A stretch of 49,422 nt of DNA from Nitrososphaeraceae archaeon (GCA_044870765.1 JBIOZG010000036.1:1-49422); one strand, 5' to 3'. Counted from the stretch's first letter, positions 1-49,422 are shown. The notes: generated by a model not told the origin, from the sequence alone. Numbers and translations: made by a program.

Positions 1-68
1 TAGTCTGAAAATTCGTGTGGATCCTTTTTAATTTGATCGAATTTGTTTCAGTATCGAGTTAACTTAAT

Positions 69-308
69 TCATTTCTTATCTACTATTGTCTTCAGCTCTG
101 AGGCAACAAGTCTTATAGCTAATAGAAACCCCTGTTTATAGGATTCATCAGTCTTTAGTTTCTTTAATTCCCTATCAGTTATCTTGGGAAAATCCTTCCT
201 TAATATACGATCCGAATTGACAGGATTTCTTCTTGCTATTTGATTTTTTACACGTTTTTCAGACACTTTTTTCTTTTTTACCAAAATATTTCTCTGTATT
301 GCGTTCAA
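69..308 (-). CDS. Small basic hypothetical protein (79 aa)
   Basis: ORF with TTG start and an AT-rich TATA-like upstream; a degenerate homologous copy lies at 16206-16444. Confidence 0.6.
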   Translation of the reverse strand: MNAIQRNILVKKKKVSEKRVKNQIARRNPVNSDRILRKDFPKITDRELKKLKTDESYKQGFLLAIRLVASELKTIVDKK

Positions 309-326
309 GTATAGAATATATAAATG

Positions 327-360
327 ATATCAAGTCACGATTAATATCAAGTCACGATTA
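327..360. repeat. Perfect 17-bp tandem duplication (ATATCAAGTCACGATTA x2)
   Basis: Read directly at 327-343 and 344-360. Confidence 0.95.
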
Positions 361-373
361 ACTAAGTTTCGAA

Positions 374-835
374 TCAGGTTCCCTCTGTGTTATAGTATGA
401 TTTTACAAAATCGATTAATATTCTTTTTACAAAAGGCGGCCGCACTTCTGATTTCTCGAACATGGCCTCACTAGTAACAGCGCTTTCATTTTTCACAACA
501 ATTTTTAATTTGTTACCATGCCTTTGGAACTCGATTTCAGCCCATTTACTTCCTTGCTGCAATCTATAGGGATTGAGAATTAATGCTATTTTTGCTAAAT
601 GCGGACTAACTTTTACATAAGAACCTTTGAATTCATTTCCTTTTGTTTCAAGATATCTTACCATTTGTGCCATTAACGGCTTAACAATGGTATTAAACAA
701 ATTCTTGAATTCATTTTCCAGCCCTAGGTAATCTTCGTGCTCTTTCATTTCCTTATTCCTGGTGTCCTCTTGTTTTTTCTGATAACGATCTAGTACCGAA
801 TCAAGTTCGTTTTCTATATCCCGTATGTCAATCAC
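374..835 (-). CDS. Hypothetical protein (153 aa) with coiled-coil-like N-terminus
   Basis: Long ORF; GGAGGTG Shine-Dalgarno at the start; same strand as the upstream hsp20-cdc48 block. Confidence 0.75.
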   Translation of the reverse strand: MIDIRDIENELDSVLDRYQKKQEDTRNKEMKEHEDYLGLENEFKNLFNTIVKPLMAQMVRYLETKGNEFKGSYVKVSPHLAKIALILNPYRLQQGSKWAEIEFQRHGNKLKIVVKNESAVTSEAMFEKSEVRPPFVKRILIDFVKSYYNTEGT

Positions 836-874
836 CTCCTGTCAATCAAGAAATAAAAAAATGTCTGAGTTGGT

Positions 875-1081
875 TTATATCCTTTTTCGGTCAACTTTTT
901 TCGATCGATGCCACGGCGTTGTTCTAACCTTTTGGTTACAATCACTACATCTTAAAATTTGCTTTGGATACTTCAGCTCACAAGTTGAACAGTAATTGAA
1001 ATAATCGTAGTCAATCCTACCGGCTAAAGGTGTTTGCTGTTGTTTTTCATTTATTTGGTTGGCCAAAGAGGTTTTTTGCAT
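875..1081 (-). CDS. Small zinc-ribbon protein (CSTC...CSDC)
   Basis: Two CxxC motifs; GAGGTG RBS; 13 bp downstream of cdc48. Confidence 0.75.
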   Translation of the reverse strand: MQKTSLANQINEKQQQTPLAGRIDYDYFNYCSTCELKYPKQILRCSDCNQKVRTTPWHRSKKVDRKRI

Positions 1082-1094
1082 GGATGAACACCTC

Positions 1095-3317
1095 TTACTT
1101 CATATTACTGGTATGCAGTACAGTAACGTTTCTGCTTACCTTCTTTAATGCATCTTCAAAATGTTTCATTGAGATTGTTAGAGGAGTCTTTCTGTTTTCA
1201 TTTTTTGAAAGATCATTTTTGGGGGTGCTCGGGTAGGCTCTATTATTTGTAATATGTTCCCTAATGGCTGACATTGCTGCTGCGCTAACGAGCGAGGCAA
1301 TATCGGCTCCTGAATATCCTTTTACCAATTCAGCGAGCTTTTCGATACTTACCGAATTGTCGACAGGTTTCTTCTTCATATGTATTTTCAATATCTCCTT
1401 TATGGAGTCGTTATCAGGAAGAGGAATTTCTAGTAGTCGATCGAATCTTCCTGGTCTTAACAATGCTTCATCAATGATATCAGGCCTATTCGTTGCTCCA
1501 ATGACAACAACACCTTTAAGATCTTCCAGACCGTCTATTTCAGTTAAAAGTTGGCTCACTAATCTCTCTCCTACATGAGAATCACCACTTCCAGTTGACG
1601 ATCTCCTAGGTGCAACTGAATCAAGCTCATCAAAGAATACAACACACGGACTGGCTTGTCTTGCCTTTCTGAATACTTCTCTTATTCCTTTTTCTGATTC
1701 GCCAACCCATTTTGATAGTAGCTCCGGTCCCTTGATACTGATGAAATTGGCCTCAGAATTTGTAGCCACAGCTTTTGCAATCATTGTTTTACCCGTACCA
1801 GGAGGCCCAAACAAAAGCAAACCTTTAGGAGGAACAATATCGGCCTCCGAAAAGAGATCGGCATATTTGAGGGGCCATTCGATCGCCTCTTTCAGTTCTT
1901 CCTTTACCACTGGAAGACCTCCTATATCTGTCCACATTACATTGGGTCTTTGCACGTACACTTCTCTAAGAGCACTTGGCTGCACATCCTTTAATGCATC
2001 CTCGAAATCTTTAGGTGTAATTTTGATTTTGTTCAGAGTTTCAATAGGGATCTTCGACTCTTCAAGATTAATTTCTGGTAGAACTGTCCTTAATGATCTC
2101 ATGGCCGCCTCTCTACAGACTGCTTCGAGATCAGCTCCTACGAAACCATGTGTCCTCTTGGCTATATGCTCCAAATGCACTTCTTGCGTAAGAGGCATTC
2201 CCCTTGTATGAATTTCAAGAATCTCAAATCTTCCGTTCTGATCTGGGATACCAATTTCTATTTCTCTGTCAAATCGACCAGGACGTCTTAGAGCAGGGTC
2301 CAGAGCGTCGGGCCTATTTGTAGCACCGATTACTACGATTTTGCCTCTGGATTCAAGTCCGTCCATAAGCGTTAATAGCTGTGAGACCACCCTTTTTTCT
2401 ACATCACCTGCTACTTCTTCTCGCTTGGGAGCAATAGAATCAATTTCGTCAATAAATATAATGCTGGGAGCATTCTCCTGTGCTTGTTTAAACGTATCTC
2501 TGAGCCTCTCTTCGCTTTCTCCATAGAACTTGCTCATTATTTCTGGTCCGCCTATAGAGTAAAAGTTGGCATTGGTTTCGTTTGCAACAGCTTTTGCCAG
2601 CAAGGTTTTTCCTGTTCCAGGAGGACCAAAAAGCAAAACGCCCCTAGGAGCTTCTATTCCAATTCTATCAAATATTTCTGGATGTCTCATTGGAAGCTCG
2701 ATCATTTCTCGTACTTTTTGAATTTCATTTCTTAAACCTCCAATGTCTTCATAGTTGACTCGTGGAATAAGTTTTGTTCCTTGTTTTGGAACAGAGCCTA
2801 TAACAAAATCTGTATCAGATCCAATTATCCCGGGGCCGTCTGAGGGAATAACAGTGGTAACAATGAATCCTATTTTACGACCCATCATGTTGACTGGTAT
2901 TGTATCTCCTTTCGTTACAACGTGACCTTCTAGTATTTCGGGAAGATATTCCTCCACGCCAACCACATTTAGATCTTCTGTTGGAGACAATACCACCTGT
3001 TCAATTTTTTTGGCATTCACTTTCCGGACAGAAACGTTGTCATCTATTCCCATGCCAAGATTATTACGTGTATATCCGTCTATTCGAATCAATTTTTTTC
3101 CAAAATCGGTCTGTTGAGCAGACCAGAGTATGGCATGTGTCTTTTTTCTGTTACCTGATATTTCGAGTATGTCGCCGGTTCCTAGTTGTAGGTCATTAAT
3201 AATCTTAGGATCTATGATGGCTATCCCTTTACCCACAAATTTCGGGTCCGTTTCTGCAATCCTGAGTGAAGTTTTTTCTAAGTTATCCTTATACTTATCA
3301 TTATTCAATTTTTTCAC
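1095..3317 (-). CDS. cdc48: CDC48/VCP family AAA+ ATPase (start may be the in-frame TTG at 3308)
   Basis: N-domain plus two AAA modules: GPPGTGKT x2, Walker [24 protein letters not shown] x2. Confidence 0.97.
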
Positions 3318-3344
3318 CTCAAAAAAAATGGAGTTTTTAGTGGC

Positions 3345-3872
3345 CTATTCGACCTTTATCTCCTTGGGTTTAGGTTTTGGCGATCTTTTCGATCTTAATT
3401 TTAGTTCCAGTATTCCGTTGGTGTAACTTGCTTTTGCACTATCAGAGTCAATTTCATCATACACTGGTATTTCTGTGTGATACTTCTTGTCGCCTTTCTC
3501 CGCATGTATTGTTACAAGTCCTTCAGCTACTTCCACTTTGACGTCCTGCTTCGTGATTCCAGGCATTTCGGCAGTTATGGTTAAAGTGTTGTCCTTTTCG
3601 TCAAAAGCTGTATCTACTAAGGGTTCTCGTGTAGAGCTTTGTTGCATCAATCCTCTTGTAGCAGGTTTTGCATTTCCAAACTCTCTTATGCGTGGTTTCC
3701 CATCTGGGCCGACAGTTAGTTGGTATCCGTAATAATACGGAAATGTATCGAATGCTGAGTTTGGCTCTCTAGCAGTCCGAAATAAACGGCCTAGCATTTG
3801 TTCTGCCTCTGAAAACTCTTTGTCAAGTTCTTCGAAGATCCTGTTTGTATATTCCCATGGATTTCTCCACAT
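3345..3872 (-). CDS. hsp20: Archaeal small heat-shock protein Hsp20
   Basis: YYYGYQLTVGPDGKP, AEMPG and ASYTNGILE alpha-crystallin motifs. Confidence 0.95.
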   Translation of the reverse strand: MWRNPWEYTNRIFEELDKEFSEAEQMLGRLFRTAREPNSAFDTFPYYYGYQLTVGPDGKPRIREFGNAKPATRGLMQQSSTREPLVDTAFDEKDNTLTITAEMPGITKQDVKVEVAEGLVTIHAEKGDKKYHTEIPVYDEIDSDSAKASYTNGILELKLRSKRSPKPKPKEIKVE

Positions 3873-4146
3873 ATACGTTCACCTGACGTTTTGTAATAGT
3901 TATTACGATATATATTTTTTACTGAACTCTACGCTGTTTTATGACATTATCTCAATGGCAAGCAATGTCCCGGTATTCATGTACGCAATATGCCTACTTG
4001 TGGGATGCAAAACATCAAAAAGTTCTCCTGTAATTTCTCCTAAACGCAAGAGCTTTTGTTGTGATAGCGCACAAAGAATCTCGGTCCTCACAGAGTATCC
4101 GATGCTTACACAAATGGCTATTAAATAATATTGCCATTAATATATT

Positions 4147-4332
4147 ATGGAAAAAAATTTTAATATTCAAAAATCAAAATCCCAGATAATTGATGCTTCA
4201 AGGACTGATGCAAAAGTCGAAAAACAACTTCAATGTATATGCGCACAATGCAATGATCCTTTCGAGCGTCTTGCTTACGAGAATTATTGCCACGGTTGTA
4301 TAAGAGAAATACTGAGGAGCTCAACAAACTAA
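4147..4332 (+). CDS. Small CxxC...CxxC zinc-binding protein
   Basis: CAQC and CHGC motifs; ATG start. Confidence 0.55.
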   Translation: MEKNFNIQKSKSQIIDASRTDAKVEKQLQCICAQCNDPFERLAYENYCHGCIREILRSSTN

Positions 4333-4670
4333 TCTAATTACTTCTCAGGCTTTATTTCATCAACGAATTTGATGTATGGCACCTTAACCTCTATCTTTTG
4401 TTTTATCATTCAGCAAAGATTTCTAATACTTCAAAAAACGTTTGCACCATAATTGTTGGAATTATGATCCTCGTGGTATGGTCTAAAAACCAATACACAT
4501 CGACATGATCAGGGCCGTACGAGATAACGGACGAAAATAATCCCGTCAGCGAACATAACATATGAAATGTTGCGTTGATTTATTATGGTCAACAAATTAT
4601 AAAATAATTTTATTCATAAGACAAATAAAATAAGATGCATTGGCGCAATAATACAATGACATACCTAGCA

Positions 4671-4955
4671 TTACGCTGTTTCGAGTTCTGAAATTTGCTT
4701 AATCGATCTTCTGTTACTAAATTGGACTTCGATGCCATTCTTTTCTAAATAGTGATATCCAAAGGGTTCATTTGACAGAAGCGGAAAACTTGACAGTTCG
4801 TCTTGATGACACAAAGGACAGTTGCCATCTACTCCAACCAATTCAAAAAGACGAGATTTATCCAAAGAGGTAACACTCCACATGCAGTCTTCGCATAAGA
4901 TTAATATTCTCTCTCTATACTTAATATTTTCCTGGATTTTTGGATTGGGGCTCAT
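4671..4955 (-). CDS. Small zinc-binding protein (CEDC...CPLC)
   Basis: Two CxxC motifs in a 94-aa ORF. Confidence 0.7.
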   Translation of the reverse strand: MSPNPKIQENIKYRERILILCEDCMWSVTSLDKSRLFELVGVDGNCPLCHQDELSSFPLLSNEPFGYHYLEKNGIEVQFSNRRSIKQISELETA

Positions 4956-5319
4956 ATGTAATCAATTTTTTGCATCAAATGGGTTTTATTTAATTTTCGG
5001 TCTCTCATAAAGACTTACGATGTGTGCACTTTTAGATGAGCACTTGTTTAGGATGTATTCTATAATCTCAGTTAGGGAAGTTCCTGCGCCGAAGTCTCCA
5101 TGGATGCCACGTTTCTCCAGTAATTTCTTGTCTTTTGCGATATCATTTCGCTGCCAATGACCAAGATATTTAAAGATTTCTTTGATGAAATCTTGAGCAG
5201 TATAAAATTTAAAGGTTATTATGATATTATTTGGTCTCTATAAAGATACTTCACTTACCGTAAAATCAAGAAAAAAATAAATATGCCTTTGCCCTTTATT
5301 TCATCAATAGGTGAATTGT

Positions 5320-6975
5320 ATGTCTGTACAAGAACAAGTCCCTATAGTAGTTTTAAAAGAAGGTACTACCGAAACCAAAGATAGAGATGCACAGCGAAAT
5401 ACTATAACTGCAGCAAAGCTTGTTGCAGAGCTAGTTCGGTCTAGTCTTGGTCCCAGAGGCATGGACAAAATGTTAGTTGATCCACTCGGAGACGTAACGA
5501 TCACAAATGATGGTGCAACCATTTTAAAGGAAATAGAGATTCAGCACCCAGCGGCAAAGATGATGGTTGAAGTTTCAAAATCTATCGACAATGAAGTCGG
5601 AGACGGAACCACTTCTTCAGTTGTTGTGGCGGGTTCACTTCTGGAAAAGGCTGAAGAGCTCATAGATAAAGACGTACATCCGAGTTTAATAGTTGATGGA
5701 TACAAGAAGTGTTCCATAAAGGCAGGTGAAATACTTCGGGATGTAGCAATTAGTGTGAAGCCAGAGAATAAGGATATGTTATTGAAAATTTCAAAAACTT
5801 CGATGTCTTCCAAGATGGTTTCTTCAAATTCTGACCATCTATCAAATATTGTGGTAGATGCAGTTCTGGCCATTGCTGACAGAAACGGAGATAGTTTGTC
5901 TGTTGACATTGACAACATAAAAGTGGAGAAAAAGCCTGGTGGTTCAATTAATGATACTTCCTTCATACGGGGCGTGGTATTAGACAAAGAAGTAGTCCAT
6001 GCAGATATGCCAAAGAGGATTGAAAATGCTAAAATAATTGTTTTGAATTCCCCACTTGAAATAGAAAAGCCCGAATTTGATACTAAAGTTAGTATCAATT
6101 CTCCAGAACAAATTAAATCGTTCCTTGCAGAGGAAAACAACATATTAAGAAAAATGGTCGACCAGATTGTTTCTACCGGAGCAAATGTGCTTGTATGTCA
6201 AAAAGGTATAGATGACATTGCACAGCACTATTTGGCCAAAGCAAATATTTTGGCGGTTCAGAGAGCCAAAGAAAGCGATATGAGTAAATTAGCAAGAGCT
6301 TCCGGAGCAAGATTAGTAACGAACGTTGATGAATTGTCAGAAAATGATCTAGGTTCCTCACAGTTAGTTGAAGAAAGAAAGGTAGAAAACGATAAGTGGG
6401 TCTTTATTGAAGGCTGCAAAGATCCTAAGTCAATATCAATATTAATACGTGGAGGATCCCAAAGGGTTGTAGACGAGGCCGAAAGATCAGTGCATGATGC
6501 CTTAATGTGTGTAAAAGATGTTGTCCAGCATCCATACATAGTACCCGGAGGAGGAGCGCCCGAAGCTCTTGTTTCCCAGAAAATAAGGGAATGGGCTGGA
6601 TCTTTACCTGGGCGAGAACAGTTGGCAGCTGAAAGATATGCGGACGCACTGGAATCTGTACCATTAACACTAGCAAGAAATGCCGGAATGGACGTTATAG
6701 ATACACAGGTATACCTTCGTTCAAAAACATCATCTTCAGACAAACCAAGATTTGGGATTGATGTACTAAACGCAAGAATTGCAGATATCGCATCAATGGA
6801 CATATACGAGCCCCTCTCTGTAAAACAGAATGTCATCAATGCTGCAACCGAAACTGCCTCAATGATCCTAAGAATCGATAACGTAATAGCTGCCTCAAAA
6901 ACAAAGGACACATCGAGCCCCGGAGCAACTGGAAGACAGCCAGGGATGCCCGGAAATGGCATGGATGACTATTAA
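5320..6975 (+). CDS. ths: Thermosome (group II chaperonin) subunit
   Basis: [16 protein letters not shown] and GDGTTS motifs; GGTGA RBS places the start at ATG 5320; Gly/Met tail. Confidence 0.97.
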
Positions 6976-6987
6976 TTTTCTTTTTTT
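6976..6987 (+). terminator. Oligo-T tract, likely archaeal terminator
   Basis: T-rich run directly after the thermosome stop codon. Confidence 0.5.
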
Positions 6988-7033
6988 AAAATAAGCAGAT
7001 TAAACATACATGAATTTTTTATTTGATAAAATT

Positions 7034-7198
7034 TTAGTCAGTTCCTTTATATTTTAATTCCTCATCTTTATTCTCTGATAATTGGTGTTCTTTTAATGAT
7101 TCCATGCTATCGAACATTTGCCCACAGACGTCACATTCCAAGCTTCCACTTTGTTTATCCACTTTGATATCCTTCTTACTCTCGTCTGTACTACTCAT
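7034..7198 (-). CDS. 54-aa C2H2-like zinc-finger microprotein (not in the ORF track)
   Basis: Manual translation MSSTDESKKDIKVDKQSGSLECDVCGQMFDSMESLKEHQLSENKDEELKYKGTD; CxxC-x3-F-x5-L-x2-H spacing. Confidence 0.75.
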   Translation of the reverse strand: MSSTDESKKDIKVDKQSGSLECDVCGQMFDSMESLKEHQLSENKDEELKYKGTD

Positions 7199-7343
7199 GA
7201 TAATGAATATACATACTAATTAATAAACGAAAACAGCAGTTGTCATAATTCCGATTGGATGAAAAATTTATCAATAATTTCATTTTCTGTCATTATAGAA
7301 GGTAATCAAACCGGTGGGACTAGTTTGATTTTTCAGGCGGGCC

Positions 7344-7397
7344 CGTCGGTACCCACGACGCTATCGGTTCAAAATTGGGATTCTTAATATGTTCTAT
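7344..7397 (+). repeat. Dispersed direct repeat, copy 1 (CGTCGGTACCCACGACGCTATCGGTTCAAAATTGGGATTC...)
   Basis: 45 of the first 48 nt match copy 2. Confidence 0.92.
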
Positions 7398-7538
7398 CGA
7401 TTGCTAGGAGCAAAGGTTTTCTAAAGGATTCAATGGGCTGGACCCGGAATTTGTGAAGCATTTCGATAATTGATTTTTACTTAAAAAGGGGAAAGTAGCA
7501 CATCTTCGGTTCATATTTGCTTATATCATACTATTCTA

Positions 7539-8087
7539 ATGAATCTCATGAATCACTGCATATTCTTGGGAGTTGTAATGACAATTGCCTTCATGATTAT
7601 TGGGACAAATGCATCAATGCCGGCCAATGTTTCATTTGGAGTTACGAGCTTAGAGTCAGTTTTTAAAAATCAAGAATCTTTAGACCGAAATGAGGCTGTT
7701 TATAATTCGAACGTAAGTAAATCACTCGATTCAAAAAACATATCACTAACTCCATACCGAATGACGGAAGAACATTATTTTGAAAACGGGATCCTGAAAG
7801 GTATAGGTAATTTAACTAACAATCAGACATTTTTTAACACATACTTGTCCGATGATTTGATAGTTGGGAGAGGGAATGGGACAATGGAAACTTCTGATGG
7901 CCAAAAGATTACATGGATTTCGTCTGACCTCGGAAAACTGCGGGATAATCAGTGGGTCTACTACGGAGTCATGCTCTTCAATAATACCAGTAGCGAATCG
8001 TTCTCTTTACTCAATAATAGTATCGCATTATCTAAGAGTTCATATCCTTTAATGGAACCGGAATACATATGGCTTTTAGAAAAGTAG
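7539..8087 (+). CDS. Secreted/surface hypothetical protein
   Basis: N-terminal hydrophobic signal segment; many N-x-S/T sequons. Confidence 0.8.
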   Translation: MNLMNHCIFLGVVMTIAFMIIGTNASMPANVSFGVTSLESVFKNQESLDRNEAVYNSNVSKSLDSKNISLTPYRMTEEHYFENGILKGIGNLTNNQTFFNTYLSDDLIVGRGNGTMETSDGQKITWISSDLGKLRDNQWVYYGVMLFNNTSSESFSLLNNSIALSKSSYPLMEPEYIWLLEK

Positions 8088-8185
8088 CAAGATGTAATCA
8101 CACATGGCAATTAGATTTTAAAGAAATATCTTCATAAATTAATTACTATACACAATCTTCATTGATAATCGTTAAAGTCTTCGGA

Positions 8186-8238
8186 CGTCGGTACCCGAGA
8201 CGCTATCGGTTCAAAATTGGGATTCTGAATATGACTAT
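8186..8238 (+). repeat. Dispersed direct repeat, copy 2
   Basis: CGTCGGTACCCGAGACGCTATCGGTTCAAAATTGGGATTCTGAATATG. Confidence 0.92.
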
Positions 8239-8347
8239 GAACAGTTAACCTATAAAATTTTCAATAATAGTATGACAGTTATTGAAACTGTAAGTTTTCA
8301 ATAAAACACAGAAAACCTTTAATAGCAAATTAAAATAGGTATAGGAA

Positions 8348-8713
8348 ATGAGGAGTAAATGCATGCTATTTGTAGTTACAGGCATGTTACTTGTTCTTGC
8401 AATCTATAGTTCATCTTCATATTTCGTATTTGCAGAAATTATTACTAATTGCCAAGGCGCTAGTAAAACAACTACATATTGTTCCACGTATGATACGGAA
8501 ACTGATGAAGGCCATAATTATAAGTGCACGAAAAATAAGGATGGCAAAACCTGGAGCTGTGAAGAAGTGAAGGCCATAAAAGCAGAATCGATATCTCCTG
8601 CACTCGATAACGCATTAGATTCCGCGATAAAAGGAAATTCCCAGATTACTCCGAAAGTTCCCAATCTACAAGATCTCCCTCAACTTCAGTCAACGAATAA
8701 TAGTACGAATTAA
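8348..8713 (+). CDS. Small secreted protein with four cysteines in the mature part
   Basis: Signal peptide ending VFA; 4 Cys, likely disulfides; low-complexity tail. Confidence 0.8.
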   Translation: MRSKCMLFVVTGMLLVLAIYSSSSYFVFAEIITNCQGASKTTTYCSTYDTETDEGHNYKCTKNKDGKTWSCEEVKAIKAESISPALDNALDSAIKGNSQITPKVPNLQDLPQLQSTNNSTN

Positions 8714-8821
8714 TCTAATGATGCTAGAGATATTATAACCGAAATTGATGAAAATAAGAATTTGAATAAATTGTAATCGAGAAAACATCCTCGTATTCAT
8801 GTCATCAACCTAGTGACAATA

Positions 8822-8868
8822 CGTCGGTACCCACGCCGTTATCGGTTCTTAAAGAGGACTCGGAATAT
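8822..8868 (+). repeat. Dispersed direct repeat, copy 3 (more diverged)
   Basis: 25 of the first 27 nt match copy 1; weaker similarity continues downstream. Confidence 0.85.
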
Positions 8869-8977
8869 ACCTTTGAGTAGCTAATCTATAAGTTTAGTCT
8901 TCACTGTGCACAATTATGATAATAGAATTAGCTTGAATGAGCTTGTTACCCTCCAGTGCCCATTGGTGAACGTAAAG

Positions 8978-9225
8978 ATGCTTCTATCCGGTGAAAGAAA
9001 GCTACACCAAGAAAAGCTTACGATTCTTGTGGATGAAGCTTTTGCTGTTGTAATGATGTCGAAATTTGCAGTCTTATTGAAGCCCGAATGAATGAAACGG
9101 TACAGGAAATAAATAAAAAAGATTCAATATATGAGTCTGATATATTAGATAGCGAATTAAGAATTCTGGATTGGATATTCTATCAGGTCTGTATGGATCA
9201 ACAAAAATTGCTTAACAGTTTATAA
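8978..9225 (+). pseudogene. Possible frameshifted gene (or a 45-aa ORF at 9088-9225)
   Basis: One frame reads MLLSGERKLHQEKLTILVDEAF; a second frame continues CCNDVEICSLIEARMNETVQEINKKDSIYESDILDSELRILDWIFYQVCMDQQKLLNSL; the switch falls at a T-run near 9040. Confidence 0.35.
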
Positions 9226-9436
9226 CCGTATAATAGTATGAAGTCTAGAAATAATTAGTGAGTGCTCAAGACAGGTGTCTTCACTGTGGCCATTCCCGAG
9301 TTACCCATATGAATACAATAAATGAAGGCACGGGATGTATCTCGCCTGATTGCTCATGTAGAAAATTTCTAGACTAGTAAATAGCAATACTGAAGCCTAT
9401 AATCATAATAAACAATTAGGGCCATAAGTAAAAAGA

Positions 9437-9703
9437 ATGACGAAGACACTATATCTATTGCAGGGACACAAGTTCGGTAACGAAAACATTGAAGCAACCT
9501 TAGCATGCCCAAAATGCGAAGAGATTTTCAAAAAAGAGTTCCCTTTAGATCTTGAAGGACAGATAACAGAATTCAAATGTCCCGTATGTAATTCTGCTAG
9601 CGAGGCCGATCTTCCTTCAAAGGGCATAGAAGAACAAAAAGAATTCGAGGGCGACCTCTTCGAGGCCGGAGAGGAGGATACTGAAGAATTCGATGAGAGT
9701 TAA
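9437..9703 (+). CDS. Small zinc-ribbon protein with acidic tail
   Basis: CPKC...CPVC; Glu/Asp-rich C-terminus. Confidence 0.75.
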   Translation: MTKTLYLLQGHKFGNENIEATLACPKCEEIFKKEFPLDLEGQITEFKCPVCNSASEADLPSKGIEEQKEFEGDLFEAGEEDTEEFDES

Positions 9704-9993
9704 TTGAAGTAGACTAACTAATTGGACCCCTAGTAAGGCAAGCATGGATATACTTACAGCGCATATTGATGGGATGGTAAGAAACAATAAAACCGGACGT
9801 GGCTCCTGGCGAGTTTATGTGCAGAACTTGTGAACTAAAGTGGACAAGTTTTATGAAAAATAATGTTCCCTGTACAGATACTACGTTGATAAGAAATGGC
9901 TAGCACGACTTCGATTTTGCTAATCCTGTTCTAAATAAATAGGACGCTATTTTTAATTACATCAATTCCTTCTGTCACGAGTTGTTTAGCACG

Positions 9994-10248
9994 TTACTGA
10001 TAAAGTGAATCATAACATTTTACATGATAGTACCTACGGCTATTTCCTCGACCAAATTTATGATTAGTTTCATATTCATCCCCTATGCGTATTTCCGCTC
10101 TGCATTTAAAACAGGCGACAATTTGCTTTTCCACAATCATTTGGAAGTATTCTTGCTCACTCGGAGATTTGTGATGCGATGAATCAAAATATTCGTGGAT
10201 TGAATTTTGTATCCTAGAAAAGATCTGTTTTAATTTATGCCGCGGCAT
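9994..10248 (-). CDS. Small zinc-finger protein (CxxC...HxxC)
   Basis: CFKC...IRIGD...YYHVKC pattern. Confidence 0.7.
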   Translation of the reverse strand: MPRHKLKQIFSRIQNSIHEYFDSSHHKSPSEQEYFQMIVEKQIVACFKCRAEIRIGDEYETNHKFGRGNSRRYYHVKCYDSLYQ

Positions 10249-10513
10249 GAACCAAACAAAAAAATTACGTATTTAATATTTCTTCCTGACCTCTAAAAGA
10301 AAAGTAAAATATTTATACCGTTTTTTCGTTGAAAATAAAACCGTAAATCCGTAACACCACTTCATTCCTGGTGGGCCCATACGTTCAAGAGTTCCAGGGC
10401 CCATCAGTTTAACTTTTTTATATTTTGTTGGCTATGAAATATCTAACCCAGGCCACATGACAAGGATAGAAAATATTCATTTATTTTCGGAGACTTGTTT
10501 GAGGCAAGGGCCA

Positions 10514-10726
10514 CTAGTTGTACATTTGATCAGGATGGGCATAGGTTTTAAACTGTTCTTCCCTGTGCTCATCCACTATCTCTCTAATTTCAACAGTATC
10601 TCCCATTCTAAGTTCTCTTTTGATATCATCATCCTTTTCACGGTCTATTCTCTTTAATCTCTGCATCTCAGTTTTTCTTTTAGGCCTTTTCTTATTCTCA
10701 TTGCCCAATATTGTATCCAATATCAT
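10514..10726 (-). CDS. Small charged hypothetical protein
   Basis: 70-aa ORF with ATG start and protein-like composition. Confidence 0.55.
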   Translation of the reverse strand: MILDTILGNENKKRPKRKTEMQRLKRIDREKDDDIKRELRMGDTVEIREIVDEHREEQFKTYAHPDQMYN

Positions 10727-10951
10727 GAGGATTTTTCTACGCTATGTATTACATCTTCAATCCCTGACTCAAATTTCTGTTCATAAAGAGGGCAGTCGAT
10801 TGAAAGGAAATCTAAAGACAATAAGAAGCAGGACGCGACGAGTTATGGACACAATTACAAACAATAGACAGTTTTCTTGCGGAAATTCAGAATTTCATAA
10901 TAATCAGTCATTATTTAAGATAGGCTTTCATTTCATTAGTTTTTCGGTTAT

Positions 10952-11755
10952 TCAAGAAACTAGAGTCAATCCACCGTCTACGTATAATGTCGTTCCTGTT
11001 ATATAGGACGCTGCAGAGGAGGCAAGAAAAACTGCTACCCGTGCAATTTCCGAAGGTTCACCAATTCGATGCATAGGGATTTTACTTTCTTCCTGCTTTT
11101 TCTTCTTTTCATCTTGCAAGATATCTATATTCATCATAGTTGCTATGGCCCCCGGGGCAATGGCATTGATTCTGATACCTTTATCAGCAACTTCCAATGC
11201 CATGGTTTTGGTTAACATTTCCAAGCCCCCTTTTGAAGCAGCATAGGGGACAGCCAATGGCATCGGAGTAGTCTGATGTACTGAAGAGATATTAATAATC
11301 GAATATTTGCTCAGTTTGACATTTGAATCTCGACTGTAACTTAACATCCTCTTAATAGCCTCACGACTGCAAAGAAAGGAGCCTTTAAGATTTATATCCA
11401 ATACTTCGTCCCATTCACTACTGGTTATATCAGAAGTATTTTTTTCAGGTCCATTTATGCCCGCATTGTTCACAAGTACATCAATATTTCCTAATTCTCG
11501 CTCGGCTACGTCAAGTAGATCCAAACATACTTGTTCTTGACTGATGTCGCCGGGAAACGGAAAAACTTTTACAGATTCATTTACGTTTCTTAAAATTTCG
11601 TCTTTAGTAGATCTCAAATCAACATCATTTCTGGAATTAATCACGACATTATATCCTGATTTCGCAAACTCTAGCGCAATTGACTCTCCAATACCTCTAC
11701 TCGACCCAGTCACTATAGCATTCATTTCACTCAATCCTAATTCTAAATGCGTCAC
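10952..11755 (-). CDS. SDR-family oxidoreductase (glucose 1-dehydrogenase-like)
   Basis: TGSSRGIG, NNAG, ISSVH and YAASK motifs. Confidence 0.93.
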   Translation of the reverse strand: MTHLELGLSEMNAIVTGSSRGIGESIALEFAKSGYNVVINSRNDVDLRSTKDEILRNVNESVKVFPFPGDISQEQVCLDLLDVAERELGNIDVLVNNAGINGPEKNTSDITSSEWDEVLDINLKGSFLCSREAIKRMLSYSRDSNVKLSKYSIINISSVHQTTPMPLAVPYAASKGGLEMLTKTMALEVADKGIRINAIAPGAIATMMNIDILQDEKKKKQEESKIPMHRIGEPSEIARVAVFLASSAASYITGTTLYVDGGLTLVS

Positions 11756-11829
11756 AAAAATTATTAAGCTTAGCAGTGAATTACTGCATTAATTTTATAC
11801 CCTCGTTAATTTTCATTGCCCTTGAGGAT

Positions 11830-12321
11830 TCATTTGAATTCGAAGGCCTGGTGATCGTTTAATTGGTCTTTACTTTGGAACTCCTTTCCACAAAAGCTGC
11901 AAGTATATGTCTTCATTGCTGTTGCCGGTGTTTCGGGATAGTCTTTCCGCTTTTGTCGCCGGTCTATCTTTTCAACCTGCAGGTTCTTCCTAGTTTTGTC
12001 AGAAATTTGGGATTCATTCTTTGCCTCAGAATTCTCTTGTTCCAATGACTTTTTTAATTGATATCTATCATGATACTGCACCGTTCCATTTAATGATCTA
12101 AAGAGAGACACCACATCGTTTTCAACAGAATGGCTCTTCGCATAATCTAGTATCTGAAACTTGTAAGCAGGAAATTGTAATCCCTCGATTCGCCCGATGG
12201 CCCTTTTTATAAAACCCCTGTCTTTGCTCGCTTTGTTTACTGCTGAATGAATAGAAGCTGTGTCCACTTCAGCTTTGTGCTCTGTTGAGTATATCCTATT
12301 GGGTCCATCTGTTTCGTCCAT
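11830..12321 (-). CDS. DUF2795-like domain protein with a C-terminal C2H2-like finger
   Basis: LQFPAYKFQILDYAK segment; YTCSFCGKEF...LNDHQ. Confidence 0.75.
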   Translation of the reverse strand: MDETDGPNRIYSTEHKAEVDTASIHSAVNKASKDRGFIKRAIGRIEGLQFPAYKFQILDYAKSHSVENDVVSLFRSLNGTVQYHDRYQLKKSLEQENSEAKNESQISDKTRKNLQVEKIDRRQKRKDYPETPATAMKTYTCSFCGKEFQSKDQLNDHQAFEFK

Positions 12322-12363
12322 TCTAGTACAACCGCAATAAGTTTTTTAACAGTTTCGATTATC

Positions 12364-12721
12364 CGGGGCGACAGGCTCCGACATAAATTCAAACGGCAGT
12401 ACGGCGATGTCCAGAAACATTTGGACGTTGAAAATTAAATACTTCTTCTTAGGCAACTTTCCTTTTTTTGTTCCCTTCTTATTGCCCTTTCCGATTACAA
12501 TCTTATTAAACTATTGAGTGCCTAGTTAATTCTTCTGTATAAATGGTGTCTCGGGTTTCGGTCCCGTTCCCCGAAGCACTATTGCGGTAAAGGGGAAAGG
12601 CCAAATACGGGACTGGCCGAAAAAAGCCCCTTACCATACAGAAGACTAGCTAATAGTTAATTACCACGAGGGTAGATTTGAAAATTTGACAGCCGTATTG
12701 AAGGAAGGAAAAGTTACCAAG
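12364..12721 (+). ncRNA. Candidate structured non-coding RNA of unknown class
   Basis: No ORF in the track; multiple nested complementary segments whose G-T mismatches pair only on the + strand. Confidence 0.5.
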
Positions 12722-12744
12722 CTACAATTAGTGTGTGCAAGAAT

Positions 12745-13488
12745 CTAGAGTAGTAGCCGTGCTATTGAAATACTAATTAAAATATCTCTTGCCATAGCAT
12801 ATTCTTCCGGGCCAAGTAAATTTATATGCGCATCTGAGGTCCGGCCGAGACTTTTGAAATAGCTCTGGGATTCCACTGACGACACAGGTACTATCCCGTC
12901 GTCAGGACCAGGGATATAAAAATTTCCACCATTACCAAATCCCCAAACATCTGGCAACCAATCTCCGCTAATGGTAAAGTATTTTACGTGAACGTTCCTG
13001 GCCGCTTGCTGAACACCGGCCCCTGGTCTCAAATCCAAAATTGCTGGCGCACAAATATTATTCGATACCGGAAGCGGGGACCCTGCGTTAGGAGTCCCAA
13101 TCATGATTAAATTAGCAATATTGTCTGTTCCATTATCTAGATAAACACGTGCATCCAAGCCTCCTTTACTATGAGCTGCTATGTTCACTTTGTCAGAACC
13201 AGTCAAGTTCAAAATTTTTTGGACTATCCTTTGTAGTTCAACAGCGTGAGAAGTAGCTGAACCACATCTGTCATCATTGGTAAACGTTAGTGTGTAAAAA
13301 GGAATGTTATCTTCAGACAATAGTTTCTCCCATGTACGCCATACTGTCGCGTCCTCCAGATATCCGTGCACCAATAGTACAGGTAGTAATGAAGTCTGAG
13401 AAACTGCTCCTTGGCCAAAGGCAACCGAGATAACAGATAGGCTATTAATTGTGAATAACATTATCTGTAGTCCGGTTTTTTGATTCAT
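12745..13488 (-). CDS. Secreted alpha/beta-hydrolase (lipase/esterase)
   Basis: Signal peptide; LVHG oxyanion motif; AHSKGG nucleophile elbow; GTPNAGS, DGIV and a late His. Confidence 0.9.
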   Translation of the reverse strand: MNQKTGLQIMLFTINSLSVISVAFGQGAVSQTSLLPVLLVHGYLEDATVWRTWEKLLSEDNIPFYTLTFTNDDRCGSATSHAVELQRIVQKILNLTGSDKVNIAAHSKGGLDARVYLDNGTDNIANLIMIGTPNAGSPLPVSNNICAPAILDLRPGAGVQQAARNVHVKYFTISGDWLPDVWGFGNGGNFYIPGPDDGIVPVSSVESQSYFKSLGRTSDAHINLLGPEEYAMARDILISISIARLLL

Positions 13489-13784
13489 ATTAACAGTAAA
13501 TCTCCGAATATTAATAAATAATTAAATAAGCTGTCATTACCATGGGCACAAAACATAATTCCTATCCACTCCTGTTTCTCGCTTAAATACGCTCGCAATA
13601 AGTTGAGTAACAGGCGTATCAGTTACATATTACGCGATTAAATTAACTTTTTATTGTTGTCATTGTGGGTGAATTTTAAATGGCAGAAGAAGGAGAATTA
13701 TGGTATTTGGTCTCTATGTACGTAATAAAGTAGTCCGGGTTATATCCTTCATTTAAGGATTTATCAAGAAGCACATTCATTTGG

Positions 13785-14162
13785 TCACTCACTTTCTATG
13801 AATTTAGCCGAACCCGTAATCTTGGACTTTATGATATAGCGGTGACAATGCTCACCAGGCCTACAATGACATAGTAGAGTTATAATTTCTCCTTTTTTAG
13901 AACGTTTGCGCAGCTCCTCAATTTTAGCAACTGCGTCACTCATTTTCATCTGTGGAAAGAATTTGGACAAATATTTTTTCCAATCCTCTTCGGTCCTTTT
14001 GCTGTCCAACCATTTCTTCAATGTATCTACTTCTGGAGACAGTTCCTTATACCATTCATCGAAATGCCCTTTGCTTATACCTCTGGGCCATTTTCTTGCA
14101 ATTAAAATTCTCGTGCCGTCGGAGGTTTGTTTTGGCGTGTAGATATACATCGTTTTAATCAT
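13785..14162 (-). CDS. DUF488-family protein
   Basis: DGTRILIARKWPRGISK, W..ELSP and ITLLC...CHR motifs. Confidence 0.88.
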   Translation of the reverse strand: MIKTMYIYTPKQTSDGTRILIARKWPRGISKGHFDEWYKELSPEVDTLKKWLDSKRTEEDWKKYLSKFFPQMKMSDAVAKIEELRKRSKKGEIITLLCHCRPGEHCHRYIIKSKITGSAKFIESE

Positions 14163-14436
14163 CTATTACTTTGTCACCAGAATAAGAATTCCAACTATTA
14201 AAGTCGCAGTAACTAAAATTAATGAAAGTACAGTCCACTTAGAGAGGTCGTGAGGATAACTCATTTTCCTGCTTTGCTATTTGATGGATTGTTGAAAATA
14301 AATATCTTCGGACGCTTTATTTGGTAATCATTTTATGACTTCAATATTTGAATTTTCTCAGAAAGAGATAGGAGTGCCGACGATAGATTTGAACTTCAGA
14401 GCTCTAATTCATAAATCATTTTGCCTAATATGCAGT

Positions 14437-14787
14437 ATGAGACGAGCAATAAAAAACAAAACAAACAAGAAGAAAAGGAAATTGAGCTTTGGCTCTGTTG
14501 CTTTGGCGTTATTGATTTCAGTTACTGCCGATGCTCTCGATTACATTGCTGCTCCAATATTTAGTACTCCTATAATTGGTGATGCCTTCGACGTTATAGT
14601 AACGGGAATATTGTACTCGATAACTAAAAGTAAAGTATCTGTTATCATGAATCTGGCAGAATTTATACCGTTTGTAGGCGATTTTCTACCTGTGTACACG
14701 GTTTCCACATTGCTTTGGATTATCAGACAACATGGTTACGAATCTTCTTTTGGAAAATTGCTAGCATTACTTTCTAGTAAACGATGA
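14437..14787 (+). CDS. Small membrane protein
   Basis: Basic N-terminus followed by hydrophobic segments with repeated PIIGD/PFVGD; ATG 14437 preferred over 14335. Confidence 0.7.
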   Translation: MRRAIKNKTNKKKRKLSFGSVALALLISVTADALDYIAAPIFSTPIIGDAFDVIVTGILYSITKSKVSVIMNLAEFIPFVGDFLPVYTVSTLLWIIRQHGYESSFGKLLALLSSKR

Positions 14788-14834
14788 AATTCCTGGCCGT
14801 CGGGATATGACTGAATATTATAGCGGAACAATTT

Positions 14835-14849
14835 CGGGCCCGGAGGGAT
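14835..14849 (-). repeat. 15-bp direct copy of the tRNA-Arg 3' end (att-like)
   Basis: CGGGCCCGGAGGGAT is identical to 16557-16571. Confidence 0.8.
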
Positions 14850-14993
14850 GAATCTGGAATTTCAGATGGGCCCAATATTAGAGTCAATAACAATTAACAT
14901 CCCCTTGGCTCAAACTTATGAATTAAAACTTCGGTATTCGTCTGTCATAAATAACATTCAACATATGAATCTAAAAATCGTGTCAAATTTGAT

Positions 14994-16088
14994 TCACAAA
15001 CCACCGGCTTTTGCATGTTGTATTACACTATTCACTAGCATAGTTGGAGGTATTGGTTTGGTAATGAACTGACTTATCTTAAGTTCTGGTAACAGGGAAA
15101 TAATTTCACGAGAGATATCTAGCGCTGTAATAAATAGAAATTTAATATTCGGCTCGAAGGCCTTTAACTGGTGATATAATTCGAACCCATTCAGTCCTGG
15201 CATTCGAATGTCGGTCACAATTAAATCGTAATAGTGGTAATGCGACTTTATGAAATGTTTGAGCGCATCCTCAGAATTAGTAAACGAGTCGACAATGATA
15301 CCAGCCGACCTGAGCTCATCTCCAAAAACCAACGAAATGTCTGGGTCGTCGTCTATAAGCATTATTTTTAGCAACTTCGGTCCAAAATTGATTTTTATAT
15401 TTGATTGTTCCGTAGGGGTTGCCTGCTCAAATTTTTTAGCGATATGAGACTTGGCTGGGCTAAAAAGATAAACTGGATAAGAATATCTATTTTCCTTCCA
15501 CGTCAGCTCCTTTACCTCTTGAAAGTGGTACCGCCTAGCTAATTTGGGAAAGGAATTAAGAATCCTCCATAAATCCGCGCCAATTGCTATCCCGTTAGGT
15601 GGCGCTTTTTTGTTGATTTTATTGCAAAAGTTAAGAGTTGGTCCAAAAAGGTCGTAGGAAGCATTAAGCACACCAGACCTAGCAACTTCAAGTTTACCAT
15701 AATCGGCACTTATCCTATAAGAGATAGTGGCAGGCAGCTTGTCGTTTATTTCATTACGAGAAGATATCATGCTTAGTAAGCATTCCGCAGCGCTCTCGAA
15801 GGCGGCTTGATTTTCAATGTTACAAGTTTCAGGAAAGAAAAAAATGACACCATCCCCGACTGTCTTTAATATTTTACCACCATAATTCTTCACAATGTCT
15901 GCAATTTCATTGATAAAAACAGCATAAAAGTTCTTGAGTTTCCTAGAACTTTGTAGGTTGGATGTAATCTGCGATGAACCTATTACATCTATAAACGAAA
16001 CGCAGTAAGACTCCGACTTGTTTGAGAAGGTAACTTCTCTCCTGTCTTCCTCTTGTCGGATTTTTGTTGGTAACATACTTTCATCCAT
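14994..16088 (-). CDS. Class III adenylate/guanylate cyclase fused to a C-terminal receiver domain
   Basis: FIDVIGSS, KTVGDG and YDLFGPTLN cyclase motifs; IDDD, TDIRMPG, FITA and KP receiver motifs. Confidence 0.9.
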   Translation of the reverse strand: MDESMLPTKIRQEEDRREVTFSNKSESYCVSFIDVIGSSQITSNLQSSRKLKNFYAVFINEIADIVKNYGGKILKTVGDGVIFFFPETCNIENQAAFESAAECLLSMISSRNEINDKLPATISYRISADYGKLEVARSGVLNASYDLFGPTLNFCNKINKKAPPNGIAIGADLWRILNSFPKLARRYHFQEVKELTWKENRYSYPVYLFSPAKSHIAKKFEQATPTEQSNIKINFGPKLLKIMLIDDDPDISLVFGDELRSAGIIVDSFTNSEDALKHFIKSHYHYYDLIVTDIRMPGLNGFELYHQLKAFEPNIKFLFITALDISREIISLLPELKISQFITKPIPPTMLVNSVIQHAKAGGL

Positions 16089-16205
16089 AGCCGTATAGGC
16101 CTCATATAAGGGTTAGTCGTCAGGATTCGCGTTTACAAATGCTAGAGTCAAAGATATTGCAATACCGAGTTACTCTTGACTTGATAGCGTTTAAATATTC
16201 TTTAC

Positions 16206-16444
16206 TTGAAGGCATAAAGAGAAATATTTTGGTAAAAGAGAAAAGACTATCTGAAAAACGTGAAAAAAATCAAACAGCAAGAAGAATCCTGTCAATTCAG
16301 ATCGCATATTAAGAAAGGATTTTCCTAAGATAACTGATAGGGAATTAAAGAAATTAAAAACCGATGAATCCTATAAGGAGGGATTTCTATTGGCTATACG
16401 GCTTGTTGCCTTCAGAGTTGAAGACTATAGTATATAAGAAATGA
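16206..16444 (+). pseudogene. Frameshifted paralog of ORF 69..308
   Basis: Aligns with the reverse complement of 69-308; at least three 1-nt indels, and the first gives TTG AAG GCA TAA. Confidence 0.88.
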
Positions 16445-16556
16445 TTAATGCAGGCGGATTGCTCGAATTTGTTTACTACTAACGGAGACATGGTAAATAT
16501 TTTATATGATTTTTTTCATTAGGAGGAAAGAACTATTAAAAGCACTGATATCGGAA

Positions 16557-16659
16557 CGGGCCCGGAGGGATTTGAACCCTCGACCTGACGCTTAGGGGGC
16601 GTCCGCGCTATCCATTTTACGCTCATCTCAAAACTTGAAATGACCTGCGCTACGAGCCC
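16557..16659 (-). tRNA. tRNA-Arg(CCT) with a 28-nt intron in the D-loop
   Basis: Acceptor GGGCTCG/CGGGCCC, D stem GCGC/GCGC, anticodon arm GACGC-CCCCTAA-GCGTC, T arm GAGGG-TTCAAAT-CCCTC; 75 nt after intron removal. Confidence 0.93.
16617..16644 (-). other. tRNA intron at non-canonical position 15/16
   Basis: 4-bp helix GCGC/GCGT with 3-nt bulges AGG and AAA; intron hairpin TCATTTCAA/TTGAGATGA. Confidence 0.75.
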
Positions 16660-16680
16660 TTGGAATTTGAAGATGTATGT

Positions 16681-16690
16681 TAATATAAAG
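16681..16690 (-). promoter_or_regulatory. TATA box of the tRNA gene
   Basis: CTTTATATTA about 22-31 nt upstream of the mature 5' end. Confidence 0.55.
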
Positions 16691-16756
16691 ATTCATCCGG
16701 CAGTCAAAATTCATATCATTGCATGCGAATTGCAAATTCAAATTTTGTTACTTTGC

Positions 16757-17515
16757 TCAAATTAGATTAAAAGTAAATAACTCCTTTTTGTATATAGTTC
16801 TAAAACCTAACTTTTTGTAGAATTCGTCATATTTATCTTCAGTCAGAGTCTGCATAACCAGTGTATTGTAGTCATTATCCTTTGCTATTTTTATTGCATT
16901 TCCTATCAATTGCCTTGCCACTCCTTTATTCCTAAAATCTCGAGCAGTTCCCAAACAGTATAGACCTATGTTATTATTTTTTTCAAATAGTAAGCAACAA
17001 CCTACAGGATACGTTCCATGATCCAAATTGAAATGCGCAACTAATAATGTTAGTTTTCTGTAGTGTTTAGAAATAATACTTGTTACTTCATCTTTGATTC
17101 CTAGTGAATCAAAAGACATACAAAAAATATCAATCCACTTTTCTAAATCATGGTTGTAAACTTGGTCTATCTCAATTTTTTTGGTAGTATTCAGTACATA
17201 ATTATTGTCTACGTCAAAACCCAAGATTTTCATAGTGCCGAATTTCGGCATATTCAAATTGATAGAATTCTTTGTATCGCATTTCAAATGTATGTAATAA
17301 GTATTGATGTCACTTGTACGTTTACCTTTTATAGAATTTAGGATTTCAACAACATTGTTACATGGATATCTAATGTTTAATCTATTAAAAAAATAATCAT
17401 CTCCTAGTTTATCGTTTGAAAATAATTCTACGCAATCTATTTTTTGGTATACTCTACTCCAAAGATAACAAAATGATGACTCATTGTCATCGATAAATTC
17501 AATATTCAAGTCCAA
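16757..17515 (-). CDS. GNAT-family N-acetyltransferase
   Basis: LYCLGT..FRNKGVARQLI acetyl-CoA motif and FYKKLGF; start overlaps the upstream gene. Confidence 0.88.
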   Translation of the reverse strand: MDLNIEFIDDNESSFCYLWSRVYQKIDCVELFSNDKLGDDYFFNRLNIRYPCNNVVEILNSIKGKRTSDINTYYIHLKCDTKNSINLNMPKFGTMKILGFDVDNNYVLNTTKKIEIDQVYNHDLEKWIDIFCMSFDSLGIKDEVTSIISKHYRKLTLLVAHFNLDHGTYPVGCCLLFEKNNNIGLYCLGTARDFRNKGVARQLIGNAIKIAKDNDYNTLVMQTLTEDKYDEFYKKLGFRTIYKKELFTFNLI

Positions 17516-18653
17516 AAATTTTCATCATTTTTTTAGCTTCATTCATCTTATTAGGATCCATTACTGTTTGTAGGAATATCGCTAGCGCATTGGGCGTATC
17601 CAGATCATTATCAATATAATTTTTGAATTTTTTAAGCGTATCTGTTTCTTGCACTTTTGAGTCATCAACATAATAGTTCTTGATATCATATTTTTTGTTT
17701 TCATGAGCCGAGTTAGATATCATGTTTCTAATCATGGTGTTTATTCCTTCGAACTTTATTAATTCTGAAATTTTAAAATTTATTATTTTCTTATAATCAA
17801 GCGAATAAAAATAGAGTTTCAGAGTATTTGCATCGAATTTTTTTAATAGATCCCTGACATAAACTGCATTACCAGTAGACTTTGACATCTTTGTACTCTC
17901 GATGTCTAGAATACCGACGTGCATCCAGCACTTTACAGGATTCTTTTTGTGTGAAAGTGCCATAAGTATCGCACGCAGCACTTCGTGGTGTGGGAAGCAT
18001 AAATCAACACCCCCGATATGAATATCATAATTACCATTAAAATGAAACATTGCCACAGCTGTATCTTGGGTGTGCCACCAAGGGGTACCGTTTCCAAAAT
18101 TCTTATCATGGTATTGGGTTCCGTAGTTGTCACTCGTATTCCATAAAAAAATATCCGTAACGTTTCGTTTATTAATATCAATATCATATCTCTGATTCCA
18201 TAATTCCTTTTTGGATAAATGTGAAAGAGCTCCGTAAGATTTGAATTTAGAGGTGTCCAAATATACGTTACCATTTGCAGAATAAGCTAATTTCCGCTTG
18301 ACCAGTTTTCCAATCAAATACTTTGATTCCTGCACATAATCGGTAGCTCTTGCATAATTCAAATTACCTATATCAAGTCTATTCAGATCATCAATTAGGT
18401 TTCTAAATATGAAATCAGAATCGATGTTATTCTCGTACAACTTTGGATCTATATCAGTAATATTTACTATCACATGTGGAATATAGTTTCGCGATTCAAG
18501 TAATCTGCTTATGAGATCGACTAGCACAAAAATTCTTGCATGACCTATATGGCTATTGTCATAAATAGTGGGCCCACATACAAAAATTCTAACAATCTTA
18601 TTCGTAGGCGCTATCGAGATATTACTACGAGTTAGTCTATCAAAAATTATCAA
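17499..18653 (-). CDS. Short cysteinyl-tRNA-synthetase-like ligase (CysRS/MshC family)
   Basis: CGPT, HIGH, NITDID, DIHIGGVDLCFPHHE and KMSKS; only 384 aa. Confidence 0.88.
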   Translation of the reverse strand: MIIFDRLTRSNISIAPTNKIVRIFVCGPTIYDNSHIGHARIFVLVDLISRLLESRNYIPHVIVNITDIDPKLYENNIDSDFIFRNLIDDLNRLDIGNLNYARATDYVQESKYLIGKLVKRKLAYSANGNVYLDTSKFKSYGALSHLSKKELWNQRYDIDINKRNVTDIFLWNTSDNYGTQYHDKNFGNGTPWWHTQDTAVAMFHFNGNYDIHIGGVDLCFPHHEVLRAILMALSHKKNPVKCWMHVGILDIESTKMSKSTGNAVYVRDLLKKFDANTLKLYFYSLDYKKIINFKISELIKFEGINTMIRNMISNSAHENKKYDIKNYYVDDSKVQETDTLKKFKNYIDNDLDTPNALAIFLQTVMDPNKMNEAKKMMKIFGLEY

Positions 18654-19059
18654 TCATCTAATCGTTGTGACAACAAAATATTAATTATTATGCAAAATAG
18701 TTAGTTTGCAATTGCCATTTGTACATGGACAATAACAAGTCATATAAGATAAGATGGACTTTGTCGACGGTGAACCATTTTGACATCATTTCAAGGCTCA
18801 TTAGTGCACCCCAAATTCAATGGGATTTGGAAATCTAGCAATCACTGTGGTATATCTTGAAAATACTAAGAAAGAAGTTAAAGGAAAACAATTATCCCTG
18901 ACAAGGCAGGAGAAGCAGAATCGAATCAATCGAGCTCCTCTTAAACTAAACTCAGATTTACTAATTAATTTTTGTCAAAGCGAATAAAGGGTATTGGAGA
19001 CAAGGTTGTTTCTTAAATTTAGAACGATGCTTGTTTGTTTTGCAGATTTAAAAGAAAAG

Positions 19060-20514
19060 TTATAACATAGCTGCAAAATTTAGCCTTATTAATACGTCAA
19101 TGAGTAATACAATAGAACCAACCGCCACAGTGACTATCATAAAAGGAAACCCCACTTTAAGAAATTGATTAAAGGTGATTCTGTGGCCATTTATTTCGGC
19201 CAATCCTGTGGCAACAATCCCTGCACTCGAACCAACCATTGTACCGTTTCCTCCCAAACCAACTCCAAGTGACAATGCCCACCACAATGGGCTGATATCC
19301 AGATTTCCAAAGACTGCAGCGACTGATTCAGTATTGTAGATGGTAAATATGAGAGGGACCATAGTAGCAGCAAAGGGAATGTTGTCTATGAATGCACTTG
19401 CTATTGCAGATATCCAAATAATCATAAAGAATAATATCCATGGATTTCCTCCACTAATATGCAGTACGGTGCTTGACAATAGATCTATTAATCCTGCTTT
19501 TTCTGCACCGCTAATAATAATGAAAAGCCCTGCGAAAAAGATTAAAGTTGACCAATCCACAGATTTTAATATCTGTTCAGGTCTCGACTTTGCCAGAACC
19601 ATCAATATACCCGCACCACTCAATGCTATGATTGAAGGTTCTATCTTGAGACTCCCATGTATAACGAAAAGAACAATAACTGCACTTAACACTACTAATG
19701 ATTTTTTTAAAACTGATCTATCCTTGATGAGGACTTTCTCGTCCTGCGACAACAATTCTTCAAAATTATGGGGCTTTTGCGAAAGTTCTTTTCTAAACAT
19801 AAATTTTAAAATAAATAATGATACCAACAAAGAAACAGCAATTGTAGGACCCATGTTAATAATAAATGAAGTAAAGTCTATATTCGCAGCAGAACCGATT
19901 AATATATTGGGTGGATCTCCAATCAGTGTCGCAGTTCCTCCTACATTTGACGCAAGTACTTGTGCAATAATGAATGGAACTGGAGATATCCTGAGCGTCC
20001 TAAATACTGAGATAGTAATTGGAACTATTAACAGAACAGTGGTAACGTTATCTATAAACATGGAAATAATTGCAGTGAATAAGCAAAACATTACCAACAA
20101 CTTCCACATATTTCCCTCCGATGCCTTGCTCATCTTTATACCAAGGTACTCGAAAATTCCAGTCTGACCCAATATTGCTACGATTAACATCATTCCTAGC
20201 AGTAGCCCAATTGTATTGAAATCGATGGCGGCGATAGCAAATTCGAAACTCATAGATGCATCAAATAGCCCGGTTGTGATACCCATCAGTATAACAAATG
20301 CTGCTCCTACCATCGCTACAGTAGTCCTGTGAACGATTTCAAAAGAGAGTAGAACATATACCGCTAAAAGCACTAATGAAGTAAGCCTCAGAGAAAGTGA
20401 AATCTCCATTCCAACTAAATCTGGAATCACTAAAAATAGTACTGTTACAATTGCAAGAACAAAAAGTCCCACTCTTTGTTTATTTTTTACTAATAACAGG
20501 GTTTGGGATTTCAT
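19060..20514 (-). CDS. ArsB/NhaD (P-protein/SLC13-like) permease
   Basis: Polytopic membrane protein with DNVTT, GGTATLIGDPPN, DNIP and GGNGT. Confidence 0.9.
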   Translation of the reverse strand: MKSQTLLLVKNKQRVGLFVLAIVTVLFLVIPDLVGMEISLSLRLTSLVLLAVYVLLSFEIVHRTTVAMVGAAFVILMGITTGLFDASMSFEFAIAAIDFNTIGLLLGMMLIVAILGQTGIFEYLGIKMSKASEGNMWKLLVMFCLFTAIISMFIDNVTTVLLIVPITISVFRTLRISPVPFIIAQVLASNVGGTATLIGDPPNILIGSAANIDFTSFIINMGPTIAVSLLVSLFILKFMFRKELSQKPHNFEELLSQDEKVLIKDRSVLKKSLVVLSAVIVLFVIHGSLKIEPSIIALSGAGILMVLAKSRPEQILKSVDWSTLIFFAGLFIIISGAEKAGLIDLLSSTVLHISGGNPWILFFMIIWISAIASAFIDNIPFAATMVPLIFTIYNTESVAAVFGNLDISPLWWALSLGVGLGGNGTMVGSSAGIVATGLAEINGHRITFNQFLKVGFPFMIVTVAVGSIVLLIDVLIRLNFAAML

Positions 20515-20647
20515 TTTGACTGTTTATTAGATAAGCTTGAGTAATAAGATGGCATTAGGTCAGTTTTGTTTTTAGCTTACTCAAAGTATGCCATCGGGGT
20601 GTATTGACTAAATTCAGGATAAAATTCCAGTGTTGTTTGACTCGATA

Positions 20648-20902
20648 TTATAATGGAACCATTGTGTCTATCAGCCTTGCATTTGTAATTTGTCCATCTT
20701 TTTCATTTATCAACAGGTCGACTGTATATTGTAGACCATCAAGCAAGAAAGTTACCTGAGCGTCCCAGGCTTCTCTATTCTGTTCATTTGGATATGGAAG
20801 AAGAGTTCTAACCTTCAAATTCTCAACATTGCTACCATATAGCACCTCTGTTGCTCTTTTTGCTACTGATTCGACTTCTTTTTCGTTGCGAACCGGATTC
20901 AT
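20648..20902 (-). CDS. Small hypothetical protein (PepSY-like tail)
   Basis: ATG 20902 avoids overlap with ureC; YTVDLLINEKDGQI ending. Confidence 0.65.
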   Translation of the reverse strand: MNPVRNEKEVESVAKRATEVLYGSNVENLKVRTLLPYPNEQNREAWDAQVTFLLDGLQYTVDLLINEKDGQITNARLIDTMVPL

Positions 20903-20966
20903 GAACCAATTTGTATTTACAAAATATATAAGCATTATTATTCCGATGATTTTCAATGACAGTAAA

Positions 20967-22685
20967 CTAAAACAAGTTGTACAATCGCGACAATGAAAGC
21001 TCTTTTGCGGCCTCGACAGTCGCCACCTTTCCATCTACTTTAACAACATAAGTCTCCGGATCGATTTCTATTTTAGGTATCAAATTATTGTACACCATAT
21101 TTTTCTTGGATATATTGCGACAGTTTTTCACTGGTAAGAGTTTTTTCTTTAGATCCAATTTCTTTTGAAGACCATTTCTTATCGCTGCTTTTGAGGTAAA
21201 TGTTACTGATGTAGAATATCTAGCTTTGCCCTTGGCGCCAAACATAGGCCTGTAGTAGACAGGCTCTGGCGTTGGAATAGAAGCGTTTGCATCACCCATT
21301 AGCGAGTATGCTATAAAACCACCTTTAATAATGAGTTTTGGTTTTATCCCAAAAAATTGTGGCGTCCAAATTACTATATCGGCTATTTTCCCCGGTTGCA
21401 GTGATCCTACATAGTCTGAAATTCCATGTGTTATCGCAGGATTAATGGTGAGTTTTGCTAGATATCTTTTGACGCGCAGGTTATCGTTATTCCCTTTTTC
21501 TAGCTTTAGTCTTCCTGACATCTTTTTCATTTTGTCAGCAGTTTGCCAAGCCCTTGTTGTCACTTCTCCCACTCTACCCATAGCTTGACTATCAGAAGAA
21601 TACATGCTTATAGCGCCTATATCGTGTAATACATCTTCTGCAGCTATTGTTTCGGCCCTTATCCTTGATTCAGCAAATGCAACATCTTCTGATATAGATG
21701 GATTAAGATGATGACAGACCATCATCATATCAAGATGCTCTTCAAGAGTGTTTACTGTAAATGGTCTTGTTGGATTCGTTGATGAAGGTAAAACATTGAT
21801 TTCGCCGGCAATTTTTAGTATATCCGGTGCATGCCCTCCACCAGCTCCCTCTGTATGATATGTATGAATAGTTCTACCCGATATAGCGTCTATTGTATCA
21901 TTTACATATCCACATTCATTAAGTGTGTCAGTATGTATTGCTACCTGTGTATCTGTTTTGTCTGCAACTCTTAGAGCTGCGTCTATCGTGGCTGGAGTGG
22001 TACCCCAGTCCTCGTGAAGCTTTAGGCCACACGCCCCTTCACTTATTTGCTCTAATAGCGCCGGTTCTAATGAATCATTTCCTTTTGCCAATAATCCAAA
22101 ATTTAATGGATATTCATCCAACGACTCCAGCATTCTATGAATATTCCAGGGTCCTGGACTACAAGTTGTGGCCTTAGTACCTTCAGAAGGACCGGTACCA
22201 CCACCTATCATGGTAGTCGTACCACTACATATTGCTTCTACTATTTGCTGGGGTGAAATAAAATGTATATGAGTATCAATCGTTCCGGGGGTACAGATGG
22301 TGTGCTCTCCTGAAATAACTTCTGTATTTGCCGATACGATAAGATTATCATGTACGCCATCCATCACATTTGGATTTCCGGCCTTACCTATGGCCAAAAC
22401 CAATCCATCTTTGATGCCTATGTCTGTTTTAATAATACCCATCAAAGGATCGATCAGTATGGTGTTGGTAATAACAAGATCTAGTGAATATTTGCTCTTT
22501 ATTCCACTCGCCTGTCCCATTCCGTCTCGAATACTTTTGCCACCTCCAAAAACTAGTTCATCTCCGTACACTAATAGATCTTTTTCGATCTCTACTATAA
22601 GATCAGTATCTCCTAATCTAATTCTGTCGCCCTTTGTTGGTCCGTATAGCTCTACATATTGTTTCCTAGGAATATTTAGAACCAT
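20967..22685 (-). CDS. ureC: Urease alpha subunit
   Basis: [33 protein letters not shown] and SDSQAMGR. Confidence 0.99.
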
Positions 22686-22687
22686 GA

Positions 22688-23056
22688 CTATTTTTCCTCC
22701 TTAAACCCTTTTTTCTTAATCTTCAAAAGAGATATTTCTTTTTGTTTTTTTGTTAGTTTACCATTAACAAGACTATTAAAACCGAAAACGGTTTTTTTGC
22801 CTCCAAATTCTGTTACTTGTACAATTCTTGAATCCCCCGGTTCGAACCTCAGTGAGGTTCCCGATGGAATGTTTAGATGAAATCCAAATGTCTTGCTTCT
22901 CTGGAACGATAAGGCTTTATTAGTTTCAAAGAAATGTGTATGCGAGCCTACCTGAATCGGTCTGTCTCCTGTGTTTGTTACCTTAATTTTGATTGTTTTT
23001 CTCCCTACATTAGCCAGTATTGGTTCCTTGGACAAAAAATATTCACCAGGAATCAT
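22688..23056 (-). CDS. ureB: Urease beta subunit
   Basis: [19 protein letters not shown] and RFEPG. Confidence 0.98.
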
Positions 23057-23069
23057 TTCTCACCACACC

Positions 23070-23372
23070 TCATACAATAGGATTATGAACGGTTACCAGT
23101 TTGGTACCATCGTCAAACGTGGCCTCCACTTGAACGCTCTGTACTAGATCTGGAACTCCGGGCAATACGTCGCCTTTATTTAACACATGTCTTCCTGATT
23201 TCATGAGTTCAGAAACCGATTTTCCATCTCGCGCTCCTTCTAAAATGTAATCTGCGATTAGAGCCACCGATTCAGGATAATTGAGTTTTAAACCCCTTGT
23301 TTTTCTTTTTCGTGCGACCTCTGCACTCATAGAAATATATAATTTATCAATTTCTCTGGGAGATAGAAACAT
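23070..23372 (-). CDS. ureA: Urease gamma subunit
   Basis: [16 protein letters not shown] and [19 protein letters not shown]. Confidence 0.98.
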
Positions 23373-23445
23373 CTAAGATCAAATTTTATTGTAAAGTCAG
23401 ATATTTATAATTGATCTCAAATAATCAATTAAAGATTAGTTTTTC

Positions 23446-25188
23446 ATGAATGATAAAAATATGCAGTTATTTGGTAATGGTCTTAAAAGAACGTATGGAA
23501 CTGAAGCAAGGAGATACAATCTTTTAGCTGCGAGATTGATTGCTGACCTTGTTAAAGGCTTTCTGGGTCCCAGAGGACTTGAAAAAATGTTTATTGACAT
23601 TCTTGGCGAGGTGACTGTTACTAAGGATGGGGCAACATTTCTAAGAAAGATTGATGTTGAGCATCCTGCCGCTAAGGTTATTATTGAAGCCGCCAATGCG
23701 GTTGATAATGCCGTAGGAGATGGTACTACATCAGTTGTTGTGCTTGCAGGAGCCCTAGTTGAAAAAGCAGAAGGTCTATTAGAAATTGGTGTATCGCCAA
23801 GCAGAATTTTGGATGGTTATCATAATGCAATGCACATGGCACTTGAAATTGTCAGGAAAATATCCATTGAAACAACTAATCATGATAAAAAGATAATGAG
23901 ATATCTTATTGAGACTTGTATGAGATCAAAGGCTGTATCTCACTTTACAGAAGAAATAGTAATTCCCAGTCTTGTTGTTGACGGAATTTGTGAAATCGCT
24001 GATTTTTCAAGATGCTATCTTGAAGTGGATGACATTAAGATCGAGGAAAAAATAGGGAATAGTTCTGATACCGAGCTTGTTCATGGAACTGTAATAGACA
24101 AAACAATAGATGATTCGTCAATGCCCCGAATTATCGAAAACGCAAAGATTTTGCTTCTTGACAGCGACATTCAGGATGAACGCACAAAGACTGACGCCGA
24201 AATTAGAATTTCAGATCCTAGTCAGATGACCTCGTTCATAAAGAAAAAAACCAGTAACTTACTTCAAAAGATTCAGTATGTAATAGAATCTGGTGCAAAT
24301 GTTATTTTTTCCCGTGGTGGGATCGATTCCCTTGCACTAAATCATTTTGCCAAGAACAAAATGTTAACTGTTAGAAGAGTTAAAGAAAACGATTTGTTAT
24401 GGCTGGCAAAGGCTACCGGAGCCAAAGTAGTCAGGGATCTCGATAGCATAAACGGAAGTGATCTAGGGTACGCTGCAAAGGTGTATGAAAAAACAGTTGG
24501 TGATGACAAAATGGTTTTCGTTAATGGTTGCAGGAATCCAAAGTCAATAACAATTCTTTTGCGTGCCAATTCAAAAAAAATTCTTGATGAATTTCATCGT
24601 ACGATACTAGATTCTATTTATGTTTTGAGAAATTTTATTACGGATCCAAAAATTGTTCCTGGGGGAGGTGCCGTAGAAGCATTTATTGCCATGCTAATAA
24701 AAGAGAGATCATATCAATTACCAGGAAAGGAACAGATTGTGATCCAAAAGTTTGCAGAAGCCCTTGAAGAGATCCCGCTAACAATTGCCAGAAACTCAGG
24801 ATTGAACACAGTTGATATAAGAGCCCACCTCAGGCAAAGAGTTTACTCTCAATCACAGCCAAAGAATAATAAAAAAAGTAAACACAATTTCAATAATGAT
24901 CGTGAATGGTATGGAATAAACGCATTGGAAAGAAAAATAGACAACATGATGGAAATGCATGTTATAGAACCTTTAATTGTAAAGGAACAGATTCTTATAA
25001 CTGCAACCGAAGTCATTATTTTGCTTATGAGAGTCGATGACGTGCTGATGAAAAAACCAGTTGAAACACATGGACACTCTCATACACATATGGATGGCAC
25101 TACACATTCACATAAAGGAGGAAGTAAACCTCATGATCATTTTGATAAACTAGGAAAACAGCAAAGACCAATGCATCATTATTACTAA
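23446..25188 (+). CDS. Divergent group II chaperonin with a His-rich C-terminal tail
   Basis: GPRG, TKDGAT, GDGTTS and VPGGGA; 10 His in the last 39 residues. Confidence 0.93.
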   Translation: MNDKNMQLFGNGLKRTYGTEARRYNLLAARLIADLVKGFLGPRGLEKMFIDILGEVTVTKDGATFLRKIDVEHPAAKVIIEAANAVDNAVGDGTTSVVVLAGALVEKAEGLLEIGVSPSRILDGYHNAMHMALEIVRKISIETTNHDKKIMRYLIETCMRSKAVSHFTEEIVIPSLVVDGICEIADFSRCYLEVDDIKIEEKIGNSSDTELVHGTVIDKTIDDSSMPRIIENAKILLLDSDIQDERTKTDAEIRISDPSQMTSFIKKKTSNLLQKIQYVIESGANVIFSRGGIDSLALNHFAKNKMLTVRRVKENDLLWLAKATGAKVVRDLDSINGSDLGYAAKVYEKTVGDDKMVFVNGCRNPKSITILLRANSKKILDEFHRTILDSIYVLRNFITDPKIVPGGGAVEAFIAMLIKERSYQLPGKEQIVIQKFAEALEEIPLTIARNSGLNTVDIRAHLRQRVYSQSQPKNNKKSKHNFNNDREWYGINALERKIDNMMEMHVIEPLIVKEQILITATEVIILLMRVDDVLMKKPVETHGHSHTHMDGTTHSHKGGSKPHDHFDKLGKQQRPMHHYY

Positions 25189-25322
25189 GCCATGTAGATG
25201 CAGATTTGTAGCCTTATATGGCCTTTCTTATAGAATAAGAGGTTTATATTATCACTTTTTGTGATAAGAATATTTATACGGTTACCTATCAGTGGTATTT
25301 CTAATACATCACGTTGGGTCTT

Positions 25323-25709
25323 TCAAGGTGCTAGAATGTAGCCTGAAGTCGAAATAGGTTCTTTTATTGTGATTTTTAGCCTTTGTGAATTTGGCATTAG
25401 TATGTTGAAACTAATCTTTCGGAGGCTCTCTGGTACTCCGATCATTACCTGATCTGGTGTTAGGAGCATTGAAGCATTTGTTATCATTTCGTTTGTCTTC
25501 CTGTGCAAACGCAATTCTTTGATTATGTAATTGAGATAAATGTACAATGTTTCATTGAGGTTTATCCTCATATCTTTTGATAATTTATCATTTATAGATT
25601 TTATTAATTTTGACAGGATGATGTAGTCGGCTTTATTGTAAAACCGAAAAATTCTTGTGAAAGGTACCGTATCAGGTTCTCCTTGGACAGTAACTGCGAC
25701 GTCTATCAA
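25323..25709 (-). CDS. Urease-gamma-like orphan protein
   Basis: Central segment (INLNE...LLTPDQVMIGVPESLRKI) parallels UreA (LNYPE...[18 protein letters not shown]). Confidence 0.6.
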   Translation of the reverse strand: MIDVAVTVQGEPDTVPFTRIFRFYNKADYIILSKLIKSINDKLSKDMRINLNETLYIYLNYIIKELRLHRKTNEMITNASMLLTPDQVMIGVPESLRKISFNILMPNSQRLKITIKEPISTSGYILAP

Positions 25710-25729
25710 AGTAGTAACCTATCCATGAC

Positions 25730-26878
25730 TTATTTTTTGGCAGCTTTTCCATAGTCTATGGGAGGCCTTTTTGGAACTTTGGCCTTTGGTCCGTTACCAA
25801 AGTCATATGTGTTACCCAGTCCTCTATAGAATTTAGGTCGTACAGGATTTCCTTCAGTCTTGCCCTTTTTAGTTAATGATAATCCGGCCAATAGTTCTAC
25901 TATTAGTCTGTTTGCCAGTCCAGAGGTAATACCGCCATTATACGAATTACCATCACTTACGTCATAATTGGGAGCTACTTCAACTAAATCAAATGCAAAT
26001 CTATCTGGATCAAACGATGTTGAAAGAAGCCTCATCAGTCTCATACCTTCCCTCGATGTCAAACCATTTGGCTCAGGCTCACCTGTACCAGGAGCAAACG
26101 CAGGATCGAATGTATCGATATCCCAGCTTATATAGACTGCATCGACGTTATCGTTAGCTCTATCGGCTGCCTCTTTTGCTATCTTGTCTATCCCAAGCTC
26201 TTCAACATCCAGCATTGTGAACCATTGAAAATCCTGATCTGCCATCCATTTATACAAATCAGGTCCTGGCCAATATCCACGCGGTCCTATCAGAGTATAG
26301 TTCTTTCCTTTGAGACATCCAAGCTCCATTATTCTTCTAATATGTGCACCATGATCGTACTTGAAACCAGTTAACCCTTGTGGAGCACAATCGGCGTGAG
26401 TATCAATATGGATCATTCCAATATTTTTATACTTCTTGGCAAAAGCACGCACGTTCGCAAAAGTTATCGAATGGTCCCCACCAAGCATGACTGGAATACC
26501 GTCTATATCTAAAACTTCTTTCACTTTATCTGTCATTCTCCTATGAGATTCAACCACGTCACCAGGAGATACATTTACGTCCCCATAGTCAACAGTTCTA
26601 AAAACACCAAATGGATCTACCCCCGTTTCTATGTTAAAATGCTCATATGGTGGAGAAGGAACAGTAGACGCCGCCCTGATTGCTCGGGGACCGTATCTTG
26701 CTCCAGGACGAATAGTTGTTCCAAAGTCAAAAGGTTCTCCAATTATTGCTACATCTGGTTTGACACTCTTTAGCTCTTCATGACTTCTTATCCAAGGCAG
26801 CTTCAGAAACGTTGGAATGCCCACAAAAATAGGCTCATCGTTACCCTTGTACGAATTACCATAAAATTCCATACCCAT
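25730..26878 (-). CDS. Ureohydrolase (agmatinase/arginase family), substrate unknown
   Basis: RPGARYGP, GGDHSIT, DTHAD, SWDIDTFDP and DLVEVAP. Confidence 0.95.
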   Translation of the reverse strand: MGMEFYGNSYKGNDEPIFVGIPTFLKLPWIRSHEELKSVKPDVAIIGEPFDFGTTIRPGARYGPRAIRAASTVPSPPYEHFNIETGVDPFGVFRTVDYGDVNVSPGDVVESHRRMTDKVKEVLDIDGIPVMLGGDHSITFANVRAFAKKYKNIGMIHIDTHADCAPQGLTGFKYDHGAHIRRIMELGCLKGKNYTLIGPRGYWPGPDLYKWMADQDFQWFTMLDVEELGIDKIAKEAADRANDNVDAVYISWDIDTFDPAFAPGTGEPEPNGLTSREGMRLMRLLSTSFDPDRFAFDLVEVAPNYDVSDGNSYNGGITSGLANRLIVELLAGLSLTKKGKTEGNPVRPKFYRGLGNTYDFGNGPKAKVPKRPPIDYGKAAKK

Positions 26879-27079
26879 ACTTAGTCCATTCTTGTAAGGT
26901 GGTATATTTTTTAAATATTTCTGAACCTAGTTGAATTTCACCAGAAAAAACTAGATATTTATTCATGCTATCAGGTTCTAGAAATAATTATTGCAAATAT
27001 TTTAATAATTGTAAATTTCTTAGCTAATTCTCTACTTTTGCGTTAAATCCTTATATATATAACAAATTAACAAGTTTGG

Positions 27080-28612
27080 ATGGTATCACTTGACTGGTAT
27101 GGAGTCGGTGTTATTGCATTTTTAGCTGCGTCTTTGGTCGTTGGAACATTAACCTCAAGGCTAGTAAAGAAAAGTAGTAAAAGATACATGGTTGCTGGTA
27201 AGAGTCTCCCGCTTTTTTTTGTGGGTACAATGCTGGCTGCCCAGGCAATAGATGGTAACTCTTCTCTTGGTAATGTTTCTCTAGTGTATCAATTTGGCAT
27301 TTGGGCTGGAGCTGCTATCCCTATTGGACTTGGGATATGCCTAATCCTTACAGGAGCATTTTATGGTAAAAAATTGAACAAGATGTCAATGCTTACTCTT
27401 CCTGACTTTTATTACAGAAGGTTTGGAGCAGGAGCAGAAGGTATCTCAGGAGTACTTATGATCATTAGTTTTATAGTTCTTGTAGCTGGTAACTTTGCTG
27501 CCAGCGGATATATACTTACTGCTGTACTACATATTGAATTCTTTTGGGCAATGCTTATAGCGGCACTGGTTGTGCTAGTCTACACATTTGCTGGTGGTCT
27601 CTTTTCTTCAGCGTACACAGACATATTCCAAATATATCTAGCAATAGGTGCATTTTGGGCGGCTTTCATATTTTTTGCCGGAGGATTTGCAGGAGTCGAT
27701 TTTAGTACTATCCTGGGTAATGCACCACCCTCGTATATTGATCTCTCTGGGCTAACTGATATTGGAAATGGAGCACTTGTTAATTGGGCAGGAATTATGG
27801 CTTTGGCGTTGGGCGATATAGTGGCGCTTGATTTTATGGAAAGAGTTTTTGCAGCGAAAGATGGCAAGACAGCACGAAGAGGTGCATTCATGGGAGGAGG
27901 ATTGACATTATTTACAGTCATTCCCACAACTATGATGGGTATAGTAGCACTATATTTCCTTCCGAATTTGGCTGATCCATTTACAGCATATCCTGATTTG
28001 GCCATAAATCACGTGCCATTTGCAATAGGTATTGCTCTATTGATGGGAGTTTTGGGAGCATCTATGTCAACAGCAAATGGAGGATTGCTTGCAATATCAA
28101 GCGTTATTTCAAGGAACATTATACAACGAGACATATTGAAAAAATGGCTCAAGAGACCAGGTATGGACGATAGAAAACTATTGAGAACGACAAGGATATT
28201 TACCATTCCGATGATGGCTGCCGCATTTATTCTAGGCTATTTATTGCCTCAACCTGGTGTTTACCTCATTTTGGCCTTTGATATAGTGTTTGCTGGCGCG
28301 TGGGCTCCTCTTACTTTGGGTTTGTTTTGGAGAAAAGCAAATTTCCCAGCTGCAATCACATCTTTAGTTTTAGGATCTGGCCTTAGATTGTTATTATACT
28401 TTGTTATGCCCATAGAACTTGCTGGCCTTGATACAATGATACCACCAGTCGTATCGTTTGTGGCATTTATCATAGTAGCTCTCGCAACACAGAAGAAGCA
28501 TCCTGGAACGGAAAGACATGGTGTTATAGAGTATGTTCCACCAGAACAAGATGTAGTTTTGGGTGAGGAGCTTAAAGGCTATACAAGTCCAAGTGGTTTG
28601 AAATTTTCTTGA
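27080..28612 (+). CDS. Sodium:solute symporter (SSS/SLC5 family)
   Basis: YMVAGKSLP, TLPDF...RFG, YT..GGL....YTD, ERVFAAK and ASMST. Confidence 0.93.
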   Translation: MVSLDWYGVGVIAFLAASLVVGTLTSRLVKKSSKRYMVAGKSLPLFFVGTMLAAQAIDGNSSLGNVSLVYQFGIWAGAAIPIGLGICLILTGAFYGKKLNKMSMLTLPDFYYRRFGAGAEGISGVLMIISFIVLVAGNFAASGYILTAVLHIEFFWAMLIAALVVLVYTFAGGLFSSAYTDIFQIYLAIGAFWAAFIFFAGGFAGVDFSTILGNAPPSYIDLSGLTDIGNGALVNWAGIMALALGDIVALDFMERVFAAKDGKTARRGAFMGGGLTLFTVIPTTMMGIVALYFLPNLADPFTAYPDLAINHVPFAIGIALLMGVLGASMSTANGGLLAISSVISRNIIQRDILKKWLKRPGMDDRKLLRTTRIFTIPMMAAAFILGYLLPQPGVYLILAFDIVFAGAWAPLTLGLFWRKANFPAAITSLVLGSGLRLLLYFVMPIELAGLDTMIPPVVSFVAFIIVALATQKKHPGTERHGVIEYVPPEQDVVLGEELKGYTSPSGLKFS

Positions 28613-28705
28613 AAACAATTCCTCCAAAGACTAGTGTGTATTTGCTGTTACCTCACACTAATCTTGGCAGATTAATTAGCGGTAGGAATTAATAAACAGT
28701 CAATT

Positions 28706-29299
28706 TTGAAGAGGTCGTCTTATTTTTTGTTGTTCCCTAAAAAGCCACAGATAACAAACATTGAAGATGTGAAAGAGCAAATTACCAAAATAATTTCAAG
28801 TCAACGAAAACAAATTGAATCAAATTTAAAAACAACCGTTTCAGATGTCCAAAATCTTCTTTCTGAAATTTCAGAATTCAATCATAGGTGGATGAAGCTC
28901 CCCACTATCTATAGAATTGCGTGGATAAGTACCTCTGAGGATGATACTGTTGAAAATGTCACGTTTAAAGAAAATATTGAATTACCTAATATAGATCATG
29001 ATTTGGAACTTATCATGAAAATGTTAAATCACATGAGAGAGGAAAAAAATCTAAAGGTAACTGACATGCCTTTATTTATTCATCCTGATGAAATTTCAAT
29101 TGCGCAGATGGAAGATAGATTTCCTTACGGAAACATTAGCATTATTTCTCAAATCGCCATAGTATTTCAGAAGGGCAGAATAAAATATGTCGGATTAGTT
29201 ATTGATAGAAATTACGTCTTGCTCCAAGATAGATTAATAAATCTTATTTTACAAAAATTACCTCTTATCGATCAGATCAGATGTACATTTAAATCTTGA
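28706..29299 (+). CDS. Hypothetical protein
   Basis: 197-aa ORF, no recognised motif. Confidence 0.7.
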   Translation: MKRSSYFLLFPKKPQITNIEDVKEQITKIISSQRKQIESNLKTTVSDVQNLLSEISEFNHRWMKLPTIYRIAWISTSEDDTVENVTFKENIELPNIDHDLELIMKMLNHMREEKNLKVTDMPLFIHPDEISIAQMEDRFPYGNISIISQIAIVFQKGRIKYVGLVIDRNYVLLQDRLINLILQKLPLIDQIRCTFKS

Positions 29300-29376
29300 T
29301 TCAAAACTTGGGCACTAGTAGCCAGTATTAAGGCCAAGATTAAAATTTAAAGACTATTAGTACAGATTAGAATACA

Positions 29377-29637
29377 ATGCCTTCAACGGCGTTCCTCTCA
29401 AAAAAATTATCACAAGAACTATTAAATCTCGATATTGATGAAGGAATACGAATAGAATCAAAGAATATAAAGTGTAAAATGTACATAAATAAGAGAACAT
29501 CAGGATATTTCGTTCTTGAAATCGAAGATACGAATTCAACTAATATCAAAGAATTCAGATTCTATAGAGATATCAAACCTATTCATAGGCTTATAGACAA
29601 GATTTTTGGAAAACAATATTCCATTACCATTTATTGA
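29377..29637 (+). CDS. Small hypothetical protein
   Basis: ATG start with TATA-like upstream; T-tract downstream. Confidence 0.6.
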   Translation: MPSTAFLSKKLSQELLNLDIDEGIRIESKNIKCKMYINKRTSGYFVLEIEDTNSTNIKEFRFYRDIKPIHRLIDKIFGKQYSITIY

Positions 29638-29668
29638 TTCTAACATCTGTTATTTTTTTTCGGTTTGT

Positions 29669-29690
29669 TGCGATGCGATGCGATGCGATG
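29669..29690. repeat. Pentanucleotide microsatellite (CGATG)x4
   Basis: Read directly; intergenic. Confidence 0.9.
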
Positions 29691-29943
29691 ACCTGTAAAG
29701 ATATCAGAAAAAGAATTTGATTATAAGCGAATCAGTATGTTACTGTAGTAGTGAACAGACTAATTATAATCAGGAGATGATATATGGTTCTTTCCAACCA
29801 TCCAACGAACGATTGACATCCTCGTTCTTGCACAACTAAACTTCACCAGCAGTAATTGTAACTATAAATTGAGCAAGGGAATTGAGAGTCGATTTTTTTG
29901 TTCTTGTTCTTGGTCTTTTAATCGACCTCATAAAGCTAACATA

Positions 29944-30237
29944 TCATCTAGATATTTGCACTTCTATAGTTGAAACGTTTCGCTCTCTTCCATCTTCAGA
30001 TTGCATTGTCTGTGTTCCTATTTTTACGTGTCCAATTTTGTATCCCATATTATCCATACGCTTCACTATAATTTGGGCAACATCAACCGCACGCGTTATG
30101 CTTTTTCCCCTGGCCTTTACAAGTACGGTAGGCTCATTTGCTAACTGTACCAGTGTTGCAGTCACATAAGTCATCAAAGGCTTCTTTCCTATCAAAATTT
30201 CATTATTCGCCCGCCTCGTGCCAGCACTTGAAGTCAT
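29944..30237 (-). CDS. albA: DNA/RNA-binding protein Alba
   Basis: IGKKPLMTYV, KARGKSITRAVDVA and NVSTIEV. Confidence 0.97.
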   Translation of the reverse strand: MTSSAGTRRANNEILIGKKPLMTYVTATLVQLANEPTVLVKARGKSITRAVDVAQIIVKRMDNMGYKIGHVKIGTQTMQSEDGRERNVSTIEVQISR

Positions 30238-30291
30238 TTACAAGTGAAGATCCAAATCCTAAATATATTAGTTGTTGATAGCTTGATATTC

Positions 30292-30540
30292 TCATTCTTT
30301 AGAATGCTTTAGAAGTATGTCTTCAAAATTATTCGGGTTCTTGACGATTTCTTGGACTACCGTTTGATCATCTACCTCATAACAATGCGTCAGATTTTCT
30401 TCATCTTTGTAAAAAATATAGACTTTATTGTCGTAAATACAATAATACATTTTGTCGACGATCATTTTTTCGGGGTCGATTTTTATTCCGTCCTTTTCAA
30501 CAATAACAGGATATTCCAACATTTTTATGATACATTTCAT
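30292..30540 (-). CDS. Small hypothetical protein
   Basis: 82-aa ORF with protein-like composition. Confidence 0.65.
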   Translation of the reverse strand: MKCIIKMLEYPVIVEKDGIKIDPEKMIVDKMYYCIYDNKVYIFYKDEENLTHCYEVDDQTVVQEIVKNPNNFEDILLKHSKE

Positions 30541-30623
30541 AAAATAAATTCTATACGGATCGTGCAGCCCAAACGTTCAATCTTTAGCGAGCTAACTACT
30601 AACTATATCTCAAATTGCAGACT

Positions 30624-31862
30624 TCATAATGCAGCCTTTCCTAAAACGATAAGATCCGAAATCCATTGGATCGACTCGGTAATGTCCAATTCAGTTATTT
30701 TGATAAATCGTGCTTTAATGGGACCTTCTTTTATATCATAAATTTCAGAAGGTGAGTTGGTACCAGTTGATGAGTAATACTCTGCTGTCGTGTATTTTTT
30801 TCCATCATTTGAAAATTCAAGCGTGAAGAATTTAATTTCGTTATCTACGTTTGCGAAACTTACCTTAAGACCACATATATTTTGTTCTTGGCCTAGGTCC
30901 AATGTTGCTGACCTTGGTTTAGCATCCGAATTAGTAGTGTTCATGTCAGTATTACTATCATTATTGTTAGTATCAGTTTGTACATCTACGATGGGGATTT
31001 CATTATACTCACAAGTATTTGTAGATTCTTGGTCGAAATTTAAGGAATCTAGGCTTGTACTTTGTTCATTGTCCATATCGAACATTTCATTATATTGATT
31101 TACTATATGTTCCTCTGCTGGAGATGTTTGGCCAAATTCAGAGGAATCGGGATTATATGATTGGGTAGCAGGATATGATTTATCATTACTGTTCATCATA
31201 TCATTATTGTCAGAAACTAGGTTGGAATCTAACCTAACTTCTTTTACCTCAGGTTTCATTACTTCAATCAAGCATGTATACGTCACATATTTCCCATCAG
31301 GGTATATTACCCTAAGCTCCAAGGTATTTGGTCCATACACATCTGTAAAACTGAATTGATTCTTCCCTACTCTGTGAAGAGGAGTCATTTCTGTTGTATC
31401 TGCATCATAGTCAACAAAGAACGCATTCATTTCCCGGGGTTTTGTTAAAAAGGTAAATGAAATATTATCATTTGGTGATATTTGGGCTACTGGTTGGAAA
31501 TCATCGGCTAATTGTGGGAAGTTAAGTCTCTTTAAATCATCATTTTCCACAACAACGAATGGTGACATTTCATATGATTTGCTATTGTAAACCATCTTGG
31601 CAATTGGGACGCTATTCTCTTCTACCTTGCTGTTATCGACATCTGCATCGGCTCCTGCTTTCTTCTCAACGGTATCTGCATTCTTCTCATCGGCAGATAA
31701 TTTCTTGGTATCTGTAGCTGATTCGCTTTTTTCATCAGGTTCGGCGTGAGCTGATAAAAATAACGTGCTTTGCAAGGGAGATGCCACTATCAACAGTAAA
31801 AGTGATGAGAATAAAAGGCATTTTCTATTTTGGTATAAGAAGTTTATCAAAATTGAATCCAA
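30624..31862 (-). CDS. Secreted/surface protein with a C-terminal discoidin (F5/8)-like domain
   Basis: Signal peptide; acidic linkers; TLDLG, FSNDG and ARFIKI...ISDLIVLG. Confidence 0.8.
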   Translation of the reverse strand: MDSILINFLYQNRKCLLFSSLLLLIVASPLQSTLFLSAHAEPDEKSESATDTKKLSADEKNADTVEKKAGADADVDNSKVEENSVPIAKMVYNSKSYEMSPFVVVENDDLKRLNFPQLADDFQPVAQISPNDNISFTFLTKPREMNAFFVDYDADTTEMTPLHRVGKNQFSFTDVYGPNTLELRVIYPDGKYVTYTCLIEVMKPEVKEVRLDSNLVSDNNDMMNSNDKSYPATQSYNPDSSEFGQTSPAEEHIVNQYNEMFDMDNEQSTSLDSLNFDQESTNTCEYNEIPIVDVQTDTNNNDSNTDMNTTNSDAKPRSATLDLGQEQNICGLKVSFANVDNEIKFFTLEFSNDGKKYTTAEYYSSTGTNSPSEIYDIKEGPIKARFIKITELDITESIQWISDLIVLGKAAL

Positions 31863-32058
31863 GACTAACTGGTAATCTTTTATATTTACGTAATGTCGAA
31901 AAAATTACTTAGATCAACAACAAGAAAATAAATTCATTGACTATAAGAAAATACTATAAAATAAATGAAATTTTTGCTGTTGTAATAACTCTCTTATTTT
32001 CATACAAACACGCAAGCTGGAATAATTTTTATCCCAAGAATCATTTAAACAAGTAATA

Positions 32059-33192
32059 TTGAATGATAATATTTCTTTAAATGAGATAGGAAAGAAAATA
32101 ATATTTCATATTGATTTTGATTATTTTTACGCACAATGTGAAGAGGTAAGAAAGCCAGAATTAAGAGATATTCCTAGTGTTGTTTGTGTTTATTCCGGAC
32201 GAGAGGACGATTCTGGAGTAGTCAGTACGTGCAATTATGAAGCACGAAAATATGGTGTTAAGGCGGCAATGCCAATTAGGGCAGCAAAATCGAAATTGAA
32301 AGACGTAGGAGCAGTATTCCTTCCTACAGATATTCCGTATTATCAGGAAATATCCAGGAACGCTATGAAGATTATTCAAAATTATGGAGATTTATTCGAA
32401 CAGGTCAGTGTTGATGAATGTTATGTGGATTTTACAAGGATTACCAATTCAGATTTTGATGATGCAAAGATTTTTGCCACTTCGCTGCAAAAGAATATCA
32501 AAGAGCAAATTAATTTGACATGCTCCATTGGAGTGGGACCTAACAAGTTGATATCAAAAATAGCATCAGGTGTTAACAAGCCCAATGGAATAACAGTGGT
32601 CAGTCAGAATGATGCCAAAAATTTTATCTCAAACTGCAAGATTGAAGATATTCCTGGAGTAGGTCCAAAAACAGGATTGAAGTTAAATTCTCTTGGGATC
32701 AAGTCTATTTCCGATATATCAAAGAAAAATATTTTTGAGTTGAGAGATGCGTTGGGATACAAGACTGCCACGTTTTTGGCAAATGCTTCAAATGCAATTG
32801 ATTATTCTCAGATAAAAATTCGTGGAACATCAAAGCAAATCGGTAAGATTGTTACCTTGAAGAAGGACAAACCTGAATTTGAACAGATTAAAATGATAGC
32901 TGGCACTCTTTGTGCATCTGTATTTGAGAATCTAAAGAATAAGAGACAGGCTTGCAGGGTACTTACTGTAATATTAATTTTAGAAAATCTACAACACGTA
33001 TCAATTTCAAAAAGCCTAAAGTTATACTCCGCATCATTAGAGGAATTAAACAAGAATTCATTGTTAATCATAAACGAGATGATTAGCAACAATTCCATAT
33101 CTCTAGATAACATTAGAAGGATGGGTCTAGTAGTTTCAGATCTTAAGGATATATCAGGACAGGACTCGTTATTGAATTACTTTGAAAATTAA
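32059..33192 (+). CDS. dinB: Y-family DNA polymerase IV (Dbh/DinB)
   Basis: HIDFDYFYAQCE, CNYEARKYGV, SVDECY and KPNG. Confidence 0.96.
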   Translation: MNDNISLNEIGKKIIFHIDFDYFYAQCEEVRKPELRDIPSVVCVYSGREDDSGVVSTCNYEARKYGVKAAMPIRAAKSKLKDVGAVFLPTDIPYYQEISRNAMKIIQNYGDLFEQVSVDECYVDFTRITNSDFDDAKIFATSLQKNIKEQINLTCSIGVGPNKLISKIASGVNKPNGITVVSQNDAKNFISNCKIEDIPGVGPKTGLKLNSLGIKSISDISKKNIFELRDALGYKTATFLANASNAIDYSQIKIRGTSKQIGKIVTLKKDKPEFEQIKMIAGTLCASVFENLKNKRQACRVLTVILILENLQHVSISKSLKLYSASLEELNKNSLLIINEMISNNSISLDNIRRMGLVVSDLKDISGQDSLLNYFEN

Positions 33193-33307
33193 TTACTCAC
33201 TCAAATTAAAACGAGTTTGAAACTAGTGAAAATAAATTTGGTGGTTTTGCCTTAATGAATCCAGTAGGTAATCATGTTTGTTGAATCATAACAATGCTAA
33301 AGTCATC

Positions 33308-34273
33308 TCAGGAACGTAAGAATTTCAAGGACTCATCGGTTAGAGTTTGCAGTATTTTGTCTGACATTGATTTAACTATTTTTGCATTGACGAAATTTGG
33401 TTTTCCACCACCTAACCCTATTTCTTGATTCTTTCTGAGATTTTGAAAAATTTTAACACAATCCAAGTCAACGTCAGCACTCCTTGCATATATGAGATTC
33501 GCCATATCTCTATCATCCACATTAATTAATATAATGATAGTTCTTGGTTCCAGTATCTTTTCTCCAGCAAAATTTTGAATGATTCGCCAATTTGCATTGT
33601 CCAAGATTGATGATATTAAAGTTATATTATTTTTTACAAAATGCTGGATTGGTATCTCATTCAGCATCCTATTTGTTATTTTTTTTAACTGCCCGTAATA
33701 CTGTTCTCTTTCGTTGTAAAGTCTTCTAATAGTTGCCTCTGCGGTATTGGAATTTGCGTCTATCTGTTCACAAATCATATTAATTTTTTCTATAGCGTTG
33801 ACAGCTTCATCCATCGCATTTTTACCTACCATAAACTTGATTTCATGATCAGAACCATTCTTTGACAAACTAGTTACCAAGAAAAATATACATTCGGATA
33901 AATTATTAACATGTTCCATAGAACATGCAGCAACATCGTGGTTTTCTATTTCGACCACTGTAATCTTTTCAGCATCAGCTAATCTTGCCTCATTGGCCCT
34001 CAAATTTGGTAACTTCATCTTGGCTTCATTCAGCGAGGGAAATGAATGATGCAATATTTTTCGCCCCTCTAATATTAACTGATTTACCTCCTTCTGTGCC
34101 ATGGATATCTTTTCTAAATCTAAATATATTTCTGATGCACTGATAAAAGCTACATTATACGAATCCTTATGTTCTACTTTTCTTACGCTTAATGTCTTGT
34201 TCAATATTTTCTGAAGCGATCCTATGAAGGCATGTTCTGCAGTATGTGCGGCCTTGGCGTTCATATTCATCAA
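33308..34273 (-). CDS. AlaX-like tRNA editing protein with a DHHA1-like C-terminus
   Basis: HTAEH and ACSMEH zinc motifs; GGGKP near the C-terminus. Confidence 0.8.
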   Translation of the reverse strand: MMNMNAKAAHTAEHAFIGSLQKILNKTLSVRKVEHKDSYNVAFISASEIYLDLEKISMAQKEVNQLILEGRKILHHSFPSLNEAKMKLPNLRANEARLADAEKITVVEIENHDVAACSMEHVNNLSECIFFLVTSLSKNGSDHEIKFMVGKNAMDEAVNAIEKINMICEQIDANSNTAEATIRRLYNEREQYYGQLKKITNRMLNEIPIQHFVKNNITLISSILDNANWRIIQNFAGEKILEPRTIIILINVDDRDMANLIYARSADVDLDCVKIFQNLRKNQEIGLGGGKPNFVNAKIVKSMSDKILQTLTDESLKFLRS

Positions 34274-34908
34274 TTCAGGTTATTGATGTACGTCAGCATC
34301 AGGGCATTAATTATTGAGGAGGCTGCAGGACTACCCCCTTTTCTTCCTTTATTTGTTATAAACTCCACATTGGCCTTTGATAGTTCCAATTTTGATTCTG
34401 AAGCAGAGACAAATCCTACGGGTATTCCGATCACAAGTGAGGGTCTTGCTGCATCTTCTTTTACCATTTTGATTACTTCATATAGAGCTGTTGGAGCATT
34501 TCCTATCACAACTATCCCACCATCTATTTCTTTTGATGAATATCTCATTGCAACTGTTGATCTTGTCTTATTCTGATTTTTTGATATTTCAACTACTTCC
34601 TTGTTTGAAATGTTACATATCAAATTGGTCCCAATTTTTGCTACAGATTTTTTGTTTATTCCCGACAAAACCATATCAACATCAACAACAATATGGCGTC
34701 TTTGTTTTAATGCACTACAAGCGTTTTCAATTGCATTGGTTGAAAAGATAATTCCATTTTTATCAGGTTTAGCAAAATCAAAATCAGCAGTGGCATGAAT
34801 AACCCTCCTGACAATATTCCATTGTGCCTTACTGTAACCATGAATTCCTATCTCAGATTCAATGATTTTCATACTGTTTTCTTCTATGCCAAGGGCAGCT
34901 TCGGACAT
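34270..34908 (-). CDS. cbiC: Precorrin-8X methylmutase
   Basis: RRVIHATADF, IGNAPTAL, PVGFV and GRKGGS; ATG 34908 preferred. Confidence 0.95.
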   Translation of the reverse strand: MSEAALGIEENSMKIIESEIGIHGYSKAQWNIVRRVIHATADFDFAKPDKNGIIFSTNAIENACSALKQRRHIVVDVDMVLSGINKKSVAKIGTNLICNISNKEVVEISKNQNKTRSTVAMRYSSKEIDGGIVVIGNAPTALYEVIKMVKEDAARPSLVIGIPVGFVSASESKLELSKANVEFITNKGRKGGSPAASSIINALMLTYINNLN

Positions 34909-34954
34909 GTCTCTAGATTTTGCCCTGTATGTTCTCTTTAGTACGTCATTACCT

Positions 34955-35716
34955 TCAGCCAACTTTTCCCTCGGCCTCCCTTGTCCTTTCAAGAACCATA
35001 TTTACTAGTTTTGGATCTACTCCAAAATGTTCTGTAATATACACTGGAATTTTTTTTGGGTTACAATTTTCTAGAGCGGAATTGATATCTTTAACAACAT
35101 CATTTTTTATGTGAGCTCCTTTGTGTAGGAAATATGGAACTATAATTATTACATTTGGATTACTGGAGATTACTCCTTCTATCCCCTTTGCTATTCGTGG
35201 GTCATCCAATTCCAGAAAACAAAAAGTAACGCTTCTATAATTTGGTTTTAGTTCATTAACCGTGTGTATAAATGCAGTCCTAGCAGTTTTGTCACTACTT
35301 CCATGACCGATAACAAGTATATCGCACTTGTCATCTTCAAGTACTATTCCGTTTTTTACTCTAGCATTACTTATCCTATCTTTTATGATTGAAATAAGTA
35401 GGTCATGATAGCTCAGGGGTTTTGCAATTACTACTCTTATTCCCTTATCGTAACATATTTTGGCTGTCTTTTTTACAGAATCTTTCAATTTCATCCCAGG
35501 GTATAGGAAGTACGGCATGACTGTTATCGAATCTACATTCTTAGAAACACATCTGCTGATACCCTCTTCAATGTAGGGTGGTATGACTTCAAGGAAGCAA
35601 TGATCGACAAGGACGTATCTGCTTTTCTCCTTGATCATATTGCATAATTGAACCAACTCTTCTTTGGCCTCTGGTTCCCTGCTACCCCTATCAATTAGTA
35701 ATAGTGCCCTGTTTAT
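34955..35716 (-). CDS. cbiX: Sirohydrochlorin cobaltochelatase CbiX (two-domain); probable ATA start
   Basis: Two repeats: LLLIDRGS..CFLE..PYFLYPG and LVIGHGS..CFLE..PYFLHKGAH; the first motif lies upstream of TTG 35656. Confidence 0.9.
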   Translation of the reverse strand: MNRALLLIDRGSREPEAKEELVQLCNMIKEKSRYVLVDHCFLEVIPPYIEEGISRCVSKNVDSITVMPYFLYPGMKLKDSVKKTAKICYDKGIRVVIAKPLSYHDLLISIIKDRISNARVKNGIVLEDDKCDILVIGHGSSDKTARTAFIHTVNELKPNYRSVTFCFLELDDPRIAKGIEGVISSNPNVIIIVPYFLHKGAHIKNDVVKDINSALENCNPKKIPVYITEHFGVDPKLVNMVLERTREAEGKVG

Positions 35717-35718
35717 AC

Positions 35719-36795
35719 CTAAGCACCCATTTTATTGTAATTTATCCGGGAAACTGCAACTGTGAGATTGGGTGGGAATTTTTGTTTACCGACTATAAGC
35801 TCACCGCCTGAACTGAGTATTGAAGATGCTTCCGAAACACTCGAAGTACCTTCATACTTTTTTACTAGTTCAGATGGATTTGGAACCGTCACATTACTCA
35901 ACTTATCTTTATCAAAAAATTCAAGAGGAATTCCATGTTTATCAGAAAATGCTCCCAAGGTAATAGGAGACTTGCTTCTATATATGGTCGAGAGATTTCT
36001 AATGCTAAGAAAAGACAATCCATTTTCCTCCAACACTTTCATAATTCCTTCTTCTATGTCTGCCTGGGTAGTATCCCAGTGAAAACCTATTCCTACAACA
36101 AGGCTTTTTGGTCTATAGATTACAGATTTTCTAAGTAGTATTGGATCTGCTATGATTTTATCAGAAATGATTAACCCTGCTTTGAAATCATCTGATGTTA
36201 ATTCATCAATATTTTGAACTACTGTTACGTTTTTTGGTAATTCTTTGTCCCACCATTTGGATTCACCGGCATCTTGATAGACGCCTATTTTTTCTTCGTT
36301 TACCATATGAGCACTCACCTTAGTAACGTTTTCAAAATTTTCAATACGCCATTGAAAATTATTCCCCAGGAGATCTACTGCTATCGTTTCATTGACATCG
36401 GCAGCAGTGGTTATAACAGCTGTTGAATTAAGGATATCTGCAATTGATTTGGACAATGCGTTGGCACCTCCCAAGTGACCTGATAGTGCACTTATGACAA
36501 AGTTAGCTTTATCATCGATTACTATAACCGCTGGGTCTGTCTTCTTATCCACCAAAAGATTTGATATCAAACGAATAACAGCTCCTAATGAAAAAATACA
36601 TATAATGCTATCGTATTCTTTGAAAATCTCTTCAACCATGATTTTTGTATTTTTCTCAAACCAGATAATCCCATCAGAAGAGTCTTTATGTTTAGATTGA
36701 GAATAAATAGAAGCTGAAGGAATTTTTTCCTTTATTCTTTTTGCTATATTGATTCCATTTTTAGTAATACAAATTATAGCAACCTTGCTGCTCAT
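35719..36795 (-). CDS. cbiG: Cobalt-precorrin-5A hydrolase CbiG
   Basis: DKKTDPAV, SGHLGGAN, ITTA and SVSEA. Confidence 0.95.
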   Translation of the reverse strand: MSSKVAIICITKNGINIAKRIKEKIPSASIYSQSKHKDSSDGIIWFEKNTKIMVEEIFKEYDSIICIFSLGAVIRLISNLLVDKKTDPAVIVIDDKANFVISALSGHLGGANALSKSIADILNSTAVITTAADVNETIAVDLLGNNFQWRIENFENVTKVSAHMVNEEKIGVYQDAGESKWWDKELPKNVTVVQNIDELTSDDFKAGLIISDKIIADPILLRKSVIYRPKSLVVGIGFHWDTTQADIEEGIMKVLEENGLSFLSIRNLSTIYRSKSPITLGAFSDKHGIPLEFFDKDKLSNVTVPNPSELVKKYEGTSSVSEASSILSSGGELIVGKQKFPPNLTVAVSRINYNKMGA

Positions 36796-36902
36796 GCATT
36801 ACAATATAAAATTTATTCAAATAATATACTTTATGTTATTTTTAGCCAATATCAAACATAAATATTCAAATATTCAAACGACAGTATTGTTGCTGGATTC
36901 AA

Positions 36903-37043
36903 ATGACATTAACCTTCTTTTGTAAAAGGAATCGTCACACTGAATGTCCTGGTGAATGGCCTATGGGCGATTCATGTGGGTTGGATCACGATTGCTCCTT
37001 TGATGTAAAAATGTCAAAATGTGAATGCTCATGTCATGTTTGA
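36903..37043 (+). CDS. 46-aa Cys/His-rich microprotein (not in the ORF track)
   Basis: Manual translation MTLTFFCKRNRHTECPGEWPMGDSCGLDHDCSFDVKMSKCECSCHV. Confidence 0.65.
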   Translation: MTLTFFCKRNRHTECPGEWPMGDSCGLDHDCSFDVKMSKCECSCHV

Positions 37044-37143
37044 TGTTGACTGTCTGTCTGCAAATCTAGCTTTATTTTGAAATTTTGATAAAAATGATTT
37101 GTTTTGGGGTCAGAAAATTATGGTTTTTCAATCACTTTTATTT

Positions 37144-37704
37144 TCAAACAGCCACCACATCATCATACCCCGTCAGTAGTTTATTATTTATTGATTTCAT
37201 TAATTCTTTAGCTTTTCGCCTTATTGAATCATTAACTCGTACTAGAACCAGCCCCTCTAATGGTTGACCATAACACACTAGTGAATAATGGGGTGCAAAG
37301 TAGCAAGTAGGAAGCGTCAAGAGATCTTCCTCCCCAATAACTCGCAAGATAAAATTCTTTTGACCTGAGAGAGCAAATTTTATTTTAGTTATCGCATCTT
37401 TTGTAATGGTTCCTGCTGGGTTAATACATGAAATTTTTGTTACATCTTTATCTTTTTGATTTAGCATTCTATCGGTTAATGTGGATTTCTTTTCTTGCCT
37501 TCTCTCAACTCCATCAATTATAGCTAGATCAGGATAAATATCAAGTGAAATTAGTCTATCAGTAGAACGGTCTCCTACAGTTATTATTTTGCAGTCATTA
37601 TTCGCAATTTCTTTTCGTATTTTTTTTTCTGTTATATGACTGTCTAAAATTAGCTTTCCTAATGGCTTTTTTAATACGTGGAGAATATCAGGTGGTATTG
37701 ACAC
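37144..37704 (-). CDS. DUF359-family GTP-dependent dephospho-CoA kinase
   Basis: LKKPLG, ITVGD, NPAGTI, GEEDLLTLP and YGQP.EG; GTG start at 37704 (alternative 37746). Confidence 0.88.
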   Translation of the reverse strand: MSIPPDILHVLKKPLGKLILDSHITEKKIRKEIANNDCKIITVGDRSTDRLISLDIYPDLAIIDGVERRQEKKSTLTDRMLNQKDKDVTKISCINPAGTITKDAITKIKFALSGQKNFILRVIGEEDLLTLPTCYFAPHYSLVCYGQPLEGLVLVRVNDSIRRKAKELMKSINNKLLTGYDDVVAV

Positions 37705-38812
37705 TTTCGGGTTCTTTTGATTGTTCGGGTTCTTTTGATTGTTCACTTTCAGTCTTCTCTTGGTCCTGTAATTCAGAGGCAATGATACTAATTCTACCAG
37801 CCACAGTGCGGGCAATTTTGTCAAATAAGACAGCTTGATTATTATTTGGTTCTGAAATTGATACCGGGTTACCACTGTCACTTGCTGACATTATCTGTTC
37901 ATGCAGAGGTATTTCTCCAATAAAGGGAACATTAAACTGATCACTAACTTTCTGACCTCCCCCAGTACCGAAAATACTAATCTTATTATTACAATGTTGA
38001 CATTCCAGATAACTCATATTTTCTATGACTCCTATAATAGGTACGTTCAGTTTGTTGAACATGCCTACTGCCTTTACTGCAACATTCATAGCCACATCTT
38101 GAGGAGTGGTTACTATAATTATTCCAGTAATAGGTATTGTTTGCGCTAATGTCAAAGGTGCATCTCCAGTCCCCGGAGGTAAATCAATTATCAGGTAATC
38201 AAGCTCACCCCAGTTTACATCAGTTAGGAATTGCTTTACAATTCCAGCCACGATTGGACCTCTGTAGATTCCTGCTTGCTGTGATTGCTCATAAAAGAAG
38301 CCCATTGAAATGACTTTTACTCCCTGAGCCAAGACAGGTTCTATTTTATTATTGACAACTTCAGGTGCGTTCTTGAGTCCTAACATTAGTGGGATGCTTG
38401 GACCATAAACATCAGCATCCAGTAAACCAACCTTCGCACCAGCCTTTGATAAAGCCAACGCAAGATTAACTGACACTGTTGTTTTACCCACGCCCCCTTT
38501 ACCGCTAGCAACAGCAAGTATATTTTTGACTCCAGGAAGCAATTCGTCCATTGAAATTGATCTACCTTCCATGACTCTCGCAGTTACTTTGAGGTCAAGA
38601 TCCTTAATCCCCATGTCCGTCATAGAATTTCGAACAGATTCTTCTATCTCGCTGTTAAACGGACAGGCAGGGGTTGTAAGTTCTAATGTAAATCCAACTT
38701 TCCCATCGTTAATCGCAAGGTCTTTTATCATGCCCATTGAAACTATATCTTTATGCAATTCGGGATCTTCTATTGTCTGTAATTTTGCCATGATTTGCTC
38801 AATTGAGACCAT
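37688..38812 (-). CDS. mrp: Mrp/NBP35 Fe-S carrier ATPase with N-terminal DUF59
   Basis: DPEL..DIV, TTPACP, SGKGGVGKT, DLPPGTGD and ENMS..C..C. Confidence 0.95.
   Translation of the reverse strand: MVSIEQIMAKLQTIEDPELHKDIVSMGMIKDLAINDGKVGFTLELTTPACPFNSEIEESVRNSMTDMGIKDLDLKVTARVMEGRSISMDELLPGVKNILAVASGKGGVGKTTVSVNLALALSKAGAKVGLLDADVYGPSIPLMLGLKNAPEVVNNKIEPVLAQGVKVISMGFFYEQSQQAGIYRGPIVAGIVKQFLTDVNWGELDYLIIDLPPGTGDAPLTLAQTIPITGIIIVTTPQDVAMNVAVKAVGMFNKLNVPIIGVIENMSYLECQHCNNKISIFGTGGGQKVSDQFNVPFIGEIPLHEQIMSASDSGNPVSISEPNNNQAVLFDKIARTVAGRISIIASELQDQEKTESEQSKEPEQSKEPESVNTT
37706..37744. repeat. 18-bp tandem duplication at the mrp 3' end
   Basis: TTCGGGTTCTTTTGATTG x2; encodes EQSKEP x2. Confidence 0.9.
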
Positions 38813-38929
38813 ATCAACGTACTCTTCCAAAGAATATTTAAATCATACAATGGCATGCGTGTTGATACTAAAATTAATAATAATGAAAAGGTTCATAAAT
38901 TGATACTTTAAACAAATTGACAATAAGTA

Positions 38930-39547
38930 ATGTTTGCGATAATACACATGGACGATGTTGTTAGGATACCACCCAGCATGATGAAAAAATCTCTCAACGA
39001 GACTACAATGGAAATTCTCAAGGAAAAATATGAGAGTATGATAAATCCAGAATTGGGTTATGTTATTATGATTATTGATGCCAAGACAAACAGAATTGGA
39101 AAATTGGTCTCTGGAGATGGTGCTACGTTTCACAAGGTATCTTTTAAGGCATTAACATTTTATCCTAAATTGCAAGAAATAGTGGAAGGGGAAATTGTTG
39201 AAATTACAGATTTTGGTGCATTTGTAAGAATTGGGCCAACTGATGCACTGCTGCACCTTTCTCAAATAACTGATGACTATTTGAAAAGCGACGTAAAACA
39301 AGGGGTAATAGTTGCAAATCAGTCCGCCAAATCTTTGAAGATTGGATCAAAGCTTAGGGCCAGAGTTACTGCCATTAGTCTGGGGAAAGGTTCTGCGATG
39401 GGCAAAATCGGAATTACTTGTAGACAGCCTTTTCTGGGAGCACTCGAGTGGATAGAAGAAGAGATAAAGAAAGCCAAAAACCCAGCCGCAAGTGGTCAAA
39501 AAGAAAAGGAAAAGGTTAAGGAAAAGAAAGGAACAGTGCCAGCTTAA
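38930..39547 (+). CDS. rpo7: RNA polymerase subunit E' (Rpo7)
   Basis: VRIPP, GDGA and S1 domain FGAFVRIGP.DALLH.SQI. Confidence 0.96.
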   Translation: MFAIIHMDDVVRIPPSMMKKSLNETTMEILKEKYESMINPELGYVIMIIDAKTNRIGKLVSGDGATFHKVSFKALTFYPKLQEIVEGEIVEITDFGAFVRIGPTDALLHLSQITDDYLKSDVKQGVIVANQSAKSLKIGSKLRARVTAISLGKGSAMGKIGITCRQPFLGALEWIEEEIKKAKNPAASGQKEKEKVKEKKGTVPA

Positions 39548-39736
39548 ATGGCTAAAGAACTTGCCTGTAAAAAATGTAGAGCAATTACTGTTGGAAAGGT
39601 TTGTCCTATATGTAAATCAACTGAACTTTCGTCTGATTGGTCTGGTACAATAGTAATATTTGATTCAAAGAACTCGCTGGTAGCATCCACACTTCAAATA
39701 TCAACTCCGCATAAATATGCACTAAAAGTAACTTGA
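39548..39736 (+). CDS. spt4: Transcription elongation factor Spt4 (RpoE'')
   Basis: ACKKC..CPIC, DWSG and YALKV; follows rpo7. Confidence 0.95.
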   Translation: MAKELACKKCRAITVGKVCPICKSTELSSDWSGTIVIFDSKNSLVASTLQISTPHKYALKVT

Positions 39737-40617
39737 CTTTTAAAAGAAAATCAAGAGATCTAAATCAATATTTTAGTTTGCGAGAATCCCTTGTAAGATT
39801 TCTCAGAGAAGATATCGGGCAAGGAGATCTGACCAGTCAATACACTGTAGACGAGGGCTTAAAATCATCCTCGCAGATTATTTGTAAATCGGAAATTGCG
39901 GTAGTAGCTGGCCTTGAGGAGGCTAAGATAATATTTGAGATTTGTAACTGTGATTCAAAAGCTCTAGTCAATGATGGTGATATTGTAAAAAGAGGTATCA
40001 GAGTCATGAAAATAAATGGCAATACAAGAGCAATTCTAAAAGCTGAAAGAACAGCGTTAAACTTGATAATGCGTATGAGTGGAATCGCCACTGATACCAA
40101 GAGGTTTGTAGACATCGTGAAAACTGTTTCAAAGGATATAAAAGTCATGGGGACTAGAAAAACTGCTCCTGGTTTAAGATACTTTGATAAGAAATCAATA
40201 AAATTAGGCGGTGGACATTCGCATAGAAATACTCTCGATGAAATGATACTAATCAAGGATAACCATCTTGCAGTATCTACTTCTATCCAAAATGCTATAT
40301 CAAATGCAAGGCTCAAAGCCGGAAAGAATATGATGATAGAATGTGAAGTTAGCAATAAGAAATCATCAGTAGAGGCCATCAAAAGTGGAGCTGATATTAT
40401 TATGTTAGATAATTTTACTCCCGAAATGGCTCAGAAAACCATTTCCTATTTGAGAAAATCTGGTCTACGAGAAAAAGTTCTAATTGAAATATCCGGAGGC
40501 GTGAATATTTCAAATATTAAAGATTACGCATTGGCATTACCAGACATGATATCTATAGGATCATTAACCCATTCCAGCAATTCTATTGATTTTTCGATGA
40601 ATATGGAGTATGATTAA
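39733..40617 (+). CDS. nadC: Quinolinate phosphoribosyltransferase
   Basis: EDIG.GD, TRKTAPG, IKDNH, MLDN and SGG. Confidence 0.96.
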   Translation: MTFKRKSRDLNQYFSLRESLVRFLREDIGQGDLTSQYTVDEGLKSSSQIICKSEIAVVAGLEEAKIIFEICNCDSKALVNDGDIVKRGIRVMKINGNTRAILKAERTALNLIMRMSGIATDTKRFVDIVKTVSKDIKVMGTRKTAPGLRYFDKKSIKLGGGHSHRNTLDEMILIKDNHLAVSTSIQNAISNARLKAGKNMMIECEVSNKKSSVEAIKSGADIIMLDNFTPEMAQKTISYLRKSGLREKVLIEISGGVNISNIKDYALALPDMISIGSLTHSSNSIDFSMNMEYD

Positions 40618-40700
40618 TTTATTCTCTCCTTATTGTAAATTAGTTATTTTATCTCGTTACTACTAAAGATATCCCTAAAGATATCCATTTGACTATATGA

Positions 40701-41651
40701 TTAGGAAATCTTCAACATTCGTTCGATAGCAACCCTAGCCCTGTCCGCTATATGTTTTGGCACCTTTACTTCGTATTGATTGTGTACTAGTGAATCGACT
40801 ACTTTTTCTATTGTTATCTTTTTCATATACTTACACACAGCGTTTTCCTTAACTGGGATGAACATCTTGTCTGGATTTTCTTTTTTCATTCGATACATTA
40901 TACCTGTTTCTGTCGCAACAACAAATTGGCTACTATCTGATTTTTTAGCATGCTGCATCATTCCTTCAGTAGACAGTATGTGGGCCTTCTTGGATATATC
41001 ACCGGACGCTAAATTGTATAGAGTTGAAGAGGTGCAACCACATTCAGGATGGACCATGAATTCAGCATTGCTGTATTTTTGGAAAATATTATTAACGTCA
41101 GTGGCAGTGATACCCGCATGAACGTGGCATTCTCCTGGCCACACGTACAGATTTTTTCTTCCAGTGACCTGTCCTACATATGAGCCCAAAAACATGTCTG
41201 GCAAGAACAATATGTCGGTATCATAAGGTATACTGTTTACAACCTTGACTGCATTGGATGAAGTGCAACAATAATCAGAAAGAGCTTTGACCTCTGCGCT
41301 TGTATTGACGTAACTAACGACGACAGCTTGAGGATGTTCTTCTTTCCATTTCTTTAATTCAGATGAATTAATAGTTGACGCAAGGGAACATCCTGCATCT
41401 AGATCTGGAATCAGGACGGTCTTGTCAGGGCACAGAATTGAGGCAGTTTCTGCCATGAAATGTACGCCACAAAAAACAATGATGTCGGCATCCGTTTTTG
41501 CAGCTTCCCGGGATAATGCCAACGAATCGCCAATAAAATCAGCGATATCCTGAACTTCGGGGACTTGGTAATTGTGTGCCAAAATTATGGCGTTTCGTTG
41601 TTTCTTGAGCAAGTTTATCTGGTCAAAATGTATCGATTGGACTAATGTCAT
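40701..41651 (-). CDS. nadA: Quinolinate synthase
   Basis: ILAHNYQ, CGVHFMAE, GCSLA, CHVH and HPEC. Confidence 0.97.
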   Translation of the reverse strand: MTLVQSIHFDQINLLKKQRNAIILAHNYQVPEVQDIADFIGDSLALSREAAKTDADIIVFCGVHFMAETASILCPDKTVLIPDLDAGCSLASTINSSELKKWKEEHPQAVVVSYVNTSAEVKALSDYCCTSSNAVKVVNSIPYDTDILFLPDMFLGSYVGQVTGRKNLYVWPGECHVHAGITATDVNNIFQKYSNAEFMVHPECGCTSSTLYNLASGDISKKAHILSTEGMMQHAKKSDSSQFVVATETGIMYRMKKENPDKMFIPVKENAVCKYMKKITIEKVVDSLVHNQYEVKVPKHIADRARVAIERMLKIS

Positions 41652-41820
41652 CTGATGCGCTTGTTTTACATAAGTATAGATTTAAAGTAGTATAATTTAG
41701 GATAACATTGCCTATTTCACATACTGTGAGGGCAATACTTGCCACTTTGATTTTAACCTGAGAATATATGAAAAGTCCGCAGTAATAGATATATTATATT
41801 GTAAAGCAATCAACTGTCAA

Positions 41821-42003
41821 ATGCCAACTCATGGATCGTTAACAAAGGCAGGAAAAGTTAGAGGTCAAACACCTAAAATAGAGGGAAAAAAGAGAATCAG
41901 TCCGATATCAAAATTAAGAAATAAGATCAACTTTGTAAAGAGATTTGAAAAAAGACGCCAGCCCGGACAAAGAAAACCAGAACGTTCAGGCAGAAGACGT
42001 TGA
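41821..42003 (+). CDS. rps30e: 30S ribosomal protein S30e
   Basis: [16 protein letters not shown]. Confidence 0.96.
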
Positions 42004-42098
42004 TCTGAATTTCTAAATCATTCTTATTTATTTTGATTCAAAGGCAGTATAATCAAGGACGTAAAACCAAATATTAAGAAAGTGCAAACTAGAATAAC

Positions 42099-42932
42099 AT
42101 GGAAAAAAGAATTGGAATAATCGGTTATGGAAGTATTGGTAAAGAAATCATTGCAGCAACAAGAAGACATGAGATTCCAAATGCTAAAATTGTAGCATTA
42201 TTAGATAAGGAATCTACAGTTTTCAACTCAGTAGACTATGATACCGGCGAATTGCATCTATTCTCAAATTTTGATGAATTCTATAACTCAAAGATCTATT
42301 CTAACATAGATATCATAATAGAATGTGCTTCAAAAGGAGCGGTCAAAGAATATGGCAAGAAAATTATCAAATCAAAAAAAGATCTGATTGTCTTGAGTGT
42401 AGGTGCCTTCTCTGATGAGGATTATTTGAGAGAGTTGCAGAATTTATCGAAATTGAATAACACCAGAATATTGATACCAACCGGTGCCATTGCCGGTCTG
42501 GACTCCATAAGGAGTGTAAAAAAATATCTGAATACCATAACAATTGTAACGACAAAGAATCCCAAGTCACTTGTAGGAGCACCATATTTCAAGAGGTCAA
42601 AAATAAGGATTGATGAGATTTCAAAGGAAACAGTCCTTTTTGAAGGTAATGCTGCTGATGCTATAGAACTTTTTCCTGCGAATGTGAATGTGGCAGTATC
42701 AATAGCATTGGCAGGAATTGGTTTGGTAAAGACACAAGTGAAGATTGTTGCAGATCCGACGCTATCAGTAAATAAACATGAAATTGTAGGCGAGGGTGCA
42801 TTTGGAAAATTACATATTGTCGTCCAAAATATACCAAGTCCTTCAAATCCCAGGACTAGTTATTTGGCATCACTGTCAGCTATTGAATGTCTAAGAGGTT
42901 TGTGTAATGAGAATTTCAGAATAGGAACTTGA
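42099..42932 (+). CDS. nadX: L-aspartate dehydrogenase
   Basis: GYGSIG, ECAS, GAIAGLD, FPANVNVA and NPRTS. Confidence 0.94.
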   Translation: MEKRIGIIGYGSIGKEIIAATRRHEIPNAKIVALLDKESTVFNSVDYDTGELHLFSNFDEFYNSKIYSNIDIIIECASKGAVKEYGKKIIKSKKDLIVLSVGAFSDEDYLRELQNLSKLNNTRILIPTGAIAGLDSIRSVKKYLNTITIVTTKNPKSLVGAPYFKRSKIRIDEISKETVLFEGNAADAIELFPANVNVAVSIALAGIGLVKTQVKIVADPTLSVNKHEIVGEGAFGKLHIVVQNIPSPSNPRTSYLASLSAIECLRGLCNENFRIGT

Positions 42933-42986
42933 ATTAGATAAATATTGACAGTTTATATGTGGAATATTTATTTGACAAGGTTAACT

Positions 42987-43289
42987 ATGAGTTACAACGG
43001 ATTTAAGACAAACGACATGTTTGGTCCAAAACCAGTAGAAGTAGGAAAGGAATACGATGTTCAGATCACGGAATTAAGCAGAAAAGGAGACGGAATAGCA
43101 AGAGTAGAAAGATTTGTATGTTTCATAAAGAATGGAAAGGTCGGCCAAAATGTAAGAGTAAAGATAACACAAGTTGGAAATAGATTTGCAACTGGAGAGA
43201 TTGTCAGTGACTCTGCTGAAAGTAATCAGGGTCAGACTGAAAGTGCACCGGCAAGTGCCGATGAAAGCGCAAAAGCCAGTACAGAATAG
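42987..43289 (+). CDS. Single TRAM-domain RNA-binding protein
   Basis: PKPVEVGKEYDV.I...SRKGDGIARV; ATG 42987. Confidence 0.9.
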   Translation: MSYNGFKTNDMFGPKPVEVGKEYDVQITELSRKGDGIARVERFVCFIKNGKVGQNVRVKITQVGNRFATGEIVSDSAESNQGQTESAPASADESAKASTE

Positions 43290-43412
43290 CCAACCATATC
43301 TCAATTACATTTGAAACTTCTAATTATTTTATATCTTTACAACTTTAATTTTTAGAATTATATTCGTCAATTAATATATTGTTAAATGTAAATTCTAAAT
43401 TAGTAAATTGAT

Positions 43413-43793
43413 TTGAATAATAATATCATTGCCATAATTGCAATTTCCTTTATTGTCGTTGGTTCGTTATGGGGAATTGGGAACATAATTTCTCAAAATA
43501 ATATACAGTTGTCAAAGGGTGAAGGTGTCCTATTGTTGATGAAAGATAATAAATTTAATGTTACTAATCCGGATATTAATGTTAAAGTAAATCAACCATT
43601 AAAAATTAGTATCGCAAATCAGGATTTTAGAAAACATGATTTTATTGTTGACGAGCTGAATGTAAATACCGGATTTATATCAAGCGGACAAGATTTTAGC
43701 ACTGTAATCGCATCAGATAAAGAAGGAGTCCTCAGATATTATTGTTCGATTCATCCGGGAGTCATGGAAGGAAAAATTATGGTCAAGAATTAA
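43413..43793 (+). CDS. Membrane-anchored cupredoxin (blue copper) domain protein
   Basis: N-terminal TM segment; HDF and YYCSIHPGVMEG type-1 Cu ligands. Confidence 0.88.
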   Translation: MNNNIIAIIAISFIVVGSLWGIGNIISQNNIQLSKGEGVLLLMKDNKFNVTNPDINVKVNQPLKISIANQDFRKHDFIVDELNVNTGFISSGQDFSTVIASDKEGVLRYYCSIHPGVMEGKIMVKN

Positions 43794-43859
43794 ACAAAAA
43801 ATCTATCAGTACAGTCAAAGTCAAATATCGGTATTACCAAAAATTTCCTTGTAATAATG

Positions 43860-44021
43860 TCAGCTCTTAAACGAATCAGTTAGTTTTTTGTGATATATGC
43901 TCTTACAGCCATCTTTGTGCAGGATATCCTCTGGCATCAAGCGTAGGTGTTTCATTTTTTTCTTATCATATATTGTGCTCAAGAATTTGTAGCAGATAGA
44001 ACACACAGATTCTGTCTCCAT
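43860..44021 (-). CDS. 53-aa putative zinc-binding microprotein (not in the ORF track)
   Basis: Manual translation METESVCSICYKFLSTIYDKKKMKHLRLMPEDILHKDGCKSIYHKKLTDSFKS. Confidence 0.5.
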   Translation of the reverse strand: METESVCSICYKFLSTIYDKKKMKHLRLMPEDILHKDGCKSIYHKKLTDSFKS

Positions 44022-44170
44022 ATACTCTGATTTCTAATACCTGAATATAATCAATCTTTTATCTGCATGGATGTCTAGACATAGAAATAGAATTATGCGT
44101 CCTTTTTAATTCAAGTCAATCAGAAAATAAACCAACACTTAAAATTAGGCAAAAAACTCACTCTAGAAAA

Positions 44171-44329
44171 ATGGCTGCACGAAAGAATACATCGAGGAAA
44201 AAGAGATTAATAAGGAGAGTTAAACAAAACAGACCAGTGCCAGCCTGGGTAATAATTCGAACCCATCGTCATGTTAGAACCAATCCAAAGCGAAGAGTTT
44301 GGCGAAGATCGGATGTAAATGTAGGTTAG
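44171..44329 (+). CDS. rpl39e: 50S ribosomal protein L39e (not in the ORF track)
   Basis: KQNRPVPAWV..RT...NPKRR.WRR; directly upstream of L31e. Confidence 0.97.
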   Translation: MAARKNTSRKKRLIRRVKQNRPVPAWVIIRTHRHVRTNPKRRVWRRSDVNVG

Positions 44330-44341
44330 GAGTGAAACAAA

Positions 44342-44776
44342 ATGTCTGAAGAAAATACAGCCAGAATATACACGGTGAACTTAGCCAAGGCGTGGGATAC
44401 TCCAAGGTACAGAAGGACTGATAGAGTAATTAACATCATAAAGGAATTTACTCAACGCCATATGCAGACTGACAAAGTCAAGATAGATCAAGATTTGAAT
44501 AGACATATCTGGTCAAGAGGAAAAAAGAACCCACCAAGGAAGATAAGATTAAGAATGGTAAAAGAAGACGATGATACAGTAGTGGTCAGCTCATACATTG
44601 AAGAAAAAAGAACCGAGGCAGAATCCGAAGAGACAATGTCAGAAGAACCGGTTGAAAAGCAAGTAGAAGAACAAAAAGAAGACAAAGTAGAACTCGAAGA
44701 AGAACCGGTTGAAAAGCAAGTAGAAGAACAAAAAGAAGACAATGTTCAGGCAAAACAGAAAGAAAAAAGTAAATAG
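44342..44776 (+). CDS. rpl31e: 50S ribosomal protein L31e with acidic C-terminal extension
   Basis: RIYTVNL and IWSRG..NPPRKIR. Confidence 0.96.
   Translation: MSEENTARIYTVNLAKAWDTPRYRRTDRVINIIKEFTQRHMQTDKVKIDQDLNRHIWSRGKKNPPRKIRLRMVKEDDDTVVVSSYIEEKRTEAESEETMSEEPVEKQVEEQKEDKVELEEEPVEKQVEEQKEDNVQAKQKEKSK
44641..44742 (+). repeat. 45-bp exact direct repeat (57-bp period) in the L31e tail
   Basis: 44641-44685 equals 44698-44742; EEPVEKQVEEQKED x2. Confidence 0.92.
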
Positions 44777-44872
44777 AAATAAAGTTAGTTATTTAGAATA
44801 TCTTTTTTATCTTTTGAGTTAATTTCTGAAAAATATACAAGATTGAAATTCAGAAAATAAACAAATTTCTGA

Positions 44873-45838
44873 TTAGTCGATTAACGGTAATGGTAGGTCA
44901 ATATTTGGATGTGATTCTGGTATATCCCAATCTAGAACGTTTTCGTCAGGTATCTGATTGAGAGGATCGTAGGAATCAAATTTTGTTCTTCCTTTTATCG
45001 TCGCAATGAGATGCATATTATTTCTAGAAGAATCAGTAACTACGAATGAGACATCATTTGTATCTCCATCCATTGAATTTTGATAACTACTCAAAATCTC
45101 GTTTAGCCTTCCAATTGGTTCATATCTTCCGCCATTTACATATAGAATAGATTTTGCTATCGATGATGTTCCCAATGATGAATAAAGCTGGGCAATAAGA
45201 TCTTTGATGCCATCTTCAATATTGTTCTCTTTCAATGTTCCGGAAACTAGATTTGTTCCTAAATTCATCTCTATCTCAGGAATTAAATTAATTGTGTTGA
45301 GGACTATTTCATCGGATATTTTGGAGCACTCTTCTACTGTTAGTTGAGGATTTATTTCTATATATGCATCATTGTCAACAACAAAGTTGATGTCAGAATT
45401 TAGTGATATTCTTTTTAATGATACGCTTGCGTGAAACAATTTGTCCTTCTCATGTCCAAACGGCATGGTCACAAGTGAAATTACTCTTTTGCCAAGCATA
45501 GATTTTGCAATATGCGAAACTACTGGTGCAATGGCAATACCTGATTTATCGGACAAACTGGCTACCAAAATGATGGTTTTATAACCTGATAATTTTGAGC
45601 AAATCTCTTCTTTATGAGACTCTACAAATGACCGGATTTTGTAGCTTGAAGGATTTATCCAAGTGTCGCAATCAATATGAACTGAGTTGCAGTCATTTAG
45701 CTCTTCTTGATTGTTACTAATTAGTACAAAATCATGTTCCCCATTGCTTAATTTTGATACGACTTTCCGACCAATTTTACCTATTCCGACTAATAACGAA
45801 GGCTTTCGTAATTCAATACAATCATCTGACACCGCCAA
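44873..45838 (-). CDS. ftsZ: Divergent FtsZ/tubulin-like protein
   Basis: VGIGKIG, IAP.V..IAK, MPF..E and VDND; the GGGTG signature is absent. Confidence 0.75.
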   Translation of the reverse strand: MAVSDDCIELRKPSLLVGIGKIGRKVVSKLSNGEHDFVLISNNQEELNDCNSVHIDCDTWINPSSYKIRSFVESHKEEICSKLSGYKTIILVASLSDKSGIAIAPVVSHIAKSMLGKRVISLVTMPFGHEKDKLFHASVSLKRISLNSDINFVVDNDAYIEINPQLTVEECSKISDEIVLNTINLIPEIEMNLGTNLVSGTLKENNIEDGIKDLIAQLYSSLGTSSIAKSILYVNGGRYEPIGRLNEILSSYQNSMDGDTNDVSFVVTDSSRNNMHLIATIKGRTKFDSYDPLNQIPDENVLDWDIPESHPNIDLPLPLID

Positions 45839-45926
45839 TCAACCCCTAATCAGAACATTGCCTATTAGAATAAAAATTTAGTTGATTAAATCTAGTATCT
45901 TATTTGGTACAAAAATGTTGATAAGA

Positions 45927-47315
45927 TTATGGGAATTTGGAAATTAATTCCCCTAGTAACGAATAATTTGAAATTTCTATCACCTTTATTGATAGATATT
46001 GCCCTAACAATTGCTTCGGATCAAATTTTTTTGGTCCTGGAATTTCTATTATTACTGGCTTATATGCATAATTTCTGCCCTGTATTTTCCCCTCATCTAA
46101 CAGTTCATCTATCAAAATCTGTCCCTTCCACCCGTACCAAATTTGATTTCTTCTCATTGTTGTTTTCCTGATTATCGTATGAAGTCTTGTACTTCTTTCT
46201 TTAACAACCTTTGTACTCAGTCTTGGATATTTGGCCGCAAGCGTTCCAGGACGAGGACTAAATCTTGAAGAATTAATGACATCCGGTTGACTTTCTTCAA
46301 TAAGGCTCAGGGTCTCTTCAAAATCTCTCTCAGATTCGGATGGAAATCCAGTAATAATATCCGTAGAAATTGTTATCTCAGGTATTTTTTTCCTAAGTTC
46401 TTTTACCACATCGAGAAATATTTTAGCAGTATGCCCCCTTTTCATTTTGCGTAGTATTCTTTCGCTACCGCTTTGCACAGGCATATGTAAAAACTTGAAG
46501 ACCTTGTCATTATTGCGATAAAGTGAAATTAATCTGTCTAGAAATCTCGGAACATACATTGGATTCATCATACCAACGCGGATTTTATAATCGCCCTCAA
46601 TGTTAGAAGACTTTTCCAGTAGGTCAACTAGATCAGTTTTCAAATCCAACCCGTAGCAGCCATTATCGGTAGAAGTTAACCAAATTTCCTTACAATTTGA
46701 TGCTACGTCATCTTTAACCTGTCGTAGTATGTCACCTATTCTGTAACTTGTTAGAGTGCCCTTTGCCAGTTTCGTTTGACAAAAGCTACATTCACTAAGA
46801 CATCCGCTGGAGATTTGAATAATACTGACTACTGGATTTAGTCTCATTTTCGGTAGGTTTACCTTTGTTGACATTGAATCATCTAACGCCACAATTTTCT
46901 GACCGTTCAAAGATCCGTCAACGATTTCTACCGTTCTATTCAACGACTGTGGTCCCAAGAGAGATGAGTTGGGGGAAAATGATTCGACTAATTTTTTGCT
47001 TGTTTTTGGCAAACAACCGGCTACAACTAATGGTTTTTCCCTTGAGTATTTTTTTATCTTTGAAATCATCCTGTGTTCAGTAGCATCTTTTACAGCGCAT
47101 GTTACTATGATGTTAAGATCCGAGTTCTTTCTATTGGCAGTCAATTCATAGCCGCTATTGTAAAGTATACCTTTGATCATCTCTGCATCCGCGATATTAG
47201 CCGAACATCCAAATGCTTGTACCCAGACTTTTCTTTTATCGTGGAATTTAAAATCTGGAGACCCTGGTGTAGTGTTATTGCTTGAAAAAATTGAGAAACG
47301 ATTATCTTTATTCAA
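45927..47315 (-). CDS. mtaB: MiaB-like radical-SAM tRNA methylthiotransferase (archaeal MtaB)
   Basis: FGCSAN, TCAVK, AGCLP, C...CSFC, HMPVQSGS and a C-terminal TRAM domain. Confidence 0.92.
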   Translation of the reverse strand: MNKDNRFSIFSSNNTTPGSPDFKFHDKRKVWVQAFGCSANIADAEMIKGILYNSGYELTANRKNSDLNIIVTCAVKDATEHRMISKIKKYSREKPLVVAGCLPKTSKKLVESFSPNSSLLGPQSLNRTVEIVDGSLNGQKIVALDDSMSTKVNLPKMRLNPVVSIIQISSGCLSECSFCQTKLAKGTLTSYRIGDILRQVKDDVASNCKEIWLTSTDNGCYGLDLKTDLVDLLEKSSNIEGDYKIRVGMMNPMYVPRFLDRLISLYRNNDKVFKFLHMPVQSGSERILRKMKRGHTAKIFLDVVKELRKKIPEITISTDIITGFPSESERDFEETLSLIEESQPDVINSSRFSPRPGTLAAKYPRLSTKVVKERSTRLHTIIRKTTMRRNQIWYGWKGQILIDELLDEGKIQGRNYAYKPVIIEIPGPKKFDPKQLLGQYLSIKVIEISNYSLLGELISKFP

Positions 47316-47431
47316 ATATCGTCAACTATAACTGAAATCGTTGGTACTATATCAATTAATTTGTACCAGCCCATATGTCGACACGTCACCGCATTGTGAT
47401 GCAGGCTTCGCGTTCAAATTACTTTAGATTT

Positions 47432-48784
47432 CTAGGTTTTGATTTTCAGAAAGATATCTGATTTTATTATTTTTTCAGTGGCATTAAGCAGATTCTTTAT
47501 ATCCTTTACATCGTGAACAGTTGAGATCGCACCCATTTTGCGAGGCAGGAAAAATATTCCGTGTTTGGCCATCAACGCGAAGTGGTATCGCAAAAGACCC
47601 TGGATATCAGATAATGCTACATCATTCGCGTTTGTTATTTCGTTTACCTTATCTGTAAGAAAATGTGTGAGAAAAAGGGAACCAATACCAGTAACTTGTG
47701 TTCTCAGCCCATAATCTGAAAATAATTTTCTCAATCCATTCCTTGCCATATCCCCTAACTTATTGATTTTATTATAAATCGTCTTACGATTTTGATTGAG
47801 ATAGTCTAAAGTTGCGTAACCTGCAGTCATTGTCAGTGGATTCGAAGAAAAGGTCCCACCGCCGATATAACATATCTGTTCCTTATTCATGTTTTCAACT
47901 GGATTTGCTACTTTCATTATTTCTTTTTTGCCACACAATACTCCTATCGGAAGCCCACCGCCAACAATTTTCCCAAGCGTAATCATATCTGGATCCAGAT
48001 GATAGACAGACGAATAGCTTCCAAAATTAAATCTAAACCCAGTTACAATTTCATCCAAGACAAACAGTATGCCATTCCTTTTACAGTACTCTTCTAAACC
48101 TCTTAGGTAATTGATATCTGCAGGAATACAACCCCCACCACCCAGTATCGGTTCAAGAATAACGCATGCTAAGTCATCTTTTACACTGTCTAGTAATTTG
48201 ATGGATCGGTCAAGATCATTGTATGGAATTGATTCGACAAAATCACCTTCCCTTCCAGTCATACCTACTCCTTCATCAATTTCAAATGGATAATTCACAG
48301 ATTGCATCAAGTCAGTATTAAATCCATGCCACCCGCCTATTGTTTTACAAATAATCCTTTTTTTGGTTACAGCTCTAGCAATTCTAATAGCATACATTGT
48401 AGCTTCTGATCCAGTAGTACAGAATCTTAAAAGTTCGCTAGTAGGGATCGATTTCTTAATAGTTTCTCCCAAATTAACGCTGATATCATTTGCAGTACCA
48501 TATAGTGTGCCCTTACGTATTTGTCGAGCAAGCTTCTTAACAACAAAAGTGGGGGAATGGCCAAGGACTAATGCCCAGTGTCCCATCCAGTAGTCGACAA
48601 ACTTATTCCCGTCAACGTCAAAAAGATGCTTATCTTTTGCCTTATTCACAAAAAATGGATAAGGTTTGAAAAATCGAATGTTATGACTAATGCCTCCTGG
48701 AAAAATATTTACAGAATTATCATAAGCTTTTTTTGAGTTGTGAGTTTTTTTTTCATATAGACCGTTTAGAGTGTCGTGTGTCAC
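47432..48784 (-). CDS. hemL: Glutamate-1-semialdehyde 2,1-aminomutase-like class III aminotransferase
   Basis: PGG.SH, DVDGN..VDY, DEIVTGFR, GKIVGGGLPIG and GTFS.NP. Confidence 0.85.
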   Translation of the reverse strand: MTHDTLNGLYEKKTHNSKKAYDNSVNIFPGGISHNIRFFKPYPFFVNKAKDKHLFDVDGNKFVDYWMGHWALVLGHSPTFVVKKLARQIRKGTLYGTANDISVNLGETIKKSIPTSELLRFCTTGSEATMYAIRIARAVTKKRIICKTIGGWHGFNTDLMQSVNYPFEIDEGVGMTGREGDFVESIPYNDLDRSIKLLDSVKDDLACVILEPILGGGGCIPADINYLRGLEEYCKRNGILFVLDEIVTGFRFNFGSYSSVYHLDPDMITLGKIVGGGLPIGVLCGKKEIMKVANPVENMNKEQICYIGGGTFSSNPLTMTAGYATLDYLNQNRKTIYNKINKLGDMARNGLRKLFSDYGLRTQVTGIGSLFLTHFLTDKVNEITNANDVALSDIQGLLRYHFALMAKHGIFFLPRKMGAISTVHDVKDIKNLLNATEKIIKSDIFLKIKT

Positions 48785-48946
48785 TACAACAATCCTTTAC
48801 AAGACCTATTTATTACGATTATGAAATTTCAAAAAAAATAAAAAAAGATTATCATACAAAAGAACAATTGACATTGAGCAAACTGAACTTTATAATGAAT
48901 TCTATCGTATTGAATGATATTGAATCCATCATCTAGTTAGTTCTAA

Positions 48947-49422
<476 letters not shown>

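Follow-up and report, generated by a model that had tools for sequence, protein, structure and literature searches.

What does a sodium:solute-type (SSS) transporter gene do beside a ureohydrolase gene and urease genes in an ammonia-oxidising archaeon (AOA)? The locus lies in a DNA stretch of 49,422 nt from a Nitrososphaeraceae archaeon, hereafter the window. An earlier note on this DNA had proposed that the locus takes up a guanidino compound and converts it via urea to ammonia. The host, a soil archaeon, was correctly taken to be an ammonia oxidiser, as an archaeal AmoA is encoded in its genome (395 bits). All gene positions first noted between 20967 and 28612 were borne out by ORFs, Pfam and NCBIfam, and the divergent arrangement of transporter and ureohydrolase across 201 bp proved exact. 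The features are as follows.

20648..20902, minus strand: 84-aa PepSY/cystatin-like small protein, conserved part begins at ATG 20902
20967..22685, minus strand: ureC, urease alpha subunit (TIGR01792, 919 bits, model positions 2-568)
22688..23056, minus strand: ureB, urease beta subunit (PF00699, 140 bits)
23070..23372, minus strand: ureA, urease gamma subunit (PF00547, 150.6 bits; NF009712, 153 bits vs cutoff 123)
23446..25188, plus strand: thermosome (group II chaperonin) paralog with His-rich tail (NF041082, 538.4 bits)
25323..25709, minus strand: UreA(gamma)-like paralog, TTG start (PF00547, 31.9 bits vs cutoff 23.9)
25730..26878, minus strand: UH, 382-aa arginase-family ureohydrolase (PF00491, 270.5 bits)
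26879..27079, no strand: divergent UH-SSS intergenic region, 201 bp, with two conserved AT-rich TATA-like blocks
27080..28612, plus strand: short SSS transporter, 510 aa (PF00474, 96.1 bits)

A 128-aa ORF at 20648-21034, which overlaps ureC, was rejected as a gene call; the conserved gene is the 84-aa frame on the minus strand.

UH scores far above the PF00491 gathering score of 22. The metal ligands H136, D159, H161, D163, D253 and D255 as well as the catalytic residues H176 and E300 do not vary in an alignment of 45 sequences. Identity between AOA families amounts to 76-99%, and 49-55% to the haloarchaeal ortholog (45 loci). The clade is marked by Glu267, a loop TVPSPPYEHF and a C-terminal extension. 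Databases label UH ‘agmatinase’ or ‘guanidinobutyrase’. UH is one of three arginase-family genes in this genome. As the housekeeping agmatinase it was rejected: it reaches 156.1 bits on TIGR01230, below the curated cutoff of 174.3, whereas a paralog on contig C43 passes with 194.6 bits and thus fills the SpeB role. UH belongs to the same arginase-fold, urea-releasing family as agmatinase SpeB, but structures of the E. coli enzyme score only ~111 bits against UH compared to 177 bits for GbuA. The best relatives in the PDB are GbuA, two guanidinases, PAH and GpuA. GbuA (3NIO) is the best-scoring of them (E 4.6e-51), with the same fold and metal site, and the two guanidinases follow with E 4e-48 and 4e-47.

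The substrate pocket was compared to both groups. The guanidinase signature consists of T105, H222, W313 and E344 in N. inopinata numbering, as given in PMC11410670. We transferred these residues to UH by hand from a HMMER alignment in which the numbering of chain 9FEK was taken to be shifted by +2 because of a tag. T105, H222 and E344 have equivalents in UH (T54/T55, H176 and E300) and all metal ligands are kept, whereas the position of Trp313 is occupied by Glu267 in 17/17 AOA sequences. In GbuA, Arg72 from the neighbouring subunit caps the pocket, and according to PMC9772407 it probably contacts the carboxylate of the substrate. This cap, common to GbuA, GpuA and human GDAH (AGMAT), is replaced in UH by the clade-specific loop, an insertion without Arg or Lys around which the alignment is approximate. 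The nearest clade, which carries Thr267, retains an Arg at the cap position. Moreover, the locus shows no gene that would process an organic by-product. Glu267 speaks against acidic substrates. Together with the missing Arg cap and by-product gene this favours guanidine or a small cationic or neutral guanidine over guanidino acids. Judged from these residues, we therefore favour guanidine, or methylguanidine and agmatine, as putative substrates of UH. Guanidine itself as the substrate is a possibility that we hold with considerable doubt.

The transporter passes PF00474 (gathering score 22.8), while no NCBIfam equivalog was passed. It is the sole SSF match in this genome, in which a UT-type transporter was not found either. 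Among solved structures, that of the choline transporter SLC5A7 is nearest to it. In the ten complete genomes checked, a long SSS (frames of 669-791 aa vs ~510 aa) adjoins ureC in all, while the short SSS adjoins UH. The two are ~25% identical. Among the genomes checked the short SSS occurs only in UH-positive ones, and it is missing in 7/7 complete ureC-positive, UH-negative genomes. Hence the earlier expectation of a transporter other than the urea importer gains support: the short SSS appears to be no ortholog of the urea-type (DUR3-like) SSS of AOA but a distinct paralog travelling strictly with UH. The pair reaches beyond AOA. In haloarchaea an SSS homolog (33-39% identity) is found in the 8-kb flanks of the UH ortholog in 40/45 loci, with ureABC genes nearby in 6/45. 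The three helper genes described below are absent from these haloarchaeal pairs, so these helpers are no intrinsic part of the enzyme.

The chaperonin clearly exceeds both thermosome cutoffs (NF041082, 538.4 vs 450; NF041083, 527.7 vs 400) and carries the GDGTT motif. Its C-terminus reads ...ETHGHSHTHMDGTTHSHKGGSKPHDHFDKLGKQQRPMHHYY and belongs to a conserved His-rich tail encoded at about 25051-25185. Of 19 orthologs obtained from 20 loci, 18 share the tail motif THTHxDGTxHSHxGGxKxHDH(Y)FDxLGKxQRPxHHYY, and the remaining one stops early. No match to the tail was obtained in PDB or Pfam. Among the genomes compared, chaperonin matches through residue 580 are exclusive to UH-positive ones. We read this protein as a previously unreported dedicated chaperonin of the route.

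The UreA-like protein passes PF00547 but stays far below the UreA equivalogs (NF009712, 33.6 vs 123; TIGR00193, 35.2 vs 82.3). Its AF2 model (pLDDT 92.9) has an extra N-terminal beta-hairpin, and the 17 best Foldseek matches in the PDB are all ureases, aligned over the gamma-subunit part (best match E 1.6e-6, TMt about 0.78). With a gamma-like fold and missed equivalogs the gene is thus a paralog and not UreA. Its start lies -4 to +14 nt from the UH stop in 31/33 loci, and by this spacing it is probably translationally coupled to UH.

The 84-aa protein has no Pfam match, including PepSY (PF03413); ‘PepSY domain-containing’ is its automatic name in the Atlas. W46, D47 and V61-D62-L63 are invariant in a 25-row alignment. 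The AF2 model (pLDDT 88.8) shows one helix and four strands with only generic cystatin/NTF2/PepSY likeness. VIA-align gives Z 8.0 against the YpeB C-terminal domain, with similar Z for many cystatin/NTF2-like rows.

Which of these genes belong together? The earlier note had named neighbourhood conservation as a check. We fetched 40 loci of 17-20 kb each from three AOA families. In the 20 loci of the window's family the genes within 10 kb are UH (20/20), chaperonin (20/20), short SSS and UreA-like (19/20 each), small protein (17/20) and ureC (6/20). The 20 loci of the two other families hold UH, SSS and small protein (20/20 each), chaperonin and UreA-like (15/20 each) and again ureC in 6/20. 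UH, UreA-like gene, chaperonin and SSS thus recur together in the fetched loci, and the arrangement is not due to chance. Gene order and orientation differ between the families while the gene set is retained. In 28/40 loci the 10 kb around the helper genes hold UH but no ureC. Hence the functional unit is a five-gene accessory set (short SSS, UH, UreA-like protein, His-tailed thermosome, 84-aa protein) and not urease plus neighbours. Of the contiguous module first proposed, the five-gene set stands, whereas the adjacency of ureABC is lineage-specific.

Although urease is often not a neighbour, UH is tied to it, being found almost only in urease-positive genomes. By-eye comparison of presence in 301 genomes of the class gave a strong UH match in 80 and ureC in 124. 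All but one of the 80 (79) have ureC, and the exception carries ureAB at a contig end. In a second family, 57/57 UH-positive genomes have ureC, and 25 ureC-positive genomes are without UH. In a family sample of 151 genomes no ureC was detected at E<=1e-50 in 10/85 UH-positive genomes; one of these (G016) is rated 99% complete, the rest are fragmented and 59-96% complete. The module as a whole is absent from many urease-positive genomes.

The helpers, in turn, follow UH. The small-protein profile matches in 77/301 class genomes, all 77 UH-positive, and in 0/221 UH-negative ones. Neither the small protein nor an SSS of ~510 aa occurs in five complete genomes that possess ureC, of the same urease type, but not UH, and they show no chaperonin match beyond residue 536. 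In 5/5 UH-positive genomes the match extends to residue 580. The pattern is repeated among complete genomes of the window's family (2 UH-negative vs 3 UH-positive). Thus UreA-like protein, His-tailed chaperonin and small protein follow UH and not urease, and because of this co-occurrence we regard them as specific to UH. Taken together, the five-gene module of AOA is accessory and vertically conserved.

We read the locus as a variant of the transporter-ureohydrolase-urease route. That the module imports a guanidine-type compound, which UH converts to urea and urease to ammonia, is a reading we lean towards with due reserve. It retains the substance of the earlier proposal, given that UH is not the housekeeping agmatinase, the SSS is a distinct paralog and UH is nearly exclusive to urease-positive genomes; contiguity with ureABC is the part that did not hold. 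In this scheme the short SSS would import a small guanidine-type compound. Cytoplasmic UH would hydrolyse it with release of urea, as family chemistry and the intact catalytic residues suggest. Urease, in the window encoded inside the module by the sole ureC found in this genome and presumably matured by the complete ureEFGD set elsewhere in it, would then yield ammonia for ammonia oxidation by established chemistry. The three extra proteins probably act as specific helpers or partners of UH. As a best guess, UH would be folded and, via the His-rich tail, loaded with metal by the chaperonin, with the UreA-like protein as its stoichiometric subunit or adaptor.

The known guanidinase route, that of comammox Nitrospira and of Synechocystis (GdmH; 9FEK, 7ESR/7OI1), likewise proceeds from permease to guanidinase to urease, and in the nitrifier the ureohydrolase also adjoins a dedicated importer and hands urea to urease. 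The importer differs, being an SSS here vs an APC permease or ABC system there. The helpers there are HypA/HypB homologs, and here a thermosome paralog, UreA-like and PepSY-like proteins. No riboswitch was found at the locus with Rfam. Ni is the metal bound by known guanidinases, and co-expression with Ni-loading chaperones strongly raised the activity of the cyanobacterial enzyme (PMC11410670). Palatinszky et al. describe AOA as devoid of guanidine-degradation genes, and no AOA culture was among those tested. Their statement counts against our reading, as do Glu267 in place of Trp313, the UH-positive genomes in which ureC was not detected and the separate promoter-like blocks of UH and SSS described below. 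A farther-reaching picture is an unrecognised ureohydrolase clade of AOA from soil to ocean that acts on free guanidine or a close analogue, needs a thermosome metallochaperonin whose conserved His-rich tail delivers Ni or another metal in the folding chamber and has a urease-gamma-like subunit attached. On this picture, some of the urease-positive AOA could gain energy from guanidine-type nitrogen, so far ascribed to no ammonia oxidisers other than comammox Nitrospira and, in part, some AOB. We offer it tentatively and consider it rather unlikely in its entirety.

As to the chaperonin, the closest analogy is HspA of Helicobacter pylori, a chaperonin-system protein (GroES) with a His-rich, Ni-binding C-terminal tail in an organism dependent on a Ni enzyme. 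HspA carries a loose His/Cys run on GroES and follows urease or hydrogenase, while here the motif is conserved in sequence, belongs to the group II chaperonin subunit proper and follows a ureohydrolase. By thermosome architecture a tail on the subunit would presumably face the folding chamber. As to the pairing of ureohydrolase and transporter, gpuA of Pseudomonas aeruginosa adjoins gpuP, a sodium:solute symporter gene.

The same organisms and end reaction invite comparison to the canonical AOA urease locus (ureABC-ureDEFG, UT, DUR3-like SSS and Hsp60 homolog), in which an SSS and a chaperonin-family gene adjoin the urease genes, as PMC10753782 and PMC5797428 report. Could the helpers serve urease, in nickel supply or assembly, with UH and SSS as bystanders? 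Nitrosocaldus and Nitrososphaerales have a different Hsp60 homolog in their urease loci, for which PMC5797428 suggests a role in stabilising urease and which we also observed beside ureC in genomes examined here. The same paper reports it missing from Nitrosopumilales; the chaperonin here is a true thermosome paralog that also occurs, His tail included, in the second family (f2). The precedent of HspA for Ni enzymes and the urease gamma fold of the UreA-like protein agree with service to urease. However, the five complete genomes that have this type of urease but lack UH contain neither the His-tailed chaperonin nor the 84-aa protein, the helpers stay near UH where ureC is not within 10 kb, the UreA-like gene is seemingly coupled to UH, and a full ureEFGD set is already present elsewhere. 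We thus consider a urease-directed function quite improbable.

Another explanation is urea housekeeping, in which the short SSS is a (low-affinity) urea transporter and UH an agmatinase- or arginase-type enzyme on an endogenous metabolite whose urea is recycled by urease. With the short SSS as sole SSS and no UT, it could be the cell's urea importer, as assumed in PMC11131427, where the pair of the NS-delta clade is named ‘SSS urea transporter clustered with agmatinase SpeB’. The UH score on the agmatinase model is not far below the cutoff, and restriction to urease-positive genomes fits recycling just as well. Yet the agmatinase equivalog is passed by the separate paralog, UH is accessory in the class, and the short SSS is remote from the canonical one and missing from the seven complete urease-positive genomes without UH that were checked. 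Moreover, haloarchaea have the SSS-UH pair too, in most cases with no urease adjoining, and an endogenous enzyme has no obvious need for its own transporter and chaperonin. Urea housekeeping is therefore unlikely in our view. Gene order is common to relatives by descent and no experiment links the module genes, so that the neighbours might share no function at all. Order and orientation are shuffled between families with the set kept, presence or absence is all-or-none across the 301 genomes, and SSS-UH pairs appear in a different archaeal group. Mere inheritance of gene order is hence highly improbable, and import and hydrolysis of a guanidine-type compound remains our preferred reading.

Contigs from RNA libraries with at least 95% likeness (four runs from three studies) cover UH, SSS, UreA-like gene, ureCBA and the small gene, one of them spanning UreA-like gene and UH; such contigs neither prove transcription nor rank the genes. 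For the NS-delta clade, the SSS-‘agmatinase’ pair is reported as expressed in PMC11131427.

The spacer between UH and SSS measures 198-238 bp in thirteen loci of the same genus. Two blocks are conserved, tatttttta(a) on the UH side and ttaaatccttatatata on the SSS side, and each gene has its own TATA-like, promoter-like block.

The earlier note had proposed a module leading from a guanidino compound via urea to ammonia at 20967-28612. All genes named there were found in their places by ORF listing and profile searches. The divergence of the 382-aa arginase-family ureohydrolase (UH) and the 510-aa symporter (short SSS) over 201 bp was likewise borne out.

Genes of the locus (ORF listing and profile searches), with the 84-aa gene and the divergent spacer.
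20648-20902, minus strand: 84-aa conserved gene (true span; over-called by window ORF 20648-21034)
20967-22685, minus strand: ureC
22688-23056, minus strand: ureB
23070-23372, minus strand: ureA
23446-25188, plus strand: thermosome paralog with His-rich C-terminal tail
25323-25709, minus strand: UreA-like ORF
25730-26878, minus strand: UH, arginase-family ureohydrolase
26879-27079, no strand: UH-SSS divergent spacer, exactly 201 bp
27080-28612, plus strand: SSS transporter

The window's genome (2.0 Mb in 59 contigs, completeness rating 96.65%) encodes archaeal AmoA besides its urease genes and therefore belongs to a urease-positive ammonia-oxidising archaeon (AOA). Its ureE-F-G-D operon is located on a separate contig, C35 (L158 5069-8927), directly downstream of a gene for a LysE-type translocator (from the family of basic amino acid exporters), with an Amt ammonium transporter gene close by. 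Export of a basic by-product by the LysE-type protein would fit the pathway; no link between them was found.

To assess conservation of the neighbourhood across AOA, 20 kb around the UH ortholog were fetched from 20 genomes of the window's own family (f1) and from 20 genomes of two other families (f2/f5). Homologs of the window's proteins were placed in these loci by tblastn.

Genes found within 10 kb in the fetched loci.
UH: f1 20/20, f2/f5 20/20
Short SSS: f1 19/20, f2/f5 20/20
Chaperonin: f1 20/20, f2/f5 15/20
UreA-like: f1 19/20, f2/f5 15/20
84-aa gene: f1 17/20, f2/f5 20/20
ureC: f1 6/20, f2/f5 6/20

Several misses fall at contig ends or just beyond the fetched stretch, e.g. the chaperonin of genome G250, which lies just outside. 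SSS, UH, UreA-like and chaperonin genes are kept together in most of the 40 loci, and the families share the same gene set in shuffled order and orientation. The interpretation in the earlier note was largely right, but its centre should be the hydrolase module rather than urease, ureC being close by in only 6/20 loci of either group.

The distribution of UH was evaluated in a class sample of 301 genomes and a family (f1) sample of 151 genomes. In the class sample a strong UH match is present in 80 genomes and ureC in 124. Comparing the two tables by eye, 79 of the 80 UH-positive genomes have ureC; in the remaining one, G087, ureA and ureB lie where a contig ends. Within f2 ureC accompanies UH in 57/57 genomes, and UH is missing from 25 genomes that have ureC. 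The profile of the 84-aa protein matches 77/301 class genomes, all of them UH-positive (77/77), and 0/221 UH-negative ones; in the three UH-positive genomes lacking a match, the assembly is fragmented or breaks off at the locus. Five complete f2 genomes with ureC and no UH revealed no 84-aa gene and only long SSS frames (669-788 aa) adjoining ureC, i.e. the urea-type paralog. Their thermosome matches end at residue 536 or before, whereas in five UH-positive genomes the chaperonin match runs through the tail to residue 580. Complete f1 genomes (two UH-negative, three UH-positive) exhibit the same contrast. Judged by gene content, integrity and all-or-none co-occurrence show the functional unit to be a five-gene module of short SSS, UH, UreA-like, His-tailed thermosome paralog and 84-aa protein.

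The family sample holds a strong UH match in 85/151 genomes and fragments in two more, and 75 of the 85 are ureC-positive. The ten lacking ureC (G115, G006, G016, G057, G067, G074, G087, G091, G092 and G100; completeness rating of G016 99%) are the main count against a strict dependence on urease. By these tallies, UH is nearly restricted to urease-positive genomes. The tallies take in the unpublished genomes G035, G077 and G099 (family sample) and G398 (class sample); leaving them out shifts each count by at most 2, and none of them supplied a fetched locus.

According to TIGR01792 alignments ureC falls into two types. Type one (positions 1/2-568, about 900-950 bits) comprises nearly all ureC of f2 as well as that of the window; type two aligns over positions 1-567 with about 860-895 bits. 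In five complete f1 genomes (G001, G014, G032, G043 and G107) type two has as neighbours a long SSS and a chaperonin-like gene that is very divergent (27-30% identity to the window's chaperonin) and abuts ureC in 5/5. It matches the description of the Hsp60 homolog that the accessible part of PMC5797428 places in urease loci of Nitrosocaldus and Nitrososphaerales and states to be absent from Nitrosopumilales. The His-tailed thermosome is distinct from that homolog and is present in f2. Both urease types coexist in some f1 genomes, where type one lies inside the module (e.g. G107 and G079). This module-borne urease fits the 'extra set of UreABC' noted for two Nitrososphaera species in a figure legend of the same paper.

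Three PF00491 genes are encoded in the window's genome. The paralog on contig C43 scores above the cutoff of the NCBIfam agmatinase equivalog (194.6 vs 174.3 bits), while UH (156.1 bits) and the third paralog (152.9 bits) stay below. UH is hence not the housekeeping agmatinase, an option the earlier note had named as part of what would refute its pathway. Among solved structures the closest to UH is the guanidinobutyrase GbuA (3NIO, 4.6e-51), followed by the guanidinases of N. inopinata and Synechocystis (9FEK, 7ESR), proclavaminate amidinohydrolase and GpuA; scores of SpeB-type agmatinases and arginases are far below those of GbuA and the guanidinases. All metal ligands, as well as the catalytic His and Glu, show no variation among the aligned sequences. 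Where guanidinases (GdmH/N. inopinata) have Trp313, however, AOA UH has Glu267 (17/17), and among 28 more distant relatives this position is Glu in 17, Thr in 10, Val in one and Trp in none. GbuA caps its pocket with Arg72 supplied by a loop, as given in the accessible part of PMC9772407. UH has TVPSPPYEHF in place of this loop, while the neighbouring Thr267 clade retains the Arg. In the UH clade, six residues are further inserted behind the YD motif, and the C-terminus carries a conserved basic extension. By profile score and aligned residues, UH differs from SpeB, from the guanidinase signature and from the GbuA cap.

Across families UH identity spans 76-99%, with 88-96% (median 94%) for f1 loci and 77-94% (median 83%) for loci of other families. 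UreC medians in the same loci are lower (83% and 78%, respectively), and the stronger conservation of UH points to unusually tight constraints. In three f2 genera (g26, g32 and g46; loci L067, L074 and L075) UH is 93-94% identical to that of the window, compared to 76-84% in other f2 genera, and the short SSS of these three loci is more divergent (54-58%) than in other f2 loci (63-72%). This contrast could reflect a transfer of the module between families or two SSS subtypes.

No SSF gene other than the short SSS and no gene of the UT family was found in the window's genome. With about 25% identity to the long AOA SSS, the short SSS is, by sequence comparison, not orthologous to the urea-type SSS. 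Among solved structures, the high-affinity choline transporter SLC5A7 is closest to it (9.6e-25) and outranks vSGLT, a weak hint at an organic cation. The pair of SSS and UH recurs in haloarchaea and therefore predates the AOA module and is more widespread. Of 45 haloarchaeal loci with a UH ortholog (49-55% identity), 40 hold an SSS homolog (33-39% identity to the short SSS) in the 8-kb flanks, 41 keep an AbrB/PhoU-type regulator, located between UH and SSS in the locus examined, and six have ureABC genes nearby. SSS, this regulator and a JAB-domain ORF are the only conserved neighbours there and are uninformative on the substrate. The three helper genes are an AOA addition to the pair. No paper combining gpuA, guanidinopropionate and a symporter was found in the literature.

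The chaperonin tail is conserved: the motif THTHxDGTxHSHxGGxKxHDH(Y)FDxLGKxQRPxHHYY is present in 18 of 19 orthologs from 20 loci, the 19th being cut short. Searched alone, the His-rich tail had no match among PDB sequences or in Pfam. A role of the chaperonin as stand-in for a missing UreE was rejected, as ureE is present in the window's genome. For the UreA-like protein a urease-gamma fold extended by an N-terminal beta-hairpin is predicted (pLDDT 92.9), and only ureases, aligned over their gamma-subunit part, figure among its 17 best PDB matches. Atlas matches of this protein were only viral hypothetical clusters (<170 shared features) and were treated as chance. In 31/33 loci the UreA-like gene starts within -4 to +14 nt of the UH stop, overlapping it or following closely. 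Complex prediction of UH with UreA-like, each entered as an alignment, scored 0.00, which is evidence neither way. For the 84-aa protein a helix and a four-stranded sheet are predicted (pLDDT 88.8). Foldseek against the PDB retrieved nothing at E≤0.001, and a wide VIA-align search retrieved only generic cystatin/NTF2/PepSY fold neighbours.

Contigs from RNA libraries (four runs of three studies, at least 95% likeness) cover UH, SSS, UreA-like, ureCBA and the 84-aa gene, and one of them bridges UreA-like and UH; being contigs, they indicate presence in RNA libraries only. Their depth varies from gene to gene and some runs leave parts of the chaperonin uncovered, so that they allow neither a ranking nor a reading of absence. 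Both divergent gene starts are contained in 13 of 30 short loci from the UH search, all of the window's genus. In these 13 the UH-SSS spacer measures 198-238 bp and exhibits two conserved AT-rich, TATA-like blocks. A partly conserved palindrome, TTCTAGAA, is located mid-spacer in the window and 12 same-genus loci and is possibly the operator of a regulator. No riboswitch was found by Rfam over 19000-30500 at E≤1. The sole match, 5_ureB_sRNA (RF02514; 22236-22531, plus strand; 43.7 bits vs gathering 40), runs antisense within ureC and probably reflects coding-sequence conservation rather than an sRNA, because RF02514 describes an RNA antisense to the urease gene of Helicobacter.

Taken together, the best-supported reading is an accessory route of SSS, UH and urease with a UH-dedicated chaperonin and a gamma-like partner. 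The short SSS would import a guanidine-type compound, UH would release urea from it and urease would turn this urea into ammonia. The dedicated chaperonin would fold or metallate UH, and the UreA-like protein may be a partner of UH. Transport direction, substrate, metal, physical complexes and growth benefit are what we infer here. As substrate, guanidine and small cationic guanidines rank weakly above guanidino acids, because the set holds no gene for disposal of an organic amine and the pocket is acidic.

AOA are the dominant ammonia oxidisers of the ocean and of many soils, and nitrification and fertiliser loss are shaped by which nitrogen compounds they can use. Their accepted organic nitrogen sources so far are urea and cyanate; use of guanidine has, to our knowledge, been demonstrated for comammox Nitrospira alone. 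The present module, seen in 80/301 class genomes, almost only urease-positive ones, is a testable candidate for a further substrate class. Transporter, ureohydrolase and urease form a known kind of route; the chaperonin component is unreported and potentially novel. A group II chaperonin paralog serving one enzyme through a conserved, putatively metal-binding tail would represent a new type of maturation factor. We found no description of the five-gene module or the His-tailed thermosome in a literature search covering few subscription journals and no supplements. For the NS-delta clade, the accessible part of PMC11131427 reports a conserved, expressed cluster of a single SSS with 'agmatinase (SpeB)' and reads it as regulating urea concentration. 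Urea from arginine via agmatine and SpeB is a general AOA potential in the accessible part of PMC6790972. Likewise, the part available of PMC11410670 reports guanidine-degradation genes as absent from AOA, gives AOB and N. inopinata as the only cultures tested, and describes Ni in guanidinase.

Several further genes surround the module. A CitMHS/ArsB-superfamily transporter (19060-20514, minus strand; best NCBIfam match MamN-like, below cutoff) adjoins the 84-aa gene; only 2/40 loci have it near the module, to which it is probably unrelated. Just downstream of SSS, a 197-aa ORF with no family match (28706-29299, plus strand) is kept in 5/20 f1 loci (37-51% identity) and 0/20 f2/f5 loci. The window also encodes an adenylate/guanylate cyclase domain fused to a response-regulator receiver (14994-16088, minus strand), a Y-family (DinB-like) DNA polymerase (32059-33192, plus strand) and the cobalamin synthesis genes cbiC, cbiX and cbiG (34270-36795, minus strand).
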